A stretch of 64,000 nucleotides of DNA from Actinomycetota bacterium (GTDB lineage Bacteria > Actinomycetota > Aquicultoria > SURF-47). The stretch covers positions 78,536 through 142,535 of the forward strand of contig QZJE01000013.1 in NCBI GenBank assembly GCA_003599235.1. The letters are read 5' to 3'. Positions 1-64,000 of this stretch are shown here, piece after piece. Both the position numbers and the translations under genes were made by a program. The notes beneath the pieces are model-generated. The model was not told where the DNA came from. It saw nothing but the letters and a program-made list of their open reading frames with translations, and made no database searches. How positions within the stretch are numbered: position 1 is the first letter of the stretch; the number at the start of each line of letters is the position of its first letter.

Positions 1-104
1 CTTGGCAAGAGCTCGTTTTTTTGCCAGATATTATTTCCATCGCTAAAAGCTACGGTAACTTGATTCGAAGCAGTATCAAAAGCCAGGATCTTTATTTTAA
101 CCAC
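1..104 (-). CDS. tsaB: tRNA threonylcarbamoyladenosine biosynthesis protein TsaB (N-terminal fragment, runs off window)
   Basis: The minus strand from a GTG at 104 reads VKIKILAFDTASNQVTVAFSDGNNIWQKNELLP. The ILAFDTAS opening is typical of TsaB/YeaZ. It overlaps the tsaE stop by 13 nt, consistent with the usual tsaE-tsaB pairing. Confidence 0.55.
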   Translation of the reverse strand, partial: MVKIKILAFDTASNQVTVAFSDGNNIWQKNELLP

Positions 105-565
105 TCCTTAACTCTTGACTCCCATCTTTCACCTGTTGGCCAAATCTCTATTTGACGGCTACTGGGTTCATCTAAGCAACGAAATCTTATCTCGAGGTAG
201 GCTTCAGGCAAAAGACCTGATACTTTCTCTCCCCATTCGACCACACTTACGCCATCACTATAGAAATATTCTTCTAAGCCAAGTTCAGCCAAAGCCGGCC
301 CTTCCAAGCGGTAAGCATCAATATGATATAGATTAAGGCGACCGGGGTATTCTTTTATTAAGACAAAGCTGGGGCTTGATACTTGGCCCTCTACCTCTAA
401 TCCTTTAGCTAATCCGGACACAAAAACAGTCTTGCCAGCCCCTAAATTGCCAATAAGGATTATTATGTCCCCTGGTTCTAATAGTGGAGCTAATCTCTGA
501 CCTAATTCTTTGGTTTCCTCGGAGGATTTGGTTAGTACTTTCATTGCCCATTGCCCTTTGACCAC
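92..565 (-). CDS. tsaE: tRNA t6A biosynthesis ATPase TsaE
   Basis: 157-aa ORF with Walker A GNLGAGKT and the SPSFVL..Y....L.H.D.YRL pattern of the TsaE/YjeE family. The real start may be the internal ATG (MKVLTK) at 544. Confidence 0.85.
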   Translation of the reverse strand: MVKGQWAMKVLTKSSEETKELGQRLAPLLEPGDIIILIGNLGAGKTVFVSGLAKGLEVEGQVSSPSFVLIKEYPGRLNLYHIDAYRLEGPALAELGLEEYFYSDGVSVVEWGEKVSGLLPEAYLEIRFRCLDEPSSRQIEIWPTGERWESRVKEWLK

Positions 566-578
566 TGACCACTGGCCA

Positions 579-1184
579 TTAGAATAGGCTTTGCTGCTTG
601 GCTTGCGGCACCTTTTCAGGCTCTGGATCTGGCTTTTCGTTTAATATTTTTTTTAATTTCCTAAAATCTTCCTCTAGATCCACCAAAGTAGTCCTGGCGT
701 ATAAAGCCGCTGCCGGATGATAAATAGGAAAAATCGTATAGCTATCAGCTTTGAACTTCTGGCCGTGTATCTTGCTGATTGATATCGGCTTATCAAGTAA
801 AAGCCTGGTAGCATGAGCCCCTAGGGTAGCTACTATTTTTGGTTTGATTATTTTTATTTGCTCAAATAAAAGAGGCTTGCATACTGCAATTTCGTCTGGT
901 AAGGGATCTCGGTTATTAGGTGGACGGCATTTCAATACGTTGGCAATGTAGACATCCTCACGCTTAAGACCGATTGAAGCTAGAAGCTTAGATAGCAGTT
1001 GACCGGCAGCTCCAACAAAAGGCTTTCCTTGTAAATCTTCATTGCGTCCGGGGGCCTCGCCTACAAACATCAAGTCGGCTCTGTCGTTGCCATCGCCAAA
1101 AACAACATTTGTTCGGTCTTTACATAAGTTAGTACATTTACTACATTCTTTTGCTTTTTGCTCAAGATCAGTTAAGGCAGACAT
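579..1184 (-). CDS. Uracil-DNA glycosylase, family 4
   Basis: Contains the [25 protein letters not shown] motif, N-terminal Cys residues (C..C) and a C-terminal HPAA motif, all characteristic of family-4 UDG. Confidence 0.85.
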
Positions 1185-1210
1185 ATTGCTAGTATATACT
1201 AATCCAATGA

Positions 1211-1245
1211 AGCTTACAGCTTATAACTTACTGCTTACAGCTGAA
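1211..1245 (-). repeat. Heptad stop-codon array (4 TAA at exact 7-nt spacing) directly after the stop of the 1246..1980 gene
   Basis: The minus strand reads TAA ttcagct gtaagca gtaagtt ataagct gtaagct. A 7-nt period moves TAA through all three frames. Confidence 0.6.
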
Positions 1246-1980
1246 TTAGACTCCCACTTTCGGGTAGAGAAGACGTTTACAAACAAGCCCTATTATTACA
1301 AGGGCTGTCCCAAAAATCAAAAAACCATTTGCAATTGGATTACACATCTGCTCAAGACAGCCAAGAGGGTCTTTCATAATTGCTTGGTAGCCGGAAGGAA
1401 AATTACCCTCAAGATAATTAACAAGACAGATACAGCACTTCAAAGGAAAGCCGGCACATATAAAAGCTATGCCGGGCAATATTAACCTTCCTGCATTAAC
1501 AGCAAAATAAACCAAACCAAAAAGTAACAAAGCTGCAGTTGGTATAAAAATTAATAAAAGATTATATGCGCGGCTGTGCGAAGAAGAGTTACCCATATAG
1601 CAAAAAATGTCTAAAAATGGAGCCACAGGGGCTATGAAACTTAAGTTCATCTCCTTGTTATAGACTTGTTTGGTTAAATCGTCACTTAGTTTCTGTTTCA
1701 AATCTTTCATGGATAAACCGCATATTTGGCTACCTTTTAAGCTGAACTCGCAAGGCAGGTTCGGCAAACTAATAACCCTGGAAGGCTCAGATTTAGCCAA
1801 AGCTTGAAGGCCATCTAAAGAATCATGCGGCAATTGAAGAACATAACTCCGGGTAGCAATATTAATTATTTTTCTTGCCTGATTTTTTTCAGAAATGCGG
1901 TAGACAACAAAGGCAGCACTGCTATAAATCAGAATAAATATTAGATTAAGAAAAATAAACCATTTGAAAAAATTCCGCAA
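1246..1980 (-). CDS. Hypothetical integral membrane protein
   Basis: 244-aa ORF with an N-terminal hydrophobic helix ([20 protein letters not shown]) and several C-terminal hydrophobic segments. No family recognised. Confidence 0.55.
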
Positions 1981-2103
1981 TTATACCGCCCCTACTATCT
2001 AGACCATAGTTTACTAGTTTATAGATTTCTTGCCAAAATTATAGGTATAAATGGAAATGCTTACCAATTAAATTATCGGCAGTATAGTTGGCATACTTGA
2101 TAC

Positions 2104-2739
2104 TTATCTTACAGAAGTTTTAAGAAGGGGGGTGTTCTGTCTTTGAATATCAAGGTAGCTAAACTCTAAACCATCTTTGAAGTGCACGGTTTCGTGCATA
2201 TACCAATAAACTGTTCTTAGCCCTTTTAAGCAAACGATGTGAGTAGGAAATCGTTTTGAAAAATACTTAAGAATTAGGTCAGCAGTCTCATGAACCAAAC
2301 AGTACTGCGCCATTACTATCCCTGTATGCTCCCTTACCGGTCGAAAGTTAAGACTTTTTGCACGGTTTACTTCAACTACCACATCTTTGGATAAACTTTT
2401 AAGAAGTCTTGATTCAGCTGAGACACCGAACATCACATATGGTAAGCCCTTTTCTAAAGCCTGCATGGCGACCTTGGCGCAAAGATCATAAGAGCAATCC
2501 TTATTACGCATAGCAACAGCCATCTCTTGGCGAAGTAATTTGGAATCAGATATTTTATGAAATCCTGCCGGGTAGCCAAAATTAACAACGTATCTAGAAA
2601 AAAGATCTTCGAGGTTAAATATATCTAAGTTATCAGTTTCTAAATTAAAAGCTTTTTGGGAGGTGGGGAGGCTAAATAGTTTAGTATAAATAGCTTCCTT
2701 TAGTATTGTTTTAGGCGGCTTCTTTAATGTTTGCAACAT
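2104..2739 (-). CDS. Hypothetical protein
   Basis: 211-aa ORF in the local coding orientation. No recognisable motif. Confidence 0.5.
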   Translation of the reverse strand: MLQTLKKPPKTILKEAIYTKLFSLPTSQKAFNLETDNLDIFNLEDLFSRYVVNFGYPAGFHKISDSKLLRQEMAVAMRNKDCSYDLCAKVAMQALEKGLPYVMFGVSAESRLLKSLSKDVVVEVNRAKSLNFRPVREHTGIVMAQYCLVHETADLILKYFSKRFPTHIVCLKGLRTVYWYMHETVHFKDGLEFSYLDIQRQNTPLLKTSVR

Positions 2740-2895
2740 TGCCTGCTACGTTTAACCGGAAGCCTACCAACAAGTACCAGCTAGGCGGAACCGGTAACTA
2801 GTCTAACGATATATTCCAGTACAATATATAGTATATAAGGATAAAAGGCAACACTAAGTCTGGTAAAAGGCAATAAAGGCCAAAAGTATTTAGGC

Positions 2896-3123
2896 CTATA
2901 GGCCTTTGTCGCCTTTTCTGCCTTTATCCAATTGTCCGAGGCATTCCTTGGCATAGGGGCAGTAATCCTGGCACCAGTTGATATCTCTGAAGACGAGATT
3001 TTTACAATTGCTGCATTTTACTTTTTTGTCGCCAGTAAAAAACTCAACCATCTCACCGCAATGCGGACAAGGAGCTTCTTCTATTTGGACTTCGCTTCCC
3101 GGACACTTACGTATTTTTGACAC
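2896..3123 (-). CDS. Small Cys-rich zinc-ribbon protein
   Basis: 75 aa with CPHC..(16)..CSNC pairs plus additional Cys residues (C..YC....C). Confidence 0.55.
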   Translation of the reverse strand: MSKIRKCPGSEVQIEEAPCPHCGEMVEFFTGDKKVKCSNCKNLVFRDINWCQDYCPYAKECLGQLDKGRKGDKGL

Positions 3124-3260
3124 TTAAGATCACCTCAAAAAATTCAAATCACAAAATTCAAATCACAAATAAAATCCAATCTCCAAATCCTAAATTCCAA
3201 ATAGTGTTTGTATGTTGGAATTTGTTATTTATTTGTTATTTAATACTTGGTGCTTGTTGT
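3124..3260. repeat. CA-rich/GT-rich imperfect palindromic intergenic element (copy 1)
   Basis: An A/C-rich arm (caaatcacaaaattcaaatcacaaataaaatccaatctccaaatcctaaattccaaa) is followed by a G/T-rich arm (tttgtatgttggaatttgttatttatttgtt...ttggtgcttgttg). It shares AAATTCCAAA and TTGGTGCTT with the copy at 39674..39790. Confidence 0.6.
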
Positions 3261-4457
3261 TTATATTTTAGTTACCACCTTACCAAATTCTTCCTCTTTA
3301 ATAACCGACATAAACGAGGGCCAACCGTTCTGAAATCTAAACCAATTATCCCCGTTCTTTTTAGCATAACGGAGTGCTGAAAACAAAACATGCCCTATGT
3401 TGTTGATATGGCCTCCAACATCTTTATGATAACAATCCCTGAGAGTAGTAAGGCTAGCCAGAGAAAAACTTTTAGGAATTATACTCTTTTTTAGAAAATA
3501 CCCCGGGTAAGGATCAAGTTCTTCTAAGGGGAATTGCTTAAAATCATCAGGCCGCCTAAAAGCCCTTTTTAATTTTTCTCTTTCATAGATAAAACGATAG
3601 TAATCCTGCTTCATCCCCATGGTATGCCCCATATGTTCTGGGGGAACGTGGGTTAGAGCAATTTCATTATCTAGATAAAAATTATTGCCTAATAGCTTAG
3701 CGTTTATTAGATAATCAATATCTTCTCCCCGAAGTATCCAGGGATCAAAACTGACCTTTTCAAAAAGATCTTTGTGGATCACCATCGCCCCGCCCAAAGC
3801 CAGAGGAGTTTTTTTAAGCCGTGGCGGCTCTTTGATGGTTTTTAGTACCGCATTCATGGCCTTTCCTTTTTGCCAAAAAAAATCCCACCAAGGAACTATA
3901 TCGCTACCTAAATGCTCTCCTTTTTCATTAATGTAGTAGCCGGTTTTTCCTAGCACAACCTCATTATCAAAGTCTTTATTCATCTTATACTGGCAGCGCT
4001 TAATAAAATCAACTTGTTTTACTACTTCGTCATCATCAACTAAAATGGCCAAATCTGAATCCAAGAGCCTAGGAATTATTAAACAAAGGTTACGGATATT
4101 GGAATAGCCTTCCAAACTGACATATTTTTTTTGGAAAGCCATCCCTTTTCCCTCAAGGATTTGTTGTATTTTAGCCTCATTTGAGTGAGTGAATAGATAA
4201 AGATTTAGAGAAGGATAATTTGCTAAGAGCTTTAAAAGCTTATCCTCAAGAGGCTTTCTTAAATCAGGCTCGGTCATAGTTGCAATTATGGCTACATTGA
4301 AATCTCCTTCTACACTGGTAAGACTTTCTAAACAGCGGCCTAGCGTTCCCTCTTCATTAAAAGGGGTGGGATGGTCGTATATGTTATGCAGCTTAACCTG
4401 GCTTGGTATCCCTGATTCAGCCGTCCAGTATGTAGGAATACAGATTGTGGATCTCAT
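3261..4457 (-). CDS. Putative GT-A fold glycosyltransferase-like protein
   Basis: 398-aa ORF with ICIPTY near the N-terminus and an acidic ILVDDDEVV motif (DxD-like). Family assignment is uncertain. Confidence 0.45.
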   Translation of the reverse strand: MRSTICIPTYWTAESGIPSQVKLHNIYDHPTPFNEEGTLGRCLESLTSVEGDFNVAIIATMTEPDLRKPLEDKLLKLLANYPSLNLYLFTHSNEAKIQQILEGKGMAFQKKYVSLEGYSNIRNLCLIIPRLLDSDLAILVDDDEVVKQVDFIKRCQYKMNKDFDNEVVLGKTGYYINEKGEHLGSDIVPWWDFFWQKGKAMNAVLKTIKEPPRLKKTPLALGGAMVIHKDLFEKVSFDPWILRGEDIDYLINAKLLGNNFYLDNEIALTHVPPEHMGHTMGMKQDYYRFIYEREKLKRAFRRPDDFKQFPLEELDPYPGYFLKKSIIPKSFSLASLTTLRDCYHKDVGGHINNIGHVLFSALRYAKKNGDNWFRFQNGWPSFMSVIKEEEFGKVVTKI

Positions 4458-4502
4458 GGATTTAGAATACAGGATATAGGTTGCGTGTTACAAGCTACGT
4501 TT

Positions 4503-4590
4503 CGTAGAGGTGGCGCGCCGTGAGGCTTTCGACCGTCCGCAAGTTACCTGAGCACGGCGAAAGACTTCCGGCGCGACAGGACCCCTAGTT
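4503..4590. repeat. Long form of the GC-rich palindromic element
   Basis: Sequence cgtagaggtGGCGCGCCGTGaggCTTTCGaCCGTccgcaagttacctgagcACGGCGAAAGacttCCGGCGCGacaggacccctag. It has nested inverted repeats and the same tttcgtagagg left flank and GGCGCGCC core as the 28-nt copy in gpmI. It is a GC island in an AT-rich spacer. Confidence 0.55.
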
Positions 4591-4608
4591 ATCGGCTTGA
4601 TTAATAAC

Positions 4609-5079
4609 CTACTCGCTTATATCAGCAACGATGGCTTCAGTAACTTCTACTAAATCCTCTGGACGAATTTTAAGCATGGCGTTGAGTTCACCGCTTCCGG
4701 TATAGAGAACTTCGTTACCCATTAAGGATTCATCAATGATAGTCTGGGTAGAAGCTTTGTGAGCCACCGGAGGAGTAGCGCCAAGCATGTATCCCGTTAA
4801 ATCCACCGCTTCATCAGAGTTAACCAATTTGATTTTTGCATCAGCAAACAGATTTTTTACTTTCTTTAAGGAGACCTTTTTGTTACCGGGGATAATTGCA
4901 TTGAAAGGCTTATCGTCGATTTTAAGAATAATGGATTTGACGATTTCTTGTAACTTAAGACCTAGAATAGCCGCTGCTCGTTTTGCAGTCTTAGCTGGCT
5001 CATCTATTAAAAAAATTTCATGTTTAATAGCTTTATCTTGAAGATAGTTATGAACGTCTAGTCCTAACTTCATAACCAC
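4609..5079 (-). CDS. YbaK/ProX-type aminoacyl-tRNA editing (deacylase) domain protein
   Basis: 156 aa. Overall pattern (..A.ILG....IVKSII.K.D.....IIPG..KV..KK......) and size fit YbaK/EbsC-like proteins. Confidence 0.7.
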   Translation of the reverse strand: MVMKLGLDVHNYLQDKAIKHEIFLIDEPAKTAKRAAAILGLKLQEIVKSIILKIDDKPFNAIIPGNKKVSLKKVKNLFADAKIKLVNSDEAVDLTGYMLGATPPVAHKASTQTIIDESLMGNEVLYTGSGELNAMLKIRPEDLVEVTEAIVADISE

Positions 5080-5088
5080 ATCCTTGTC

Positions 5089-5119
5089 TAGCTATTAGCC
5101 TTTAGCTATTAGCTTTTAG
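5089..5119 (+). repeat. Heptad stop-codon array (5 TAG at exact 7-nt spacing)
   Basis: tagctat tagcctt tagctat tagcttt tag, with TAG at 5089, 5096, 5103, 5110 and 5117. Confidence 0.6.
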
Positions 5120-5302
5120 TTCAGACATATTATTGTATCACTACGATTATTATAGTATCAACCGATTGTTAACCAACCAAGTAATTCAATAGCTGATAAG
5201 TAAAAATACCCGAAACAGAAGGTGATTAAACAAAGCGCTTATTTGCCATGATAACAAGAGATGGTCAAAACAAAATTAAGTACTTTTGCCAATAAATATA
5301 TA

Positions 5303-5332
5303 TTGACATCTCAAACAATTTTTTTGTATATT
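5303..5332 (+). promoter_or_regulatory. Sigma-70-like promoter for brnTA
   Basis: TTGACA (5303-5308), 18-nt spacer, TATATT (5327-5332), just upstream of the ATG at 5346. Confidence 0.5.
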
Positions 5333-5345
5333 GTTAATATATACA

Positions 5346-5654
5346 ATGAATAAACGAAATCAGTTGGGAATACTTAAAAAAATCGTAGGCTTTCAATGGG
5401 ACGAGGCTAACGTTCACAAAAATTGGGAAAGTCATGGAGTAACATTTTTAGAATGTGAAGAGGTTTTTTTTAATGAGCCGTTAATTGTAGCCCGAGACGA
5501 TGCTCACTCTCAAGGAGAGGAAAGGTATTTTGTTTTAGGAAAGACTGACTTTGACCGGTTATTGTTTGTTGTATTTACAATTAGAAAAGAAAAAATAAGA
5601 GTGATATCAGCAAGAGATATGAACAAGAAAGAAAGGAGAGCTTATGAAAAATAA
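5346..5654 (+). CDS. brnT: BrnT family ribonuclease toxin (DUF497)
   Basis: FQWDEANVHKNWESHGVTFLECEEVF....LIV.D..HS..EERY...G......L.VVFT.R...IRVISAR matches the BrnT/DUF497 signature. The ORF-track TTG at 5331 falls inside the -10 box, so I prefer the ATG at 5346. Confidence 0.8.
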   Translation: MNKRNQLGILKKIVGFQWDEANVHKNWESHGVTFLECEEVFFNEPLIVARDDAHSQGEERYFVLGKTDFDRLLFVVFTIRKEKIRVISARDMNKKERRAYEK

Positions 5655-5922
5655 AAAAGCAATTCCTAAGTTTAAAAATGAAAAGGAAGAGCAAGAGTTT
5701 TGGGCAACCCATGATTCAACTGAGTACGTTGACTACTCTAAAGGCGAAAAAGCCTTATTCCCAAGCCTAAAGCCAACCCTTAAAACTATATCTTTGAGAT
5801 TACCACAATCACTGATTGAGCATTTGAAGTTACTGGCTAATAAGCGAGACATTCCTTACCAGTCCTTGTTAAAGATGTATTTGGCAGAAAAAGTTGAAGA
5901 GGAAATCAAACAAGCTGGTTAA
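5644..5922 (+). CDS. brnA: BrnA antitoxin (CopG/RHH-like)
   Basis: 92 aa and overlaps brnT by 11 nt. EEQEFWATHDSTEYVD...ISLRLPQSLIEHLKLLANKRDIPYQSLLKMYLAEKV is the BrnA pattern. Confidence 0.8.
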   Translation: MKNKKAIPKFKNEKEEQEFWATHDSTEYVDYSKGEKALFPSLKPTLKTISLRLPQSLIEHLKLLANKRDIPYQSLLKMYLAEKVEEEIKQAG

Positions 5923-5924
5923 GA

Positions 5925-5964
5925 GATTGCCACGTCGCTAAGCTCCTCGCAATGACGTTTTTTT
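5925..5964. repeat. Partial copy of the CGTCATTGCGAG-type element followed by a T-run, between convergent genes
   Basis: gattgccacgtcgctaagctcctcgcaatgacgttttttt shares tcgcta..agctcctcgcaatgacg with the right half of the 43387..43461 element. Confidence 0.5.
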
Positions 5965-6436
5965 ACTTAAGCTTAGCAGCTTGAATGGCTAAATTAACAG
6001 CTTCTAGAGGATCAGTGGCTAGAGTTATAGCTTCTACTTCTTTACCTTTTTTAGAAAGAGTCCATGTATTAAGACCGATTACCGGCTTGCCGATTTTTAA
6101 GGCTAGGGCGATTTCCGATAATGTGCCGTACTCTCCATCAATGGCTATTAGAGCATCACAAGAGCGGGCGATTAAGACATTGCGACCTTCTCCTAAGCCG
6201 GTAGGTATAGAATAACTAAGATAATCTGAGGAGCCAACCCTAGAAGATGAAGGCAGCAGTCCAATAACCGTACCACCCATTTGATTAGCTCCGTGGGCAG
6301 CCTCATGCATTACCCCGCCTAAGCCGCCGCAAACAAGCACCGCTCCGGCTTTAGCTACTGCTTTGCCGACTTCGTAGGCTAATTGTTCAGTTGTTTTGCC
6401 GGCAACGCCAGCGCCGATTACCCCAATGTAGTGCAT
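5963..6436 (-). CDS. TIGR00725-type SLOG/LOG-like Rossmann protein
   Basis: IGVIGAG....., VCGGLGGVM.EAA.GA...GG.VIGLLP and IAI.GEYGTLSEI are the hallmark motifs of the TIGR00725/LOG-like family. Confidence 0.75.
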   Translation of the reverse strand: MHYIGVIGAGVAGKTTEQLAYEVGKAVAKAGAVLVCGGLGGVMHEAAHGANQMGGTVIGLLPSSSRVGSSDYLSYSIPTGLGEGRNVLIARSCDALIAIDGEYGTLSEIALALKIGKPVIGLNTWTLSKKGKEVEAITLATDPLEAVNLAIQAAKLK

Positions 6437-6448
6437 AGTGCCTCATGC

Positions 6449-7345
6449 CTAGTTGTCGGATATATAGACAATTTTACCTAAAGAACCATCTTGGCCAAAG
6501 CCTCCGGTATAGATATCTATTGCCTGGCCACCTTTACCTCCGGCAACACTAACTTCTTTGCTCCCACTATATTTTTTAGGCAAACAAATAACTCCGCCTC
6601 CGCCTCCGCCGGCTCCTTGTATCTGTGAGGTTGCCCCGGTACCACCGTTAGCACTGATAGCACCATCTAAAACAAGTTTCTTTGCAATAAGAACTATTTT
6701 GCCCCCGGCTCCGCCGCCGCCGGTTTGCTTACCATCTTTTCCGTTAGCTAAGATTTTACCCTTAATAATAATTTCTGGGGCTTCAAGCATAATATATCCT
6801 CCGCCGGCTCCACCAACACCAGTACCCTTTTGACCTCTTGCTCCAGATGAACCAAAGCTTTCATCAACATCATAATAACCGTAATCAGCAGGGTTTGCTG
6901 CCGAAGAAGAAATGTCTCCTGCTCCGCCTAGGCCACCATGGCTTGCGCCACCACCGGCATACTCAAAAGAAATGCCGGCTCCAAGACCCTGACCTTGACT
7001 TTCATTAGCCTTTGATAAATAACCCTTTGCGCTAACATCAATTGATGCATTGGTATCAACAAATATCTTTTTTGTTGCCTTTAATACCAAACCCTTAGGT
7101 TCTTTTCTAGCTTGAAGAGTAATTTTGCCTGTAAGCTTTAGCTCAGAAAACTCGTATACTCCTGGGTAAAAAACCTTATCTTTAAACACTTTAGACGTAC
7201 TGCCAGAACCAAAATCATAGCGTATAGTGATTAGTTTTTTATCAGGTTTTGTTGGCAGACGCTTAACAAAATATGGAGATAACAAGGCTAGAAGAAAAAC
7301 AATAATAAATACAACAGGAGCTATAATCTTTGTTGCTTTTGGCAT
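6449..7345 (-). CDS. Membrane-anchored glycine-rich repeat protein
   Basis: 298 aa with an N-terminal TM (IIAPVVFIIVFLLALLSPYF). Repeated GGxGG/GGAGGG blocks alternate with short hydrophobic strands (IMLEA, IVLIA, VICL), which suggests a beta-helix-like solenoid. Confidence 0.6.
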   Translation of the reverse strand: MPKATKIIAPVVFIIVFLLALLSPYFVKRLPTKPDKKLITIRYDFGSGSTSKVFKDKVFYPGVYEFSELKLTGKITLQARKEPKGLVLKATKKIFVDTNASIDVSAKGYLSKANESQGQGLGAGISFEYAGGGASHGGLGGAGDISSSAANPADYGYYDVDESFGSSGARGQKGTGVGGAGGGYIMLEAPEIIIKGKILANGKDGKQTGGGGAGGKIVLIAKKLVLDGAISANGGTGATSQIQGAGGGGGGVICLPKKYSGSKEVSVAGGKGGQAIDIYTGGFGQDGSLGKIVYISDN

Positions 7346-7420
7346 AATTACCTTGCTTGTTTACCGGAAACTAAAAGTTACCTACAATAATAACATGGCA
7401 GCATTAAATAATTAATACAT

Positions 7421-9868
7421 ATGATGAGCAGCAGACAATTAATCCTAGCAATTCCGTCACTTATAGCATTCATTCTGGCCACTTGGCACATGGTTGTCTA
7501 TCGAGGGAAAAAGACAGCTGTTTATTTTATCAGTATCGGTTTTGCTTTCGGTCTTATAAGAGCCAAAATCATCTATTTTGTGCAGATCGTTTTTAATAAA
7601 TCCTTAATCCCTTATCAGTTTCAAAAAACCGCTTTAAAAATTGGCAATGATTCTCTGCAAGTCTATTTGGGTTGGATTTTAGCAGCTTATTTGGCTTGGT
7701 GCTTTGGCGAAATTATACTAAAAAATCTAGGCCGGCTGACAGGTAAAGATAATTCACAAAAAATATTTCCCATTATAGCTATTGCTTTTTTAGCAATGAC
7801 AGCTATATCTTATGCTACCGAGGCTACCGCCAGTTATATGAGATGGTGGAGCTGGAATCCCTTTTTAGAAACCGGCTCACTTAAGAGCTTATTTGTAAGT
7901 GTCCCCTGGGTAGGAATTGTTGATTGGGGCTCAGTAGCTTTTGAGTTTTTAGGTTCGTTCTTCTTAATCCGCTACGCTTTTATTAACAAAAAGTGGAGCT
8001 ACTTAGGTATTCTTGCCTTGCCTCTACTGCATTGGGCCTCGCATATAAATACTACATTTAACCTGCATTTATTAGGCCAACTCTTTACCCCTTCACTTAT
8101 TTGGCATTATTTAATGTTTGTACTGCCGATTATTTTATTTGTAATAAAATCACCTTCTCTTGATGAAGGACTAAAACTAAACCAGGAAGCTATGTCAAAA
8201 ATTAAACCTCAAGCGCTGGTTTTTGCCTCTCTTGGGATAATATTAGCAATTAACTTATTATGTGATTTGCTAATAGGTAAAAAGGCTATTTTCATTTTGT
8301 CTTTAATTCCTCTTGTAATAATTATTTTAATTAGCTTTCTTGACATCGAATATATTTTAGCTACTGCCTCTATAGCAATAATATTTACTTTTTTTATACC
8401 GATGGATCAGTTAACCAAACAAAGAATAGCAATGTCATTTATGCCCCTTGCGTATTTAACAGTTTATCGGCTTACGATAGATAAAAAAGATTTTGCTTCC
8501 CTGGCAAAATACCGTAAGCAACTGATTGCTACTATTTTAATTATTTTTAGCTTTGCTACAATCTTGGTTGCTAGCCAAAACCAAAAAATGAATACTGTCT
8601 TACCTTCAAAAAGCAAGAGAAAAATTATCCTGGTTACTATTGATACCGTCTCTGCGAACCATTTAGGCCTTTATGGTTATAAGCGAAAAACCAGCCCTAA
8701 TATCGATAATTTTGCTAAAGACTGTACCGTGTTTAAAAATGCTTATTCACCGATTCCTTATACTGTTCCTGCACATCTATCAATTATGACCGGCTTGTAT
8801 CCCAAAAACTTAGGAATTGTCCAAAATGCTGCCCGTAATATTAAAGTCAAAGGCAAAAAGCTGGCTGAACTGTTTAAAGAAAACGGTTATGCTACTGCCG
8901 GTTTTGTAGGTTTTGATCTTCTTAGAATGAGTGCTTTTAAGAAAGGTTTTAATATACTTAACTTTAAGCCAAGTGCCAATCAATCACCTATTAGACAAGT
9001 AGCCGGCAAACCAAAAATTATGCCAAGAAAAACCCGGTTTGCCAGTGATACAAATAATGAAGTTTTCAGATGGCTTGACGAAAATGCCAGTAAAGATCTC
9101 TTTTTATGGATACATTACTATGAGCCCCATTCTCCTTATGACGCCAAGAGATTTAAGGGAACGTTTAGCCAAAATCTTAAGCCGACAAACCCCGACTACC
9201 AAGATGCTTTTACTAGTCTCTTCTCTTCTTTTGACAAGCAATCTACCAAAGAAGACGTAGATTTTTTAGAAGCCCGCTATGATGAGGAAATACTATCTCT
9301 GGATAGCTATTTCGGCGAGCTCTTAGCAAAGCTTAAGCAAAGTAGTATCTACAACGATGCTACTATAATACTTGCCGGTGACCATGGGGAAAACTTTGAC
9401 CATAATAGGCTTTTCCATGGAACAAATGTTTACCAAAATGCCGTTAAAGTACCTTTAATGATTAAAAGTAATTTTGCTAATAAGCCAGAGACCATAAAAC
9501 AAAATGTTTCTATTATTGATATTTACCCAACCCTTGCTAAGCTATTTAACCTCAGAATTAGCCATGATATCAACGGGTTGGATTTGTTTGAAGCTTCCAA
9601 AACAAGGGATTTATTTTTTGAAACAAAATACAATACTGCTATCGCTAGCAAAAAGTTTCACCGAAATAAAGCTGTAATAAACGATAACAATAAACTGATA
9701 CTAAGTGATAATTACAACAATCAGGAGTTGTATAACATAAGCAGTGATAAGGAAGAAAGTAAGAACTTAGCTAGGAAAAACAAAGAAGAAACTGATAACC
9801 TTTTGCAGAAAATTAAAGCCTTCTTCCCTTTTGAAAAATCCGAGCTATCCCCCGGATTGTTGCACTAA
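7421..9868 (+). CDS. Polytopic membrane protein fused to a sulfatase/alkaline-phosphatase-superfamily domain
   Basis: About 400 aa with many hydrophobic helices, then ILVTIDTVSANHLGLYGY...SPNID.FA....F.NAYSPIPYTVPAHLSIMTGLYP and ...GDHGE. The nucleophile position is Thr, as in LtaS/EptA-type transferases, not Cys/Ser. Confidence 0.75.
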   Translation: MMSSRQLILAIPSLIAFILATWHMVVYRGKKTAVYFISIGFAFGLIRAKIIYFVQIVFNKSLIPYQFQKTALKIGNDSLQVYLGWILAAYLAWCFGEIILKNLGRLTGKDNSQKIFPIIAIAFLAMTAISYATEATASYMRWWSWNPFLETGSLKSLFVSVPWVGIVDWGSVAFEFLGSFFLIRYAFINKKWSYLGILALPLLHWASHINTTFNLHLLGQLFTPSLIWHYLMFVLPIILFVIKSPSLDEGLKLNQEAMSKIKPQALVFASLGIILAINLLCDLLIGKKAIFILSLIPLVIIILISFLDIEYILATASIAIIFTFFIPMDQLTKQRIAMSFMPLAYLTVYRLTIDKKDFASLAKYRKQLIATILIIFSFATILVASQNQKMNTVLPSKSKRKIILVTIDTVSANHLGLYGYKRKTSPNIDNFAKDCTVFKNAYSPIPYTVPAHLSIMTGLYPKNLGIVQNAARNIKVKGKKLAELFKENGYATAGFVGFDLLRMSAFKKGFNILNFKPSANQSPIRQVAGKPKIMPRKTRFASDTNNEVFRWLDENASKDLFLWIHYYEPHSPYDAKRFKGTFSQNLKPTNPDYQDAFTSLFSSFDKQSTKEDVDFLEARYDEEILSLDSYFGELLAKLKQSSIYNDATIILAGDHGENFDHNRLFHGTNVYQNAVKVPLMIKSNFANKPETIKQNVSIIDIYPTLAKLFNLRISHDINGLDLFEASKTRDLFFETKYNTAIASKKFHRNKAVINDNNKLILSDNYNNQELYNISSDKEESKNLARKNKEETDNLLQKIKAFFPFEKSELSPGLLH

Positions 9869-12654
9869 ACCCCAGGTACAGGCCGGTATTTTCTGACAAA
9901 GAACTTTCGTATCTCTTCAGCAAAAAAGACAATAAATGGAAAGGGCAGTACAAAAAGAAATTGGCTAAGAGTAGGAGTGGTTAGGCCAAAGAAGTTGCTC
10001 ACAAAAGGAGCAAGAACTAAAGCGGGAATAAAAATCAGCTCGAAAAGCAGGGCCATATTAACCCATTTATTACTAAATATACCGATCTTAAATACCGAGA
10101 CCCTCATGGTGCGGTTAGCAAACATACTGCCAATCTGACACATAGCTAGCCCAACGAAAGCAATTGTCTGGATTTGCTTAAATAACAAAACATTCCTGGT
10201 AGCCATGCCGGCAGCGTCAAATTGGAAAAAAGATAAGGCTGAAGCTGAAAAACGGTAGCCACCGGCAAAAAGAGTATAAAGGACTACTGCCATTACACAA
10301 ACTGCTTCAACCATGCCGATAAAAAGATACGCCCTTGATAATAATTTGGCGTTTAATATTGGCTCTTTTCTAGACCGAGGCGGTCTTTGCATTATCCCAG
10401 GCTCAGCGGCTTCAGTAGCTAGCGCTAAAGCCGGAAAAGTATCTGTTCCTAAATCGATAGCTAGCACAACCATAATAGATATGGCCAGAGGAAAGCCGTA
10501 TTTGGGAGCTAAAATAATCCACAAGATAAAGGGCAATATCTCTGGCGTTAAATGACAGAAGATATAACTAATGAACTTGCGTAGATTGTCATAGACAATG
10601 CGGCCTTCTTCAATGGCATGCACAATAGAGGCAAAATTATCATCTGTTATCACCATCTCGGAGGCTTCTTTAGCAACATCGGTGCCGGTAATACCCATAG
10701 CCACCCCGATATCAGCTCTTTTTAGAGCTGGAGCATCATTGACCCCATCACCGGTCACTGCCACCACCTTATCCATGTCTTTTAGAGTAGATACCACTCG
10801 CATTTTATGCTCAGGAGCCACCCTGGCGAAAATAATTTCCTCAGCTAAAAGGGCTTTTTTAAGCTCCTTGTCAGAAAACTTATCTAGTTCAATCCCGGTG
10901 ATAATTTGCACATCTTTGCCTTTGACCATTCCAATATTACGGGCAATTGACTCTGCTGTAAGTCCGTAGTCACCGGTTATCATAATTATCTTTATACCGG
11001 CAGTGTGGCACTCTTCAATAGCTTTAGTAACTGCCGGCCGGGGCGGATCCATCATGGCTTGCAAACCAATAAAAGTGAGGTCTTTCTCTACTGTTTCTAC
11101 TTGATAATCAGTAAGCTCATTAGGTAGCTCACGGTATGCCATGGCTAAAACCCGCAAGGCTGCCCTAGCATAATCGTCATTTTGAGCCACAATTTTCTCT
11201 CTATCTTTAGCCGTTAATTCTCTTACCCCTTTACTTGTTAATATCTTAGTACACTTATCAAGCAGTTCTTTTGGTGCTCCTTTTATGTAGGAGACAACTT
11301 GGCCTCGCTCATCGTGTATTGAGCTCATCATTTTTCTAACTGAATCAAAAGGAAGCTCGTGGATACGAGGAAGCTCTATAAACTCTTGGTTATAATCAAA
11401 ACCGGCCTTAGCTGCACTGACAAGCAATGCTGCCTCGGTAGGATCGCCAAGGATCTTCCATTTTGCATTTTCTGCCTCTGGAGGAACTACTTTGGCGTCG
11501 TTACACAAAGAGCCGGCTTTAAGCAACAGTTTAACTAATTGATTGCTACTTACATCAAGAGGCACTCCATCTTTTAGAAAATCGCCCTTAGGTTCATAGC
11601 CAACGCCTCTAACTTCAACATTTCCCTCGCAAGTGAAAAGCTCTCTTACTGTCATCTCGTTTTGGGTTAGAGTTCCGGTTTTATCGGTGCAAATAACATC
11701 CGTTGAGCCTAGCGTTTCTACTGAAGACAGCTTTTTAACCAGGGCATTTTTTTCAACCAGCCTTTTAACCCCGATAGCTAACCCTAAGGTAACACTAGGC
11801 AGTAAGCCTTCTGGAATATTAGCTACAATAAGACCAACCGCTAAAATAAAGCTATTTTCAAAGCCCACTCCAAAACGGGCTACTAGATATAATAGGAGGC
11901 CTGAGGCAGAAGCGATAATGGCAATAATCCTGATTAACTTGTTTAAATCCTTTTGCAGAGGAGAAAGCTCAGCTTTGACTCCTTGGGTTAAGGAAGCGAT
12001 TTTGCCAAACTCAGTCTCCATGCCAGTTTTAACAACTAAAGCACGACCGCTACCGAAAGCAACCGAGGTACCGGCAAAAACTAAGTTGGGAGCTTCTGTG
12101 TAGCTAATATCAGTATCCAAAAATGCATCAGCAGTCTTTCTTACCGGCTCAGACTCACCGGTTAAAGTGGAATTATTAGTACGCAACTCGAAAGCCTCAA
12201 TTAAACGGCCATCTGCCGAGATGTTATCCCCTTCATCTAAAAGTATTAAGTCACCAGGGACTAATTCTTCGGCTAATATTTTTTTAGGACTTCCCTCTCT
12301 TAATACTTTGGCTTTAGCCGGTAGTAATTTCTTAAGCTCTTCAACAGCTTTTTCTGCTTGGAATTCCTGCCAAAAACTAAATAAGGCATTGATGATAATG
12401 ACGCCAAAAATAGCATAACCAATGGGTGCTTGGTCAGAAACGATAGCCAAAATACCGGCAATCCACAAGAAGATTGCCATCAAGTGATAGAACTGGGCTA
12501 AGAATTTATATATAAGAGGAGTCTTGCTTACCTCTTTGATAGCGTTAGGGCCATATTCAGCCAGCCGTTTTTGGGCTTCTTCTGCTGATATACCCTGTGG
12601 CGAGCCACCTAATTTATCAAAAACCGCTTCGGGGGCAAGTTCAAATATCTGCAA
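9865..12654 (-). CDS. P-type ATPase, P2C-like (Na,K/H,K-ATPase alpha-like), paralog 1
   Basis: Motifs [34 protein letters not shown]4 VANIPEGLLPSVTL and TM6 IDLGTDTFPALALATE..EPGIMQRPPR. TM5 reads CHLTPEILP. Confidence 0.85.
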   Translation of the reverse strand: MQIFELAPEAVFDKLGGSPQGISAEEAQKRLAEYGPNAIKEVSKTPLIYKFLAQFYHLMAIFLWIAGILAIVSDQAPIGYAIFGVIIINALFSFWQEFQAEKAVEELKKLLPAKAKVLREGSPKKILAEELVPGDLILLDEGDNISADGRLIEAFELRTNNSTLTGESEPVRKTADAFLDTDISYTEAPNLVFAGTSVAFGSGRALVVKTGMETEFGKIASLTQGVKAELSPLQKDLNKLIRIIAIIASASGLLLYLVARFGVGFENSFILAVGLIVANIPEGLLPSVTLGLAIGVKRLVEKNALVKKLSSVETLGSTDVICTDKTGTLTQNEMTVRELFTCEGNVEVRGVGYEPKGDFLKDGVPLDVSSNQLVKLLLKAGSLCNDAKVVPPEAENAKWKILGDPTEAALLVSAAKAGFDYNQEFIELPRIHELPFDSVRKMMSSIHDERGQVVSYIKGAPKELLDKCTKILTSKGVRELTAKDREKIVAQNDDYARAALRVLAMAYRELPNELTDYQVETVEKDLTFIGLQAMMDPPRPAVTKAIEECHTAGIKIIMITGDYGLTAESIARNIGMVKGKDVQIITGIELDKFSDKELKKALLAEEIIFARVAPEHKMRVVSTLKDMDKVVAVTGDGVNDAPALKRADIGVAMGITGTDVAKEASEMVITDDNFASIVHAIEEGRIVYDNLRKFISYIFCHLTPEILPFILWIILAPKYGFPLAISIMVVLAIDLGTDTFPALALATEAAEPGIMQRPPRSRKEPILNAKLLSRAYLFIGMVEAVCVMAVVLYTLFAGGYRFSASALSFFQFDAAGMATRNVLLFKQIQTIAFVGLAMCQIGSMFANRTMRVSVFKIGIFSNKWVNMALLFELIFIPALVLAPFVSNFFGLTTPTLSQFLFVLPFPFIVFFAEEIRKFFVRKYRPVPGV

Positions 12655-12692
12655 GACTTTTATAACTCCATTAATTCCATATGATTATTTGC

Positions 12693-13355
12693 TTAAGATA
12701 AGGCTTCTTTGATGTCTTTTTCCTTAGCAACCGAGGTTAAAGCTAAAACCTCATCGCCTGCAGCCAGCACTGTGTCTCCCTTGGGAACTATTATCGTTCC
12801 CTCTCGCAAGATAGCAGCAATTAGGGCTTTTTCTGGTGGTAGTGGCAATTCCATTATCTTTTTACCTACCGCTTTAGACTTTTCGTTTAAGACCAGCTCT
12901 ACTAAGGTCACTTTGCCTTCTTTTAATTTAAGCAAGGTAACGATGTCACCTAAAGTAGCTTCTTCCTGAATAATCTTAGATATAATGTGAACTGCCGAGA
13001 CAGCCACATCAACCCCCCATTGCTTGTTGTACAGCCACTCGTTCTTTGGATTGTTTATTCTGGATACTACGCGGCCTACATTGAAAGTGTATTTAGAAAG
13101 CTGACATATTACTAAATTATCTTCGTCGTGGCCGGTAACAGCAGCAACTAAATCTGCTTGGTTGGCACCAGCCAGTTCCAATTGCTCAGGGTCACAGCCG
13201 TCCCCTTGAACGATGCTAGCCTCTGGTACCTCTTTGGCATCTTTAGCCGCTACATCTTCTCTTTGCTCAACGATGGTTACTTTATGTCCGTCTGTTACTA
13301 ATTGCTTGGCTAAGTATGAGCCTACTCTTCCGCCACCAACTACTATTGCAAACAT
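12693..13355 (-). CDS. trkA: TrkA/KtrA-type RCK domain protein (NAD-binding N domain plus C domain)
   Basis: Opens with IVVGGGRVGSYLAKQL (GxGxxG). The 220-aa size and C-terminal G.....L.L..G..A.GK....L.LP pattern fit TrkA-N plus TrkA-C. Confidence 0.85.
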   Translation of the reverse strand: MFAIVVGGGRVGSYLAKQLVTDGHKVTIVEQREDVAAKDAKEVPEASIVQGDGCDPEQLELAGANQADLVAAVTGHDEDNLVICQLSKYTFNVGRVVSRINNPKNEWLYNKQWGVDVAVSAVHIISKIIQEEATLGDIVTLLKLKEGKVTLVELVLNEKSKAVGKKIMELPLPPEKALIAAILREGTIIVPKGDTVLAAGDEVLALTSVAKEKDIKEALS

Positions 13356-13368
13356 ATAGCACTCCTTC

Positions 13369-14019
13369 CTATATACCTAATAATTTTTTAAGACGGGGAA
13401 TAGCCGTACTAGTTACCGCTAAAGCAATACCGTCTCTTTCTTCTAATATAGTTCCAGTTGTTGGAACAAATGATTTTCCGTATCTAATAACAGAAACTAC
13501 ATTAATTTCTCCGGGGATGACCAGGTCAGCAACCGCTTTACCATTAAGCTGCGGACTGATTTCTGCTTCTACTATCTCGACTTCTCCGTCCCCAAAACTC
13601 ATATGTCTTACTACCGCTGCGTGCAGTATCATATTCTTTATTTTGTTAGCTGCCCAACTGGTAGAAGATATCGTTTGTATGCCTAGTTTTTGGTATAGAC
13701 GCTCTCTTAAGGGATCGTAGATGCGGGCGATAACTTTTGGGACCCGAAAACGGTTCTTAGCAATTAAAGAACCTACTATATTACTATTATCACCGTTAGT
13801 TACGGCTATAAAAGCATCGGCTTTTTCAATCCCTGCCTCTTGCAAAACGTCCAAATCAAAGCCAATGCCTTCTACATGCTTAATATTCGATATTGTTTTC
13901 TTAAGCCTTTCAAAGGCTTTTGGGTCCTTATCGATTAAAGCTACTTTGTGACCTTCTAATGTTAAAACTTTAGCAAGCCTTGATCCTACGCGGCCGGCCC
14001 CCATTATTACGATGTACAT
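13369..14019 (-). CDS. trkA: TrkA/KtrA-type RCK domain protein (second copy)
   Basis: IVIMGAGRVGSRLAKVL, 216 aa, same architecture. 13-nt spacer to the next trkA. Confidence 0.85.
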   Translation of the reverse strand: MYIVIMGAGRVGSRLAKVLTLEGHKVALIDKDPKAFERLKKTISNIKHVEGIGFDLDVLQEAGIEKADAFIAVTNGDNSNIVGSLIAKNRFRVPKVIARIYDPLRERLYQKLGIQTISSTSWAANKIKNMILHAAVVRHMSFGDGEVEIVEAEISPQLNGKAVADLVIPGEINVVSVIRYGKSFVPTTGTILEERDGIALAVTSTAIPRLKKLLGI

Positions 14020-14042
14020 AAGCTATCACTCCTCAATAAATA

Positions 14043-16901
14043 CTATCCCTTAACCGGATAATACTTTCTTACAATAAACTTTCTAATCTCATCAGCTATC
14101 CAAAGTGTGGGCACAAAAGCAAACATTAACAACCACACATTTAAACCAACCGGTGCATGGTTAAACCATTGCTGAAAAGGAGATACATAAACCAAGGTCA
14201 GAATACCCATGATCTCTATTAGTATGCCCCATAGCAAAAACCGGTTACTAAACAATCCTACCTTAAAAACAGAGTCTCTTGTAGTTCTAACTGCAAAAGC
14301 ATTTCCAATTTGAGTCGTAATAACTCCTACATGAAACGCTGTCGTAGATAGCAGGTAAACGGTGGTAAACTTTGCAGCTTGCCCTACGCCTGTAAGCAAT
14401 TGGGCTGGATCTAGTTTCCCAATATTTACCATTTGGTTTATTCCATACCCATTACTAAACCACACAAAGAAAAACCCTACATAGCAAGCAGCTGTTTGTA
14501 GGGGACCTAAAAAGAAATAGGCCCTTAAAAACACCCGCCAGTTTAGCAGCCTTTCACCTCTGCTCCTGGGTGGTTTCTGCATAACGCCAGGTTCTGGCAG
14601 CTCGGTCCCTAAAGCCAGCGCCGGTATCATATCAGTTCCCAAGTCAACCGCTAAAATCTGCATAACTGTCATAGCAATAGGAATATCAAAGATAAACCAC
14701 ACTATAACAGGAACTATTTCTGGAATATTACTAGCAAAAATGTAGGTTACAAAGCGCCTGATATTGTCAAAGACCGCCCGGCCTTCCTCGATAGCATTAA
14801 CAATAGAGGCAAAGTTATCATCAGTTAAAATCATGTCAGCGGCTTCTTTGGATACATCAGTGCCGGCAATACCCATAGCCACCCCAATATCAGCCCTTTT
14901 TAGAGCGGGAGCATCGTTTACTCCATCACCGGTTACCGCTACAATTTCACCGGCATCTTTTAAGGCCGAGACCACTCGCATTTTATGCTCGGGTGAGACG
15001 CGGGCAAAAATAACTTCCTCATTTTCAACTGCGTCTCTTAGCTCTTTGTCGCTTAAGCTCTCAAAGTCAACGCCCGTTATTATGCGGACCTCGCCTTCGA
15101 CAATGCCTATTTTTCTGGCAATTGCCTCAGCGGTAAGCCCGTAGTCGCCAGTAATCATAATAATTTTTATACCGGCCGTATGACATTTGTGAACAGCATC
15201 TTTTACTTCGTCACGAGGCGGATCCATCATGGCCATAAGCCCTACAAAAGTCATTTCATCCTCCACCGATTCTATGGAATAGTCCTCCATATCTTCTGGA
15301 AGCTGCCTGTAAGCTAAAGCCAAAACTCTAAGAGAGGCTTTGGCATAGTCGTCATTGGCCTTAAGGATCTGCTCTCTCATTTTTTTGTCCAAATTAACAG
15401 CTTGCCCATCTATATAGACTTTTGAGCATAGATCCAACATTTCCTTAGGAGCGCCTTTAATGTAGGCAACATGCTTACCATCGGCATATTCATAGACATA
15501 ACTGGTATCCGGGTAGCCGTAAACCACCGACATTCTCTTTCTAACTGACTCAAATGGAAGTTGGTGCCTAATCATCCCTTCTGAGTAGATCTCTTCTAAA
15601 CTCATTTTGTTTTTGGCAGTAGCCACCAGCAAGGCAGCCTCTGTAGGATCACCTAGAATAGACCATTTGGTTTTCTCTGAACCTTTTGGCGGTATTAACT
15701 TGGCGGTATTGGCAAGAGCGGAAATTTTAGAGAGCACTTTTAAGCTCTTTTTAACTTGGGCATCGACTAAAGGCTTTCCCTCTAACAAAAACTCCCCAGT
15801 TGGCTCATAGCCTGCTCCGGTAACGGCCACTGTTTTACCGTTAACCCACACTTCTTTTACTGTCATCTCGTTTTGGGTGAGAGTCCCTGTTTTGTCTGTA
15901 CAAATTACAGTTGTTGAGCCAAGAGTTTCCACTGAAGATAGCTTCTTAATAAGAGCATGGCGTTTAGCCATTCGCTGGACACCCATAGCCAGCGCTAAAG
16001 TAACCGTGGGGAGTAAGCCCTCTGGAATATTGGCTACAATTAAGCCAACAACAAAAACAAAAAGAAAATTAAAGGTAATGTCTTTTAATAATAAGCCTAG
16101 AATAAAAAAGGTAACACCTAAGCCAACAGCAATAATAGCTACTACTTTGGTGACATACTGCATTTCTTTTTGAATAGGGCTTAGCTCTTCTTTAACCGAT
16201 TGAGTAAGGGTAGCAATTTTTCCAAACTCGGTATTCATGCCGGTAGTAGCCACTATAGCCTTTCCTGAGCCAGCTGCTACCGTGGTACCGGCAAATACCA
16301 TATTATGTGCTTCAGTAATTGCAATTGGCTCAAGCACCGGATCAGACACTTTTCTAACCGGATGTGACTCACCAGTCAAAGCGGAGTCATTGGTTCTTAG
16401 TTCAAAGTTTTCGATAACCCGGGCATCAGCCGGGACATAATCACCTTCTTCGAAAATAATGATGTCACCGGGGACTAGCTCTTTAGCCAATACCTCTTTT
16501 ATCTGGCCATCCCTTAGAACTTTAGCGGTGGGGGGTAAAAGTTGCTTTAGGGCTTCAGTTGCTTTTTCGGCCTTATATTCTTGCCAAAAACTAAAAACAG
16601 CGTTGATTAATATGACAGCAAAAACAGCCCATCCTAGCTGAGGCTGCTCTGCAAGAAAAGCTAGAGCACCACCTATCCATAAAAGAATTGCAAAGAGATG
16701 ATAAAAGTTCTCCAAAAATTTAAGGTAGAGGGGCCGGCCTTTAACTTCCTTTATCTCGTTAGGGCCGTATTGTTCAAGACGACGGCTGGCTTCTTCTTGA
16801 GATAAGCCCTTATCGGAAGATTTAAGAGTGACGATTACATCTTCTATTCTTTGTTGATATATTTCTAAATCCTGCTGTTTTCTTTTTGTAAGAGTTTCCA
16901 A
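14043..16901 (-). CDS. P-type ATPase, P2C-like (Na,K/H,K-ATPase alpha-like), paralog 2
   Basis: [34 protein letters not shown]4 VANIPEGLLPTVTL, TM5 ASNIPEIVP (compare Na,K-ATPase TSNIPEITP) and TM6 VDLGTDMIPALALGTE. Confidence 0.85.
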   Translation of the reverse strand: METLTKRKQQDLEIYQQRIEDVIVTLKSSDKGLSQEEASRRLEQYGPNEIKEVKGRPLYLKFLENFYHLFAILLWIGGALAFLAEQPQLGWAVFAVILINAVFSFWQEYKAEKATEALKQLLPPTAKVLRDGQIKEVLAKELVPGDIIIFEEGDYVPADARVIENFELRTNDSALTGESHPVRKVSDPVLEPIAITEAHNMVFAGTTVAAGSGKAIVATTGMNTEFGKIATLTQSVKEELSPIQKEMQYVTKVVAIIAVGLGVTFFILGLLLKDITFNFLFVFVVGLIVANIPEGLLPTVTLALAMGVQRMAKRHALIKKLSSVETLGSTTVICTDKTGTLTQNEMTVKEVWVNGKTVAVTGAGYEPTGEFLLEGKPLVDAQVKKSLKVLSKISALANTAKLIPPKGSEKTKWSILGDPTEAALLVATAKNKMSLEEIYSEGMIRHQLPFESVRKRMSVVYGYPDTSYVYEYADGKHVAYIKGAPKEMLDLCSKVYIDGQAVNLDKKMREQILKANDDYAKASLRVLALAYRQLPEDMEDYSIESVEDEMTFVGLMAMMDPPRDEVKDAVHKCHTAGIKIIMITGDYGLTAEAIARKIGIVEGEVRIITGVDFESLSDKELRDAVENEEVIFARVSPEHKMRVVSALKDAGEIVAVTGDGVNDAPALKRADIGVAMGIAGTDVSKEAADMILTDDNFASIVNAIEEGRAVFDNIRRFVTYIFASNIPEIVPVIVWFIFDIPIAMTVMQILAVDLGTDMIPALALGTELPEPGVMQKPPRSRGERLLNWRVFLRAYFFLGPLQTAACYVGFFFVWFSNGYGINQMVNIGKLDPAQLLTGVGQAAKFTTVYLLSTTAFHVGVITTQIGNAFAVRTTRDSVFKVGLFSNRFLLWGILIEIMGILTLVYVSPFQQWFNHAPVGLNVWLLMFAFVPTLWIADEIRKFIVRKYYPVKG

Positions 16902-17022
16902 TACTCCTACTTTCTAAAAGAGTTAATTATCGTTTGCTTGACCACTAAGAAAAGCTACTCCGCTAAGACAGCTGTGTCAAGTAAAAGAATAGCATTTTTG
17001 CAAGTTTATCCATAGGGACAAT

Positions 17023-17040
17023 AGCAACTTATAAGTTGCT
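17023..17040. promoter_or_regulatory. 18-bp perfect palindrome in a divergent promoter region (candidate operator)
   Basis: AGCAACTTATAAGTTGCT lies in the 300-bp spacer between the ATPase operon start (16901, minus) and the aminotransferase (17203, plus). Confidence 0.3.
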
Positions 17041-17202
17041 GAAGTAAAAACGAAAATATATAAAATTAAAGCTGTAAATAAAAACTCAAAGAGACAGGTT
17101 ACATAAGTTTTATTTTGCCTGATTATCTTGTACGATATAACCGTTCGTTTGTAGTTCTTTTTTAATTTTTCGCTTTTATTTTTTATTTTGACCGAAGGGA
17201 AC

Positions 17203-18435
17203 ATGCCAAAGTATACATTCGATAAATGGTCAGATATATATGCTAACAGAGTGAAAACTCTTAGGTCCTCAGCTGTTAGAGACTTAATGAGTGTTGCCGA
17301 CATGCCAGAAGTCATCTCTTTTGCTGGTGGCTTTCCTGATGTTAAGGATTTTCCGGCGGGAAGGATTCTTAAAACCACTACTCACCTAATGGAGAACAGC
17401 AAAGCAACTGCTCTACAATATGCTTCTTCTCACGGCGATGAAGCCTTAAGAAAGATAATTGTTGAGCTCTTAGAGAGCGAAAAAATCTACGTCGACACTG
17501 ACGATATGATGATAACCTTCGGCGCTCAGCAAGGCCTGGACCTGCTGGCTAAGATATTTCTTAATCCTGGCGATATAGTATTGGCCGAGTCTCCTACCTA
17601 TTTGGGAGCTCTAAATGCTTTTATTACTTATCAAGCTCAAGTAGTCCAAATTAAGATGGATAAAAACGGGCTGATTCCTAAAGAGCTGGAGAAAACCTTA
17701 AAAGGCTTAAAGAAAAAGCCTAAGTTCTTATATACCGTTCCCAGTTTTCAAAACCCCTCCGGCATTACCTTGTCTGAGACTAGAAGAAAATCGCTAGTGA
17801 AAATAGCTAAGAAATACGACCTGCTGATAATAGAAGATAACGCTTATTCGGCTTTACGCTTTGAAGGAGACCCTCTGCCTACCTTGCGCTCTTTGGATGA
17901 GAATATTATTTTTTTGGGAACTTTTTCCAAGATATTTTTTATCCCCGGAGCCAGACTAGGCTGGCTGGTTGCTCCCCGGGCTATTATGGAAAAGTTGCTC
18001 TTTGCTAAGCAAGCAGCTGATTTATGTTGCGGCTCGCTACCCCAGAAGCTAACCGAGCATTATTTAACTAATTATGATTGGCGTAAGTATGCCCAAAAGA
18101 TGATTAAGAAATACACTAAAAAACGAGATGTTATGTTAGCTGCTCTAAAAGAGCATTTTCCCAAAGAAGCCAAGTGGACTTATCCTTCAGGCGGCTTCTA
18201 TATCTGGGTAACCCTGCCGGAGTTTTTAGATACCACCGAGATGCTGGCTGAGGCCGTAAACGAGCAAAAAGTGGCTTTTGTGCCTGGTGAGGGCTTTTAT
18301 TATAGAGAAGGCGGCAAAAACAAGATGCGTTTGTCTTATTGCTTGCCAAGTGAGAAAGAGATTAAGGAAGGTATAAAGCGATTGGCTAAGGTTGTTAAGA
18401 GGAATATGGAGATTTATAGAAGTCTTGAGAGATAG
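17203..18435 (+). CDS. PLP-dependent aminotransferase, class I/II
   Basis: Has the SFQNPSG and TFSKIF..PGARLGW (PLP lysine) motifs. GAAGGGA sits 5 nt before the ATG at 17203, so I prefer it to the TTG at 17188 used by the ORF track. Confidence 0.8.
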   Translation: MPKYTFDKWSDIYANRVKTLRSSAVRDLMSVADMPEVISFAGGFPDVKDFPAGRILKTTTHLMENSKATALQYASSHGDEALRKIIVELLESEKIYVDTDDMMITFGAQQGLDLLAKIFLNPGDIVLAESPTYLGALNAFITYQAQVVQIKMDKNGLIPKELEKTLKGLKKKPKFLYTVPSFQNPSGITLSETRRKSLVKIAKKYDLLIIEDNAYSALRFEGDPLPTLRSLDENIIFLGTFSKIFFIPGARLGWLVAPRAIMEKLLFAKQAADLCCGSLPQKLTEHYLTNYDWRKYAQKMIKKYTKKRDVMLAALKEHFPKEAKWTYPSGGFYIWVTLPEFLDTTEMLAEAVNEQKVAFVPGEGFYYREGGKNKMRLSYCLPSEKEIKEGIKRLAKVVKRNMEIYRSLER

Positions 18436-18443
18436 GAGGAAGC

Positions 18444-19379
18444 ATGTCTAAAATAGCGGTTTTAATGGGAGGACGCTCACTTGAGCGGGATGTTTCGCTA
18501 AAAAGCGGCCACCGGGTATCTGATGCCTTAGAGAAAAAGGGGCATAAAGTGGCCCGCTTAGATGTAGATAAGAAATTAGTGGGACGCTTAAAAAAAGAAC
18601 GGCCTGACCTGGTCTATATTGCCCTGCACGGTAAGTTTGGCGAAGACGGCACCGTCCAAGAACTACTGGAGATTTTAGGTATCCCTTACACCGGCCCTGG
18701 TGTATATTCCTCTATTTTAGGTTTCGATAAAGTGCTATCTAAAGAAACATTTTTAGCTGAAGGCATCCCTACCGCTGACTTTTACGTGCTCTCAACTGCG
18801 GCAATACAGGAAATGGGGGCCTCTGATGCCCTGCCTGGAATTATTAAGAAGATTGGTTTGCCGGTGGTGGTAAAGCCAGCCCGTCAAGGCTCGGCCTTGG
18901 GAATCAAAATAGCTCATAAGGAAGCCGAGCTAAAAAAAGCAATTATCGGAGCCCTAAATTACGACCATAAAATAATCATCGAGAAGTTTATTAAAGGAAC
19001 AGAGATCTCGGTAAGCATTTTAGGCAATAAAAAGTTAAAAGCCTTGCCGGTAGTAGAAATCGTTCCTAAAAAAGAGTTCTTTGATTTTGCCTCGATGTAT
19101 ACCATGGGTAAAACAGACTATTATATTCCCGCTAGGTTAGATGCCAAACTAACCAAAAAAGTCCAAGATATAGCCCTTAAAGTGCACAAGATATTGCAAT
19201 GCCGGGACGTCTCCAGAGTCGATATGATAGTTGACCGCAAGAAAAACCCCCAGGTATTAGAGATTAATACCTCGCCGGGTATGACCGAGACTTCTTTGCT
19301 GCCAATGGCAGCTGAAGCCGCCGGGATGAGCTTTGAGGATTTGGTGGATAGGATTGTTAAGTTGGCCCTTAATAGGTAG
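18444..19379 (+). CDS. ddl: D-alanine--D-alanine ligase
   Basis: KIAVLMGGRSLERDVSLKSG......L...GH.V; ATP-grasp body; EINTSPGMTETSL.P near the C-terminus. Confidence 0.9.
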   Translation: MSKIAVLMGGRSLERDVSLKSGHRVSDALEKKGHKVARLDVDKKLVGRLKKERPDLVYIALHGKFGEDGTVQELLEILGIPYTGPGVYSSILGFDKVLSKETFLAEGIPTADFYVLSTAAIQEMGASDALPGIIKKIGLPVVVKPARQGSALGIKIAHKEAELKKAIIGALNYDHKIIIEKFIKGTEISVSILGNKKLKALPVVEIVPKKEFFDFASMYTMGKTDYYIPARLDAKLTKKVQDIALKVHKILQCRDVSRVDMIVDRKKNPQVLEINTSPGMTETSLLPMAAEAAGMSFEDLVDRIVKLALNR

Positions 19380-19402
19380 GGGCACGGCGCGCCGTGCCCC
19401 TA
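19377..19402. terminator. 26-nt perfect GC-rich palindrome between convergent genes (likely bidirectional stem-loop)
   Basis: TAGGGGCACGGCGCGCCGTGCCCCTA. The outer TAG is the ddl stop. The outer CTA is the reverse-strand TAG stop of the dehydrogenase gene. Confidence 0.6.
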
Positions 19403-20455
19403 CGCTGCTTCCACCATATTCATGGGCTCGCCTGAAAAGAACATTTCGATATTTTCTACCGTTGTTTCAGCAATACGTTGATAAGCTTCCTTGCTATAAA
19501 AAGCAATGTGAGGAGTTATTATGACATTATCCATCTTCATCAGAACATGATCTTCTAATAGTTGTTTCATTGTGCCCTGAGCTTTTTTTTCAATAGCCTG
19601 CCATTCTTCATTAATAAAATCCTCGCCCTCTAATACGTCTAAGCCGGCACCGGATAAAATACCCTTCTCTAAAGCCCAAACCAATGCTTCATTATCAACT
19701 AAGCCACCCCTAGCCGTATTAATAAGAACTGCTCCTTTTTTCATTTTAACAACAGTATCCCTGTTCATTAAGTGATGGGTTTTCTTATTATAAGGAGCAT
19801 GCAAAGTAACGATGTCGGACTCATGTAATAATTCATCAAAGGCAACATATTTAAATCCTAAGACGCTTTGTAAATCTATGTGTGGCATGGGGTCGTAAGC
19901 TAAAACATTCATATCCAACCCCCGGGCAATCTTTATCGCATGTAAACCAATTCGGCCGGTGCCCACCACTCCTAGAGTTTTGCCAGAGAGGTCAAACCCT
20001 TTTAGGCCCTTTATCTCAAAATCCCCGGTTAGGGTGCGCATATAGGCTTTATGGACGTTATGAGCCAGAGCCAGAATCAGGGCAAAAGCATGCTCAGCTA
20101 CAGTGTTTTCTCCATAGGTTGGAACATTGGTAACAGCAATATTTCTTTTGGCAGCTTCTGCTAAATCAACGTGGTCAAAGCCGGTGCTCCGAGTAACGAT
20201 AAGCTGGAGATTGGATAGATTATTAATAACATCAGCTGTAACTCTGGAGCGAATACGCACGCATAATACATTTACCTGCTTAATCTCTTCTAATTGAGCA
20301 GCATCTAACTCTTCTGGATAGAAAATGAGATCGTATAGCGGCAAGTGATGGCGGTAGAAATCTATTTCCCAATCTTCTACTTCAAAAAAAGCAATCCGAA
20401 TGGGGTTGGCCTTTTTCTGGCGGATTAACTCTATAGCTGAGGTTAAAGTCGTCAT
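19400..20455 (-). CDS. D-isomer-specific 2-hydroxyacid dehydrogenase (NAD-dependent)
   Basis: GKTLGVVGTGRIGLHAIKIARGLDMNVLAYD is a Rossmann motif. The body is family-typical (..TLHAPY...T.HL.N......MKKGA.LINTARGGLVD). Confidence 0.85.
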   Translation of the reverse strand: MTTLTSAIELIRQKKANPIRIAFFEVEDWEIDFYRHHLPLYDLIFYPEELDAAQLEEIKQVNVLCVRIRSRVTADVINNLSNLQLIVTRSTGFDHVDLAEAAKRNIAVTNVPTYGENTVAEHAFALILALAHNVHKAYMRTLTGDFEIKGLKGFDLSGKTLGVVGTGRIGLHAIKIARGLDMNVLAYDPMPHIDLQSVLGFKYVAFDELLHESDIVTLHAPYNKKTHHLMNRDTVVKMKKGAVLINTARGGLVDNEALVWALEKGILSGAGLDVLEGEDFINEEWQAIEKKAQGTMKQLLEDHVLMKMDNVIITPHIAFYSKEAYQRIAETTVENIEMFFSGEPMNMVEAA

Positions 20456-20497
20456 CTAAGATACTTATCCAACTGAAAAAAAAAGAAACGTTGTTCG

Positions 20498-20527
20498 TTG
20501 TCCGAACTTCGTTGTTCGAGATATAAT
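20498..20527 (+). promoter_or_regulatory. Putative promoter of tRNA-Arg
   Basis: TTGTCC (20498-20503), 18-nt spacer, TATAAT (20522-20527). The tRNA 5' end is 9 nt downstream. Confidence 0.4.
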
Positions 20528-20535
20528 TCTAGAAC

Positions 20536-20608
20536 GCCCTCGTAGCTCAGGGGATAGAGCACCGGTTTCCTAAACCGGGTGTCGGATGTTCGAATCATCC
20601 CGGGGGCA
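20536..20608 (+). tRNA. tRNA-Arg (anticodon CCT)
   Basis: Manual cloverleaf: acceptor GCCCTCG/CGGGGGC, D arm GCTC-AGGGGATA-GAGC, anticodon stem CCGGT/ACCGG with loop TTCCTAA, T arm GGATG-TTCGAAT-CATCC, discriminator A. No encoded CCA. Confidence 0.9.
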
Positions 20609-22651
20609 CTATTTAATCCTTAACAACCGGGCGTTGATAGCTACGATGATGGTGCTGGCTGACATAAAAACTGCCCCTAGGGCTGGGCTTAACAGGATGC
20701 CGAAGCTGTAAAGGACGCCGGCAGCAGCCGGAATAGCAAAAGCATTGTAGCCGGTAGCCCAGCCAAGATTTTGCACCATCTTCGAATAAGTCGACTTGGC
20801 AAGCTTGGTAATATCGACAACGTCTTGGGGGTTACTTCTAATCAGTATTATATCAGCTGTCTCTACAGCCACGTCCGTTCCCGAGCCGATAGCAATTCCC
20901 ACATCAGCTTGAGCCAGAGCCGGAGCATCGTTTACCCCGTCACCGGTCATAGCTGTAATTAAGCCTCTGGCTTGCACCTCTTTAACCTTTTCTTCTTTTT
21001 GCTGTGGCAGCACTTCTGCAAAGTAATCATCCAATCCAATTTCTTGTGCTACCCATTTAGCTACTAGCTCATTGTCTCCTGTTAGCATGATGGTTTTAAT
21101 TCCCATCTCCTTTAAGCTGGCGATAGCCGGTTTTGACTCCGGCCTGATAATATCAGCTAGGGCTACCGCTCCTACTAATTTGGAATCGATTAAGACAAAA
21201 ATAACGGTTTTGCCCTGGCCGGTAAGCCTATCAAACTCAATGTTATCAAAGCTTATTTTTTTATCCCGTAGGTATCCGGGGCTGACTACTTTTACCTCTT
21301 TACCCTCGACCACTCCTTTTGCCCCTTTGCCAGGGATAGCCATAAATTGCTCTACGGGATAGGTCTGTTTTGAGCTGTCTAAAATGCCTTTAGCAATGGG
21401 GTGTTCAGAGTTGGCTTCCACTGAGGCCGCGTATTTTAAAACTTCTTCCTGGCGATACGCTTGATCATAAACCACAGTGTCGATTACCCCGAACTTGCCT
21501 TGGGTCAAAGTACCGGTCTTATCAAAAATAATAGCCTGGATATTTCTGGCGGCTTCAAAAGCCTTTCTGTCTCTTATTAAAAGTCCGCTTTTAGCAGCAA
21601 TGGTAGTAGATATGGAAACAACTAAAGGAACGGCCAAGCCTAAGGCATGAGGACAGGCAATAACCATCACTGTTACCGCCCTCTCTAATGAAAAGGCAAT
21701 GCTTCTGGCTCCAACAGTTAACCAGCCAAAAAAAGTTAAAGTGCCAACCGATAAAGCAATAACGGTAAGCCACATAGCAATCCGGTTGGAAACATCTTGA
21801 GTTTTGGATTTAGTGGCTTGGGCTTCTTTTACCAAATCAATTACCTGAGACAAAAAGGAGTCCTTGCCCATTTTATTTACTTCGATAGTAATGGCACCCT
21901 CGCCGTTAATTGCGCCACCGATTACTTTTGAGCCGGTTTTTTTAGAAACCGGTTTAGACTCTCCGGTAAGCATAGCCTCATTAACTGAGCTCTGACCACT
22001 TACTACCACCCCATCGGCTGGAATCTTCTCCCCTGGTTTAACTAAGACCTTATTTCCGACCACCAATTGATCTAGCGGCACATCATTTACCTCACCGTCG
22101 TCACTTACCAAGTGAGCCTCTGAGGGCATTAATCTAGCCAGCTCTTCTAGGGCCCGGGAGGCTCCTAAAATCGACTTCATCTCTAAATAGTGACCTAAGA
22201 GCATAATGTCGATTAGGGTGGCCAGCTCCCAGAAAAAGGCCATTCCAGAAAGGCCGAAGACTGTTGCACTGCTGTAGAGATAAGCAGCAGAAATTGCTGT
22301 ACCTATCAGGGTCATCATCCCCGGCATTCTAGCTCTAAGTTCTCTAGCCAGCCCGACTAAAAAGGGTTGTCCCCCGTAAAAATAGATAAGAGACGAAAGA
22401 ATAAATAAAACATAAGTATCGCCGCTAAAGACTAAACTAAAACCTATGAAATCTTGAATAGCCGGAGTTAAAATTAGAATTGGAAGAGTGAGAATCAAGC
22501 TGATAATAAAACGTTTTTTGAAATCTTCTACCCGGTGGCCCTCGTGCTCGCTTAGTCCTTTATGATCCTTATGACCAGCCGGTGCTTTAGCATGATCCAT
22601 CCCTTGATGGCTTTTAGAATGCGAGTGCTCTTGATGCTTTTCATGTTCCAT
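20609..22651 (-). CDS. copB: Copper-translocating P1B-type ATPase, CopB-like (His-rich N-terminus, CPH motif)
   Basis: N-terminus [20 protein letters not shown]...HKDHKG, TM6 CPH ([13 protein letters not shown]), [26 protein letters not shown]. Confidence 0.85.
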
Positions 22652-22665
22652 CTCACAATACTAGC

Positions 22666-22905
22666 CTATGATAACTCTTTTTTCATCCGCTCGTATTCTT
22701 CTTTACTAATCTCGCCTTTGGCATAGCGCTCTTTGAGGATTTCTAATGCATTAATAGCTTTAGTCCCCGGCATTCTTGTCTGGCCGGAAACTAACCACCA
22801 TATCAGTAAAACAACTCCCACTACTATCAGCAAGAAGAAAAATAAGCTGAATAACATTCCTATCCACATACTACCTCCTCCAAATCCACCACAAAAAGGA
22901 CACAT
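22666..22905 (-). CDS. SHOCT-domain small membrane protein
   Basis: 79 aa: one TM helix followed by [25 protein letters not shown] (SHOCT signature). Confidence 0.7.
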
Positions 22906-22913
22906 AATTCCTC

Positions 22914-23408
22914 CTATAAGCTCTTCAAATAATTAATAACATCGTTTAAGTCGCGGTTGGACATATTCCAGTGGGGCATGTTGGAATCAACCTCTTGCCC
23001 TTTATTATCAATGCCCTTGGTTATTACTCTCTTGATGGTATCTATAGTAAAAGGCGGTTTTTCCTTAACAAGGCTGCTGTATCGGATGTCATGAGCGGTA
23101 AAGCTGCCCATCATGGTGGTAACTCGTCCGCCTCGTCCATCTACTCCATGACAATCAACACAACCCCCGCCATGCATGGCAAACCAATAAGGGCCACCTG
23201 AAGAGCTAATACTGCCCCTTCTACTAACACCAGTGAAGTAGATTTGCTCACCGTTGCTATCGTAACTGCGGCCGAATCTACCGGGATACCTCCTAAAACC
23301 ACCCTTCTTAAGCCCAAATGGCTGAAAATAAAAAAAGTTAACAACGATTAAACCAACCAAGCCAATAAGTATAAGAATGCTAGCAGTTATTAACAGTGAA
23401 CGCTTCAT
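22914..23408 (-). CDS. Membrane-anchored c-type cytochrome-like protein
   Basis: N-terminal TM helix and a single heme-binding CxxCH ([12 protein letters not shown]). 8 nt upstream of the SHOCT gene in the copB operon. Confidence 0.6.
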
Positions 23409-23468
23409 AGGTATTATTTACCCAAAAATAAGCAATTAACTCATCTGTTGCACAAAATTAATGAATTA

Positions 23469-25253
23469 TTAAAAAACAATGTCTGTAGCACTTTTGCAAA
23501 AATGAGTAGAGCCATTAAAGGATAGGCGGTATTTTGATTTTCTAATTTGCTTGCGGTAATAATAAGATGTTTGATCAGCCTTAGTTCTTAATACGCCTTT
23601 TTTAATCCATCTTCTAAGGCGACTGCTCCACTGATATAGGCATATCTTTTGCCGAGCCGGTATTTTAGCCCCAGCAGAGTTAGCTAAACGGCAACTGATT
23701 TTTACTTTCTTTTTTCCCTTAACCTTTTGAACCTTTGCTCTAATGTAGGTCTTGAGTCTTAGGTCTACTTTTCTAACAAAATTATTGGTCATACCCTGCT
23801 TATTAGTCACTGTAAGCATTGGATAGTAAACACCTGGTTTTTGATAGTTATGATTTGTATTTAAACTTTTACCATCCTTTTGTCCATCCCCAAACCTCCA
23901 TTGGAATCTTACCGGACCCTTGCTTAGTTGACGACCTTTAAAGACAACTGAAGTGCCTTTTACACTAAATGAATACGAGCCAGAAGGAAAGAAAACTTTA
24001 TTTGATTGCAACAATCCCATGATAGAGGTTTTATAATTATTATAGTCAGGATATGAACCGCTCATCCAAAGCACATTTACCCCTTTTGAACTGTTTCTAG
24101 GAACAGTCGGCCTGACATCTTTTGTTTTAGAGCTCGATGAAATAACTCTACGCTGCCAGTTTTTGCCTCCATTTTTCGTCCGCCACTTCTCGATTTCAAA
24201 ATTTCTCTTTTTTCTTGAGAGATAAACGATGGACGGATTGGAGTGATTTATAGCAATTCCGCCGGAGTAATATGGCTCTCGCTTGTCTCCTGAAATTGAG
24301 CCTCCGGCAGAAGTTATCTTATAAGTACTCCACTTGCCTCCTATCCATCTGGCATAATAGTAGCGATGGTTGGCTCTAGACGGAAAAGTAGAGTAGACAA
24401 CAATGGGCCGTCTTTTGTTATCGACTGCGATGTCATGAACCCAGGATTTTATTTTGGACTGATTGTAATCATAAATCTTTTTTATCTTGCTTAATTTAAG
24501 CGGCAAATTATGTACATTGCCTATTACGGTTTTATCGGCATTATAAAAAACCCCTTTTCTATAAAACATGAAATATATACTAGTTTTAACTGTGTTAGGA
24601 TTTCCGTCGGTAAAAGTAAAATAGATTGTATCCTTGCCATTTGAATCAATTTTCACGTATGGCCTACAACCTGCTGATTTAAGCAATGTCCTAGCCTTAG
24701 TCCATTTCTTGCCATCCATTGTCGTAGTAATAGTAGGCTGCTTGTCGCTTCCTCTAAAAAATAAGAATATTTTATTTTTTTCTCTTCTTAACATCACGGG
24801 ATTGGGATAGGTGTAGCCGTTTTTACCCTTATGGGTGTTTCTACCAACTGAATATTCAGGACCCCAAGAAGAAATATCATTGGGTTTCTTTGAAATCTTG
24901 TAATGCATACCTTGGCTATAATGACCTGACCAAAAAACCATGATTCGCTTATCAGGCCTAATTAATAATGAGGGATTAGCATGGTCGTCCCGGCAATAAT
25001 TTTTACTTAACACAGCACTAGTCATTGTTTTTTTGGAGTGAAAATAGCTTCCGACTATAATACTGCCTCCGTTATCTACCCATCCAAAATGAGTTTTGCC
25101 GCCATAACACACAGCTCTTGGATCGGCAAACCAGCACCAAGCACCATTATCGACTAACCGAGTTTTGCCGGCTGCTCTAATGGGTGGTGGCGCAATGAAG
25201 GTTAAGAGCAAACTTAAAATAAAAATAGTTATAAATATTCTTTTTAATAGCAT
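23469..25253 (-). CDS. Secreted BNR_4-like beta-propeller protein with a PKD domain and a basic C-terminal tail
   Basis: Signal peptide. WCWFADPRAV....KTHFGWVD..G.I.VGSY and DDHANPSLLIRPD.RIMVFWSGH resemble the BNR_4 family. FQWRFGDGQ......HNYQKPGVYYPMLTVTN..G is a PKD domain. The last ~95 aa are Lys/Arg-rich. Confidence 0.7.
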   Translation of the reverse strand: MLLKRIFITIFILSLLLTFIAPPPIRAAGKTRLVDNGAWCWFADPRAVCYGGKTHFGWVDNGGSIIVGSYFHSKKTMTSAVLSKNYCRDDHANPSLLIRPDKRIMVFWSGHYSQGMHYKISKKPNDISSWGPEYSVGRNTHKGKNGYTYPNPVMLRREKNKIFLFFRGSDKQPTITTTMDGKKWTKARTLLKSAGCRPYVKIDSNGKDTIYFTFTDGNPNTVKTSIYFMFYRKGVFYNADKTVIGNVHNLPLKLSKIKKIYDYNQSKIKSWVHDIAVDNKRRPIVVYSTFPSRANHRYYYARWIGGKWSTYKITSAGGSISGDKREPYYSGGIAINHSNPSIVYLSRKKRNFEIEKWRTKNGGKNWQRRVISSSSKTKDVRPTVPRNSSKGVNVLWMSGSYPDYNNYKTSIMGLLQSNKVFFPSGSYSFSVKGTSVVFKGRQLSKGPVRFQWRFGDGQKDGKSLNTNHNYQKPGVYYPMLTVTNKQGMTNNFVRKVDLRLKTYIRAKVQKVKGKKKVKISCRLANSAGAKIPARQKICLYQWSSRLRRWIKKGVLRTKADQTSYYYRKQIRKSKYRLSFNGSTHFCKSATDIVF

Positions 25254-25254
25254 G

Positions 25255-26493
25255 TTATTTCGCTTTGTTCCATTGCTTAATTAGATAAGGCTTGGTATCT
25301 TCGAAAACCTCCGCTGTAGCCTCTACTACTGCTTCAGCTAGAGGGGTAGACATGTACTTGGTTTGCAGAACAAAAGCAGCTGTCCGGCCGAAATACAAGG
25401 GGACTAAACTCTCTAGAACCAAGTAAGAAGGAATGTTGGCAAAGTTATAGGCTACAGCGAAATCATAAACTACTTTTGCCCACAGTTCTTCAGGAAATGC
25501 AAACTTATTAAGATTGGATTTGGTTAAAGCCTCAACTTCTGTAAAATTGTCCTTACTTAATATCAACTTGATCCCTTGTTTGTATTTTCGAAATCCTACT
25601 TCGAAGTTCCGAATCATAGCTGCATAATCTACATTAAACTTTTCGGGGTCTATATCATTTGTTTCTTCGCCATATAAATCAACCGGTTGGCTGCCCCGGG
25701 ATGCCTTCCACTTTACTTCGTATTTATTCATCAAGCTAAACAGCGTTCCCACAACTTGCTCAAACATCGGAGCTAAGCTTTTAGCAGGATCTTTCGGGTT
25801 GTGAAGTTTTACTCCCATTGCTGCTTGACAAAGCCTGAATCCCTCATTAATTGCCGTCGTTGTCATCCAAATATCGATACCGAACTTGGCAATATTAGCA
25901 TTATCAATTCTTTGATGAGCTAAAATCTTGGCTAGCGAGCCACTCATAGCAAACTCGCCCCCGATTGGCTGCCGAATTATCTGACCGTAAAGTGCCCGAG
26001 TTAAAGGATAGGCGATATTGTTAGTGATGGTGCCGTCATATTTATAGCGCCGGTAGTAAGGAGTAACCATCCCAAAACTGTGTTTCCAGATAGGGTCTCC
26101 CAACAGCTTAATCCACTCAGGAGTAATGCTTTTTAAGTCAGAATCCACCACAATACAGACTTTTACCTTTAACCAGTCAGCAATCTCAAAAATGGTGGCA
26201 AAAGCGCTGCCTTTACCGGGAATACCTTGGTAGGGAGTGACAATTTTCTGTATTTTTTTATCAACCGGCGTGTTTAATACAATTTCCCTGGTATTATCAG
26301 TTGAGCCTCCGTCTGAGTTAACTAAAACCGGCTTTAAATCAGGAAAATACTTAGTCATACCCTCAGAGGCTGCTTTTACAACACTGGAGATAGTATCTTC
26401 ATTGCGAAAACTAGGGACTCCAACTAAAATATCAGCTGAGCCAATCTTTTTTATTTGTTTCTTTACTTCTTCAGGTAGTATGGACATTTTCAA
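25255..26493 (-). CDS. GT-A fold glycosyltransferase (family uncertain)
   Basis: ADILVGVPSFRNEDTISSVV.......F..L..VLVNSDGGSTDNT and IVVDSDL (DxD). Its stop lies 1 nt before the downstream secreted-protein gene. Confidence 0.65.
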   Translation of the reverse strand: MKMSILPEEVKKQIKKIGSADILVGVPSFRNEDTISSVVKAASEGMTKYFPDLKPVLVNSDGGSTDNTREIVLNTPVDKKIQKIVTPYQGIPGKGSAFATIFEIADWLKVKVCIVVDSDLKSITPEWIKLLGDPIWKHSFGMVTPYYRRYKYDGTITNNIAYPLTRALYGQIIRQPIGGEFAMSGSLAKILAHQRIDNANIAKFGIDIWMTTTAINEGFRLCQAAMGVKLHNPKDPAKSLAPMFEQVVGTLFSLMNKYEVKWKASRGSQPVDLYGEETNDIDPEKFNVDYAAMIRNFEVGFRKYKQGIKLILSKDNFTEVEALTKSNLNKFAFPEELWAKVVYDFAVAYNFANIPSYLVLESLVPLYFGRTAAFVLQTKYMSTPLAEAVVEATAEVFEDTKPYLIKQWNKAK

Positions 26494-27382
26494 GAGCTAG
26501 AGCAGCAGCACCGATAATGCCAGCATCTTCTGCTAGCGCTCCTTTAATTATCGGCACAAGTGGCCGATTTTTAAATAGTACGCGGTTGTAAGCTTTATTT
26601 CTGGCAGGCTCGATTAACATATCACCTATGGCAGATAGGCCTCCATTTAGTATTACTAGCTCGGGATCGAAGATATTAATAAGATTTGCTATGCCTACGC
26701 CCAATAATTCGCCGAGTTCAGCTAGTAAATTAATAGCGATTTCGTCACCTTGTTTAGCGTTTTGACTCACCATAGGGGCGGTTATTTTATCTGATCCCAT
26801 AACCTGCCTAGCCATAGAAGTAAGAGCCGTGCCTGAAGCAACTGCTTCTAGATCGCCATCATTTCCGCAAGTGCAATACGGACCGTTAATCAATACTGTC
26901 ATATGACCAAACTCAGAGGCAAAACCATGGCTTCCTCGGTATATCTGGCCATTAATAAAAGCTGCTCCGCCAATACCGGTACCAAGAGTTAGCAAAATAA
27001 AATTATCAACTTTCTTAGCCGAGCCAAATACTTTTTCGCCAATGGCTGAAACGTTAGCATCGTTATCAATAAAAGTATTAATTCTAAAGCAATTTTGTAT
27101 TGGTTTTACAAAATCAAAATTGCTTAAGGGTAAATTAGGGCTGTGCTCTACAATGCCCCGATGACAATCTACCAAACCGGCTATCCCTAAACCGATAGCT
27201 TCAGCTTTTGAGGCTGAATCAACTCGTTTTATTAATTCGATTACTTTTTCTACAATAGCCTGACCAGTAGTTTGAGGAGTCTTCTCCTCTACTCGCTTTA
27301 ATACTTCACCTTGGTTATTAACCAAACCAACTCGTATCTTAGAAGCACCAATATCGCCGGCAATTACTTTTCCTATTTTCAT
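26471..27382 (-). CDS. ROK-family sugar kinase (glucokinase-like)
   Basis: IAGDIGASKIRVGLV, DNDANVSAIGE, LTLGTGIGGA and the ROK Cys motif region CTCGNDGDLE. Confidence 0.8.
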   Translation of the reverse strand: MKIGKVIAGDIGASKIRVGLVNNQGEVLKRVEEKTPQTTGQAIVEKVIELIKRVDSASKAEAIGLGIAGLVDCHRGIVEHSPNLPLSNFDFVKPIQNCFRINTFIDNDANVSAIGEKVFGSAKKVDNFILLTLGTGIGGAAFINGQIYRGSHGFASEFGHMTVLINGPYCTCGNDGDLEAVASGTALTSMARQVMGSDKITAPMVSQNAKQGDEIAINLLAELGELLGVGIANLINIFDPELVILNGGLSAIGDMLIEPARNKAYNRVLFKNRPLVPIIKGALAEDAGIIGAAALALENVHTT

Positions 27383-27409
27383 ATCTGAACTATACTACAA
27401 AATTATCTG

Positions 27410-28042
27410 ATGAAAACTCTTATTAGCTTGTTAAACATTTTTTTACATATAGACAAACAACTGGGCTCATTAACAAATGAGTATGGCTTATGGATTTATT
27501 TGATACTTTTCATAGTAATATTTTGCGAAACAGGTTTAATAGTTACACCATTCTTGCCAGGAGACTCTCTTCTTTTTGCAGCCGGAGCCATCGCCGCTAT
27601 CGGCTCTCTTAATATTAGCTGGTTGTTTTTTCTGTTATTTTTAGCAGCTGTCCTGGGAGATACGGTTAATTACACAATTGGCAATCTATTTGGCCAGCGC
27701 ATTCTAGAAAACAAAAAAATACCTTTTATCAAGCAAAAACACCTGGAAAAAACAAATAAATTTTTTGAAAAACACGGTAAAAAAACCATTATAATCGCCC
27801 GTTTTGTCCCTATTGTTCGTACTTTTGCCCCTTTTATTGCCGGAGTGGGCAAAATGAATTACGGTCAATTTCTTAGTTTTAACGTGGTGGGTGGATTTGT
27901 GTGGATAAGCCTTTTTACCTTTGGAGGTTACTTTTTTGGAAATATTTCCTTTGTAAAGAGTAATTTCAGCCTTATCGTTGTGGTCATAATCCTTATTTCG
28001 GTTGTACCTATTGCATTAGAGTTACTTAAGAAAAAGAGCTAG
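27410..28042 (+). CDS. DedA-family membrane protein
   Basis: ETGLIVTPFLPGDSLLFAAGA and ...GKKTIIIARFVPIVRTFAPFIAG are canonical DedA/SNARE-associated motifs. Confidence 0.85.
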   Translation: MKTLISLLNIFLHIDKQLGSLTNEYGLWIYLILFIVIFCETGLIVTPFLPGDSLLFAAGAIAAIGSLNISWLFFLLFLAAVLGDTVNYTIGNLFGQRILENKKIPFIKQKHLEKTNKFFEKHGKKTIIIARFVPIVRTFAPFIAGVGKMNYGQFLSFNVVGGFVWISLFTFGGYFFGNISFVKSNFSLIVVVIILISVVPIALELLKKKS

Positions 28043-30686
28043 ACTTACGGATTTTTACCCGATCTAGAGCTATTTCCATAAAAAATATAGAAATGAGAAT
28101 CAGCCCCCACTGGGTTAAATCAATCGGAGTTGTTTTAAATATTGGGCGAGCCAGAGGAATATAGACTACCCCTAAATGCAAAACAGCCGAGGCAGAACTA
28201 GCTAATAGCAGCCATTTATTCTTTAAGGTGTTTAAGGAAAAGAAAGTTTTATCAAAAGAGCGGTAGTTAAATGAGTGCACCAGCTGGGCCAGAACTAAAG
28301 CCGTAAAAACCGAAGTTTGAGCTACTGCTATACTTGTTTTAAAGACAAAAGTTGTTATTAGAAAAACGCCTACAGCCATCACCGTAAGTATTGCTCCCTC
28401 AAGGATAACTTTTGTACGGTTTTGCTTAGACAAAATCCCTTCGCTCTTATCTCTTGGCGGCCTCTTCATCAAGCCTTCTTCGGCCGGATCTACTCCTAGG
28501 GCCAACGCAGGCAAACCGTCAGTTATTAGGTTTATCCAAAGAATTTGAATAGGAAGCAGAGGAACCCCGGCTTTCAGTACGATAAAAGCAAAGAAGATAG
28601 TTAGCACTTCACTAACATTGCACGATAAAAGAAAAGAAATGAATTTTTTTAGATTATCAAAAATCATTCTGCCTAGTTTGACTGCTTTTACAATGCTTGC
28701 AAAGTTATCATCAGTTAATATCATGTCAGCGGCTTCTTTGCTTACATCGGTGCCGGTAATTCCCATTGCCACCCCGATGTCGGCCCCTTTGAGAGCCGGA
28801 GCATCGTTTACCCCATCACCTGTCATCGATACTATGTGACCGTGAGCTTTTAAGGCTTTTAGAATCTTTACTTTTTGCTCTGGATTTACTCTAGAGAAAA
28901 CGCCAATGCCTTCAATTTGCTCTACTAATTCTTGGTCGCTTAGTTTTTCTAGTTCAACAGAAGTCATTACCTTGCGGTTATCAAGCAAACCGATATCAGA
29001 TGCAATTTTCTGGGCAGTTAACTGATGGTCGCCGGTAATCATAATTACCTTTATACCAGCTCGCTTGGCTACCTCAAGAGCTTTAATTACCTCCGGACGG
29101 GCAGGATCAATGAGAGCACTAAAACCTACTAAAACAAGGTCTTTTTCTAAATCATTTTTAGAAGGCTTGGCGCTAAACTGGCGGTAAGCAAAAGCTAGGG
29201 TGCGATAGCCCTTGGAGGCCATATGAGAAGTTTCCTCCAACAAACATTTTGCTTCATTACTATCAATATCCTTGAGCTCTCCATTAATAAGTATTTGCCG
29301 GCATAAACCGATTACAGCCTCAGGTGCCCCTTTGGTTAATGATAGAAAGTCATTTCCGAACTTATTGACGGTGGTCATCATCTTGCGTTCGGAATCAAAA
29401 GGTAACTCATCGGCTCTCTTATGTAGATTCTCAAGCTCATTTTTATCAAAGCCGCTTTTCTTTCCTGCAGCTATCAAGGCCGTCTCAGTGGGATCACCCA
29501 GTAGTTCTTCTCCAGATATCCGGGCATCATTACAAAGGACTGCTATTTGGAATAGCTTAGCTAATGGGGCACTGACTTCAGACTTCAGACTTCCGACTTC
29601 AGCCCAACTTCCATCAACGTAGAAGTGCTCTACCATCATCTCGTTTAAAGTAATAGTGCCAGTCTTATCACTACAGATATAGTCGACTGCACCCAAAGTC
29701 TCCACCGCATGAAGCCTCTTTACCACCGCGTGAACCTTTGACATGTGCTGGACTCCTATTGCCAAAGTGACAGTAACAACTGCTGGCAAACCTTCAGGAA
29801 CAGCAGCTACTGCCAAACTAACAGCAGTTAAGAACATTAAAGTAACCGGATTACCTTTAACAACTATTCCAAAGACAAAAACAAAAAAAGCTATGAAAAG
29901 AACAGCGATAGTGATTTGTTGTCCAACCTTTTTAAGCTCAACTTGCAGAGGCGTTTTTTCCTGGGGAACTTGAATTAGCTTGGCGATTTTGCCGATTTGA
30001 GTATTCGAGCCTGTTGCCGTGATAACAACCTTAGCTCGGCCTCTAACTACTGTCGTTCCGGAAAAAACCATGTCAGATTGGTCACCAAGGGGCAGGTTTT
30101 TACCAATCACAGGTTCGGGATTCTTTTCAACAGCATGGGATTCTCCTGTTAGAGAGGACTCTTGTACCGCAAAAGAAGCGGCCTCAATAATTCGGCCGTC
30201 AGCTGGTATTTTGTCTCCTGCTTCAAGCATTATTATATCTCCTGGCACCAGAAGTTCGGTACTTATTTCGTATTCTTTTTGCCTAATTACAATGATTTTT
30301 AGTGCTGATAATTTTTTAAGAGCCTCTAGAGCTTTTTCGGCGCGAAAGGTTTGGACAAAACCCAAAATTGCATTTAGAAACAGGATAAGACCGATAACAA
30401 ATGCATCGATTAATTCCTCCGAGGTTCCTGATTTAAATCCAATAAAAGCCGATACAATTGCCGCAGCTATTAAAATCCAGATAATAAAATCGTTAAACTG
30501 TTCCAGGAAAATAAAGACAGGATGTTTCTTTTTAGCCTCTTTAATCTTATTATGACCAAACTCAGCCAACCGCGCACTGGCTTCGTCTTGGCTCAAGCCA
30601 GTTGAAGCGTCAGTTTTTAGTGTATTTATTACTTCTTCAGCTGTTTTTTGATACCAATTATTATCCACTAATCCCTTAATCCTCAT
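28026..30686 (-). CDS. P-type ATPase, P2A (SERCA/Ca2+-ATPase-like)
   Basis: TM4 AAVPEGLPAVVTVTLA, CSDKTGTITLNEM, TM5 SCNVSEV, TM6 [49 protein letters not shown]. Confidence 0.85.
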   Translation of the reverse strand: MRIKGLVDNNWYQKTAEEVINTLKTDASTGLSQDEASARLAEFGHNKIKEAKKKHPVFIFLEQFNDFIIWILIAAAIVSAFIGFKSGTSEELIDAFVIGLILFLNAILGFVQTFRAEKALEALKKLSALKIIVIRQKEYEISTELLVPGDIIMLEAGDKIPADGRIIEAASFAVQESSLTGESHAVEKNPEPVIGKNLPLGDQSDMVFSGTTVVRGRAKVVITATGSNTQIGKIAKLIQVPQEKTPLQVELKKVGQQITIAVLFIAFFVFVFGIVVKGNPVTLMFLTAVSLAVAAVPEGLPAVVTVTLAIGVQHMSKVHAVVKRLHAVETLGAVDYICSDKTGTITLNEMMVEHFYVDGSWAEVGSLKSEVSAPLAKLFQIAVLCNDARISGEELLGDPTETALIAAGKKSGFDKNELENLHKRADELPFDSERKMMTTVNKFGNDFLSLTKGAPEAVIGLCRQILINGELKDIDSNEAKCLLEETSHMASKGYRTLAFAYRQFSAKPSKNDLEKDLVLVGFSALIDPARPEVIKALEVAKRAGIKVIMITGDHQLTAQKIASDIGLLDNRKVMTSVELEKLSDQELVEQIEGIGVFSRVNPEQKVKILKALKAHGHIVSMTGDGVNDAPALKGADIGVAMGITGTDVSKEAADMILTDDNFASIVKAVKLGRMIFDNLKKFISFLLSCNVSEVLTIFFAFIVLKAGVPLLPIQILWINLITDGLPALALGVDPAEEGLMKRPPRDKSEGILSKQNRTKVILEGAILTVMAVGVFLITTFVFKTSIAVAQTSVFTALVLAQLVHSFNYRSFDKTFFSLNTLKNKWLLLASSASAVLHLGVVYIPLARPIFKTTPIDLTQWGLILISIFFMEIALDRVKIRKSSSFS

Positions 30687-30890
30687 TCCTTGTCCCTGCT
30701 CTAAAGATGGGCTAGCCTGCCTTTAGAGCCAGCGCTTGTATCCTTACTCCAATTATGGTTTCATAATAGCTTGTTAGACTAAGTTAAACAAACCGCTTTA
30801 TTGGTTTATTTTCCATCATTTTAGATATAAAAAGTAATAAGAATAATTAGCCAAAATTAACTATAGGTTAATAAAAATGGGAGGATTTAA

Positions 30891-32000
30891 ATGGTAGAGA
30901 AGTACACATTAAGTATCATCAAAGCAGACGTTGGTGGCGATGTGGGACACAGTTCCGTTCATCCTGAATTATTAGCTAAAGCCGACGAGCAATTAGCTAA
31001 AGCCAAAAAAGATGGTCTGATAGTAGATTATTGCCGTGGTCTGGTAGGAGACGATACAGCTCTTATCATGAGCCACGAACATGGTGTAGACGCCCCAAAT
31101 ATTCATGAGTTCGCCTGGAAAACTTTTGAGGCTATGACTGAGGTAGCACAAAAACTAAAACAGTACGGTGCCGGCCAGGATTTATTATCCACTGCCTTTT
31201 CCGGAAATGTAAGAGGCATGGGACCAGGTGTAGCTGAGATGGATATTGAAGAAAGAAAAGCTGAACCCTTACTTTGCTTTTTAGCTGATAAAACCGAGCC
31301 CGGTGCTTGGAATATGCCACTTTACAAGATGTTTTGCGATCCATTCACGACTGCCGGTTTAGTAATTGACCCCAGCATGCACGATGGGTTCAATTTTGAA
31401 GTTCACGATTTAATCGAGAAAAGAAAAATTATTTTTAGCTGTCCCGAAGAAGCTTATTCTATGCTAGCTTTTATTGGCGCTCCTGGCAGATATGTAATAA
31501 AAAGCGTCTTTCGTAAAGAAGACGGCATGATTGCTGCTTCTACTTCTACCCAGCGTCTAAGCTTGATAGCTGGTAAGTATGTCGGAAAAGACGACCCGGT
31601 AATGATGGTTCGTTGCCAAAACGGCTTACCGGCAGTAGGTGAAGCTTTAGACCCATTTGCTCACGCTTATATGGTAGCCGGCTGGATGCGCGGCAGCCAT
31701 CATGGCCCCATGATGCCAGTTGGTTTTGAGGATTCTACTCCAACCAGGTTTGATGGTCCACCAAGAGTTGTCTGTTACGGATTCCAGATGGCAAATGGTA
31801 ATTTTATTGGACCAAGAGATATGTTTGCTGATGTCAGCTACGATAATGCCAGAGCTGAAGCTCTATGGGCTGCTGACTACTTCAGAAAACAAGGTCCATT
31901 CGAGCCGCATCGCTTAAGCTTAGAGGACTTGGAATACACCACTATGCCTAAGTTGATGGAAGACTTAAAGTCTAAATGGCAGCCTGAAAAAGACGAATAG
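30891..32000 (+). CDS. fbp: Fructose-1,6-bisphosphate aldolase/phosphatase (class V, archaeal-type)
   Basis: N-terminus LSIIKADVGGDVGHSSVHPELL and overall length (369 aa) match the bifunctional FBP aldolase/phosphatase family. A strong RBS GGGAGGA precedes the ATG. Confidence 0.88.
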   Translation: MVEKYTLSIIKADVGGDVGHSSVHPELLAKADEQLAKAKKDGLIVDYCRGLVGDDTALIMSHEHGVDAPNIHEFAWKTFEAMTEVAQKLKQYGAGQDLLSTAFSGNVRGMGPGVAEMDIEERKAEPLLCFLADKTEPGAWNMPLYKMFCDPFTTAGLVIDPSMHDGFNFEVHDLIEKRKIIFSCPEEAYSMLAFIGAPGRYVIKSVFRKEDGMIAASTSTQRLSLIAGKYVGKDDPVMMVRCQNGLPAVGEALDPFAHAYMVAGWMRGSHHGPMMPVGFEDSTPTRFDGPPRVVCYGFQMANGNFIGPRDMFADVSYDNARAEALWAADYFRKQGPFEPHRLSLEDLEYTTMPKLMEDLKSKWQPEKDE

Positions 32001-32016
32001 TTGATATAATTAGCAA

Positions 32017-32721
32017 ATGATCCTCATAATTTGGATTGCCCTATTAGGCTTAGTTATAGCTGGTCTAATAACATTCTACGAGTATCACGGTTTTGGTGAC
32101 CAAAATGAGATTGTTCGCAGCGGCAATGTAGAAAGTGCTGTGAGCTTAACATTTGATGACGGCCCTAATCCCAAATATACTCCGGATATTCTAGATATCT
32201 TAAAAAACAAAGGAGTTAAAGCGACTTTTTTTGTAGTAGGATCCCATGTCAAACGCTATCCAGATATTGCTCGTCGTATTGTTGAAGATGGCCATGACAT
32301 AGCTAATCACACTTATAACCATCGGGAACTAGTAAGGTCTAGCAAAGAGACAATAGTCAAAGAACTTGATAAAACCAATTTGGCTATAGCTGATATAACG
32401 GGTGTATCAACCAACCTTTTCCGTCCGCCTAGAGGACTTCATTCTAAAACCAGCCGTCAGTTGATTGAAGAGAAAGGCTACAAAATTATCTTGTGGAGCT
32501 TAAGTTCAGTTGATTGGCAAAATCCACCACCAAGCCGCATCATCAACCGAGTTAAAAAGTATGTTAAAGGAAGTAGTATTATTTTATTCCATGACTCAGG
32601 ATCGCTTCTTGGAAAAGAAGGCGGAAGCAGACAAAGCACAGTTAAAGCGTTACCAGCTATAATTGACTATTTGCATCAAAGTGGTTATACAATAGAGCCT
32701 GTAAGCAAAGTAATTGCCTAG
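32017..32721 (+). CDS. Polysaccharide deacetylase (NodB/CE4), membrane-anchored
   Basis: N-terminal TM. LTFDDGPNP.YTP.IL.IL....VKATFFVVG, HTYNH and LFRPP.G motifs are intact. Confidence 0.85.
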   Translation: MILIIWIALLGLVIAGLITFYEYHGFGDQNEIVRSGNVESAVSLTFDDGPNPKYTPDILDILKNKGVKATFFVVGSHVKRYPDIARRIVEDGHDIANHTYNHRELVRSSKETIVKELDKTNLAIADITGVSTNLFRPPRGLHSKTSRQLIEEKGYKIILWSLSSVDWQNPPPSRIINRVKKYVKGSSIILFHDSGSLLGKEGGSRQSTVKALPAIIDYLHQSGYTIEPVSKVIA

Positions 32722-32736
32722 ATTGACGGAGCCAAA

Positions 32737-33918
32737 ATGAAAATATTAGTAGCCCCCGATAAATTTAAAGGAACGCTTGATTCAAAATCTGTTGCCAAAA
32801 GTATTATCACAGGCATCAAGGAAGTTAATCCCGACCTTGAAACAATCTTGTGTCCCATTGCCGATGGTGGAGATGACACTATCAACGTAGTGCTGGCTAA
32901 CAAGACAGGCAGAAAAATGCTTACCAATGTTACCGGTCCCTTAAACAAACCATTAGGATCCTATTTTGCAATTTTTACAGAAAGGGATAAAAAAGTCGGC
33001 TTAATAGAAATGGCTGCTGCTTCGGGCTTAAGTTTAGTACCCGAAAGAAAACGAAATCCTCTTAAAACTACCACTTTTGGAACCGGAGAATTAATTAAAA
33101 CTGCTTTAAATAGCAACTGCCGTAAAATTATTATTGGCCTGGGAGGAAGCGCTACTTGTGACGGTGGCACAGGAATGGCTCAGGCATTAGGAGTTAGGTT
33201 TCTAGACAAAAGAGGCAAAACGGTAGGTCTTGGGGGTAAATCTCTTTTGGATATTCACACTATCGATATAGGCAATCTAGATAAAAGAATTAAAAGCAGA
33301 AAGATAATCGCTGCTTGCGACGTTGATAATCCACTTTATGGCCCAAGGGGCGCCGCAAAAGTCTATGCTGGACAAAAAGGAGCAGGGGTTGTCCAAATCA
33401 ACCAACTGGAGCAAGGCTTAGTTCACTTATCCAACCTCATAAAAGAGCAGCTAGGAATAGATGTGTCCCAATTGGAAGGGGGCGGAGCTGCTGGAGGATT
33501 AGGAGCGGGGTTGGTAGCTTTTTTGCAAGCCAAAATAGTACCGGGCTTTGAGGTGGTCTCTAAGCTAATAGATCTAAAAAATAAAATTAAAAAAGCTGAT
33601 TTAATTATAACTGGCGAAGGTAAGCTGGATGAACAATCTTTATCTGGCAAAGCTCCTATTGCTTTGGCAAAAATGGCTTTATCGCTTGATAAACCAGTAG
33701 GATTTATTGTGGGTCAACTAGGAGAGGGCTGGCAAAAAGCAAGGAAATATGCTATAAAAATTATCTCTTTAGCTTCTTTGGTAGAAGGAGCAAACATGGC
33801 TAGCCTGGAAATTGGAGGCAATATGAACTTAGGCCAGTTAAGAGGCAAAATAGCAACTGAAAACGCCGCTAAGTTTATCAAAATGGCCAGCCATGAACTT
33901 ATTAAAGACATACTATGA
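32737..33918 (+). CDS. glxK: Glycerate kinase
   Basis: MKILVAPDKFKGTLDS..VA..I opening, GGSATCDGGTGM and ITGEGKLDEQSL.GK are typical of the GlxK/GarK family. Confidence 0.85.
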   Translation: MKILVAPDKFKGTLDSKSVAKSIITGIKEVNPDLETILCPIADGGDDTINVVLANKTGRKMLTNVTGPLNKPLGSYFAIFTERDKKVGLIEMAAASGLSLVPERKRNPLKTTTFGTGELIKTALNSNCRKIIIGLGGSATCDGGTGMAQALGVRFLDKRGKTVGLGGKSLLDIHTIDIGNLDKRIKSRKIIAACDVDNPLYGPRGAAKVYAGQKGAGVVQINQLEQGLVHLSNLIKEQLGIDVSQLEGGGAAGGLGAGLVAFLQAKIVPGFEVVSKLIDLKNKIKKADLIITGEGKLDEQSLSGKAPIALAKMALSLDKPVGFIVGQLGEGWQKARKYAIKIISLASLVEGANMASLEIGGNMNLGQLRGKIATENAAKFIKMASHELIKDIL

Positions 33919-34463
33919 TTAACAAAAGATTTTTAATAGTCTTAGTATTATTAACATTGTTACTATCCGCTTGTTCCAATCCTGTCCAAGTTACCTCTTT
34001 TAAGACAACTAACTCAAAAAATGATTTCACCAGCCCCGATATTATTATTACCTATAATAATAAGCAGGTAGCTGGGCAAGTAACTAGCGGTTCCTGGACT
34101 TTTAATGGCCGAAAATCAGCTTTAGGCAGCTCAGCAAAGTTACCAAAATCCATAAATGTGGTACCTGACAAAAAATTAAATCTGCTATTCTATAAGCCAC
34201 GAACAGAACAATTTTTAGATGTTAGCCTACAAATTAAACTATTTAATGCATCTGATTGGAAATCAGCCACCAAAGAGGAACCAGTTGCAATATTTTCATT
34301 TAACAAACGATACAATAAATTAATTTTCCGACCTCAGGACATTGTTAGCACCTTGACCGTTAACAAAAAAGATAATTATATTCTGTCAACCGAACTTAAG
34401 GCTGAAAACAATAAAAAAGAGTTTGGATATTTACGAAAAATGTATAACCTTGAAGTTTACTAA
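33915..34463 (+). CDS. Hypothetical lipoprotein
   Basis: Signal peptide with lipobox LLLSAC. ATGA start/stop overlap with glxK. No family recognised. Confidence 0.6.
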   Translation: MINKRFLIVLVLLTLLLSACSNPVQVTSFKTTNSKNDFTSPDIIITYNNKQVAGQVTSGSWTFNGRKSALGSSAKLPKSINVVPDKKLNLLFYKPRTEQFLDVSLQIKLFNASDWKSATKEEPVAIFSFNKRYNKLIFRPQDIVSTLTVNKKDNYILSTELKAENNKKEFGYLRKMYNLEVY

Positions 34464-34688
34464 TTCTTTTTCAAGACTGTTTCCTGTCTCTTCCTAGACT
34501 GTGGCCTGCTACAACCTAGCTTTCGCTTGTACCCCTATCTACCTGCACTTTTCTTTAAATTTTGCTTGAAACTGTAGGCTAAGACTGCTAAACTATTTGC
34601 GGCGCTATACCCTATTGACAATAATTTTAAACCCTGTAACATAGCCAATTCGGATTTCGTTGTTCGAAAAAACATTAGGAGGAGATTT

Positions 34689-35774
34689 ATTATTTTTAGT
34701 AAAATTATTAAAAAATTAGCAGCAATCACCGCAGCTAGTTCTCTGCTGGTAATAAGCATTGTTCCTGGATCAATTCCTGCAGTTCAAGCTGCCCGAAGAA
34801 CTAATTTTAACGGTTTAAGAATCGTCATCGACCCAGGCCACGGCGGCTCAGACCCGGGAGCACCATCTCCTGGTGGCGGATTAACTGAGGCTAATCTAGT
34901 CCTAAGTATGGCCCGGATGCTAACAGTAATGCTTAAAGAGCAAGGTGCTGAAGTTGTTTTAACTCGCGGCGAAGACTATTTTGTTAATTTACAGCAACGT
35001 CCAGCCATAGCAAACCAGCGTAAAGCTGATGCTTTTGTATCGATTCACCTGAATAGCTCGACTAGTCCGGCTTCTAATGGAACCGAGACCTATTATTACA
35101 GTGCCGGCTCAGCTAAACTAGCCAGTGTCGTTTATAATAACCTGGTAAATGACCTTAAATTAAAAGGACGTGGGATAAGGACAGCTAGTTTTGCCGTTAT
35201 AAACAAAAACGATATGCCAGCAATTTTAACGGAAGCTTCGTTTATTTCTAACCCAAATGAAGCTGCAAAGCTAAAAAATGTTAACTATCAAAAGGTTCAA
35301 GCAAAAGCAATATTTAAGGGACTAAAAGATTTCTTCGGTGTCCATTCGCCAAAGCCTAAGCCGCCGGCTCCAGCTCCACCAGTACCCACTGTGGCAGAAG
35401 CCCCGGCACCAACCCAAGTCAGCGCAATACCAACTCCAGTAGTAGCAGCTCCGGCTATCACTGCTCCGCCAATGCTAACAATAGCATATCAGGGAATAAC
35501 CGGAACAATCGAGGCTAATAAGTTCCAGTATAATCTCAATTACGTTGATAAAAATATCGCAGATCCTTTAGTGATTACTAGCAATGTCGACCACCCAGCT
35601 AAAGCAAAAATCAGGCTGACTGATATAGGGGGCGAAGAAGTAGATGTTCTTAACACTGAAATTGGCCCTAAGGCCAGTTTTTCCTTCGTTCCTGCTGAAC
35701 ACTTTAAGGGGATAATGTTTGGAGGTATTCAGATATTTTCTGACAACGCCGACATCATGTTGGGACAGCAGTAA
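34689..35774 (+). CDS. N-acetylmuramoyl-L-alanine amidase (Amidase_3) with Pro-rich linker and unknown C-terminal domain; start codon uncertain
   Basis: The ORF track starts at ATG 34908. The same frame is open from 34578 and encodes a signal peptide (KKLAAITAASSLLVISIVPGSIPAVQAA) and the essential IVIDPGHGGSDPGA motif upstream of that ATG. AGGAGG at 34677-34682 is followed by ATT ATT at 34689/34692. Confidence 0.7.
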   Translation: MIFSKIIKKLAAITAASSLLVISIVPGSIPAVQAARRTNFNGLRIVIDPGHGGSDPGAPSPGGGLTEANLVLSMARMLTVMLKEQGAEVVLTRGEDYFVNLQQRPAIANQRKADAFVSIHLNSSTSPASNGTETYYYSAGSAKLASVVYNNLVNDLKLKGRGIRTASFAVINKNDMPAILTEASFISNPNEAAKLKNVNYQKVQAKAIFKGLKDFFGVHSPKPKPPAPAPPVPTVAEAPAPTQVSAIPTPVVAAPAITAPPMLTIAYQGITGTIEANKFQYNLNYVDKNIADPLVITSNVDHPAKAKIRLTDIGGEEVDVLNTEIGPKASFSFVPAEHFKGIMFGGIQIFSDNADIMLGQQ

Positions 35775-35839
35775 TTCAGCAATAGCTATAAGTTGTAAGC
35801 CATAATATAGGGCGTTGTCATTTGGATAACGCCCTATAT
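35772..35839 (+). repeat. Heptad stop-codon array plus 12-bp-stem hairpin following the amidase stop
   Basis: TAA ttcagca atagcta taagttg taagcca taatata, with TAA at 35789/35796/35803 and TAG at 35783/35808. Then the hairpin atatagggcgtt-gtcatttggat-aacgccctatat. Confidence 0.6.
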
Positions 35840-35849
35840 TTGATATAAT
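35822..35849 (+). promoter_or_regulatory. Putative promoter of the BNR-propeller gene
   Basis: TTGGAT (35822-35827), 16-nt spacer, TATAAT (35844-35849). GGAGG RBS before the ATG at 35893. Confidence 0.35.
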
Positions 35850-35892
35850 TACTAAGGTAGCAGTATTAATCGTAGCAACCTTGGAGGCAAGC

Positions 35893-38091
35893 ATGAAGAA
35901 ACTTTTAGCAGTTATTGTTGTTATTTCGTTGTTATCTTTTCCTTTACACCTGGATGCCATCAGCACCTTTGAAGCAACCCAGTCAGGCTCAGCTAGAACT
36001 GATCTTAATCTAGAGGGTGGCTATGTCGAAGATATCGCCATTGCACCAAACGGCACTATTTATGCCGCTTCTAACTCACCCAATGGAATTTTTGCCTCAA
36101 CTAATGGGGGCGCTTCTTGGCATGGGCCTTCTGGAAACGCCGATATGGGCTCCCCTATCGATGTTGAAGTTGATGGTGCTTCTAATGCTTACGTAATTGC
36201 CGGAATAGACCTTTATAAAACCACTAATAATGGAAGCAGTTGGTCTAAACTAAGTTCAGGCAAAGGCAATTATGATCAAACCATGCTTTATGCTCAAAAT
36301 AAATTATTAGTTCCCTCAAGAGACGGAAGCATTGATTTAAGCTCTAACGGCGGATCATCTTTTTCCAATGTAACTATTGCCTCCGGTCAAAGAATTACAT
36401 CTTTAGCATCATCGCCTACTGCCGGAACTTTTTATGCCCTGGTAGGCAGTGGCACAACCACACTTTACAGCAGTACTGATGGCGGGGCTTCCTGGGCTCC
36501 AACTGGTAAGGCTGGTGATTATTCAGTTGTTGGAGTTAATCAAACTAGTGGCAGGATTGTGCTTGCCGGAAACACAAATGAATATAGCGATAACGGTGGA
36601 GGCGCCTGGTCGTCTATGGGCACAGGAGGTTCAGGACATATTACCTTTAGCTCAAACCGCACTTATATCGGCCCTTCTTGGACTGATAATGATGGTGGAA
36701 CATGGCACAATCTGCAAAACGAAGCAGCAAGCTACACTAGTATTCTAAAAGGTGATAGCTTTGCCGTAGATGGTTCCAATTCCAATATTATGTACATTAA
36801 ATCAGGGCGGGGTATCGCCAAGACAACTGATGGTGGTGCTAACTGGACAGATATCTGCTCTGGGATGACCGGCATTACCGTAAACGATATTAGTCAAGCC
36901 AGAAACAAAAATGTTGTCTGGATAGCCGCTTATGGGGGATTGGCAAGATGTAGTAATTTTACATCTTCCTCTCCTACTTGGACTTTTCCAATTCTGCCTT
37001 CTGTTTCAGTAGACTCAGCTACCTCCGTATGGGTTAATCCCAGCAATACAAATACCGTTCTAGCAGGAGCGCTTCAAAGAATATGGCTGACAACTGATGG
37101 TGGCTCAAGCTGGACTGGGATTGATACCGGCTTAACGGGCGATGTTAAGGATTTTGAAGCCAAATCTGATCTTAGCGTCATTTATGCGGCAGTTGGGGGT
37201 CAAAATGGGGGCGGTGTATTAAAAAGCACCGATGGCGGAGCTAGCTGGTCTAGTGCCGGTCTATCAGGACCGCCAGTAAATACCATTGCCATATCTGGTA
37301 GTTATGTATATGCCGGATGCGGCCGGGAGTTTGCTAGTACTTCTTCAACCCGGGGAATCTATCGTTATAACGGCTCTTCTTGGACACACTTAGCCGATGA
37401 TACCGCCGGCAAACTCATCAACGACCTTTTAGGTGTAGGCAGCACCATATATGCCGCCAGCGGAGAAACAGGCCAGGGAGGAGTGTTTAAATCAACCAAT
37501 AACGGATCCAGCTGGTCTGAGCTTAAGAAGGGTTTGCCAACTGACGGCTGGTTTAAGGCCTTAGCTAGAGAAAGCGGTAGTTCTACTTTATATGTTTCTA
37601 CCAGCCGGCCAGCCGGTACCAGCTATATTTATAAGTCAATGGATGATGGTGCCAGTTGGGGTAAATACTACACTGGCTTAAAAGATGAGGGTTTTAATGC
37701 CTTGCTTTTTGATGCCCTGGTAAGCGGCTCTAATACAGGATTGTTTGCTTACAAATCAAAAGCCATCTTATCCATAGCTAAAAAAGGAAAGATAAAGGGC
37801 AAATCCAGGATAAAGGTTGTGCTCAAAGACAAGGTTACAAAAAAAGCCTTAAGAAACCGCTTGATTAGGCTCTATAAAAAAGTTAAAGTGCGTAAACGCA
37901 TAAAAAAACGCAAAAGATGGGTGTGGGTATGGAGGCTTATAGCAAGAAAAAGAACTAACAAAAAAGGTCTTCTCTACTTTTATATTAGGCCTTCTAAGAA
38001 AACATCTTATAGAACTAAGTGGATTCCTAAATCCAGGAAAGATAAATCCAATTATTTATCAGCGATATCGAAAGCGATTGCGGTTAAGTAA
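35893..38091 (+). CDS. Secreted BNR/Asp-box repeat beta-propeller protein with a hyper-basic C-terminal tail
   Basis: Signal peptide MKKLLAVIVVISLLSFPLHLDA. At least 11 S/T-x-D/N-G-G-x-S/T-W Asp-box motifs (STNGGASW, TTNNGSSW, STDGGASW, TTDGGANW and others). The last ~110 aa include KKVKVRKRIKKRKRWVWVWRLIARKRTNKKG. Confidence 0.75.
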   Translation: MKKLLAVIVVISLLSFPLHLDAISTFEATQSGSARTDLNLEGGYVEDIAIAPNGTIYAASNSPNGIFASTNGGASWHGPSGNADMGSPIDVEVDGASNAYVIAGIDLYKTTNNGSSWSKLSSGKGNYDQTMLYAQNKLLVPSRDGSIDLSSNGGSSFSNVTIASGQRITSLASSPTAGTFYALVGSGTTTLYSSTDGGASWAPTGKAGDYSVVGVNQTSGRIVLAGNTNEYSDNGGGAWSSMGTGGSGHITFSSNRTYIGPSWTDNDGGTWHNLQNEAASYTSILKGDSFAVDGSNSNIMYIKSGRGIAKTTDGGANWTDICSGMTGITVNDISQARNKNVVWIAAYGGLARCSNFTSSSPTWTFPILPSVSVDSATSVWVNPSNTNTVLAGALQRIWLTTDGGSSWTGIDTGLTGDVKDFEAKSDLSVIYAAVGGQNGGGVLKSTDGGASWSSAGLSGPPVNTIAISGSYVYAGCGREFASTSSTRGIYRYNGSSWTHLADDTAGKLINDLLGVGSTIYAASGETGQGGVFKSTNNGSSWSELKKGLPTDGWFKALARESGSSTLYVSTSRPAGTSYIYKSMDDGASWGKYYTGLKDEGFNALLFDALVSGSNTGLFAYKSKAILSIAKKGKIKGKSRIKVVLKDKVTKKALRNRLIRLYKKVKVRKRIKKRKRWVWVWRLIARKRTNKKGLLYFYIRPSKKTSYRTKWIPKSRKDKSNYLSAISKAIAVK

Positions 38092-38156
38092 GCAGTAAGC
38101 TATAAGCCGTAAGTAGTAAGCTAGGGCGCTGTCATTCAGATGGCGCCCTTTTTTAT
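38089..38156 (+). terminator. Heptad stop-codon array (5 TAA) followed by an intrinsic terminator
   Basis: TAA at 38089 (the gene stop), 38096, 38103, 38110 and 38117 (taagcag taagcta taagccg taagtag taagcta). Then the stem AGGGCGC/GCGCCCT with loop tgtcattcagatg and a T-run. Confidence 0.65.
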
Positions 38157-39673
38157 TATTCGTCTTCATAATTTGGCTCAGGGCTAGGAGAAGCAACCGG
38201 CCCCAAAGGTGTATCCTCAATTTTTATGCCGATAGCATTAAGCTCATCGCGAATTTGATCTGCTTTACTAAACTCTTTATTAGCTTTAGCTTTGTCTCTA
38301 ATTTCTAGCAACTCTTGAAGCATCTTATCAACATCACCTAATGCTTTTTTCTTTGCAAATTCTTCATAAGTATTGGCTATTTTAGGAGGAAGGTTTAATT
38401 TTATCTCTATCGGAAAATTAAAGCCTAGCAACAACAATAGTTTGTTTATTAAATTTCTTGAGTTAACCAAAGCTCCCTTTGTTGCCCTAGAAAGATTAGT
38501 ATTATCGTCCAAAAAAATATTTAAATCACGAATAAAATCAAAAATTAAACTGATGGCAACTGAACTATTAAAATCATCATCCATTGCACTTGTAAAAGTT
38601 TGCTCCAATTTTGAGCTAAGTTCTTCTAACTCAACGCTCTTATCCTCATTAATGTCAGGAGCTTCGTCAATTATGAAAGCAATTCTCTTATATATTTCAC
38701 TAATCCCATCGCCAGAAGCCTCGGCTTCTGTTAATAATTCATCATCAAAATCGATAGGGCTTCTATAGTGGGTTTTTAGAAAAAGCATTCTAAAGCTGTT
38801 TCTTAAATCATTAAGCCTATCCTTATATCGTTCTTCCAACTCTTTGATGGTCACGATGTTGCCTACAGACTTGGCCATTTTTTCTTTTTTGATATTTACA
38901 AAGCCGTTATGCAGCCAGTATTTAACAAATGGCTTACCAGTGTAACCTTCGGACTGGGCAATTTCATTTTCATGATGAGGAAAAATTAGGTCGTGGCCTC
39001 CGCCATGGATATCAATTGTCTCTCTCTTTAGATATTGAAGCGACATAGCCGAACACTCCAAATGCCATCCGGGACGACCTTTGCCCCACAGACTATCCCA
39101 GGCCGGCTCCCCCTCTTTAGCTTTCTTCCAAAGGGCAAAATCTAAAGGATCTTCTTTTCGCTCATCTACTTCTACCCTGGCCCCAGCCTCTAACTCATCA
39201 ATACTGCGTTTAGATAATTTACCGTAATCCTTAAAGGAGCGCACCCGGTAAAAAACGTCACCATCGGCCTCATAAGCCAAACCTTTATCTATTAGGCCTT
39301 CAATTATCTCAAGCATTTTGGGGATAGTCTCGGTAGCAGTAGGCTCTATATCAGGCGGCAAAACTCCTAAGACATCCATATCATTATGAAAAGCCTCGAT
39401 ATATTTTTTTGCGATGTCCCCAGCCGTAGTATTTTCTTCTTTGGCCCGGTTAATTATTTTGTCATCAACATCTGTTAGATTGCGTACATAAGTAACATCA
39501 AAACCCTTATGTTTTAGCCAACGGTAAATAACATCGAAAGCAATGTAGGCCCGGGCATTACCAATATGGATATAACCATAGACCGTCGGCCCACAAACAT
39601 ACATTTTTATCTCTTTATCACTTAGCGGAGTAAGTTCCTCTTTATTTTGTGAGAGCGTATTATAAACTTTCAT
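38156..39673 (-). CDS. cysS: Cysteine--tRNA ligase
   Basis: MYVCGPTVYGYIHIGNAR (HIGH) and KMAKSVGN (KMSKS). The ORF-track start at 39739 extends 22 codons into a repeat element. MKVYNTL at 39673 is the family-typical start. Confidence 0.9.
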   Translation of the reverse strand: MKVYNTLSQNKEELTPLSDKEIKMYVCGPTVYGYIHIGNARAYIAFDVIYRWLKHKGFDVTYVRNLTDVDDKIINRAKEENTTAGDIAKKYIEAFHNDMDVLGVLPPDIEPTATETIPKMLEIIEGLIDKGLAYEADGDVFYRVRSFKDYGKLSKRSIDELEAGARVEVDERKEDPLDFALWKKAKEGEPAWDSLWGKGRPGWHLECSAMSLQYLKRETIDIHGGGHDLIFPHHENEIAQSEGYTGKPFVKYWLHNGFVNIKKEKMAKSVGNIVTIKELEERYKDRLNDLRNSFRMLFLKTHYRSPIDFDDELLTEAEASGDGISEIYKRIAFIIDEAPDINEDKSVELEELSSKLEQTFTSAMDDDFNSSVAISLIFDFIRDLNIFLDDNTNLSRATKGALVNSRNLINKLLLLLGFNFPIEIKLNLPPKIANTYEEFAKKKALGDVDKMLQELLEIRDKAKANKEFSKADQIRDELNAIGIKIEDTPLGPVASPSPEPNYEDE

Positions 39674-39790
39674 TAATCCCAAATTACAAATCCCAAAATA
39701 CAAATAAATGGCAAGCTCCAAATTATAAATTCCAAACACTTTTGGTATTTGGTTATTGGTGCTTACTTGCTATTTGGTGCTTGGGATTTG
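39674..39790. repeat. CA-rich/GT-rich imperfect palindromic element (copy 2), overlapping the gpmI 3' end
   Basis: cccaaattacaaatcccaaaatacaaataaatggcaagctccaaattataaattccaaa / ttttggtatttggttattggtgcttacttgctatttggtgcttgggatttg. The right arm encodes the last residues (KSQAPNSK) of GpmI. Confidence 0.6.
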
Positions 39791-41328
39791 ATAATTAACG
39801 ACCTCCCTGTCATCTCATCCGGTTTTTCAATCCCCAGTATATCAAGCATGGTAGGTGCTATGTCGGCTAGGATGCCGTCATTTCGTAGAGGCACGGCGCG
39901 CCGTGCCTCTACATGGTTTGTTATATAAATAAAAGGCACTTTATCTGTGGTATGAGCAGTTTGAGGACCGCCGCCAATATCTACCATAGCTTCGGCGTTG
40001 CCGTGATCTGCGGTAATTAAAACCGCTCCACCTTTCTCTTTTACTGCCCCTACAACACTGCCAACACATTCATCGATGGTTTCAATAGCCTTAACAGCTG
40101 CATCAAAAAAACCAGTGTGGCCCACCATATCAGGATTAGCGTAATTTAGGATAATCACATCATATTTATCGCCATTCACTTCTCCTACTACTTTATCAGT
40201 TACCTTATGTGCACTCATTTCAGGCATTAAATCATAGGTAGCTACTTTGGGTGAGGGAATTAATATCCTATCTTCCCCTGGCCGCTTGTCTTCTTCTCCA
40301 CCGTTAAAGAAAAAGGTTACGTGAGCATATTTTTCCGTCTCGGCGATTCGTAATTGTTTCAATCCGTTTTTGGCCAGCACGTCGGCCAAAATATTTTTTA
40401 AGTGTCTTTGGGGGAAAGCAATCGGTATATCAAAAGTAGCATCATATTGAGTCATGGAGACAAAAAAGACATGAGGTGGATGAGAGCCTCTGTCAAATCC
40501 TTTAAAATCAGGGTCGATAAAAGCTCTTGTGAGCTCACGCGCCCTATCAGGACGGAAGTTAAAGAAGATGATTGAGTCATGCTCTTTTATTCGATCTCGC
40601 CTCTCGCCTCTCGCTTCTATCACTGTAGGTTTAACAAACTCGTCATTTTCAGCTCGGCTATAAGCAATTTCAACAGCCTCTCCTGCATTGTCAGCCACTT
40701 CCCCTTGACCATCAACTAAAGCTCTATAGGCCTTCTCAACCCTCTCCCAACGATTATCCCTATCCATTGCATAATAGCGTCCGCTAACAGTTGCTATTCT
40801 TCCTGTTCCTAAACCAGCCATCTTATCTTCGAGCTGGCTCAAAAAAATCCTAGCTGACTGAGGCGCAACATCACGGCCATCTAGAAAAGCATGGACACAA
40901 GGATTAATTCCTTTAGATTTAGCAAGCTCTAGTAAGGCATATAGGTGATTAAGTTGAGAATGTACTCCTCCATCAGATACCAAGCCCATAAAATGGAGGT
41001 TGCTCTTTTTTATTTTTACATTTTCTATGGCTTCTAAAAGAAAGGGGTTTTCATAGAAAGTACCATTTTCGATAGCTTCATCAATCCTGGTTAAATCTTG
41101 CAAAACAATGCGGCCGGCGCCAATATTTAGGTGACCTACCTCAGAGTTTCCCATCTGACCGGCAGGAAGTCCTACATCGGCTCCGGCAGCACCAATTAAA
41201 GTATTCGGATAAGTTTTAAGCAATTCATCATAATTAGGAGTATTAGCAGCTAAAATGGCATTGCCTTGTTTAGAATCGCTTGCTCCCCAGCCATCGAGGA
41301 TTACTAAAGTTAGTGGTTTTGGTTGCAT
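39763..41328 (-). CDS. gpmI: 2,3-bisphosphoglycerate-independent phosphoglycerate mutase
   Basis: LVILDGWG, NSEVGHLNIGAGR, ADHGNAE and the C-terminal GILADIAPTMLDILG...EMTG.SLI are all iPGM hallmarks. Confidence 0.9.
   Translation of the reverse strand: MQPKPLTLVILDGWGASDSKQGNAILAANTPNYDELLKTYPNTLIGAAGADVGLPAGQMGNSEVGHLNIGAGRIVLQDLTRIDEAIENGTFYENPFLLEAIENVKIKKSNLHFMGLVSDGGVHSQLNHLYALLELAKSKGINPCVHAFLDGRDVAPQSARIFLSQLEDKMAGLGTGRIATVSGRYYAMDRDNRWERVEKAYRALVDGQGEVADNAGEAVEIAYSRAENDEFVKPTVIEARGERRDRIKEHDSIIFFNFRPDRARELTRAFIDPDFKGFDRGSHPPHVFFVSMTQYDATFDIPIAFPQRHLKNILADVLAKNGLKQLRIAETEKYAHVTFFFNGGEEDKRPGEDRILIPSPKVATYDLMPEMSAHKVTDKVVGEVNGDKYDVIILNYANPDMVGHTGFFDAAVKAIETIDECVGSVVGAVKEKGGAVLITADHGNAEAMVDIGGGPQTAHTTDKVPFIYITNHVEARRAVPLRNDGILADIAPTMLDILGIEKPDEMTGRSLIIKSQAPNSK
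39885..39912. repeat. 28-nt perfect GC-rich palindrome embedded in frame in gpmI
   Basis: GTAGAGGCACGGCGCGCCGTGCCTCTAC, translated on the minus strand as VEARRAVPL inside ..FIYITNH-VEARRAVPL-RNDGILADIAP. Confidence 0.75.
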
Positions 41329-41337
41329 GTTTTAACT

Positions 41338-42126
41338 TTAACTGTGTCTTGCGCCCAAGACAATACCGGCAAAGCTTTCCGCCTCAAGGCTAGCGCCGCC
41401 AACTAAAGCACCATCTATTTCGGGCTCAGCCATAAGAGACTTGATATTATCAGCAGTAACGCTTCCTCCATATAAAATCCGTACATGGGTAGCATCTTCG
41501 GGTTCGCTAGCTGAGGCAATGGTTGCTCTAATAAACCTGATAACATCGTTGGCTTGCTCAGGGGTAGCTGTTTGACCGGTACCGATTGCCCAAATAGGCT
41601 CGTAGGCAAAAACAAGTTTTCTAACTTCTAAGCCTTGTAAACCTTCTAGGGCAGCTATTACTTGTTTTTTTATCTTATCCTGAGTTTTGTTTTCTTCTCT
41701 TTCTTCTAGAGTTTCGCCAACACAAACAATAGGAGTAATCTTGTGGTTTAAAGCCGACTTGATTTTTTTGTTTACCATCTCGTCGGTTTCGCTAAAATAC
41801 TGCCTGCGTTCGCTATGGCCTATAATAGCATAGCGAATAGCAAGATCTTTTAACATTAAAGGAGAAATCTCTCCGGTAAAAGCTCCTTTTTCTTCCCAAT
41901 GCATATTCTGAGCACCTACGGCAATCTTTGGTTTATCGTATTCAAAGACAGTAGATACGCTACGCAAAGAAGTAAATGGAGGGCAAACTATCACGTCAAC
42001 ATCTAGGTTTCCCTTGTCTTCTAACTTATACTCTAAGTCTTGAACTAGCTTAACCGCCGCTGAGGTGGTCATATTCATTTTCCAATTTCCCGCAATTACC
42101 GGTTTTCTATCCATTATCATCTCCAT
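41338..42126 (-). CDS. tpiA: Triosephosphate isomerase
   Basis: IAGNWKMN, IGHSERR and AYEPIWAIGTG motifs. The start may be one of the nearby internal Met codons. Confidence 0.9.
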   Translation of the reverse strand: MEMIMDRKPVIAGNWKMNMTTSAAVKLVQDLEYKLEDKGNLDVDVIVCPPFTSLRSVSTVFEYDKPKIAVGAQNMHWEEKGAFTGEISPLMLKDLAIRYAIIGHSERRQYFSETDEMVNKKIKSALNHKITPIVCVGETLEEREENKTQDKIKKQVIAALEGLQGLEVRKLVFAYEPIWAIGTGQTATPEQANDVIRFIRATIASASEPEDATHVRILYGGSVTADNIKSLMAEPEIDGALVGGASLEAESFAGIVLGARHS

Positions 42127-42152
42127 GTGTACGGGCGTATTGCAATACGCCC

Positions 42153-43364
42153 CTAGCTTCCAGCTTTAGCTCCAACTACCGGCCGGTTCTCTAAAGCTTC
42201 TACTCCAGGAAGTGGCGTGCCTTCCAACACTTTCATTGAAGCTCCGCCACCGGTAGAAACAAAAGTAATTTGTCTTTCTAAATCCCATTTACGTAGCGCC
42301 CGGTCAGAATCTCCGCCACCTACAATACTTGTGGCAGCAGAATCGGTTATGGCCTCAGCTACTGCTTTTGTACCTTCTTCAAATTGGTCTATCTCAAAAA
42401 CTCCCATTGGGCCATTCCAAAAAATAGTGTGAGCGGTGTCGATTAAACCTGTATATGTGCTGATTGTATCAGGCCCGATATCAACACCCATCCAACCGTC
42501 AGGTATTTGCTCTACCGGCACTACTTTGTACTCAGCATCTTCAGAGATCTCCTTAGCAATAACAACATCTGTTGGTAATTGAAGAGGGATGTTTTTACTC
42601 TGCGCTTTCTCTAATATTTTTTGAGCTTGTAAAATCTGGTTTTCTTCTAAAATTGACTTGCCGATGTTGTAACCCTTAACCTTTAAAAAGGTAAAACACA
42701 TTCCTCCGCCTGTTAGAATACCGTCAACAATATCTAAAAATTTGTCGATTACACTGATTTTGTCGGAGACTTTGCTGCCGCCTAAAACGGCTAGAAAAGG
42801 GTGCTCGGGTTTTTCCAGCATATGATTAAGAATCTTTAGTTCCTTTTCTAAAAGACAGCCAGCTACCGCCACTGGTACGTATTTTGGAACACCAGCCACT
42901 GAAGCATGCTCTCTGTGGGCTGTGCCAAAAGCATCATTTACATAAATATCAGCTAGTGAGGCCAGTTTTTTAGCAAAATCAGAATCATTTGCTTTTTCGC
43001 CAGGGTTAAAGCGCAGGTTTTCTAAAACTAAGATGTCACCCGGTTTCATTTTTGCTTCAGCTTCTTTAGTTACTTTACAAACAGTGTGGTCTACTTTTTG
43101 TACCGGGCGCTTCAAAATTTCAGAAAGTCTTTTTGCTACCGGGTCTAGCCTAAGAGATTCTTCTATTCCCCTAGGACGCCCCAAATGGGTCATAAGGATA
43201 ACCTTTGCATTATGCTTAACCAGGTATTTAATAGTAGGAAGGGCGGCTAATATTCTAGTATCGTCAGCTACTTGACCGTCTTTTAAGGGAACATTAAAAT
43301 CTACCCTTACCAAAACCCGCTTACCACTGACATCTATGCTTTTTACACTAAGTTTATGGTTCAC
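42153..43364 (-). CDS. pgk: Phosphoglycerate kinase
   Basis: RVDFNVPL, LENLRFNPGE, NDAFGTAHR, WNGPMGVFE and STGGGAS motifs. Confidence 0.92.
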   Translation of the reverse strand: MNHKLSVKSIDVSGKRVLVRVDFNVPLKDGQVADDTRILAALPTIKYLVKHNAKVILMTHLGRPRGIEESLRLDPVAKRLSEILKRPVQKVDHTVCKVTKEAEAKMKPGDILVLENLRFNPGEKANDSDFAKKLASLADIYVNDAFGTAHREHASVAGVPKYVPVAVAGCLLEKELKILNHMLEKPEHPFLAVLGGSKVSDKISVIDKFLDIVDGILTGGGMCFTFLKVKGYNIGKSILEENQILQAQKILEKAQSKNIPLQLPTDVVIAKEISEDAEYKVVPVEQIPDGWMGVDIGPDTISTYTGLIDTAHTIFWNGPMGVFEIDQFEEGTKAVAEAITDSAATSIVGGGDSDRALRKWDLERQITFVSTGGGASMKVLEGTPLPGVEALENRPVVGAKAGS

Positions 43365-43386
43365 AAAAACCTCGTCTCACACATAC

Positions 43387-43461
43387 CGTCATTGCGAGCC
43401 CCAAAGGGGCGTGGCAATCCCTGTCGCTAGATTGCTTCGTCGCAAGCTCCTCGCAATGACG
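43387..43461. repeat. 75-nt hairpin element with 12-nt perfect terminal inverted repeats, between pgk and gap
   Basis: CGTCATTGCGAG...(51 nt, including the GCCCC-AAA-GGGGC mini-hairpin)...CTCGCAATGACG. A related partial copy is at 5925..5957. Confidence 0.65.
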
Positions 43462-43469
43462 AGGGTTGA

Positions 43470-44483
<1,014 letters not shown>

Positions 44484-44515
44484 TCAACTTTTCAATTATA
44501 CCAAACAATCACTTA

Positions 44516-45442
44516 CTAGGTTTTGTAAATCTTAGCTAACTCTGATATTCGCCTTAACCTATGGTTAACAGCTGATTTTGACAATTTCGGATTAGCAAGC
44601 CCAGCTAATTCTTCTAAACTAGCTTCTGGATTGTCCACCCTTAAACACACTATTTCCTTAAGCGCTGGGCTTAATTTCTCCAAACCATAGTTCTCATCAA
44701 TTACAGCTATGTTATTTATTTGCCTTCGGGCACTTTTTATAACTTTTTCCACGTTAGCCGTTTCAAAATTAATTAACCTGTTTACCTTGTTTTTTATCTC
44801 TTTAATTATTTTTATATCTTGATAATAAAAAAGAGGCCCCGAAGCGCCGATTAAAGCCAAAAAATCGCATACGTCGTCGAAGGTCTGTAGTGATAATACG
44901 ATGTTATTTTTTTTCTGCGATACATGAGCTTTTATTTGATAAGAGCTAAGCACCCCTACAATGTCGGTTGCCAGCTCTGCATTAGCTAAATCAAATCCCA
45001 AGTGATAACTCTGCTTAGGATGAGACAAGTAGCCGGCCCCTAGAAAAATCCCTGTTAGATAAGATTTAGCGCAGCATTTACTATTTATAAATTTTTCAGG
45101 TATACCATAATTGTACTTTGAACCCGACACTAATAAACCGAGATCGGATAGTAATAGCTCTAACTTTGGCTGGCTTGCAACTACGACTGCATAATTTGTG
45201 TGTCCTTGTAACACAGAGCGCCTTATAGATACGTTGGCACTAAGCCCATACTCTGTAAGTATTTTTTTTAGCATCCTGGCCACGCTTGAGTTTTCTGTGT
45301 GAGATTCTAAAGACAGTTTTTTATTTTCTATGTGGAGACTTCCATCAACTTTTAGTAAAGCTGATAACAAAGCTTTTTGGCAACACTTTTTACTTTGACT
45401 ATTTTTTGCTAGCTGGGTTTTTATCTCGGAGGTAAATGACAT
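44516..45442 (-). CDS. whiA: Sporulation/cell-division regulator WhiA
   Basis: MSFTSEIK..L......KCC..A.LSALL opening, a LAGLIDADG-like middle region and a C-terminal HTH (LSKSAVNHRLRRI). Sits next to rapZ. Confidence 0.85.
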   Translation of the reverse strand: MSFTSEIKTQLAKNSQSKKCCQKALLSALLKVDGSLHIENKKLSLESHTENSSVARMLKKILTEYGLSANVSIRRSVLQGHTNYAVVVASQPKLELLLSDLGLLVSGSKYNYGIPEKFINSKCCAKSYLTGIFLGAGYLSHPKQSYHLGFDLANAELATDIVGVLSSYQIKAHVSQKKNNIVLSLQTFDDVCDFLALIGASGPLFYYQDIKIIKEIKNKVNRLINFETANVEKVIKSARRQINNIAVIDENYGLEKLSPALKEIVCLRVDNPEASLEELAGLANPKLSKSAVNHRLRRISELAKIYKT

Positions 45443-45451
45443 CTAAGGAAA

Positions 45452-46333
45452 TTATATTCTCGCCAGGTCTTTGCCAATATCACGGTGGCGCACAATAACA
45501 TCATATTTCTTCTTCTTAAGAAAAGCTACCGTTTCATTTGCTAAGCAAACAGAGCGATGAGCACCACCGGTACATCCGATAGCGATGCTAAGATGCGTTT
45601 TGCCTTCCTTAAAATAATTGGGCACTAAGAAATCGATTAATGGCATAAATCTTTTTATAAAAACTTTAGTTTCCTTGCGGCCTAAAACAAAATCCTTAAC
45701 TTTTTTATTTTCTCCAGTTAGATGGCTTAACCCTTTAATGTAGTGGGGGTTGGGCAAGAAACGAACATCTATTACCAAATCGGAATCTGTGGGAATGCCG
45801 TATTTATAGCCAAATGAAAGGATTGAGATTATCAAACCCTTTTGCTCTTGGCCGCGCAAAAACTGGGATCGGATTTCACCTTTTAACTGATAAGCCTGAA
45901 GGTTAGAAGTGTTAATGATAACATCAGCTTTGCCCCGAAGATCTTGTAAGAGAATTCTTTCTCTTTTAATGCCTTCGCTAATTCTTCCCGCAGCTGATAA
46001 CGGATGTTTGCGCCTGGTTTCTTTAAACCGCTTAACTAGTGTTGCATCATCAGCTTCTAAGAAATATATCTGAAAGAAAATACCCTGTTCTTTTAAGTAA
46101 TCAAGCGATTTAAATAACTCGCTAAAATCCTCACCGGCGCGTACATCGCTAACCAAAGCAATATTTTTAATCTTACTCCCAGGCAAAATAGCCATCTCGG
46201 CCAAACGCGGGATAAGAGTAGGCGGAAGATTATCAATACAGAAGTAGCCCATGTCTTCAAAACTCTTAATAGCCTCTGATTTCCCTGCTCCGCTCATTCC
46301 GGTTAGTAAAACAACCTCTACTTTTTTTGTCAT
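45452..46333 (-). CDS. rapZ: RNase adapter / nucleotide-binding protein RapZ (YvcJ)
   Basis: LTGMSGAGKS, CIDNLP, FLPNPHY and IGCTGGAHRSV motifs. Confidence 0.88.
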   Translation of the reverse strand: MTKKVEVVLLTGMSGAGKSEAIKSFEDMGYFCIDNLPPTLIPRLAEMAILPGSKIKNIALVSDVRAGEDFSELFKSLDYLKEQGIFFQIYFLEADDATLVKRFKETRRKHPLSAAGRISEGIKRERILLQDLRGKADVIINTSNLQAYQLKGEIRSQFLRGQEQKGLIISILSFGYKYGIPTDSDLVIDVRFLPNPHYIKGLSHLTGENKKVKDFVLGRKETKVFIKRFMPLIDFLVPNYFKEGKTHLSIAIGCTGGAHRSVCLANETVAFLKKKKYDVIVRHRDIGKDLARI

Positions 46334-46815
46334 TTGTCTGCCTCCAGCTTAAGGAGTTTTTGCTTCATGCCGGCTGGCCCACTAAAACCACCGATGCTAC
46401 CATCAGCATTAATGACGCGGTGACAAGGAATAAAAACTGGAAGAGGATTTTTACCTAAAGCGTTACCCACTGCTTGATATGATTTACTGCCGATTTTTTG
46501 GGCGATATCGCGATAACTTACTTTTTTGCCGTATCCGACTTTTTTACATGCCTTAAGCACTTTGGATTCAAAATCCGAGAGGTCTTTTAGTTTGATTTTG
46601 ACCTTAAACCTAACTTTTTCTCCCCTAAAATAAGCCATAAGCTGGTTTAGCACGTCAAAGTTCATTTTCTGAGTAGCCTTGGGATAATCATTCATCAACT
46701 TTTTATGCACTGCTTCGCCCTTTTGTGGCAAGTAATGTTTAACCAAGTGGTCGTTTTCAAAAACCACTGCACCCCTTTTTTTATCATAGTCATAAAATGA
46801 AAAATATGTGCTCAT
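46330..46815 (-). CDS. ogt: Methylated-DNA--protein-cysteine methyltransferase
   Basis: Active-site IPCHRVI. YRDIA..IG...YQAVGNALG.NP.P. Confidence 0.85.
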   Translation of the reverse strand: MSTYFSFYDYDKKRGAVVFENDHLVKHYLPQKGEAVHKKLMNDYPKATQKMNFDVLNQLMAYFRGEKVRFKVKIKLKDLSDFESKVLKACKKVGYGKKVSYRDIAQKIGSKSYQAVGNALGKNPLPVFIPCHRVINADGSIGGFSGPAGMKQKLLKLEADK

Positions 46816-46817
46816 AA

Positions 46818-48638
46818 TTATTCGTTGTCCAAGCTTGAAACTTCGTTGTTCGAAATTATTTGTTTGGCTGTCTTTTTTCCAATACCTGGTACTTGCTGCA
46901 ATCTGCCGACTGATAATTTTCTGATATTAGCCAACGAACCGAATTCTTTTAGCAATAATTGTTTACGTTTCTCACCTATGCCAATGATACCATCTAGGGC
47001 CGAAACTGACAGCCTTTTGGAGCGCAATTTCCGGTGATAGGAAACGGCAAAACGATGGGCTTCATCTCTTAGTTGTTGAATCAAGTGAAGAATCCTGGAG
47101 CCGGACTCTAAAACCACCGGGTTTTTGTCTTGAATATATAACTCTTCCTGCTTTTTTGCGATAGCGATAACTGGAATTGATAGAGTATAATCACTTAAGG
47201 CAGACAAAGCAGCGCTTAATTGAGGCTTGCCTCCGTCTACAATAATCACATCGGGTTTTTCCTTAAAACTACTCTTTTGGCTTTCAACCAGATTCTTTAA
47301 ACGGCGGCTTATCACTTCTTTCATCATGGCAAAATCATTGGGGCCTTGGGTTTTATATATTTTGAAGCGGCGGTATTGGTCTTTAGCGGGCCATCCTTCT
47401 AAGAAAACCACCATCGAACCCACCGCGTCAGTGCCGCCAATATTGGAAATATCAAAGCACTCTATTCGTTGAGGTATTGGTATCCCTAATAAATCGCTTA
47501 GCTCTTTTAACATCTCTAAAGTTCTTTGCGCTTCTACGTTTAGTTTCTTTTTATTCATCTCTAAAAAATGCGACGCGTTAGTATTAGCTAGTTCTACCAG
47601 ACGTTTCTTCTTCCCTCTTTGAGGCACTACAATCTTAGTTGCCATCTTCGTTTGCTCTCTTAGCCAATTAGCAAATATATCTTGTTCAGAAATTGCTTGA
47701 GGTAAAATAACATTTTTAGGAATAAATCCTGCCCGGCTATAGTATTGCTTTAGAAAAGAAGCCAGAGTATCTTCTTCTAAGCCTTTCTTAACAAAGAAAT
47801 CATTAGTATCGATTAACTTGCCACCTCTGATATTGAAAATCTCAACGCTAAACAAGTCTTCATCTATCGCTATTCCGATAATATCTTGGTCCTCGCCATT
47901 GTCACTGACCATTTTTTGTTTATCCATCATCTTTTTAGCAGCAATAATACGGTTTCTAATGCGAGCTGCTTTTTCAAACTCCATATCGTTAGAGGCAGTC
48001 TGCATTTGTGCAGTTAGGCTGGCGATGACCTTTTGAGGCTTTCCTTCTAAAAAATCAATCACTTGTTTTATGACCTGACCGTATAGCCCTTCATCAACTT
48101 TGCCGGTGCAAGGGCCAAGACAGCGCTCGATATGATAGTTTAGGCATGGGTAGCCTGTCTTTTTACCAGGTTTCAGTGTTTTGCAGGTACGAACGGTAAA
48201 AATACGGCGAATGGTATCAAGGGTTGCTCGAAGCGCCCGGACACTGGTATATGGACCATAGTACTTAACACCTTTTTTATGCGTATCCCTGGTAATCATC
48301 ACCCGGGGAAACTTATCTGCTAAAGTAATGGCTAGATACGGATAGCTTTTGCCGTCTTTGAACATAATGTTATATGGCGGCTGATTTTTCTTAATAAGAT
48401 TGTTCTCTAATATTAGGGCTTCGACTTCGTTGTCAGTGATAATGAAATCAACATCGGCAGCTTTGGACACCATTTCAGCTGTCTTTCTATCAAGTAACCT
48501 GGAAAAATAAGATGAAACCCTTTTTGAGATATTTTTTGCCTTGCCAACATAGAGTATCTCGCCTCTACCATTCTTGAATATATATACCCCTGCCTTTTCG
48601 GGAGCAATTTTAGCCTTAAACCTAAGCTTTGATTCCAT
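46818..48638 (-). CDS. uvrC: Excinuclease ABC subunit C
   Basis: GIY-YIG (GVYIFKN..GEILYVGKAKN), UVR domain, RNase H-like endonuclease domain and C-terminal (HhH)2 (VPGIGKKTAKQI). MESKLRF at 48638 is preferred over the ORF-track start at 48677. Confidence 0.9.
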   Translation of the reverse strand: MESKLRFKAKIAPEKAGVYIFKNGRGEILYVGKAKNISKRVSSYFSRLLDRKTAEMVSKAADVDFIITDNEVEALILENNLIKKNQPPYNIMFKDGKSYPYLAITLADKFPRVMITRDTHKKGVKYYGPYTSVRALRATLDTIRRIFTVRTCKTLKPGKKTGYPCLNYHIERCLGPCTGKVDEGLYGQVIKQVIDFLEGKPQKVIASLTAQMQTASNDMEFEKAARIRNRIIAAKKMMDKQKMVSDNGEDQDIIGIAIDEDLFSVEIFNIRGGKLIDTNDFFVKKGLEEDTLASFLKQYYSRAGFIPKNVILPQAISEQDIFANWLREQTKMATKIVVPQRGKKKRLVELANTNASHFLEMNKKKLNVEAQRTLEMLKELSDLLGIPIPQRIECFDISNIGGTDAVGSMVVFLEGWPAKDQYRRFKIYKTQGPNDFAMMKEVISRRLKNLVESQKSSFKEKPDVIIVDGGKPQLSAALSALSDYTLSIPVIAIAKKQEELYIQDKNPVVLESGSRILHLIQQLRDEAHRFAVSYHRKLRSKRLSVSALDGIIGIGEKRKQLLLKEFGSLANIRKLSVGRLQQVPGIGKKTAKQIISNNEVSSLDNE

Positions 48639-48727
48639 ATCAAAAATTATATCAATGAAAGCTATGGTTATCAGCAAACAAGCTTAGACCGGACAGGATA
48701 TTGGTAAAGCATAGAACCGATAGGTGC

Positions 48728-48756
48728 TTGACCATGCGCTTATAGTAGTGTAGGAT
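48728..48756 (+). promoter_or_regulatory. Putative promoter of the small basic lipoprotein gene
   Basis: TTGACC (48728-48733), 17-nt spacer, TAGGAT (48751-48756). Strong RBS GAAGGAGGTG before the ATG at 48801. Confidence 0.35.
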
Positions 48757-48800
48757 ATTAATACTAAGCTATTAATCGCTTTCTTGAAGGAGGTGAAAAC

Positions 48801-49154
48801 ATGAAAAAGCTGATTAGTGTTTTATTAATCTCTGTTTTTTTATTAGCAGCTTGCGCTTCTGTTACTTCTGCTTACGGCAAAACCCTAAAAGCTACTATGC
48901 CATACAAAAAAAATAGTGGAGTAGTAGTAACACAGTACTGGAAAATGCTGTCGCCTAAAACAGGTAGGTATATATGGGTTCTTATGTCAAAGAGAGCTAT
49001 GAGGTGGTACAAAACAACTAACATTGCTTATTTCCCACGCTGCTCTAAGGGACAGACTTATAGGTTTGTCTACAGACCTAAAACTACCCGTAGACTTCGT
49101 TCTGTAGTTACTAAATGGAATGGAAGAAGTATTGTTAGGTTACCTGGATACTAA
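48801..49154 (+). CDS. Small hyper-basic lipoprotein (stand-alone copy of the basic tail-like module)
   Basis: 117 aa with lipobox LLAAC. The mature part is rich in K/R/Y/W (RWYKTTNIAYFPRCSKGQTYRFVYRPKTTRRLRSVV) and resembles the tails of the 594-aa and 736-aa secreted proteins. Confidence 0.6.
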   Translation: MKKLISVLLISVFLLAACASVTSAYGKTLKATMPYKKNSGVVVTQYWKMLSPKTGRYIWVLMSKRAMRWYKTTNIAYFPRCSKGQTYRFVYRPKTTRRLRSVVTKWNGRSIVRLPGY

Positions 49155-49173
49155 TACCAATCCAAAGCATGAC

Positions 49174-49212
49174 AAAAAAATAAAGCCTTCTAAAAGAGGC
49201 TTTATTTTTTTG
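49174..49212. terminator. Bidirectional intrinsic terminator
   Basis: A-run, stem AAAGCCT/AGGCTTT (49182-49188 / 49197-49203), T-run. Lies between convergent genes. Confidence 0.65.
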
Positions 49213-49227
49213 TCTAAGACCTTAGCG

Positions 49228-52200
49228 CTACCTTACAACCAACCAATTACCAGCTATATTATGCTGGTTGTTACAGGCTAGGTCAGTAGCATAGATAAAG
49301 TAACGGTAGGCGCCTTTTCTTAATCTAGCCCTGTACTTGTAATCACTAAGCTTGTTGATGTTTTTTACTCTTAAGTTTAGGATTTTAACGGTCTTCCAAA
49401 CTTTTTTAGCCTTTTTCTTACGGTCTTTTTTAATAATGACCTTTACAATTTTTTTAATTTTTATGGTCACCCTTGCTTTATTATCTGTATAAGGGTCAAT
49501 TACTTTGTATTTTAAAGTGGCTATCTTGCCTTTCTTAACTACTACTTTCTTAAGTGCTCTAGTCCTTGGCTTGGAGTTATCTATTTTGATAATAAAGGTT
49601 GAGGGTTCGCTCCAGTTGCCGTTATTGTCAACTGCTCTTAGGCTGAAATACCACGTTCCGTTACCTAAGCCATTGAATCCTTTAAATATTTCGATACCTT
49701 CGCTTACAGTATCAGCAACACTAAAGGGCGACTTACTTAGGCTATAGCTATAGCCGGCAATTCCTGAAACATCATCAGCAGAGAACAATACAGTAGGATT
49801 GTTATCTTTATAATATCCCGTGTTTGAGAAATGATTAGGACAAGCTATTTTGATATTAGCTGGCGGTTGATTGTCTACTGTATTATTAACTGGATGATTA
49901 TCAACTGGTGGATCTTCCTTAGGAAGCTCTTCTGGTTCTGGTTCAGGCGTAGGAGGAGTAACTTCTCCTTGATACTCATAAGCACCGATGTCTGGAGTAC
50001 CAACTCTAGCATTGCCGTCTTTGTCGGTTGCTGAAGCACCATCTGAGGTGCCTGCATTGATGGCAGGAGAGGTTGCTTGGAGATGGAAATCGTGGTTTGC
50101 ATAATTAGTAAGCTGAGGATCAATTCCTACTTTGCCATGAGCTTCCGGTGGTTGATTCCAAGTTTTCGTAGGATAAGCTAGGTTATAGTCTGCTTGAGCT
50201 GGAATTGAGTTATCTGTATAGGTCCAGCTGCCGCTTTGATAAAAAAGATTATTCTTAATAACCGTTCCAGTCGTTTCCATTCCATTTTGAGCTCTTGTAA
50301 TAATCGAGCCAAAATTCATGTCTATAAAAGTATTATTTAAAAAAGACAGGTTTTGACCAGCCATTAAGTAAAAACCATAAGAACCACATTTTTCAAATAT
50401 ATTATTCTTGATTACTACATTGCTTACAGGTCCACGGTAATTACCGCTTAGCATCATTATCTGATGGCCAATATTGTAAACATAATTGCCCTCGATAAGA
50501 ACATTATCGACCTTGTCAAATGTTTGGAAAGCATCCGTATGTGCAGTTGGTGGTACCTCTGATAAAAGAATGTCATGAATGTAATTGCTTCTAATGATTA
50601 GATTCTTACCAAAAAATCTCAAACCATCTTCATTAAGAGGATGAGAAATATCGTTATCTTCTACTAAGATATCGTAGCCGTGTATCTCTATCCCTTGGCC
50701 ACCGGCATAAGTAATCGTATTGCCCTTAATAATCGAGCCATAAATAGGCGAGATTGTTCCGTAGTCTTGACCAAAAATTGCTTGATACGCAAACCTTATG
50801 CCTGTGGCATTTGTGAAAGTATGGTGAATATAATTATTAATAATCTCTGAGTGACTACTTTGGACCCAAATACCTGACCCATCTCTCCAGTGGTTTAAGG
50901 TATTGGTTATTTCAAAACCCTCAACCCTAATATAGTCTTTTAATAGCGTAAATCCCTTGGTAACTACCACATCATTCTGATAGTTTTTGAAGGTAATTTT
51001 TGACCCTTCAGTGCCGGAATTGGCTGGTATTATGCGCTCATCATAGTTACCTTCTTTGACATAAACAGTATCCCCAGCCTGAACTGTGTTGGCGGCTTTC
51101 TGGATAGTTAAAAAAGGGCTGGTCTCAGAGCCATCATTGCTATCTGAACCGGTCTTGGCTACATAATAGTTTTTCGGCAAGCCTACCTTTATCTGCCTGG
51201 ATAAAACAGCCGACTCATTGCCGGCCGCATCCTTGGCTTTTACTTCAAAGGTGTAACTGCCTCTAGGCAGGCTTGCCAAAACTGCTTTTCCTTGGGTTTG
51301 CCAACTTGACCAAGAATTATTTTGGCCAACTAACCGGTATGAATAAAGTATGCTATTGGCTGTAGTCTCTGCTCTGGTTGAAAGGGAAACATCGTCTGTT
51401 CCGTACCAGCGCATTGTTACATCACTATTATCGGTGGCCAATGTAGCTGTGGGAAAGGTTGCAAGTGATATATCGGGTGCTTGGACATCTGCAGTAGCAG
51501 CTACTCCTTGAATGCTGCTTGTTAATTGGCTGCTATTTATACCTACTCCTTCTAAATACAGTGGAGACCGACCAAAAGTTATTTCTACGCTGTTACCGTT
51601 GACTACTTTGCTTACTTCATTGCCCATTAAGTCATAAGCTTTGATGTTTTCAGAAGATAAATTAAGAGTAATTTTTCGCTTAGAATTATCGTCAGTGCTC
51701 GGATAAATTATCATAAGCGGTGTGGCCAACCGGTTAAAGAGGTAAGCTTTAACATTTGTTCCTAAGTTAACCTCCCCTTGGCCAACTGAACCATCAAAAA
51801 GCTTAGCAAGTACGCTGTAAGCCACTCCTTTTGGCCTCAGAGTCCCATCGTATTCAAAAAGAGAATAAGATATCAAAAAATCTGGAGAAGTTGTATTTCT
51901 GGCATCGTAATAAAAATATTTCTTAAAGCCGGCACCAATACTTTCAGCAAAGTTTTGCACTTGCCATTCGGTTCTTTTACGGTAATCCCTGCCCCAGTCA
52001 GATGGCCTGGCATAGCTAATATCTAAGTTCTCCCACAAAAGAGATTGATAAAAGGTGTCGGTTCTAGCCCCGGTTTCCGAGTTCCAGGCATCTTTATTAG
52101 AGCTGCTTGCTAAACTTAAATAACCTGGTGTGTGTGAGCTGTTCATCGGAGGATAACGGTGAGAAGACCATATATCAGCATAGTTATTGCCAATCGTGTC

Positions 52201-53691
52201 TAGGACGCTTTGGACATAGTTAGTGTAGTAGGCCACCATTCCAACGATGTGAGTATCAGGGTCAGCTCTTTTGGCAGCATCATGGGCTGTTTGCAGTATT
52301 TTAGCGTAATACTGAGGATAGCTTCCTAGCCCACCTTCAGTATCTGGTTCGTTCCAAATCTCCCAGTAATCGACATTATTTTTGTAGTGGTTAACTACTT
52401 GATAGACATAATCATCCCACTTAGCCAAGAAGCCATTAAATGATTCATCGTCCCACTGACTTACATCGCTAGTACCTTTAGGCAGGGCCCAGGTGGGAAT
52501 GTGGGCAACTTCCGAACCGATAGTTCCCATTATTTTCATTCCATATTGTGCCGGCTTTGCTACTTTAGAATCTTGCCAAACAAAGCTATTGTCTGTTGGC
52601 TCGACGTAATACCATCTGAACATTTCTTGGCCGGTACTTAAGCTCCTATTCCATTTAACGCCAACTTTTTGCATCTGGGCTAGCCAGTAATCATAAAAAG
52701 GAACATGGGAACCAAAGATCGAGTTTTCATTGACAGCAGCAGTTTGAGACCTGGGAATTACCGAGTAATTAACCTCTTCTATGGTATCAGGATATCCTTC
52801 TAGCCACAGGATAGCCCTAAAAGCCCCTCGTTTGTTCGGACTTAAATCAAGGTTAGTTGTTGTTAGTGATTGGCCCGCTAAAGAAGAGTTTAGTTCTCCG
52901 GATTTAATTTTTTTATTGTAATAATCATATACTTCGTATTTTGTCTTAACTTCAACTGCTTGACTGTTGTTATAATGAAACAGTTGCATAGAGGCGGCTT
53001 CATCCTCGTAAAATAGATTACCGTCGTGAGAAGAAGATAAGCCAAGTTCGACATCTGAGGACGGATTGTAATCGCTTAAGGAACCTTCTTCTAACCGCAC
53101 AGCGTCTACCCAAACACTTTTGCCAGGGTAACCTTGGTGCTGGGGAATTATTTCAACTTGATACGTTGCTTCGGGATCAGCCACCAGATTACCCGACAAC
53201 GAATATCGTTGCCAGTCGGTTGTTAGATTAAAGCTTGCTTCTTTGTAGTCAAAGCTTCCATCCGCCTGGTTAGTGTTTTCTAGCCTAACTCTTATAGCTC
53301 CATTATTAAGATTGGATTTCATATATAAGGATAAGGTGTGATCTGTGCTGGACCTAACCTTATATATTTTCGAGATTAGTTTCTGGGCATTGTAGTTAGT
53401 ATCGTAGGGAAGCTTTACGCTTTTAGTGCCATGGACAGCCGTTGTGCCATCTATCATAGTTGAAGAAAGCGGAAATTGAACGTTTCCTGAGAGTCCCCAG
53501 CCGTGGCCAGTTCCTACCTCAAAGCTGGAATTTTCTATTAGATTAGGTTTTGAGCCCTCAGCCACTGATTGTTTGATAAAAAAAGTCGATAATGACTGGG
53601 TTAGCAAAGAGCCGATTAAAAGGATGCAGATAATAGCTACTGCTAAGTGGATTTCCTTTATTGTATTTCGCTTTTCAATCATAGAAAACAC
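49228..53691 (-). CDS. Giant secreted multidomain carbohydrate-active protein (1487 aa): CBM4_9-like, GH clan-A-like barrel, Y_Y_Y-like, right-handed beta-helix, Ig-like, hyper-basic C-terminal module
   Basis: GTG start 6 nt after the upstream giant gene. Signal anchor. NLIENSSFE..G..GW (CBM4_9-like). DYWEIWNEPD and AWNSETG (clan GH-A acid/base and nucleophile patterns). YYVAKTGSDSNDGSETSPFLTIQKAA ... DKDGNARVGTPDIGAYEYQG (beta-helix cassette). Pro-rich linker. GYSYSL...GTWYFSLRAVDNNGNWS. The tail is about one third K/R by my count. Confidence 0.8.
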   Translation of the reverse strand: MFSMIEKRNTIKEIHLAVAIICILLIGSLLTQSLSTFFIKQSVAEGSKPNLIENSSFEVGTGHGWGLSGNVQFPLSSTMIDGTTAVHGTKSVKLPYDTNYNAQKLISKIYKVRSSTDHTLSLYMKSNLNNGAIRVRLENTNQADGSFDYKEASFNLTTDWQRYSLSGNLVADPEATYQVEIIPQHQGYPGKSVWVDAVRLEEGSLSDYNPSSDVELGLSSSHDGNLFYEDEAASMQLFHYNNSQAVEVKTKYEVYDYYNKKIKSGELNSSLAGQSLTTTNLDLSPNKRGAFRAILWLEGYPDTIEEVNYSVIPRSQTAAVNENSIFGSHVPFYDYWLAQMQKVGVKWNRSLSTGQEMFRWYYVEPTDNSFVWQDSKVAKPAQYGMKIMGTIGSEVAHIPTWALPKGTSDVSQWDDESFNGFLAKWDDYVYQVVNHYKNNVDYWEIWNEPDTEGGLGSYPQYYAKILQTAHDAAKRADPDTHIVGMVAYYTNYVQSVLDTIGNNYADIWSSHRYPPMNSSHTPGYLSLASSSNKDAWNSETGARTDTFYQSLLWENLDISYARPSDWGRDYRKRTEWQVQNFAESIGAGFKKYFYYDARNTTSPDFLISYSLFEYDGTLRPKGVAYSVLAKLFDGSVGQGEVNLGTNVKAYLFNRLATPLMIIYPSTDDNSKRKITLNLSSENIKAYDLMGNEVSKVVNGNSVEITFGRSPLYLEGVGINSSQLTSSIQGVAATADVQAPDISLATFPTATLATDNSDVTMRWYGTDDVSLSTRAETTANSILYSYRLVGQNNSWSSWQTQGKAVLASLPRGSYTFEVKAKDAAGNESAVLSRQIKVGLPKNYYVAKTGSDSNDGSETSPFLTIQKAANTVQAGDTVYVKEGNYDERIIPANSGTEGSKITFKNYQNDVVVTKGFTLLKDYIRVEGFEITNTLNHWRDGSGIWVQSSHSEIINNYIHHTFTNATGIRFAYQAIFGQDYGTISPIYGSIIKGNTITYAGGQGIEIHGYDILVEDNDISHPLNEDGLRFFGKNLIIRSNYIHDILLSEVPPTAHTDAFQTFDKVDNVLIEGNYVYNIGHQIMMLSGNYRGPVSNVVIKNNIFEKCGSYGFYLMAGQNLSFLNNTFIDMNFGSIITRAQNGMETTGTVIKNNLFYQSGSWTYTDNSIPAQADYNLAYPTKTWNQPPEAHGKVGIDPQLTNYANHDFHLQATSPAINAGTSDGASATDKDGNARVGTPDIGAYEYQGEVTPPTPEPEPEELPKEDPPVDNHPVNNTVDNQPPANIKIACPNHFSNTGYYKDNNPTVLFSADDVSGIAGYSYSLSKSPFSVADTVSEGIEIFKGFNGLGNGTWYFSLRAVDNNGNWSEPSTFIIKIDNSKPRTRALKKVVVKKGKIATLKYKVIDPYTDNKARVTIKIKKIVKVIIKKDRKKKAKKVWKTVKILNLRVKNINKLSDYKYRARLRKGAYRYFIYATDLACNNQHNIAGNWLVVR

Positions 53692-53697
53692 TTTTTT

Positions 53698-56600
53698 CTA
53701 CCTTACAACCAACCAATTACCAGCTATATTATGCTGGTTGTTACCGGCTAGGTCAGTAGCATAGATATAGTAGCGGTATTTGCCTTTTCTAAGTTTTACT
53801 CTTAGCTTTTTAATGGAGATTTTATTAATGGGCTTGAGCCCTAGTCTTAGGACTTTAACTATTCTTTTGCCTCTTTTAATCTTGATTATTATTCTGGCCT
53901 TGTTGTTAGTATATGGATCTATTACTTTGTACCTAAGAGCAGCTAGCTTGCCCCGTTTAACCATTATTTTTCTAAGCGCTTTAGTCTTTGGCTTGTAGTT
54001 ATCTAGTTTTATGCTCTGAGACTGGATGCTGATATTGCCGGCATTGTCTACTGCTTTAATGGTTAAGTTGCATTCACCATTAAGCTTAGATGAGTTCCAA
54101 ATAAAAGAGCTAGAGGCAAGCGAGTAATAATTAGGACCAAAAGAGAAGCTGTGAATATCTTGATTGTTGCATTGTAGAGTTACTTCTTTTACTTTAGACA
54201 AACCATCACTAGAATTAACCCAGAGATCGATTAGTCCTTTGTATATCCTGTTGTCATCAATATTGCCTAAGCTTACCTGGGGAGCGGTGGTATCTATCAT
54301 TATCTTTTGATGGGTAGTCTCTGATGCATTGCCTTTGGTGTCTATGGCTTTTAGGTGAAAATACCAAATACCATCAGAGAGATTACTAAACTGCTTATTG
54401 CTAGCTGTTTGGTCTATTTCATTATCCGGATGTGTTGTCTCAACTTTATCTATTTCATAACTGTAACCGGCAACACCAGAATCATCAGATGAAGAGAAAC
54501 TAAATGAGGGGCTTCTGTCTGCATAATATCTTGAGCCTAATTGATGAGTGTTGCAGGTAACCTCTGGCTTTGCTGGTGGTGCGATATCAATTGCCGGCGG
54601 AGATGAAATCTCTTCGCTTGTACCTGTGGGAACATAGCTTGTGTCGTTAGTAATAAGTAGCTTATCTAGATAAGTGCTAGCTTCTCTTCCTCTAATAGTT
54701 AGGGTATGGGTACCAGTTGTTAGGTTAAAGAGTTTGGGATCATATTCAGGTGCTACAGGACTACCGGCGCCTCTTAAACAAACTCTATCCCAAGTCCAGT
54801 TAGATGAGTTCTCGGCTAGTAAAACATCCCAAACATCTTCCGGCAAACCATCTACTGTGATAAACACTGAGTCATTACCGGTTGTAGGGGCAATAACTCT
54901 GCCCCATATCAGATAATTACCCGCAGTTGTTACATTGAATTTGTAGATAGCCGTTCCTTGATTAGTTGTTGATGAGGATGTATAGCTTCCACCGGAGGCT
55001 AGAACATCGCTCCTTTCTGTCATGGGAGCTGCTAGAGCTCCATTTTCAGCCTCTAACCACAGATATTCATTATCACCCGATTGAACTGAGTTACTCACAT
55101 AAATGCTAATGGACTGTTCTGCTGTATTATTCGACGAATCATAAGCAACAACTTTTATAGTATGATTACCATTGGAAACAGAACTTGTGTCTAAGGCATA
55201 GCTGTATAGTGAAGAGGTGTCTTCTCCTGCTTTTATGCCGTCAACTAAAAACTCTACTTTTGATACTGCTGCGTCATCACTGGCATCAGCAATAATATCA
55301 ACTGTTCCAGAAACTTCTGCGTCACCAGTTGGATTAGTTATTGAAACCGTTGGGTTAGTTAAATCTGTAGTAGGTGTTCCCTGATATTCATACGCTCCAA
55401 TATCAACCGCTCCCACTCTGGGATTGCCGTCTTTGTCTTTATCCGGTGCCCCATCAGAGGTACCGGCATTGATTGCAGGTGAAGTTGCTTGGAGATGGAA
55501 ATCTCTAGCTAGGTAATCTGAATTATTAATATCTACAAATTTAGGATCTGCCCATATACTATGAGTTTGATTATGTGTTGTAGGAGTGCCACCTGGAACA
55601 TAAAACAAATTATAATCAACGTCAAAGAACTGATTTTGGTATGGGTCCCAACTGTCACCATAAAAAATATTATTTTTAAAAACGCCACTGGGATCTCCTG
55701 CATGAGAGGCCCAGCTTGCATCTCTAGTATCATAAATCCTTATTCCATATTGACCGTTGGCAAATACATTATTCATTACAGTCAAATCTTCGCCGCCCAT
55801 TCTGACATGGTAATTTCCGCCGCCTGAGAAAACATTTCCAATTAGTTTTAATCTGTCCACTTGTACATAGATTCCTAAATGTGAGCCGTCTTTGCCAGGA
55901 TTGCCTATAAACAAATTATTGCTGACTTCATTATCAGAAGCATACATTTGAATAGCGTCTGCGTGAGCAGGTGATATCGCATCAATATCGTGAAAGTAAT
56001 TATTCTGAATTATATTATTGGTTTCAGTGCTATCTATCCAAATGCCGTCTTCTACGTCATAGATTTCATTTCCTTCAATAATAAAGTTTGTGCAAACCCT
56101 CGACAGATCTACTCCTTTACCACTTGGGTGAGTAGTATCTGTTGCCGCTTCATAATTAGCTCGTCCAATTTTATTGTCTTTTACTAAGCAATTTGTGCTT
56201 TCTTGGAACTTAATAGAGAAAGCTCCGCCGGGACTTGGACCATCAGTATCATGGATATCATTGTTAACAATTTCCACTCCAGTGTGAGGGTTAGAATGAT
56301 AGGCGTACGAATTAGTAGTGATGGCAGCAGGATAGCAGTTTTTTATTTCAAACCCTTCGATTCGGATATAGCTGCTGTCTCCATCTAGATAGAAACCTCT
56401 ATTTGTTTTGTTATTATCAATTATTGGTTTTTCCCCGGGAAAATTCTTGAAAGTGATCATATTGCCAGGCGTTCCTGTCTTAGTTAGAGTGACTGTTTCA
56501 CTATAAGTTCCACCTCTTACATAAACAGTTTTTCCAGCGGTAGCAACATCAGCACCTTTTTGGATGGTGCGGTAAGGATTCGTTGTTGTGCCATCACCGG

Positions 56601-59600
56601 TTGTATCATTACCGGTAGTAGAGACATAAATTGCATTAGGGTCTGAGCCTTGATATTCATAAGCTCCGATAGTTGGCGGGTCAGAACGAGTATTGCCTTC
56701 GTAGTCAGCTGTTACTCCACTAATAGCGATACCGGCTCCGATAAGAGGACTGCCAGACAACGGTTTGAAATTTGAATCTATTAAAGGATCAACATTCCAT
56801 TGGTTATACGTACCTGCAGCATAAACAGCGTCTGGGCTACTGGTACATGGCCAAGCAAGATTATAATCAGTCGTCCAATTACTTATTCCGCCCGCATCCA
56901 TAAACGGTTTATGCACTGATGACCACCCGGGCTGATTGCCGTTTCTAATGAGAACATTATTCTTGGCTGTAACTGTTGCCGGACCATTAGTTGCGTATGT
57001 GTTAATAGCTGAATTTGCCACATTATGCAGGTAATTATTGTAGACTTCCACTGTGCCGGAAGTTACGGTTATAGAGCCGGCTGCCTCTTCGATAACATTA
57101 TTGCGAATAATATAGGAAATTGTCTTACCGGTAGCTTGCGCTAACATTGCAAATGCGCCATTAAAATCGTACATGTGGTTATTTTCAATAATGCCACCGC
57201 CATCTCCACCTAAGGCTTGCTGCAGGCAATCCATGTGGGGACTGCCCCCAGTCCCGGTATTTTCACTATCGAGATAATCGTGAAATGTATTGTTGGCTAT
57301 ATAAACACTCTCCCCGGAGTTATCAATGGCATCAGTATCCTCTACAAAGGCACTATTTACTATAGATTGACCGTGACTGAAATCGCAATTGGTAACAGTG
57401 CCATTATCTCCCCATATTTCCAGCGCATCAGAGTAATTATAAGAAAAAGTACAGCCGGTTACAGTGAGGTTAGAGACGTTTTGTGCAGATGATACATTGC
57501 TAGATCTAACACCTCCCTTGGGGCAGTGATGAATGTTGCAGTTTTTAATAGTTACGTAAGCGCCATTCAGAGCTATTCCGGCATCAGCATTGACCTGTGA
57601 TATACGTCTGGTTGCTTGAATATCAAAACCGTCGATTGTAATACGGTCGCATGGAATACTTGTTCTGCCGATAAGAAAACCTTTTGTTAATGGCATCCCC
57701 ACACCCTTAAAGGTTATTCCTTGCGTCAAACCGGATTTGAGTAAAGCAACCCGTCCTGCGTAAGCTGAATCTCCATTGCAGGGATAAGTTGTAGGTGCCG
57801 GGTCGTCCCTATAGTCCCCGGGACCAACTTGAATAGTATCGCCGTCTTGAACAACCCCTGCCTCTATTGCATAAGCTGCTTTTTGGATGGTTAGAAATGG
57901 CTCGGCCTCCGTGCCTGGGTTAGAATCAGAACCTGTTTTGGCTACATAGTAAGTCTTTGGTTGATACTCGAAGGCCCCTATGTCGGGTGCTCCAACTCTC
58001 TCATTACTGTCTTTATCAGTTGCTGGGGTATTAGCATCAGAGATGCCAGCATTAATAGCCGGAGAAGTTGCTCCAATATGATAGTTTTTGGCACTGGTAC
58101 TTACAAATTTAGGATCTAAATTCCAAACCTTATGTGCTTCTTGTTGCGACATTAAGGGTGGATTGGATAAATCAACCGGATAGTAAAGATTATTGTCTGC
58201 CTCTTGAATAAAACTTTGATTTATAGTGTAGGGCAGATGACCGCCATTGTTGAAAACCTCTCCGTTGTTCTTATAAAAAATATTATTCTTTATTACCGCA
58301 TGGTCGCAGGGATGACCAACAGCATTGCTGCCATTATCCCACTCTGCAATATAGATATCTGAAACTTTTGCATTAATAAACGTGTTGTTAACGAACGTCA
58401 GATAAGGCACATTGTATATCGTAAACCCATTATAAATTTCACTAATAGCTCCCTCAAAGACATTATTTCTAAAAGTAAGGTGATCTACATGGTGCTCAAT
58501 GTCCTGCCAATCCTTATATCCTCCAGTTATCTGAGCCCATTGAACTTGAGCATCATGGACATAATTTCCTTCAAAGATAATATTGCTTGCATCAGAAAAA
58601 GTTTGAAAAGCGTCTATGTGGGGTGCAGAATCGGGATTGTCAGACAACCAATAATCGTGGATGTTCTCATTTCTAATAATATGCCCTGTTCCTGAAAAGC
58701 GGTGAGCATCAGTATCTGAGCTGTTAACAGCTTGGCCTTGATACTTAACACGCCCATGAGAAAGATCGTTTCCTTCTACTAGCCAATTACTCCCGCCAAC
58801 CTCAATAGCAGAGTTGCAATGGTTTGTGATTGTATTATTCTTGATAATATTTCCGACAGGTTCGTTTGAACAATCATACATTGCTCCAATACCATTCCAA
58901 CGAATATCGTGAATATAGTTGTTTTCAATAACGTTATTACTTCCGTTGATTGTAATGCCCCACCGATCATAATAATCTGGAGGTGTTTGGGTAATTTCAA
59001 AACCTTTAATTTTGATATATGAAGTTAATGCACTCCGGGTTGGGCCTATAGTGAAACCTTGAGTAACAGGCTTATCGTCACCAGGAAATCCCTCAAAAGT
59101 AATATAGTTTTCAGCCTGACCCGATACACTTAACTTAATCCTCTCATTATAAGTCCCTTCTTTCACATAAACAGTATCTCCAGCTTGGGCTACGTTAGCT
59201 GCTTTTTGAATTGTCAGCCAGGGTTGGCTTTGCGTGCCTGGGTTAGAATCAGAGCCTGTTTTGGCGACATAATAAGTAGCTGGTATTCGATTAACAGTGA
59301 CAGTTACAGCATTGCTTTCTATTCCATTAGCAGAAGCTTTAACATCGTAATTATCAGGAACTATGTTATTAAACAGCCCAAACTCGTTGGCGCCTGACCA
59401 GGTAAAGGTAATCCCAGGTATTTCATTATCTGAAACATCATAACCTTTAGCACTAAATAAAATGGTATCTCCAGAATCAATAGTCTGAGGAGCTGATGGT
59501 GTTATTTCTATATGGTTGAGAATAGGTGACGGATTAAGAACCTCATTAACGGTTTTTACTTCTATCTCAGGATGGTTATTCTTGATTTCTGAGACAATAC

Positions 59601-62600
59601 TTTGAAAAGTAGCCACTTTAGCGACATCATCTGGAGCTTCGTGCTGGAATATCAACCAGCCACCATTGGCCTCAATTTCCGCCAATTTAGTCTGGACCGT
59701 GCCAAGAGAAGCGTAGGTAAGACCAGTTATTTTGAGATTATATTTATTGTTAACAGGAAACGTGTTAGTGCCGTAACTGCAAACGTTATAATCATGATTG
59801 CTTTGTACAATAGCATTAAGCGCATCTATATCAAGGGCATTAACATGAGAGAAGCCTAGGTTTGAAAAACCATTAGCAACTAGCCAATTTTTAGCCTCTT
59901 CTACTTGAAATTGATAATTAGCTACTCCCCCCGATAGGTTATTAGCTGAATGAGAGCCAATTTCCCAACCAGCAGCCTGTAATGTTTGCAGATTGGTAGT
60001 GCTTAGCCTGGTTGAGGTAGAATTAATAAGAGCCGTATCTACGTAGGTTACACCTTTGTAGCCGGCTGCGCTTAAAATGGGATAATAATCATCTATCTGA
60101 GCTTTATTGTTATCAGTGAAAGTAAAAGAAACTACCGGCTTATCCGAGGTAGCTCCACCACTACTACTGTTATTTACAGTCACCGTAATGGCTGATGTTT
60201 CAGTGGCATTGCCCGCAATGTCATAAGCTTTAGCTTTGATAGTATGACTTCCGTTAGTAGCAGTTGAGGAATTCCAGCTATAGCTATATGGAGAAGCGTT
60301 ATCGGAATTGGCTACACTGTCATCTATTAAGAACTCTACTTTTTCTACTCCTGAGCCACCATCATTATCAGCGGCTGTAGCGCTTAAACTAACGCTACCT
60401 GAGACTGTTGCTGCATCAGAAGGCGCAGTTAAAGTTACTGTTGGGTTAATAGCCTCTTGTGAAGAACTACCAGACTGTTTTTCTCCGGTTACTACCTCCA
60501 ACACTGTTTTTACCGGAATTCCTTTAGCTTTAACCTTAGCTATTACTTCTTCAAAAATTTCTACCTTATCAGCTGTGTGAGCATCATCCATCCACCCGTG
60601 ATCAGCAAAGATAATCCACTTTTTTTGTTCTGTAGCATTTGTTAAATAAGTTTCAATATTGTTCATCTTTTGCAATCTTGCTGCTTCATTATTTGCTTGC
60701 TTAATCGGATCAGGATCAGGCGGATTTGTAGATGTAATATCTATTCCTACAGCACCAAGGTTATAAGAATCTGTTACTGGTAGACTGTTATACACAGTAG
60801 AAACTTTACGATTATAGGGATGATAACTCTCAACAAGAGGATCTAGTACTTCGTTAGTTCTAGTAAAGGGAGCCGCAAATCCAGGATTGGAAAATCCTTT
60901 AGAAATTAACCAATCTTTAGCATCGCTAATAGTCGGCAAATAATCCTCGGCAGTATAGGATCTATCATCACCATTGGCGTCTTTTAATGCAGGCCAGTGG
61001 TTGGTAGTATGGGAACTTATTTCCCAGCCAGCGGTCTTCATTTGGTTAAGCTGGCTCAAACTTAATTTATCGCTATTACCTACACTGCCGGTAATAGCAT
61101 AGACTACCCCCGGGTAATTCTCGGCATTAAGTGCCGGAAAATAATTGTATTGCTCTTTATTTGAATCATCAAAAGTAAAAGAGACAATTGGGCCGTTTTG
61201 GACAATAAGCGATACAGAGTCCTCGGCACTGTTTCCAGACTTGTCATAGGCCTTAATTTTAATAATATGCTTTTTGGCCGTATCGACAGTTGTAGAATCC
61301 CAAGTAAAGCTGTACGGCTTAGATATGTCGGTATCTTTTAATTCATCATTAACATATAGCTCTGCCTTATCTAGCTCGGAGTCTCCCTCATTATCGCTTG
61401 CATCAGCGTTGATAGTGACATTGCCGGCAACCGGCGCATTATCAGCCGGGCTTGTTATAGAAACTGCAGGGTCAATGGTATCAGCAGCTGTGTAGTCTGA
61501 TATATCAATAACCGCCATGCTCATTGGCGGCATAGAAACAGAAAAAGAACCACCACTAATACTAGCACTTGAGCTTATCGGAGTCTGAGTAGAAAGAGCG
61601 CTCCAATCATTGTATGAGTTTATATTGGCTGTTCCATTCTTTACTCCATCCAGATTAACGGTTATATTATGAATATTGCTAACGCTCTTGTTTAGTAACA
61701 ATATTTTATAGTTACCAGCAGTGTCTTTTGTTGCTAAGCTCTCAACTCTTTTAGCCTTGCCAAGTAATGTGGGATGAGTCTCTTGACCCCCAGAACTTTG
61801 ATATAAAACACTTGGCTTATCATCTGTTGTCACATTGGATGATAAAACCTGACGGCTAGAAGAATTGAAGCTACTTAAAACCTTCATGGCATATCCCATG
61901 GAAGTTATTTGACGAGTTGGCGAAATTAGCTCATCTGTATCAGAGCCGGCGAAGATATCCCAAAATGTATTGGCTTTAACTCCTACATTGGCGGTTTTAG
62001 AAATAACACTGGTGAAATAAATTGCCTTCCAAATATCAGTAGAGTTAGGCTCTTGATTAGTATTTGTGGGATAATGATACTGGCCTAAACCATCGTAGTT
62101 AAACTCGGTACACAAAAGATCAATATTAGGTTTGCCAAAATCAGCAAGTTTTTGCTGAACAGTATATGGTTCTTGGCCCTCCCATTTATAAGTGCCATCA
62201 TATTTATAAGTAGAATCCACTATTGCTTGCTTAGCTTGATCATCATTAGTAATCCCAGAAAAATTCCTAGGACTTCCTCCGAAACTGTACGCATGATAGG
62301 CAAAGAAGTCAGCGTTATATGAGGGATTAGAATAAATTGTCGAGTATGGTTCATACCCATACTCTTGAACTCCGATAGCTTTAGACCCTTGGCCAGCTGG
62401 AAAAGGGCCTACTTTTATATCGGGGGTAAGAGATTTTATGGCTTCATATGCTTTTTTATAGAGATTTTTGTAAAGCGTCATATCTTCAGCAATGTCCCTT
62501 ATATATAAATAATCACCAAATCCACTTACATTTGCAGTTTCATTAAATGCTATCGATTGAGTAGTTTGATCTGCGATATAATTTGAATACCTTGTTGAGC

Positions 62601-63426
62601 CCGTAGGAAAAGTTGGTTTGATAGCAACCGCTGACCATTCCGTATAATTATTAATCTCGGTTACCACTTGACCATAACTTCGAGAAGAACCATCAGAGTT
62701 GAGTAAATTGACTGTATGTTCAACTTGCCAGCCAGAGCTATTACGTTCTAAGTAAAGGTAATCGCCCTCTACTCTTACTCTTCTACTATAGCTTGCATCT
62801 TCATTGGTTACTGTAAAATGAGGATTAACATTATTATTCGTTAAGGGTTTATAAAAAACAGGCGGCCTTTGGATGCCTTCCATAGGAGCAATGTCTATTT
62901 CGTTGCCAATTTCGACATATTTTACGTTCACTCCCTGATCGACCAGATATTTGATTAAATTAGACCAAGCATAAGCTACTTCATCTAGGTTTAGTGATCC
63001 GTCAGGATTTAACATGGCCGTACTAATCTCGTCATTTAAGGTATAGAGAATCGGCATGTTAAGATCTTTCCACCAAGCAATCTGGTTATTTATCGATCCT
63101 TCAGTCCCTGTATCCCAATTCCAAACGCCATGAGCCGGATAAAGCTCTTCCATATTAATGCGTACTTTTTGACCATGGCCAGCCCGCATTAATGACAACC
63201 CTGCCTGGTTAATAAGAGCATTATTTTCATCTTTTGGCCAAAAGCTTCCTGCCCCCCAAGGGGAAAGATTTCCACCCAAAAGATCATTGCTAAAAGTGCT
63301 GACAACAGTATTAGAGATGTTGACTGTCGATGTTTGGATATCAGCATTTGAGTGAGCAATAAAAAGGTAAGATAAAGAATTAGTTAAAAGAGCACCTATT
63401 AAGAAGATGCAGATGAATACCACCAA
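53698..63426 (-). CDS. Giant secreted multidomain carbohydrate-active protein (3242 aa): GH clan-A-like barrel, 2 CE4-like modules, Big_2, 3 right-handed beta-helix cassettes, CBM-like, several Ig-like modules, hyper-basic C-terminal module
   Basis: Single uninterrupted ORF. VEIGNE ... LLCTEFNY (GH-A-like). SFTFDDS/SHTTNH and SFTFTDN/SHSANN (NodB-like). Three cassettes each open with (Y/I)YV(A/S).TG.D and close with GN.R....(D/T)IGA(Y/F)EYQ. EYLWLEAENG CBM-like module. GYSYEID...DGIWYFHLKAIDTKGNAS. By homology to the paralog the real start is probably ATA/ATC at 63474/63477. Confidence 0.8.
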   Translation of the reverse strand: MVVFICIFLIGALLTNSLSYLFIAHSNADIQTSTVNISNTVVSTFSNDLLGGNLSPWGAGSFWPKDENNALINQAGLSLMRAGHGQKVRINMEELYPAHGVWNWDTGTEGSINNQIAWWKDLNMPILYTLNDEISTAMLNPDGSLNLDEVAYAWSNLIKYLVDQGVNVKYVEIGNEIDIAPMEGIQRPPVFYKPLTNNNVNPHFTVTNEDASYSRRVRVEGDYLYLERNSSGWQVEHTVNLLNSDGSSRSYGQVVTEINNYTEWSAVAIKPTFPTGSTRYSNYIADQTTQSIAFNETANVSGFGDYLYIRDIAEDMTLYKNLYKKAYEAIKSLTPDIKVGPFPAGQGSKAIGVQEYGYEPYSTIYSNPSYNADFFAYHAYSFGGSPRNFSGITNDDQAKQAIVDSTYKYDGTYKWEGQEPYTVQQKLADFGKPNIDLLCTEFNYDGLGQYHYPTNTNQEPNSTDIWKAIYFTSVISKTANVGVKANTFWDIFAGSDTDELISPTRQITSMGYAMKVLSSFNSSSRQVLSSNVTTDDKPSVLYQSSGGQETHPTLLGKAKRVESLATKDTAGNYKILLLNKSVSNIHNITVNLDGVKNGTANINSYNDWSALSTQTPISSSASISGGSFSVSMPPMSMAVIDISDYTAADTIDPAVSITSPADNAPVAGNVTINADASDNEGDSELDKAELYVNDELKDTDISKPYSFTWDSTTVDTAKKHIIKIKAYDKSGNSAEDSVSLIVQNGPIVSFTFDDSNKEQYNYFPALNAENYPGVVYAITGSVGNSDKLSLSQLNQMKTAGWEISSHTTNHWPALKDANGDDRSYTAEDYLPTISDAKDWLISKGFSNPGFAAPFTRTNEVLDPLVESYHPYNRKVSTVYNSLPVTDSYNLGAVGIDITSTNPPDPDPIKQANNEAARLQKMNNIETYLTNATEQKKWIIFADHGWMDDAHTADKVEIFEEVIAKVKAKGIPVKTVLEVVTGEKQSGSSSQEAINPTVTLTAPSDAATVSGSVSLSATAADNDGGSGVEKVEFLIDDSVANSDNASPYSYSWNSSTATNGSHTIKAKAYDIAGNATETSAITVTVNNSSSGGATSDKPVVSFTFTDNNKAQIDDYYPILSAAGYKGVTYVDTALINSTSTRLSTTNLQTLQAAGWEIGSHSANNLSGGVANYQFQVEEAKNWLVANGFSNLGFSHVNALDIDALNAIVQSNHDYNVCSYGTNTFPVNNKYNLKITGLTYASLGTVQTKLAEIEANGGWLIFQHEAPDDVAKVATFQSIVSEIKNNHPEIEVKTVNEVLNPSPILNHIEITPSAPQTIDSGDTILFSAKGYDVSDNEIPGITFTWSGANEFGLFNNIVPDNYDVKASANGIESNAVTVTVNRIPATYYVAKTGSDSNPGTQSQPWLTIQKAANVAQAGDTVYVKEGTYNERIKLSVSGQAENYITFEGFPGDDKPVTQGFTIGPTRSALTSYIKIKGFEITQTPPDYYDRWGITINGSNNVIENNYIHDIRWNGIGAMYDCSNEPVGNIIKNNTITNHCNSAIEVGGSNWLVEGNDLSHGRVKYQGQAVNSSDTDAHRFSGTGHIIRNENIHDYWLSDNPDSAPHIDAFQTFSDASNIIFEGNYVHDAQVQWAQITGGYKDWQDIEHHVDHLTFRNNVFEGAISEIYNGFTIYNVPYLTFVNNTFINAKVSDIYIAEWDNGSNAVGHPCDHAVIKNNIFYKNNGEVFNNGGHLPYTINQSFIQEADNNLYYPVDLSNPPLMSQQEAHKVWNLDPKFVSTSAKNYHIGATSPAINAGISDANTPATDKDSNERVGAPDIGAFEYQPKTYYVAKTGSDSNPGTEAEPFLTIQKAAYAIEAGVVQDGDTIQVGPGDYRDDPAPTTYPCNGDSAYAGRVALLKSGLTQGITFKGVGMPLTKGFLIGRTSIPCDRITIDGFDIQATRRISQVNADAGIALNGAYVTIKNCNIHHCPKGGVRSSNVSSAQNVSNLTVTGCTFSYNYSDALEIWGDNGTVTNCDFSHGQSIVNSAFVEDTDAIDNSGESVYIANNTFHDYLDSENTGTGGSPHMDCLQQALGGDGGGIIENNHMYDFNGAFAMLAQATGKTISYIIRNNVIEEAAGSITVTSGTVEVYNNYLHNVANSAINTYATNGPATVTAKNNVLIRNGNQPGWSSVHKPFMDAGGISNWTTDYNLAWPCTSSPDAVYAAGTYNQWNVDPLIDSNFKPLSGSPLIGAGIAISGVTADYEGNTRSDPPTIGAYEYQGSDPNAIYVSTTGNDTTGDGTTTNPYRTIQKGADVATAGKTVYVRGGTYSETVTLTKTGTPGNMITFKNFPGEKPIIDNNKTNRGFYLDGDSSYIRIEGFEIKNCYPAAITTNSYAYHSNPHTGVEIVNNDIHDTDGPSPGGAFSIKFQESTNCLVKDNKIGRANYEAATDTTHPSGKGVDLSRVCTNFIIEGNEIYDVEDGIWIDSTETNNIIQNNYFHDIDAISPAHADAIQMYASDNEVSNNLFIGNPGKDGSHLGIYVQVDRLKLIGNVFSGGGNYHVRMGGEDLTVMNNVFANGQYGIRIYDTRDASWASHAGDPSGVFKNNIFYGDSWDPYQNQFFDVDYNLFYVPGGTPTTHNQTHSIWADPKFVDINNSDYLARDFHLQATSPAINAGTSDGAPDKDKDGNPRVGAVDIGAYEYQGTPTTDLTNPTVSITNPTGDAEVSGTVDIIADASDDAAVSKVEFLVDGIKAGEDTSSLYSYALDTSSVSNGNHTIKVVAYDSSNNTAEQSISIYVSNSVQSGDNEYLWLEAENGALAAPMTERSDVLASGGSYTSSSTTNQGTAIYKFNVTTAGNYLIWGRVIAPTTGNDSVFITVDGLPEDVWDVLLAENSSNWTWDRVCLRGAGSPVAPEYDPKLFNLTTGTHTLTIRGREASTYLDKLLITNDTSYVPTGTSEEISSPPAIDIAPPAKPEVTCNTHQLGSRYYADRSPSFSFSSSDDSGVAGYSYEIDKVETTHPDNEIDQTASNKQFSNLSDGIWYFHLKAIDTKGNASETTHQKIMIDTTAPQVSLGNIDDNRIYKGLIDLWVNSSDGLSKVKEVTLQCNNQDIHSFSFGPNYYSLASSSFIWNSSKLNGECNLTIKAVDNAGNISIQSQSIKLDNYKPKTKALRKIMVKRGKLAALRYKVIDPYTNNKARIIIKIKRGKRIVKVLRLGLKPINKISIKKLRVKLRKGKYRYYIYATDLAGNNQHNIAGNWLVVR

Positions 63427-63585
63427 TAAATGAATTTCTTTAACTGTCTTTCTTTGCTCTAATACAGAAAATATGATCGGCTCCTTTTATTTACTAACCC
63501 TTTGCTTTACTATCGGCAAATAACTATCAATTCTTAAAAATAAGCTAGCCGGATAATTAAGCGCCCACACTTTCATCTATCTTTA

Positions 63586-63614
63586 ATTATACCGCTGATT
63601 AGAGTATTGGTAAA
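63586..63614 (-). promoter_or_regulatory. Putative promoter of the giant-gene operon
   Basis: The minus strand reads TTTACC (63614-63609), 17-nt spacer, TATAAT (63591-63586), about 110 nt upstream of the coding start. Confidence 0.35.
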
Positions 63615-63666
63615 CACTCATAGTGGTTAATTTGTTAACCGAATTTTGTTGTTTAGTTGAGAGGCT

Positions 63667-64000
63667 CTAGATTATTTTTAAGGCTAGGACTTGCTTGAAG
63701 CTTTCTACTACATAATCAGCCGCTTGGGCCACATCTTCAGATATGGGATTTATGGCAATTGATATGCCGCTATTTTGGAAAAGACAGAGGTCTCCGTCAG
63801 TGTCTCCAAAGGATATTACCTGGTCAGGCTTTATTTTTAGCGCTTTAAGAAGTTTTTGAAGGATTATTAATTTACCGTTAAAAGAAACGTGGACTTTTAC
63901 CTCGCCGGTTAAAACCCCGTTTTTCTCAACCAGTTCATTTGCCCACCAATACTTTATTTCAAAATCTCGAGCAACTTTTTCTGCTATTACCGAAAGCCCT
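63667..64000 (-). CDS. HAD-superfamily phosphatase (SerB-like, C-terminal fragment, runs off window)
   Basis: The minus-strand translation ...VISFGDTDGDLCLFQNSGISIAINPISEDVAQAADYVVES... carries HAD motif IV (GD..D) in a HAD-IB-like context. Stop at 63667-63669. Confidence 0.6.
   Translation of the reverse strand, partial: GLSVIAEKVARDFEIKYWWANELVEKNGVLTGEVKVHVSFNGKLIILQKLLKALKIKPDQVISFGDTDGDLCLFQNSGISIAINPISEDVAQAADYVVESFKQVLALKII

Follow-up and report, generated by a model that had tools for sequence, protein, structure and literature searches.

Gene organization of the locus

What do two giant, adjacent genes of carbohydrate-active character do in a deep-branching, low-GC Actinomycetota genome, and on whose polysaccharide would their products act? 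The window analysed here is a stretch of 64,000 nucleotides (64 kb) whose minus strand carries both open reading frames, and all features of A and B given below lie on that strand. Gene A (53698..63426) encodes 3,242 aa from its first canonical start, a TTG, and gene B (49228..53691) encodes 1,487 aa from a GTG; the database copy of B (P0005) starts at Met4 and is 1,484 aa long. A spacer of 6 nt (TAG-aaaaaa-GTG) separates the two, so that reading of the ORFs and spacer bears out the initial annotation of co-directional ORFs of 3,242 and 1,487 aa lying 6 nt apart. No further ORF of at least 100 aa, no tandem repeat and no Rfam match was found in the A/B region.

No canonical start of A exists upstream of 63426, and the end of the locus previously placed at 63489 corresponds to the in-frame upstream stop (TAA) of A. 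Homology to the first 16 codons of B, with five synonymous changes and conservative replacements only, shows that the 16 codons from an ATA at 63474 to the TTG at 63426 are translated. A putative Shine-Dalgarno sequence (AAGGAG, 63481..63486) can be read 6 nt 5′ of this ATA, which is likely the real start of A and would extend the gene to 53698..63474 and its product to about 3,258 aa. A promoter-like site upstream of A (TTTACC-17 nt-TATAAT, 63586..63614), recognized by its match to the consensus, is the top-scoring σ70-type match of the region (10/12 positions). An intrinsic terminator hairpin with A and U runs at its flanks (49171..49214) is predicted 14 nt 3′ of the B stop (ΔG −23.5 kcal/mol, z −5.45), with an equally good fold in none of 200 shuffles. 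A two-gene operon is the best explanation of this organization.

The surrounding genes are housekeeping genes (uvrC, ogt, rapZ, whiA, gap-pgk-tpi-gpmI, cysS and ddl). No Wzx/Wzy or glycosyltransferase (GT) cluster adjoins A and B within the 64-kb window, the sole glycosyltransferase-like match being a weak one at 25255-26493, 23 kb away. Neither sugar-uptake nor regulator genes were seen flanking the pair.

Module composition of protein A

The N-terminal export signal predicted for A (63343..63474) has a charged n-region, then a hydrophobic core, LLVVFICIFLIGALL, and then AHSNA-D. It is 46-60% identical to the N-terminus of B (53560..53691, KQSVA-EG), also a predicted export signal, and in both proteins an Ala-X-Ala-like site lies C-terminal to the hydrophobic stretch; the A N-terminus may act as a signal peptide or as a signal anchor.

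Next comes a clan GH-A (β/α)8 barrel with a C-terminal β-sandwich (A_GH, 61477..63339), recognized by profile and in an AF2 model. Its predicted acid/base E176 (EIGNE) and nucleophile E441 (TEFNYDG) and its HAYSF motif are invariant in the homologues (n = 4, all that were found). Searched against the PDB, the family profile finds GH39 xylosidases (E 3.5e-4 to 0.01), and the AF2 model, of low confidence (pLDDT 56, pTM 0.58), matches GH-A barrel-plus-sandwich enzymes only (GH79/44/51/39/30, E about 1e-12). No Pfam family scores above threshold on this module, which represents an unclassified clan GH-A family. The GH-A barrel first proposed from the EIGNE and CTEFNY patterns is thus upheld by the invariant motifs and the fold match, and so is the insertion splitting it, which measures about 130 aa (62464..62856) against the ~110 aa claimed. 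The insertion is β-rich, lies directly after the acid/base strand, lacks a counterpart in all four homologues and is peculiar to A; it had no family match in the HMM search, and AF2 pLDDT there is about 30.

Across A, HMM searches returned matches to Big_7 (three), Polysacc_deac_1 (two), DUF1565/Beta_helix/Pel9A-like (three), choice-of-anchor-Q (three), Big_13 and Big_3_3. A Big_7 Ig-like domain (a, 61192..61470), whose family profile matches PDB Ig modules of a chitodextrinase and a GH9 enzyme, precedes a polysaccharide deacetylase module (CE4a, 60457..61191; Pfam Polysacc_deac_1, 54.6 bits) with intact Asp-Asp and His-x-x-His motifs (TFDDS, HTTNH). Both motifs align with the PDB polysaccharide deacetylase 6dq3 (E 2e-5), and the CE4a homologues at loci L116 and L083 retain [TS]FDDG and HT[AS]DH. 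Beyond a second Ig-like domain of Big_7/OmpL47 type (b, 60163..60438; Pfam/NCBIfam HMMs) lies the other Polysacc_deac_1 stretch (CE4b, 59557..60144; TFTDN, HSANN), a CE4 paralogue that matches an NCBIfam HfsH-like family (E 4e-10) and nothing in the PDB. Alignments show the loss of both the catalytic Asp and the second, metal-binding His from CE4b, which is thus probably non-catalytic; the two CE4 modules originally described are both present, CE4a intact and CE4b degenerate.

Two other assignments in A fared less well. The module called Big_2 is an Ig-like domain with just a weak match to Big_1 (59281..59529, E 0.0013), and the module called CBM-like, a possible β-sandwich (54637..55071), has GH115_C as its sole match (E 0.017) and none among PDB sequences. 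A third Big_7 domain (c, 55132..55365), the top Big_7 stretch (aa 2692-2759), lies before this putative sandwich, and two Ig-like domains with Big_13-like and Big_3_3 HMM matches (53995..54579) lie after it; the Big_13-like domain is 40% identical to the Ig domain of B.

Module composition of protein B

HMM matches in B are to CBM_4_9, Y_Y_Y, Beta_helix and choice-of-anchor-Q. The CBM4_9 module (53077..53544; Pfam CBM_4_9, E 1.1e-6, 29.5 bits versus a 25.9 cut-off) is followed by B_GH (51541..53052), in which the family profile finds an N-terminal β-sandwich, a GH39-like GH-A barrel and a C-terminal β-sandwich. Residues N447-E448 (WNEP), H511/Y513 and E539 (NSETG) are invariant or nearly so in a 19-sequence alignment, in line with the second, different GH-A barrel read earlier from WEIWNEPD and NSETG. 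The profile matches the PDB entry 5JVK, which is GH39wh2 (PMC6933502), at 1.6e-20 over about 420 positions, and PslG at 6e-15; judged by these profile matches, B_GH is GH39-like and belongs to the PslG/GH39wh2 group. Assignment to GH10 was rejected because the PDB match to GH10 (about 1e-13) is partial as against the fuller GH39wh2 and PslG matches; the Pfam GH10 match is borderline and spans profile positions 41-167 of 311. C-terminal to the barrel are a Y_Y_Y Ig-like domain (51175..51450; Pfam, 44.8 bits), a β-helix cassette, and a Pro/Thr/Glu linker with an Ig-like domain (49573..49965; weak Big_13/fn3 match, NCBIfam OmpL47-type E 2.3e-5). The Pfam and NCBIfam matches agree with the CBM4_9, Y_Y_Y and single cassette first described for B.

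Four diverged beta-helix cassettes

Cassette 1 (57958..59280) comprises a DUF1565/Pel9A-type N-cap, a right-handed β-helix and a choice-of-anchor-Q C-cap. Cassettes 2 (56647..57957) and 3 (55375..56634) were delimited by HMM matches and cassette comparison, and cassette 4, in B (49966..51174), shows 41-42% BLAST identity to cassette 1. Pairwise identities among the four are 29-49%. The AF2 model of cassette 1 (pLDDT 72, pTM 0.77) matches GH120, GH136, PL9, PL6, PL31, RbmB, GH87, AlgE and phage tailspikes. The duplication of cassettes with common entry and exit motifs, noted from the outset, has yielded four diverged paralogues of confirmed fold.

The N-cap motif YYV..GSD.N.G....PF.TIQ.A and the fold are common to the cassettes, PL9 lyases and the GH120 xylosidase XylC, with cassette profile E-values of 3.7e-22 (Pel9A, 1RU4), 2e-10 (BT4170, 5OLQ) and 6e-7 (XylC, 3VST); Pel9A also has the C-terminal ..DxGAFE cap. 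No GH120 or PL9 catalytic residues could be aligned in the cassettes: the PL9 Ca/Lys site region is unaligned, GH120 D382/E405 fall on non-conserved positions, and the invariant motifs of the cassettes are their own (IH[DH], HD, HxDxxQ). Cassette scores reach 56 bits against the NCBIfam PelN cut-off of 740 and 49 bits against the PelX cut-off of 1490. "Multi-catalytic", as these proteins were first called, hence applies to the GH modules and CE4a, whereas catalytic residues are not assignable in the cassettes. The exit motif of all four, D.GN.R....DIGAYEYQG, is NF041518 (NCBIfam "choice-of-anchor Q"; 99.2 and 46.5 bits versus a cut-off of 25). NCBIfam defines this family descriptively and assigns it no function; in A and B it is found not only ahead of the terminal anchor region but also internally, where it separates cassettes.

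A basic C-terminal domain family

Both proteins end in a strongly basic domain, Ig-like in A (53701..53994; 98 aa, pI 11.5, 30 Lys+Arg) and slightly longer in B (49231..49572; 114 aa, pI 10.8, 36 Lys+Arg). Lys and Arg make up about 31% of the tails, whereas the protein bodies have a pI of 4.6 (A) and 5.1 (B). The tails are 56-68% identical, and their final 93 nt are 94% identical. An exhaustive profile search recovered 453 representative proteins at E ≤ 1e-3. Among 151 proteins with the domain, namely A, B and all but one of the 150 representatives listed, the complete domain ends at most 5 aa from the C-terminus in 132. The family has a median pI of 10.9 and diverse, secreted cargo (S8 proteases, NHL, fn3, CARDB, BNR). 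Neither Pfam nor NCBIfam has a family for it, and it has the last 25 columns alone in common with Y_Y_Y (hhalign 91.6%). The hyper-basic tail pointed out earlier is thus a genuine, unnamed C-terminal domain family. All 29 GTDB loci recovered are from Actinomycetota, several genomes having 2-3 copies; RJQ32099.1 (an "Actinobacteria bacterium" MAG) is a cluster member of another tail-bearing protein.

LPXTG, SLH and choline-binding anchors are absent from A and B, as originally stated. B-type modules elsewhere are fused to varied anchors (dockerin, PG_binding_1, an unclassified repeat, cadherin-like domains). A and B are probably held at the cell wall, and we infer that the tail might bind the wall by charge.

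Modules recur near polysaccharide-synthesis genes

No full-length homologue of A or B was found; the modules are found elsewhere, encoded by separate genes that lie next to each other. Locus L116 reads GT4, Wzx, GT4, GT4, a Big_7+fn3+CE4 protein of 1,335 aa (30% identical to the Big_7-CE4a region of A), GT4 and an A-type GH. Three loci (L116, L117, L118), one of them with the Wzx flippase, share the gene order CE4 protein, GT4, A-type GH, and L081 reads GT4, a Big_7/cadherin protein, A-type GH. One B-type gene lies 3′ of Wzx, a methyltransferase and three GT4 genes, and another lies 3′ of GT4 and AsnB. L083 (GC 33%) has three giant genes in tandem, one each for a CE4, a B-type module and a β-helix; two of the three have their own N-terminal module in common, and all three their own C-terminal module.

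Proposed role and alternatives

We cautiously favour, at slightly better than an even chance, that A and B are surface-held enzymes processing a self-made extracellular polysaccharide, as PslG, PelA and PgaB do. A polymer of the cell's own is the likeliest target because the modules are elsewhere separate genes in or beside Wzx/GT4 loci. Each protein would be exported by a Sec-type N-terminal signal and kept at the surface by its very basic Ig-like C-terminal domain binding the anionic envelope, with Ig-like domains spacing carbohydrate-active modules between the two ends. Each would contribute one retaining clan GH-A glycosidase, and A would add an active-looking CE4 de-N/O-acetylase beside the dead copy; binding modules are present too, and the four cassettes may bind glycan, or possibly cleave or epimerise it. 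The pair would have arisen by fusion of modules which are separate, neighbouring genes in or beside polysaccharide-synthesis loci of other bacteria, and its job would be to trim, deacetylate and remodel the exported polymer (capsule, EPS or wall glycopolymer). By analogy, fusion enzymes tethered to the wall would here take on a PslG/PelA/PgaB-like role at the exterior of a monoderm cell. Against this reading stand the low confidence of the A_GH model and the cassettes' lack of alignable GH120 or PL9 catalytic residues.

The main rival, possible though clearly less probable, is that these are surface-held depolymerases feeding on exogenous plant, algal or microbial polysaccharides (acetylated xylan, pectin-like), like the multimodular, SLH- or dockerin-borne enzymes (xylanases, pectate lyases) known from Clostridia and Caldicellulosiruptor. 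GH39/GH10-like, CE4, PL9/GH120-like β-helix and CBM4_9 modules also build plant-cell-wall degrading enzymes. Such foraging is further suggested by the borderline Pfam GH10 match, by GH10/GH39 xylanases and xylosidases among PDB relatives, and by the cassette N-cap, which matches the GH120 xylosidase and PL9 lyases. One B-type homologue is named endo-1,4-beta-xylanase at source (P0006), another carries a dockerin (P0012), GT genes are missing from two of five B-type neighbourhoods analysed, and no EPS locus adjoins A/B in the window, all of which counts against a self-made polymer. On the other side, GT4 and/or Wzx occur in 4/4 A-type and 2/5 B-type neighbourhoods, where no sugar transporters or catabolic genes were seen beside the genes. 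Over its full length B has its top structural relatives in GH39wh2 and in PslG, an EPS hydrolase, rather than in xylanases; the GH10 match is limited to part of the profile, and A/B themselves have no flanking uptake or regulator genes.

An antagonistic role, in which A and B would degrade capsule, EPS or wall glycans belonging to other bacteria as phage depolymerases do, e.g. during biofilm invasion or dispersal, is improbable. In its favour, the cassettes are similar in fold to phage tailspikes and to RbmB, the matrix lyase of V. cholerae; the B cassette N-cap matches a PHROG tail family (E 2.8e-6); and the B-type gene P0008 lies 3′ of a β-helix gene where a phage structural module (portal, protease, major head) ends. 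However, P0008 has a signal-peptide-like N-terminus and a contig-end position and may be a host gene bordering a prophage; tblastn against 50,697 phage records gave one match, weak and partial, and tailspike β-helices match no better than cellular enzymes.

Even less probable is a structural or adhesive protein, an adhesin or sheath whose enzyme-like domains are glycan-binding lectins only. Adhesins commonly have β-helix plus Ig arrays, CE4b is already degenerate and the cassettes lack assignable catalytic residues, but strict conservation of the GH Glu/Asn-Glu pairs and the CE4a metal/base motifs at 20-55% family identity argues that catalysis is retained. The least credible reading, that the giant ORFs are chimeras from collapse or mis-joining across repeated cassettes, draws on the metagenome-assembled source, the lack of an independent assembly of these genes and the paralogy of the four cassettes and of the two tails, against which cassette DNA identity is at most 80% over stretches of 135 nt or less, the sole near-identical stretch (93 nt at the A/B 3′ ends) lies outside the cassettes, domain boundaries are in frame and clean across 14 kb, and GC content is uniform throughout.

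Comparison with known systems

The catalytic residues, fold and tail family support the early reading of extracellular megaproteins with several catalytic modules, probably acting on surface or envelope polysaccharide. The architecture, at first not recognised as any type, is that of a multimodular CAZyme whose modules are elsewhere separate genes in polysaccharide-synthesis loci; the size and arrangement of A and B are unusual, the component modules of known kinds.

EPS loci are known to contain GH and deacetylase genes, and PelA (GH166 + CE4) and PgaB/BpsB (CE4 + GH153) are two-domain fusions that modify exported EPS (PMC4928890, PMC5933820, PMC9894940). The GH-CE4 fusion recurs in A (GH + CE4a), and BpsB is among the weak PDB matches of CE4a. 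A differs in its GH-A barrel, in being 3-5 times larger, and in its two CE4 copies, three β-helices and wall-type anchor; its host is monoderm and the protein would be extracellular, whereas PelA and PgaB are periplasmic.

PslG (GH39, Pseudomonas aeruginosa psl locus) and GH39wh2 (Bacteroides cellulosilyticus, 5JVK) match the B_GH barrel and its flanking sandwiches, with the clan GH-A Asn-Glu and Glu residues conserved at an identity below what Pfam GH39 can score. PslG adjoins polysaccharide-synthesis genes, as do B-type genes elsewhere, whereas no EPS locus surrounds B in the window; B also adds CBM4_9, Y_Y_Y, a β-helix cassette, an Ig domain and the basic tail.

Gram-positive multimodular CAZymes (SLH- or dockerin-anchored, as in Caldicellulosiruptor) likewise combine catalytic modules and CBMs with Ig/fn3 spacers and a C-terminal surface module. 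In A and B the anchor is an unnamed basic Ig-like domain instead of SLH, dockerin or LPXTG, the GH modules fall outside Pfam thresholds, and the neighbourhood evidence favours a self-made polymer.

Two giant genes in an apparent single transcription unit

The adjacent giant genes A and B are both encoded on the minus strand (A, 53698-63426, 3242 aa from its first canonical start, TTG; B, 49228-53691, 1487 aa from GTG). The initial annotation had described two co-directional giant ORFs, and both are present, with the spacer TAG-aaaaaa-GTG read directly in the sequence; its upper coordinate, 63489, corresponds to an in-frame upstream stop and not to the gene start. A promoter-like TTTACC-17-TATAAT match is positioned upstream of A (63614-63586, minus strand), and a hairpin followed by a U-run is located 14 nt past the B stop (dG −23.5 kcal/mol, z −5.45). 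Based on these two signals, the pair looks like one transcription unit. No further ORF of ≥100 aa, tandem repeat or Rfam match was found in the A/B region. Convergent with B, and having a bidirectional terminator in common with it, is a 117-aa ORF (48801-49154, plus strand) with a lipoprotein-like signal (LLAAC), a very basic Trp/Tyr-rich body and no Pfam match.

The 16 codons 5′ of the TTG of A, beginning with ATA at 63474, encode IFSVLEQRKTVKEIHL, and the N-terminus of B begins VFSMIEKRNTIKEIHL; the only differences between them are five synonymous changes and some conservative replacements. An AAGGAG is positioned 6 nt upstream of ATA 63474 (within 63426-63489, minus strand), and no canonical start codon occurs between the upstream stop and TTG 63426. 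Initiation at this TTG would cut off the charged n-region of the export signal. The 16 codons are evidently translated, and we infer that A starts at a non-canonical ATA (or ATC) or that its start codon carries a base error.

At their 3′ ends, the last 93 nt of A (53698-53790) and of B (49228-49320) are 94% identical, and the remainder of the tail is ~60-68% identical at the protein level. The near-identical extreme C-terminus, which reads ...YATDLA.NNQHNIAGNWLVVR, suggests either recent gene conversion or strong constraint on this segment. It is the only near-identical stretch, as the DNA of the beta-helix cassettes described below is at most 80% identical over at most 135 nt. At this low identity a repeat-driven collapse across the cassettes appears unlikely, and misassembly is one of the less likely explanations of the fused genes. 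A metagenome scan with B returned only homologues of the N-terminal module (≤50% identity), and the fused genes were not recovered from any independent assembly.

Modules of protein A

Following the export signal, residues 30-650 of A comprise a putative clan GH-A barrel with a beta-sandwich (A_GH), for which we found only four homologues among 5.8 billion sequences (37-58% identity). The proposed acid/base N175-E176 (EIGNE) and nucleophile E441 (TEFNYDG) are invariant in all five family members, as is HAYSF, and both catalytic positions fall on strands in the AF2 model. No Pfam family scores above threshold (Glyco_hydro_39, 11.5 bits against a cut-off of 26, E 0.13), a single-sequence PDB search yielded nothing meaningful, and the family profile reaches GH39 xylosidases in the PDB at only E 3.5e-4 to 0.01. 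The AF2 model matches only GH-A barrel-plus-sandwich enzymes (GH79, 44, 51, 39 and 30; E ~1e-12, target TM 0.5-0.6); given its low confidence (pLDDT 56, pTM 0.58), the (beta/alpha)8 fold of clan GH-A is supported rather than proven. An insertion splitting the barrel is indeed present and unique to A (residues 191-321, absent from 4/4 homologues), although it measures ~130 aa and not ~110 aa as first estimated. A_GH is a GH-A family that is very small, very rare and unclassified, and the insertion is peculiar to A.

Downstream of A_GH, A continues with Big_7, CE4a (60457-61191), Big_7, CE4b (59557-60144), an Ig-like domain and three cassettes, and ends with Big_7, a candidate CBM-like sandwich, two Ig-like domains and the tail. 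Both of the NodB/CE4-like modules initially proposed are CE4 homologues, but catalytic motifs are intact only in CE4a. This module scores 54.6 bits with Pfam Polysacc_deac_1 (threshold 23.1), and its TFDDS and HTTNH align with PDB 6dq3 and with the canonical CE4 encoded elsewhere in the window, and homologues retain them; CE4a lacks the motif 3 Arg, and its motif 5 His is one position off. CE4b reads TFTDN (first Asp to Thr) and HSANN (second His to Asn), so that the catalytic Asp and one metal-binding His are lost, with fold homology retained (a second Pfam stretch; HfsH at E 4e-10). Single-sequence PDB searches with CE4b and with the CBM-like module gave nothing meaningful, and the latter is a candidate assignment only, its match being GH115_C at E 0.017.

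Beta-helix cassettes

The three cassettes of A (420-441 aa each) and cassette 4 of B are 29-49% identical to one another. Their entry motif is a DUF1565/Pel9A-type cap, common with GH120 XylC and PL9 lyases, and their exit motif is the NCBIfam choice-of-anchor-Q (NF041518; 99.2 bits over three stretches in A and 46.5 in B, cut-off 25). Pfam (Beta_helix, 67.8 bits; DUF1565, 63.3; Pel9A-like, 55.5) and the AF2 model of cassette 1 (pLDDT 72, pTM 0.77) agree on a right-handed beta-helix, bearing out the shared motifs and the fold that had been read from the translations. The Foldseek neighbours of the model are all carbohydrate-active (GH120, GH136, PL9, PL6, PL31, RbmB, GH87, AlgE epimerases and phage tailspikes), and searching viral models brought no gain in specificity over the PDB. 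The fold is shown by these agreeing lines, and any enzymatic activity of the cassettes is putative.

We considered two specific families. PL9 catalysis was rejected: the cassettes score far below the NCBIfam equivalog cut-offs (PelN, 56 versus 740 bits; PelX, 49 versus 1490 bits), and the Pel9A alignment covers caps only (chain residues 17-168 and 263-398), leaving the Ca2+-binding Asp cluster and catalytic Lys of PL9 unaligned. GH120 catalysis was rejected because the catalytic XylC residues Asp382 and Glu405 are opposite non-conserved cassette residues in a 3VST profile alignment, where the strong match spans chain residues 2-75 only. The cassettes carry their own invariant IH[DH], HD and HxDxxQ motifs. 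HxDxxQ was rejected as a general family signature, as it is missing, with the other invariant motifs, from a related beta-helix protein in locus L083.

Modules of protein B

B consists of an export signal, CBM4_9, a beta-sandwich, a GH-A barrel with a C-terminal sandwich (B_GH), Y_Y_Y, cassette 4, a Pro/Thr/Glu linker, an Ig-like domain and the tail. The CBM4_9 module predicted at the outset is recovered at E 1.1e-6, together with Y_Y_Y. That B contains a second, different GH-A barrel is likewise confirmed: N447-E448 (WNEP), H511/Y513 and E539 (NSETG) are invariant or nearly so in a 19-sequence family alignment, and the family profile matches GH39 structures, with 5JVK, the GH39wh2 of Bacteroides cellulosilyticus (PMC6933502), at 1.6e-20 over ~420 positions, PslG at 6e-15 and GH39 xylosidases at ~1e-12. 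Pfam GH39 does not list B itself, and the distant family members P0020 and P0029 have precomputed PF01229 matches. GH10 was rejected: its Pfam match is borderline and partial (22.2 bits against a cut-off of 22.1, profile positions 41-167 of 311), PDB GH10 xylanases match over the strand 3-4 region only, and the profile search favours GH39. As the GH10 match is partial and the GH39 match wide, the GH10 score is a clan-level match only, and by profile comparison B_GH is classed as GH39-like.

A C-terminal domain family in Actinomycetota

The tail, a basic C-terminal Ig-like domain, measures 98 aa in A (pI 11.5, 30 Lys+Arg) and 114 aa in B, and the bodies of the two proteins are acidic (pI 4.6 and 5.1). 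The tail gave no matches in a word-indexed search, and it took an exhaustive profile comparison with 1.84 billion representatives to identify 453 proteins at E ≤ 1e-3 (38 at E ≤ 1e-10), and the hyper-basic tail is thus a genuine C-terminal domain family. Of 151 domain-bearing proteins (149 of the 150 listed representatives, plus A and B), 132 have the full domain ending ≤5 residues from the C-terminus, and the median tail pI is 10.9. Carriers have Sec-type N-termini, and their cargo includes S8 subtilases, NHL propellers, fn3 arrays, CARDB, CBM96/DNRLRE and BNR. We found no Pfam or NCBIfam model that covers the tail, and by profile-profile comparison only its last 25 columns (G-Y-x-F-x-V-x-A-x-D-x-A-G-N) relate to Y_Y_Y (91.6%).

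To scan GTDB we used a tail pattern built on a narrower alignment, a 35-sequence alignment being too diverse. All loci with the pattern (29/29) belong to Actinomycetota, mostly Thermoleophilia, and several genomes have 2-3 copies; the first tail-related genome match (L082) is fragmentary, being cut by an assembly gap. Neither Pfam nor NCBIfam reports an LPXTG, SLH, CWB/choline-binding, LysM, PG_binding or dockerin module in A or B, in agreement with the absence of a known anchor noted initially, and both proteins end ...NWLVVR. Strictly C-terminal, multi-copy and lineage-wide, the tail looks like a surface-anchoring or sorting module as far as its sequence distribution indicates, and its charge suggests that it may bind anionic wall polymers.

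Within the window, the tail is carried by A and B only. A secreted 736-aa protein with Asp-box/BNR-like repeats (35881-38091, plus strand; only a weak Pfam match, DUF6242) ends in a different hyper-basic stretch of ~110 aa (KKRKRWVWVWRLIARKRTNKK...) that the tail HMM does not detect. This C-terminus shows no significant similarity to the basic ORF at 48801-49154 (E 0.45). Secreted proteins with basic C-termini may be a recurring feature of this genome.

Chromosomal setting

The chromosomal genes around A and B are of ordinary kinds: uvrC, ogt, rapZ, whiA, gap, pgk, tpi, gpmI, cysS and ddl, with genes for a class V FBPase, glycerate kinase, an amidase_3, a small canonical CE4 and four P-type ATPases. 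PADLOC returned no matches. UvrC is at most 47% identical to that of any GTDB species representative found, with Actinomycetota MAGs as the best matches. The source is most likely a deep, low-GC Actinomycetota MAG encoding at least five tail proteins; besides A and B (B being P0005 in the protein database), P0038 (cluster member RJQ32099.1, C4562_03470), RJQ32608.1 and RJQ32564.1 are ascribed to this genome.

The four P-type ATPase genes (9865-12654, 14043-16901, 20609-22651 and 28026-30686) fall within 21 kb, an unusual density, and three encode cation-transporting types in which both N- and C-terminal ATPase domains are present. The class V fructose-1,6-bisphosphatase (FBPase_3, the archaeal-type FBP aldolase/phosphatase; 30891-32000) is encoded beside the small CE4 and glycerate kinase, here in an apparent Actinomycetota genome. 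A BNR_4 + PKD protein (23469-25253), a weak glycosyltransferase-like ORF beside it (25255-26493) and a ROK kinase are the window's only other glycan-related genes.

Homologues of the modules in other genomes

No full-length homologue of A or B was found in the collections searched, and their modules recur elsewhere as separate genes. In L116 (GC 66%), the gene order is GT4, Wzx, GT4, GT4, a 1335-aa Big_7+fn3+CE4 protein, GT4 and an A-type GH (a homologue of A_GH); the CE4 protein is 30% identical to the Big_7-CE4a stretch of A over 346 aa. The order CE4 protein, GT4, A-type GH is kept in L117 and in L118, a Coriobacteriales MAG, and L081 contains GT4, a Big_7/cadherin protein and an A-type GH. 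In L117, two tandem A-type paralogues follow the CE4 protein and GT4 gene (2865-7331), and the CE4 gene of L118 is apparently frameshift-split. The high-GC A-type homologues P0003 and P0004 (L116, 10001-12541) have a conserved beta-rich C-terminal module (...GKWALRAYAPGDGGHVATYS..YVIVK), possibly another anchor type.

Homologues of B_GH (B-type) are found in several settings. One tandem pair of paralogues is situated behind Wzx, a methyltransferase gene and three GT4 genes, and P0006 is preceded by GT4 and an AsnB-like gene. Altogether, homologues of A_GH, CE4a and B_GH are encoded in or near EPS-type loci in L116, L117, L118, L081, L115 and the P0013/14 contig. A PG_binding_1 module is present in P0016 and its neighbour, and a dockerin in P0012. 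L083 (2-12519, GC 33%) encodes three tandem giant genes: CE4+Big_7, a B-type protein (43% identity over 899 aa), and a DUF1565 beta-helix with a choice-of-anchor-Q cap. The same C-terminal repeat module (DLWNIPxGNN...), different from the A/B tail, is present in all three, and the two with complete 5′ ends have a common coiled-coil N-terminus (KLKELExKIxELD); the trio is a parallel solution with a different anchor. These neighbourhoods and varied anchors indicate that the set of GH, CE4 and beta-helix co-occurs across distant lineages, often beside Wzx/GT4 and with interchangeable surface anchors.

In L085 (1-12700), a phage structural module (portal, protease, major head) is directly followed by a beta-helix gene and then, at the contig end, by the gene for the B-type protein P0008, which has a signal-peptide-like N-terminus. 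P0008 may be a secreted depolymerase carried by the phage, or else belong to the host at the edge of a prophage. A tblastn search of a phage collection with the B-type module gave one weak, partial match.

Proposed function

Alongside the observed module identities, conserved catalytic residues and homologue neighbourhoods, the best-supported interpretation is that A and B are surface-held fusion enzymes that remodel the cell's own polysaccharide. The proteins would be exported and kept at the surface, probably tethered there, and would hydrolyse, deacetylate and otherwise remodel a polymer that the cell presumably makes itself. A serious though less probable rival is foraging, in which A and B act on foreign glycans: no EPS locus adjoins the two genes in the window, and plant-cell-wall degrading enzymes are built from the same module families. 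Antagonism and a purely structural role are both less likely.

If remodelling of a self-made polysaccharide is correct, A and B are a natural Rosetta stone in which a GH-A hydrolase, a CE4 deacetylase and beta-helix modules are fused, predicting that these families act on one polymer and linking gene families that lie dispersed and without annotation in the polysaccharide loci of several phyla, uncultivated Actinomycetota among them. Three items are directly testable: the B-type as a GH39-like family widely fused to differing surface anchors, the A-type as a very small unclassified GH-A family, and the unnamed C-terminal domain (453 representative clusters), which may show how proteins are retained at the surface in deep-branching Actinomycetota. 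A bolder joint reading, which we offer only tentatively and consider doubtful, takes the tail as an undescribed Actinomycetota-wide envelope targeting or anchoring signal, A and B as tethered tailoring enzymes in a new extracellular-polysaccharide pathway, A_GH as a new GH family and the cassettes as a new activity. The tail would then play the part that SLH, LPXTG or the T9SS C-terminal domain plays elsewhere, marking a whole surface proteome, and the cassettes, with their invariant HxDxxQ site, would have a new beta-helix enzyme activity.

The role proposed for A and B resembles that of PslG, PelA and PgaB, which process polysaccharides in well-studied EPS systems (PMC4928890, PMC5933820, PMC9894940), but no Wzx or GT genes adjoin A and B within the 64-kb window. 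Because they can disperse biofilms, hydrolases of this matrix-processing class also have practical interest (PMC4928890). Both multimodular surface CAZymes and GH+CE4 EPS-processing fusions belong to known kinds; what is new here is the scale and combination of modules, the rare GH-A family with its insertion, and the unnamed Actinomycetota C-terminal domain.

Follow-up and report, generated by a model that had tools for sequence, protein, structure and literature searches.

A stretch of DNA of 64,000 nucleotides from an Actinomycetota bacterium (hereafter the window) carries two adjacent genes, A and B, whose very large products end with the same type of strongly basic tail. Which kind of domain these tails represent, and what they may do for the proteins that carry them, are the questions raised by this locus.

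The A and B tails

Both genes reside on the minus strand, and a first-pass annotation of the sequence had mapped their tails correctly; read on the plus strand, the same bases give a translation riddled with stop codons. The features relevant to this work are:

63343..63477, minus strand: export signal region at the N-terminus of A (…IFSVLEQRKTVKEIHLLVVFICIFLIGALLTNSLSYLFIAHSNA), homologous to the N-terminus of B
53698..63426, minus strand: gene A, encoding an acidic secreted multidomain protein of 3242 aa with the basic module at its end
53701..54009, minus strand: basic Ig-like C-terminal module of A, residues 3140-3242 (KLDNYKPKT...NWLVVR), 103 aa, delimited by translation, charge, HMM and AlphaFold
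53698..53766, minus strand: last ~22 codons and stop of gene A, near-identical to the B counterpart
53560..53691, minus strand: export signal region at the N-terminus of B (MFSMIEKRNTIKEIHLAVAIICILLIGSLLTQSLSTFFIKQSVA)
49228..53691, minus strand: gene B, encoding a secreted protein of 1487 aa with the basic module at its end
49231..49587, minus strand: basic Ig-like C-terminal module of B, residues 1369-1487 (KIDNSKPRT...NWLVVR), 119 aa
~49390..49452, minus strand: lysine-rich insertion of the B module (...KIVKVIIKKDRKKKAKKVWKT...), located in the hairpin between strands 4 and 5 according to alignments and modelled strands
49228..49296, minus strand: last ~22 codons and stop of gene B, near-identical to the A counterpart
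49174..49203, minus strand: intrinsic-terminator-like hairpin and T-run directly after gene B, read from the sequence by eye

Genes A and B are separated by a spacer of 6 nt, and therefore probably constitute one operon; the hairpin and T-run found after B mark the end of the transcription unit. As the N-terminal region of A is homologous to that of B, the listed TTG is probably not the true start of A, which would lie further upstream. The domains identified in A are polysaccharide deacetylase, right-handed beta-helix/DUF1565, choice-of-anchor Q, Big_7, Big_13 and Big_3_3; B has choice-of-anchor Q, beta-helix/DUF1565, Y_Y_Y and OmpL47-type domains, along with a weak GH10 match. The choice-of-anchor Q domain, present in both proteins, is presumably named after its occurrence on proteins with alternative C-terminal anchors.

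The homology of the two tails, already proposed, is borne out by BLASTP comparison of the C-terminal 200 aa of A and B (55% identity, E 4e-39), a likeness far beyond chance. Their extent had been set at ~97 aa in A and ~114 aa in B, which is near right, the boundaries drawn by HMM and structure being slightly wider (103 and 119 aa). The HMM domain covers residues 3160-3262 of the stop-to-stop ORF of A; B, which is entry P0001 of the family, is the top match of the profile search, and profile positions 1-119 are aligned at its C-terminus. The tails had been described as about one third basic, with few acidic residues, and counts agree: K/R residues make up 30-32% of the tails, the last 97 aa of A including 29 K/R and 2 D/E (pI 11.5), the last 114 aa of B 36 K/R and 5 D/E (pI 10.8). 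The net charge is about +27 for the A module and about +31 for the B module. Charge per 100 aa is -2.7 to -5.3 in the A and B bodies, as opposed to +27 to +31 net in the tails, and the pI of the whole proteins is 4.8 (A) and 6.1 (B). The B module differs from the A module by a basic insertion of 16-17 residues, and the B-type lysine-rich insertion is common to other low-GC members of the family (P0002-P0005, P0008). In codon by codon comparisons of the DNA, the last ~22 codons and the stop are 97-100% identical, the remaining module 47-87%.

Such charge is exceptional within the window. The mean net charge of 15,693 sliding 100-aa stretches derived from its 41 ORFs is -0.3 (sd 6.7), and values of +22 or more per 100 aa are reached in five proteins only, always at the C-terminal end; all five carry a signal peptide. 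Three of the five hyper-basic C-termini are unrelated to the A/B module, and the occurrence of unrelated basic tails on secreted proteins suggests that selection acts on charge. That the three could be divergent copies of the module was ruled out by HMM, BLASTP, hhalign and phmmer comparisons. A single-sequence AlphaFold model of the tail of one window protein, 736 aa long, had pLDDT 44 and is uninformative as to fold.

A family of C-terminal modules

The A and B tails are members of a large, hitherto unannotated domain family. A profile built on the two tails and run against 1.84 billion proteins retrieved at least 559 family clusters (50% identity) at E<=1e-3. The family surfaced by exhaustive profile search only, since the A tail alone, used as word-index query, gave no match. 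Family proteins are currently annotated as hypothetical proteins, or mislabelled FlgD, and no description of the module was found in the literature.

The position of the module is strict. In 309 of the 324 full-length copies, 3 aa at most separate its end from the C-terminus, and no protein hosts more than one copy; in 137/150 representatives the distance is 5 aa or less. At genome loci, located by scanning genome contigs with 9 close tails, the last residue of the module directly precedes the stop codon in ~88 of 95 ORFs, at metagenome loci in 85 of 88. In the few copies that are not terminal, a short low-complexity stretch comes after the module and resembles the product of read-through or frameshift; P0068 is perhaps one genuine exception. 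The giant repeat proteins P0011, P0026, P0038 and P0128 feature many matches to the C-terminal half of the module.

All 80 genome loci reside in Actinomycetota MAGs. The family is almost confined to uncultured Actinomycetota, where several copies per genome are found, some in tandem arrays; host MAGs are mostly labelled Thermoleophilia and come from soil, sediment and bioreactors, the source of the window being a low-GC relative. No match was found in phage and plasmid collections searched by tblastn with a high-GC family member. No neighbouring gene is conserved at the 80 genome loci, the commonest neighbour family, a GAF-HD protein, occurring in 14 of them. The search for a partner gene near module genes returned only scattered housekeeping synteny, including SelA/SelB/SelD-like (AIR synthase-related), GAF-HD and ABC ATPase genes.

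The passengers of the module are highly diverse. They include Peptidase_S8 (subtilases), C1 and M36 proteases, TIG, BNR/sortilin, FG-GAP, CARDB and PKD domains, propellers and beta-helices, and, in one family member, CBM96. The first-pass annotation, which proposed that the tail is an anchor, had indicated its occurrence on cytoplasmic proteins as a finding that would speak against this role. Only extracellular-type passengers were seen, and 65 of the 84 complete ORFs have signal-peptide-like N-termini, the remaining 19 being start-ambiguous or frameshifted rather than cytoplasmic.

The charge asymmetry of A and B is a family trait as well. In the 150 representatives the median pI is 10.85 for the tail (minimum 9.8) and 4.7 for the body, and in 237 pooled modules the median net charge is +18 for the tail, -4 for the preceding 100 aa and -5 for the 100 aa before those. 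Tails at genome loci are all net positive (+3 or more), the family ranging from +3 to +34. Median tail charge is +18 in R-rich and +14 in K-rich lineages, and the positive bias is therefore no effect of GC content. Basic residues are moreover fixed in place: K/R account for 82-86% of residues at columns 19, 45, 52 and 79, and 96% of the final residues. An alternation of basic and hydrophobic residues had been noticed in A and B, and recurs throughout the family, where basic columns alternate with core columns in which 94-100% of the residues are hydrophobic. Because of this alternation along the strands, the K/R side chains are expected to be solvent-facing.

Fold, relatives and known anchors

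The beta-sandwich predicted from the sequence pattern was recovered by AlphaFold, which on an alignment of 53 sequences modelled the module as an eight-strand beta-sandwich with pLDDT 94 and pTM 0.84. Foldseek matched the model to CARDB, MG and V-set Ig domains (TM 0.5-0.65), and by both analyses the module has an Ig-like beta-sandwich fold, as Big_13 does. The resemblance to Ig-like and FlgD-Ig domains, also surmised earlier, holds and extends to Big_13, all matches being under curated cut-offs. No Pfam or NCBIfam model reached its cut-off for any tail, of the window or elsewhere, and only Big_13, FlgD_ig and OmpL47 came up below threshold. Big_13 (PF19077) matched the A tail with 13.6 bits (E 0.097) against a gathering threshold of 27 bits and did not match the B tail; it weakly matched 48 of 53 family tails (best E 1.3e-5). 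FlgD_ig (PF13860) matched neither the A nor the B tail, even at E<=10, and gave weak matches, under the gathering threshold, in 15/53 relatives (best E 3e-6); OmpL47-type (NF047446) weak matches were found in 24 of the 53 tails.

Bacterial Ig-like (E-set) domains, such as Big_13, FlgD_ig, Y_Y_Y, DUF4625, OmpL47-type and SiiE BIg, share with the module a beta-sandwich of ~100 aa that starts with D-x-x-x-P where two domains meet and bears the motif G-x-Y-x-[FYW]-x-V-x-A-x-D-x-A-G-N in its last strands. Unlike them, the module is never internal or repeated, is strongly cationic, and has a conserved K/R as the last residue of the protein. A structural role, in an interdomain or Ca2+ site rather than in a binding surface, is probable for the ATDxAGNxQ motif and for the three invariant aspartates.

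Among solved structures, the best match by sequence profile is the Siglec-like domain of GspB (PDB 5iuc, 6efa, 3qc5; positions 3-95), and is marginal (E 3.3e-4); the SiiE structure 2yn3 is also among the PDB matches. The GspB domain binds sialylated glycans, and is internal, neither C-terminal nor hyper-basic. It has an Ig-type fold, and the aligned region includes ATDAAGN as well as the DxxxP start, but the arginine of its YTRY motif, which we take to be the glycan/ligand-binding residue, falls on column 80, a buried aromatic core column in the basic-tail family.

Known anchors and sorting signals did not account for the module. Neither profile nor structure-database sequence searches yielded a confident match to a described anchoring or sorting family, a match that would have been at odds with the first-pass proposal. 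The absence of sortase (LPXTG), SLH and LysM signals reported for A and B was likewise confirmed by Pfam, NCBIfam and regex scans. A and B end with ...IAGNWLVVR, without a hydrophobic segment, Pfam Gram_pos_anchor is absent, and a regex scan of all window ORFs detected no LPXTG-like or C-terminal TM signal. SLH, LysM, CWB2, GW, WxL, choline-binding and SLAP domains had no Pfam match in full-length A and B (E<=0.01) or in the tails (E<=10). As to PEP-CTERM, GlyGly-CTERM, PGF-CTERM and MYXO-CTERM signals, the A and B tails have no C-terminal TM helix and no NCBIfam match. A panel of small C-terminal sorting domains is described in bioRxiv 10.1101/2023.06.07.544157. In NCBIfam scans of the 53 family tails no cut-off was reached, and sorting models gave single chance-level matches (PorU sortase, for example, 1/53, E 0.0088).

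C-terminal domains (CTDs) of the type 9 secretion system (T9SS) deserve separate mention. They are beta-sandwiches of a size comparable to the module model, not notably basic. Like the module, they occur singly at the extreme C-terminus of Sec-exported proteins, and each genome encodes many cargoes of very diverse kinds; in contrast, module hosts are Actinomycetota MAGs, not Bacteroidota/FCB-type bacteria, and to our knowledge Actinomycetota are generally monoderm and are not known as T9SS hosts. The CTD models TIGR04183 and TIGR04131 were absent in NCBIfam scans of the A and B tails and of the 53 family tails at E<=1-10, and no T9SS CTD is found among the top 50 Foldseek matches.

Basic domains retaining proteins at the surface are known in other bacteria. 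GW modules (Listeria InlB/Ami, staphylococcal autolysin repeats) are basic, C-terminal, and ensure non-covalent retention via lipoteichoic acid; they are SH3-like, tandemly repeated, and found in Bacillota. No Pfam match to GW was detected in A and B. Lactobacillus S-layer proteins (SlpA/SA, CbsA, SlpB) carry a basic wall-binding region of ~125 aa that binds teichoic acid non-covalently, for which an electrostatic mechanism has been proposed (PMC3666127). Module and S-layer region are similar in size (~100-125 aa), have a high pI, and are joined to a differently charged functional part. The Lactobacillus region replaces SLH domains (PMC3666127), and the module may do likewise. The two are unrelated in sequence, no SLAP-type match being present in A and B, and the Lactobacillus region comprises two repeats and may lie at either terminus (PMC3666127), whereas the module is single and C-terminal.

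Possible roles of the module

The solvent-facing conserved charge, the strict C-terminal position, the acidic passengers and the unrelated basic tails of other window proteins suggest, if indirectly, that the module may bind the anionic cell envelope. An electrostatic, non-covalent surface-retention domain is the reading that we favour, and to which we assign an even chance. The exclusively extracellular passengers, the choice-of-anchor Q domains of A and B, the several copies per genome and the precedent of the Lactobacillus region also speak for it. A and B have the make-up of this class of anchors, a high-pI domain (10.8-11.5) on acidic or neutral exported proteins (bodies 4.8-6.1). Module-bearing proteins would be exported by Sec, and the cationic outer faces of the sandwich would then stick to a polyanionic component of a monoderm envelope. 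Candidates for this component are anionic lipid head groups, lipoteichoic acid, and a wall polymer of the teichoic- or teichuronic-acid type. Enzymes and adhesins would in this way be kept at the cell surface without a covalent link, and the module would stand in for LPXTG, SLH or LysM-type anchors in the host lineage. As to the envelope, the WhiA/RapZ synteny of the window, and a UvrC closest to those of Actinomycetota MAGs (<=53% identity), would indicate an Actinomycetota host, and hence presumably one of the monoderm type. No gene for an anionic wall polymer, teichoic acid included, was identified within the window. An 815-aa membrane protein (7421-9868) was considered as a candidate lipoteichoic-acid synthase (LtaS), an assignment that found no support: Pfam gave only a sulfatase domain, and the arylsulfatase and phosphoethanolamine-transferase matches of NCBIfam are far sub-threshold. 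Given the spread of charge in the family, electrostatics alone may not account for weakly charged members.

Known wall-binding modules of the non-covalent kind also occur away from the exact C-terminus. Strict C-terminal placement and a terminal K/R are more typical of sorting signals, and the placement is no less compatible with a sorting signal than with a simple binding module. The module could thus be a sorting or processing domain, recognised by a dedicated machinery which perhaps cleaves it, or transfers the cargo, as T9SS or LPXTG/sortase systems do. The exact C-terminal position of ~95% of the copies, one per protein, the terminal K/R, the diversity of the cargoes, several per genome, the choice-of-anchor Q domains they include, and a size akin to that of the T9SS CTD sandwich are all compatible with this role. 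We regard it nonetheless as unlikely: no neighbour gene is conserved at genome loci, NCBIfam sorting models match at chance level, T9SS CTDs are missing from the best Foldseek matches, the hosts are a generally monoderm group not known to use T9SS, and the unrelated basic tails of other secreted window proteins would be left unexplained. That the module is a cationic “address tag” of a new sorting or attachment pathway of monoderm Actinomycetota, in which the C-terminus and its K/R are read by an enzyme or receptor encoded elsewhere, seems rather doubtful.

Improbable to the same extent as a sorting domain, in our opinion, is a CBM-like domain directing proteins to external polyanions (pectate/uronic-acid polysaccharides, eDNA, humic or mineral surfaces) instead of tethering them to the producer cell. 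The pectate-lyase-like beta-helices and polysaccharide deacetylase domains of A and B, and the CBM96 domain mentioned above, are in line with such targeting, as is the match to the glycan-binding domain of GspB, the nearest in sequence among solved structures; yet that match is marginal and places the YTRY arginine in the core. Moreover, proteases (S8, C1, M36), beta-propellers and adhesin-like repeats have no substrate in common, and CBMs, as far as we know, are found at other positions than the exact C-terminus as well.

The kinship with Ig-like repeats (Big_13, OmpL47-type, SiiE-like BIg), with which the module shares the xDxAGN motif, and the repeated matches of its C-terminal half in P0011, P0026, P0038 and P0128, could also denote a terminal structural domain, the charge of which has no binding role and serves, for example, to offset the acidic passenger, or for folding or solubility. 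This is quite unlikely, because the neighbouring 100 aa, often Ig-like too, have a negative median net charge, individual columns of the module keep their charge whatever the GC regime, full-length modules are never internal or repeated, and a tail of +27 is too small to offset a body of about -170. Finally, the charge asymmetry within each protein and the tandem arrays of module-bearing genes might suggest that tails dock in trans onto acidic bodies, be they those of the same protein or of neighbouring ones, giving rise to a self-assembled extracellular coat or matrix, which is very improbable, as self-assembly motifs were not found and the passengers are too diverse for a common docking surface.

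If surface retention is the actual role, the module would be the main route of protein display at the cell surface in a large group of uncultured Actinomycetota, the displayed cargo including proteases, glycan-active enzymes and giant adhesin-like proteins. Whether the module is an anchor or a sorting signal is directly testable, owing to its strict C-terminal placement and to the K/R conserved at its end. The module is a candidate for a new Pfam/NCBIfam entry and, being compact and confidently modelled, a candidate tag for surface display; for the host lineages, it represents a sequence marker of the surface proteome.

Basic tails in the window

Two adjacent genes encode the giant secreted proteins A and B, which share a basic C-terminal module of about 100 aa.

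53698..63426, minus strand: gene A, 3242 aa
49228..53691, minus strand: gene B, 1487 aa, 6 nt from gene A

A terminator-like hairpin can be read from the sequence directly 3' of B. The first-pass annotation had placed both tails correctly: translation of the minus strand, their coding strand, gives the peptides it listed, and plus-strand translation of the same bases is full of stops. It had counted about one third of the tail residues as K/R, with few acids, and the figures agree, with 29 K/R and 2 D/E among the last 97 aa of A (pI 11.5) and 36 K/R and 5 D/E among the last 114 of B (pI 10.8). Taken whole, both proteins are acidic (pI 4.8 for A, 6.1 for B). The two tails align with each other as reported (55% identity, E 4e-39 over the last 200 aa), B carrying a lysine-rich insertion of 16-17 residues relative to A, and the presence of basic tails common to A and B is confirmed. 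Net charge per 100-aa stretch averages -0.3 (sd 6.7) over all such stretches of the 41 ORFs of the window, and reaches +28 in the A and +31 in the B tail.

The last ~22 codons and the stop (A 53698-53766, B 49228-49296, minus strand) are 97-100% identical in DNA, and the remaining module 47-87%, which suggests that the 3' ends of the two neighbouring genes recently underwent local gene conversion or are under very strong constraint. The N-terminal export signals of A and B are homologous as well. Their homology (IFSVLEQRKTVKEIHL / MFSMIEKRNTIKEIHL) extends upstream of the first ATG/GTG/TTG of A (63427-63495, minus strand), where an AAGGAG Shine-Dalgarno-like site lies 6 nt before an ATC-ATA pair; the likely start of A is thus a non-canonical codon, about 17 residues upstream of the TTG that is listed.

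A 100-aa stretch with net charge of at least +22 occurs in five proteins of the window only, all provided with signal peptides, and the stretch is always C-terminal. In addition to A and B these are:

35881-38091, plus strand: 736-aa BNR/sortilin-like propeller with signal peptide, C-terminal ~100 aa net +38 to +40
23469-25253, minus strand: 594-aa BNR_4 and PKD protein with signal peptide, C-terminal ~100 aa net +26 to +28
48801-49154, plus strand: 117-aa lipoprotein-like protein with signal peptide, pI 11, C-terminal ~100 aa net +22

Homology of these three tails to the A/B module, or among themselves, is not detectable, which suggests that charge has been used convergently on unrelated C-termini. 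Among the cytoplasmic proteins of the window, net charge lies between -12 and +16.

Two other genes of the window deserve mention. An 815-aa membrane protein (7421-9868, plus strand) joins a hydrophobic N-terminal part of ~400 aa to an extracellular sulfatase-superfamily domain; its architecture is reminiscent of polymer- or lipid-modifying enzymes of the LtaS/EptA type, and its matches to arylsulfatase and phosphoethanolamine-transferase models are all far sub-threshold. An Amidase_3 (N-acetylmuramoyl-L-alanine amidase) gene (34908-35774, plus strand) probably extends beyond its listed bounds; its stop-to-stop ORF begins at 34578 and encodes a signal-like N-terminus. The C-terminal ~150 aa of the product form a Pro/Ala-rich linker and an unassigned beta-rich, non-basic domain (net -5).

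A divergent Ig-like family at protein ends

Neither tail reaches Pfam or NCBIfam cut-offs, the top Pfam match being Big_13 for the A tail (13.6 bits, cut-off 27), and a word-index search with a single tail sequence gave no match. An exhaustive profile search with both tails retrieved 559 cluster representatives at E<=1e-3, 63 of them at E<=1e-10. The beta-sandwich expected from the alternation of residues is borne out by the AlphaFold model of the A tail, built on a 53-sequence alignment (A2), which has eight strands (pLDDT 94, pTM 0.84). No close structure is found among the best 50 Foldseek matches to the PDB, which are generic Ig-like sandwiches only: CARDB 3idu (E 5.6e-4, TM 0.57), complement MG domains and V-set Ig. 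A sequence-profile search of the PDB points to the GspB Siglec-like domain (E 3.3e-4, profile positions 3-95) as best match, and also to SiiE BIg domains. The resemblance to FlgD-Ig-like and other Ig-like domains, already perceived in the first-pass annotation, recurs when the 53 tails are scanned singly, always below threshold: Big_13 in 48/53, Y_Y_Y in 25/53, DUF4625 in 22/53 and FlgD_ig in 15/53 with Pfam, OmpL47-type in 24/53 and FlgD in 7/53 with NCBIfam. No confident match to a described family emerges, and these sub-threshold and generic matches identify the tails as a divergent, unannotated family inside the bacterial Ig-like (E-set) fold.

Of the best 150 of the 559 representatives, 137 have at most 5 residues between the end of the module and the C-terminus. 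Exceptions are chiefly giant repeat proteins, in which nothing but the generic C-terminal motif matches; P0011, P0026, P0038 and P0128 (4456-6906 aa) carry just the C-terminal half of the module (G-x-Y...ATDxAGN), in 10-16 internal matches, which shows that this motif is common to ordinary Ig-like repeat arrays, the full basic module being confined to protein ends. About 88 of 95 module-bearing ORFs at 80 genome loci end exactly with the module at the stop codon, as do 85 of 88 at 80 metagenome loci. When full-length modules are pooled, 309/324 lie within 3 residues of the C-terminus, with at most one per protein; the few non-terminal ones are followed by a short low-complexity, read-through-like extension.

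Charge is similarly constrained. In the same 150 representatives median pI is 10.85 in the tail (minimum 9.8) and 4.7 in the rest of the protein. Over 237 pooled modules the median net charge is +18, against -4 in the preceding 100 aa and -5 in the 100 aa before those. The positive bias is found in R-rich (+18) and K-rich (+14) lineages alike, every genome-locus tail has at least +3, and A and B mark the upper extreme. K/R residues occupy fixed alignment columns, alternating with core columns that are 94-100% hydrophobic, an arrangement implying that basic side chains may coat the solvent faces of both sheets. Columns 19, 45, 52 and 79 are 82-86% K/R, and 96% of the modules end in K/R; conserved acids are limited to D3, D31 and D86, which adjoin the ATDxAGNxQ motif.

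Carriers, hosts and neighbourhoods

The proteins carrying the module, surveyed in 79 family members, belong to extracellular-type families only: Peptidase_S8 with fervidolysin prodomain, Peptidase_C1 and M36, TIG, BNR/sortilin/YCF48-like propellers, FG-GAP, LVIVD, CARDB, PKD, cadherin-like domains and CBM96. A and B contain polysaccharide deacetylase, right-handed beta-helix/DUF1565, Big_7, Y_Y_Y, OmpL47-type and choice-of-anchor Q domains, the last named after its co-occurrence with alternative C-terminal anchors. By a crude heuristic, a signal-peptide-like N-terminus is present in 65 of the 84 ORFs that no contig end truncates; the others, either stop-to-stop ORFs of high GC whose starts are ambiguous or pieces with frameshifts, include no recognisably cytoplasmic protein.

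All 80 genome loci derive from Actinomycetota MAGs, mostly labelled Thermoleophilia; phage and plasmid collections gave no match to the module. One genome may host several loci (five, with seven modules, in MFD00032.bin.2.59). Tandem arrays in which each gene ends in the module include five consecutive genes at L063 (302-12871), the largest, and three each at L033 (8417-13828) and L053 (419-6508); some tails inside such arrays have diverged much further (36-47 bits) and carry less positive charge (+3 to +7). No neighbour family is conserved around module genes, the most frequent, a GAF-HD protein, reaching 14/80 loci. Selenocysteine-pathway genes (SelD-like AIR synthase-related, SelA, SelB) adjoin one orthologous group (L033 14043-19064, L006 12041-13549, about 8-10 further loci), probably by plain synteny with no functional link.

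The nearest relative of the window tails belongs to a subtilase on a metagenome contig (L081, 46% GC; 51% identity); the window itself, at 40.5% GC, did not turn up in the genome collection. No other protein among 5.8 billion sequences exceeds 53% identity to the UvrC of the window, a sign that its lineage has been sampled poorly. Among the top named UvrC relatives, 'Actinomycetota bacterium' MAGs and Ca. Aquicultor predominate, and a few belong to Firmicutes, Clostridia and other phyla; together with the uvrC-ogt-rapZ-whiA-gap-pgk-tpi-pgm synteny they point to a deep-branching, probably monoderm lineage. The full order at 38156-48677 (minus strand) is uvrC, ogt-like methyltransferase, rapZ, whiA, gap, pgk, tpiA, iPGM and cysS, with no yvcK-like gene between rapZ and whiA.

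A putative electrostatic anchor

The best-supported reading, on which we are evenly divided, is the one originally proposed, a putative non-covalent electrostatic anchor. The cationic terminal sandwich would retain Sec-exported proteins on a polyanionic envelope component with no covalent bond. This reading is favored because positive charge is conserved column by column, independent of GC, because the carriers are acidic, because other anchors are absent (no ORF of the window has an LPXTG-like or C-terminal TM signal), and because the only stretches of +22 or more in the window are C-terminal on five signal-peptide proteins, three of them with non-homologous tails. A functional precedent is provided by Lactobacillus S-layer proteins, in which a basic cell-wall-binding region of ~125 aa binds teichoic acids, an electrostatic mechanism having been proposed (PMC3666127). 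The anchors of these proteins and the Listeria GW anchors have the proposed physics in common with the module, but a sequence relationship is undetectable.

Against an anchor stand the wide charge range within the family and the fact that no gene of the window could be identified as serving anionic-polymer synthesis. The near-absolute, exact C-terminal position and the conserved terminal K/R also fit the usual pattern of sorting signals better than that of binding modules. A dedicated sorting domain is nevertheless unlikely: scanning the 53 tails with NCBIfam gave no sorting-domain model at a meaningful level, no T9SS C-terminal domain is among the best 50 Foldseek matches to the PDB, and T9SS domains share position and cargo logic with the module but differ in sequence and host type. 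A role in targeting the carriers to a substrate also appears improbable, and a purely structural domain quite improbable: the fold is shared with bacterial Ig-like domains, but K/R are kept at fixed columns. Self-assembly is very hard to credit.

Literature searches found no description of the module, which is an undescribed, lineage-restricted, strictly C-terminal cationic Ig-like domain. It is real, widespread and unannotated, its function is putative, and it makes surface display in uncultured Actinomycetota accessible to tests.
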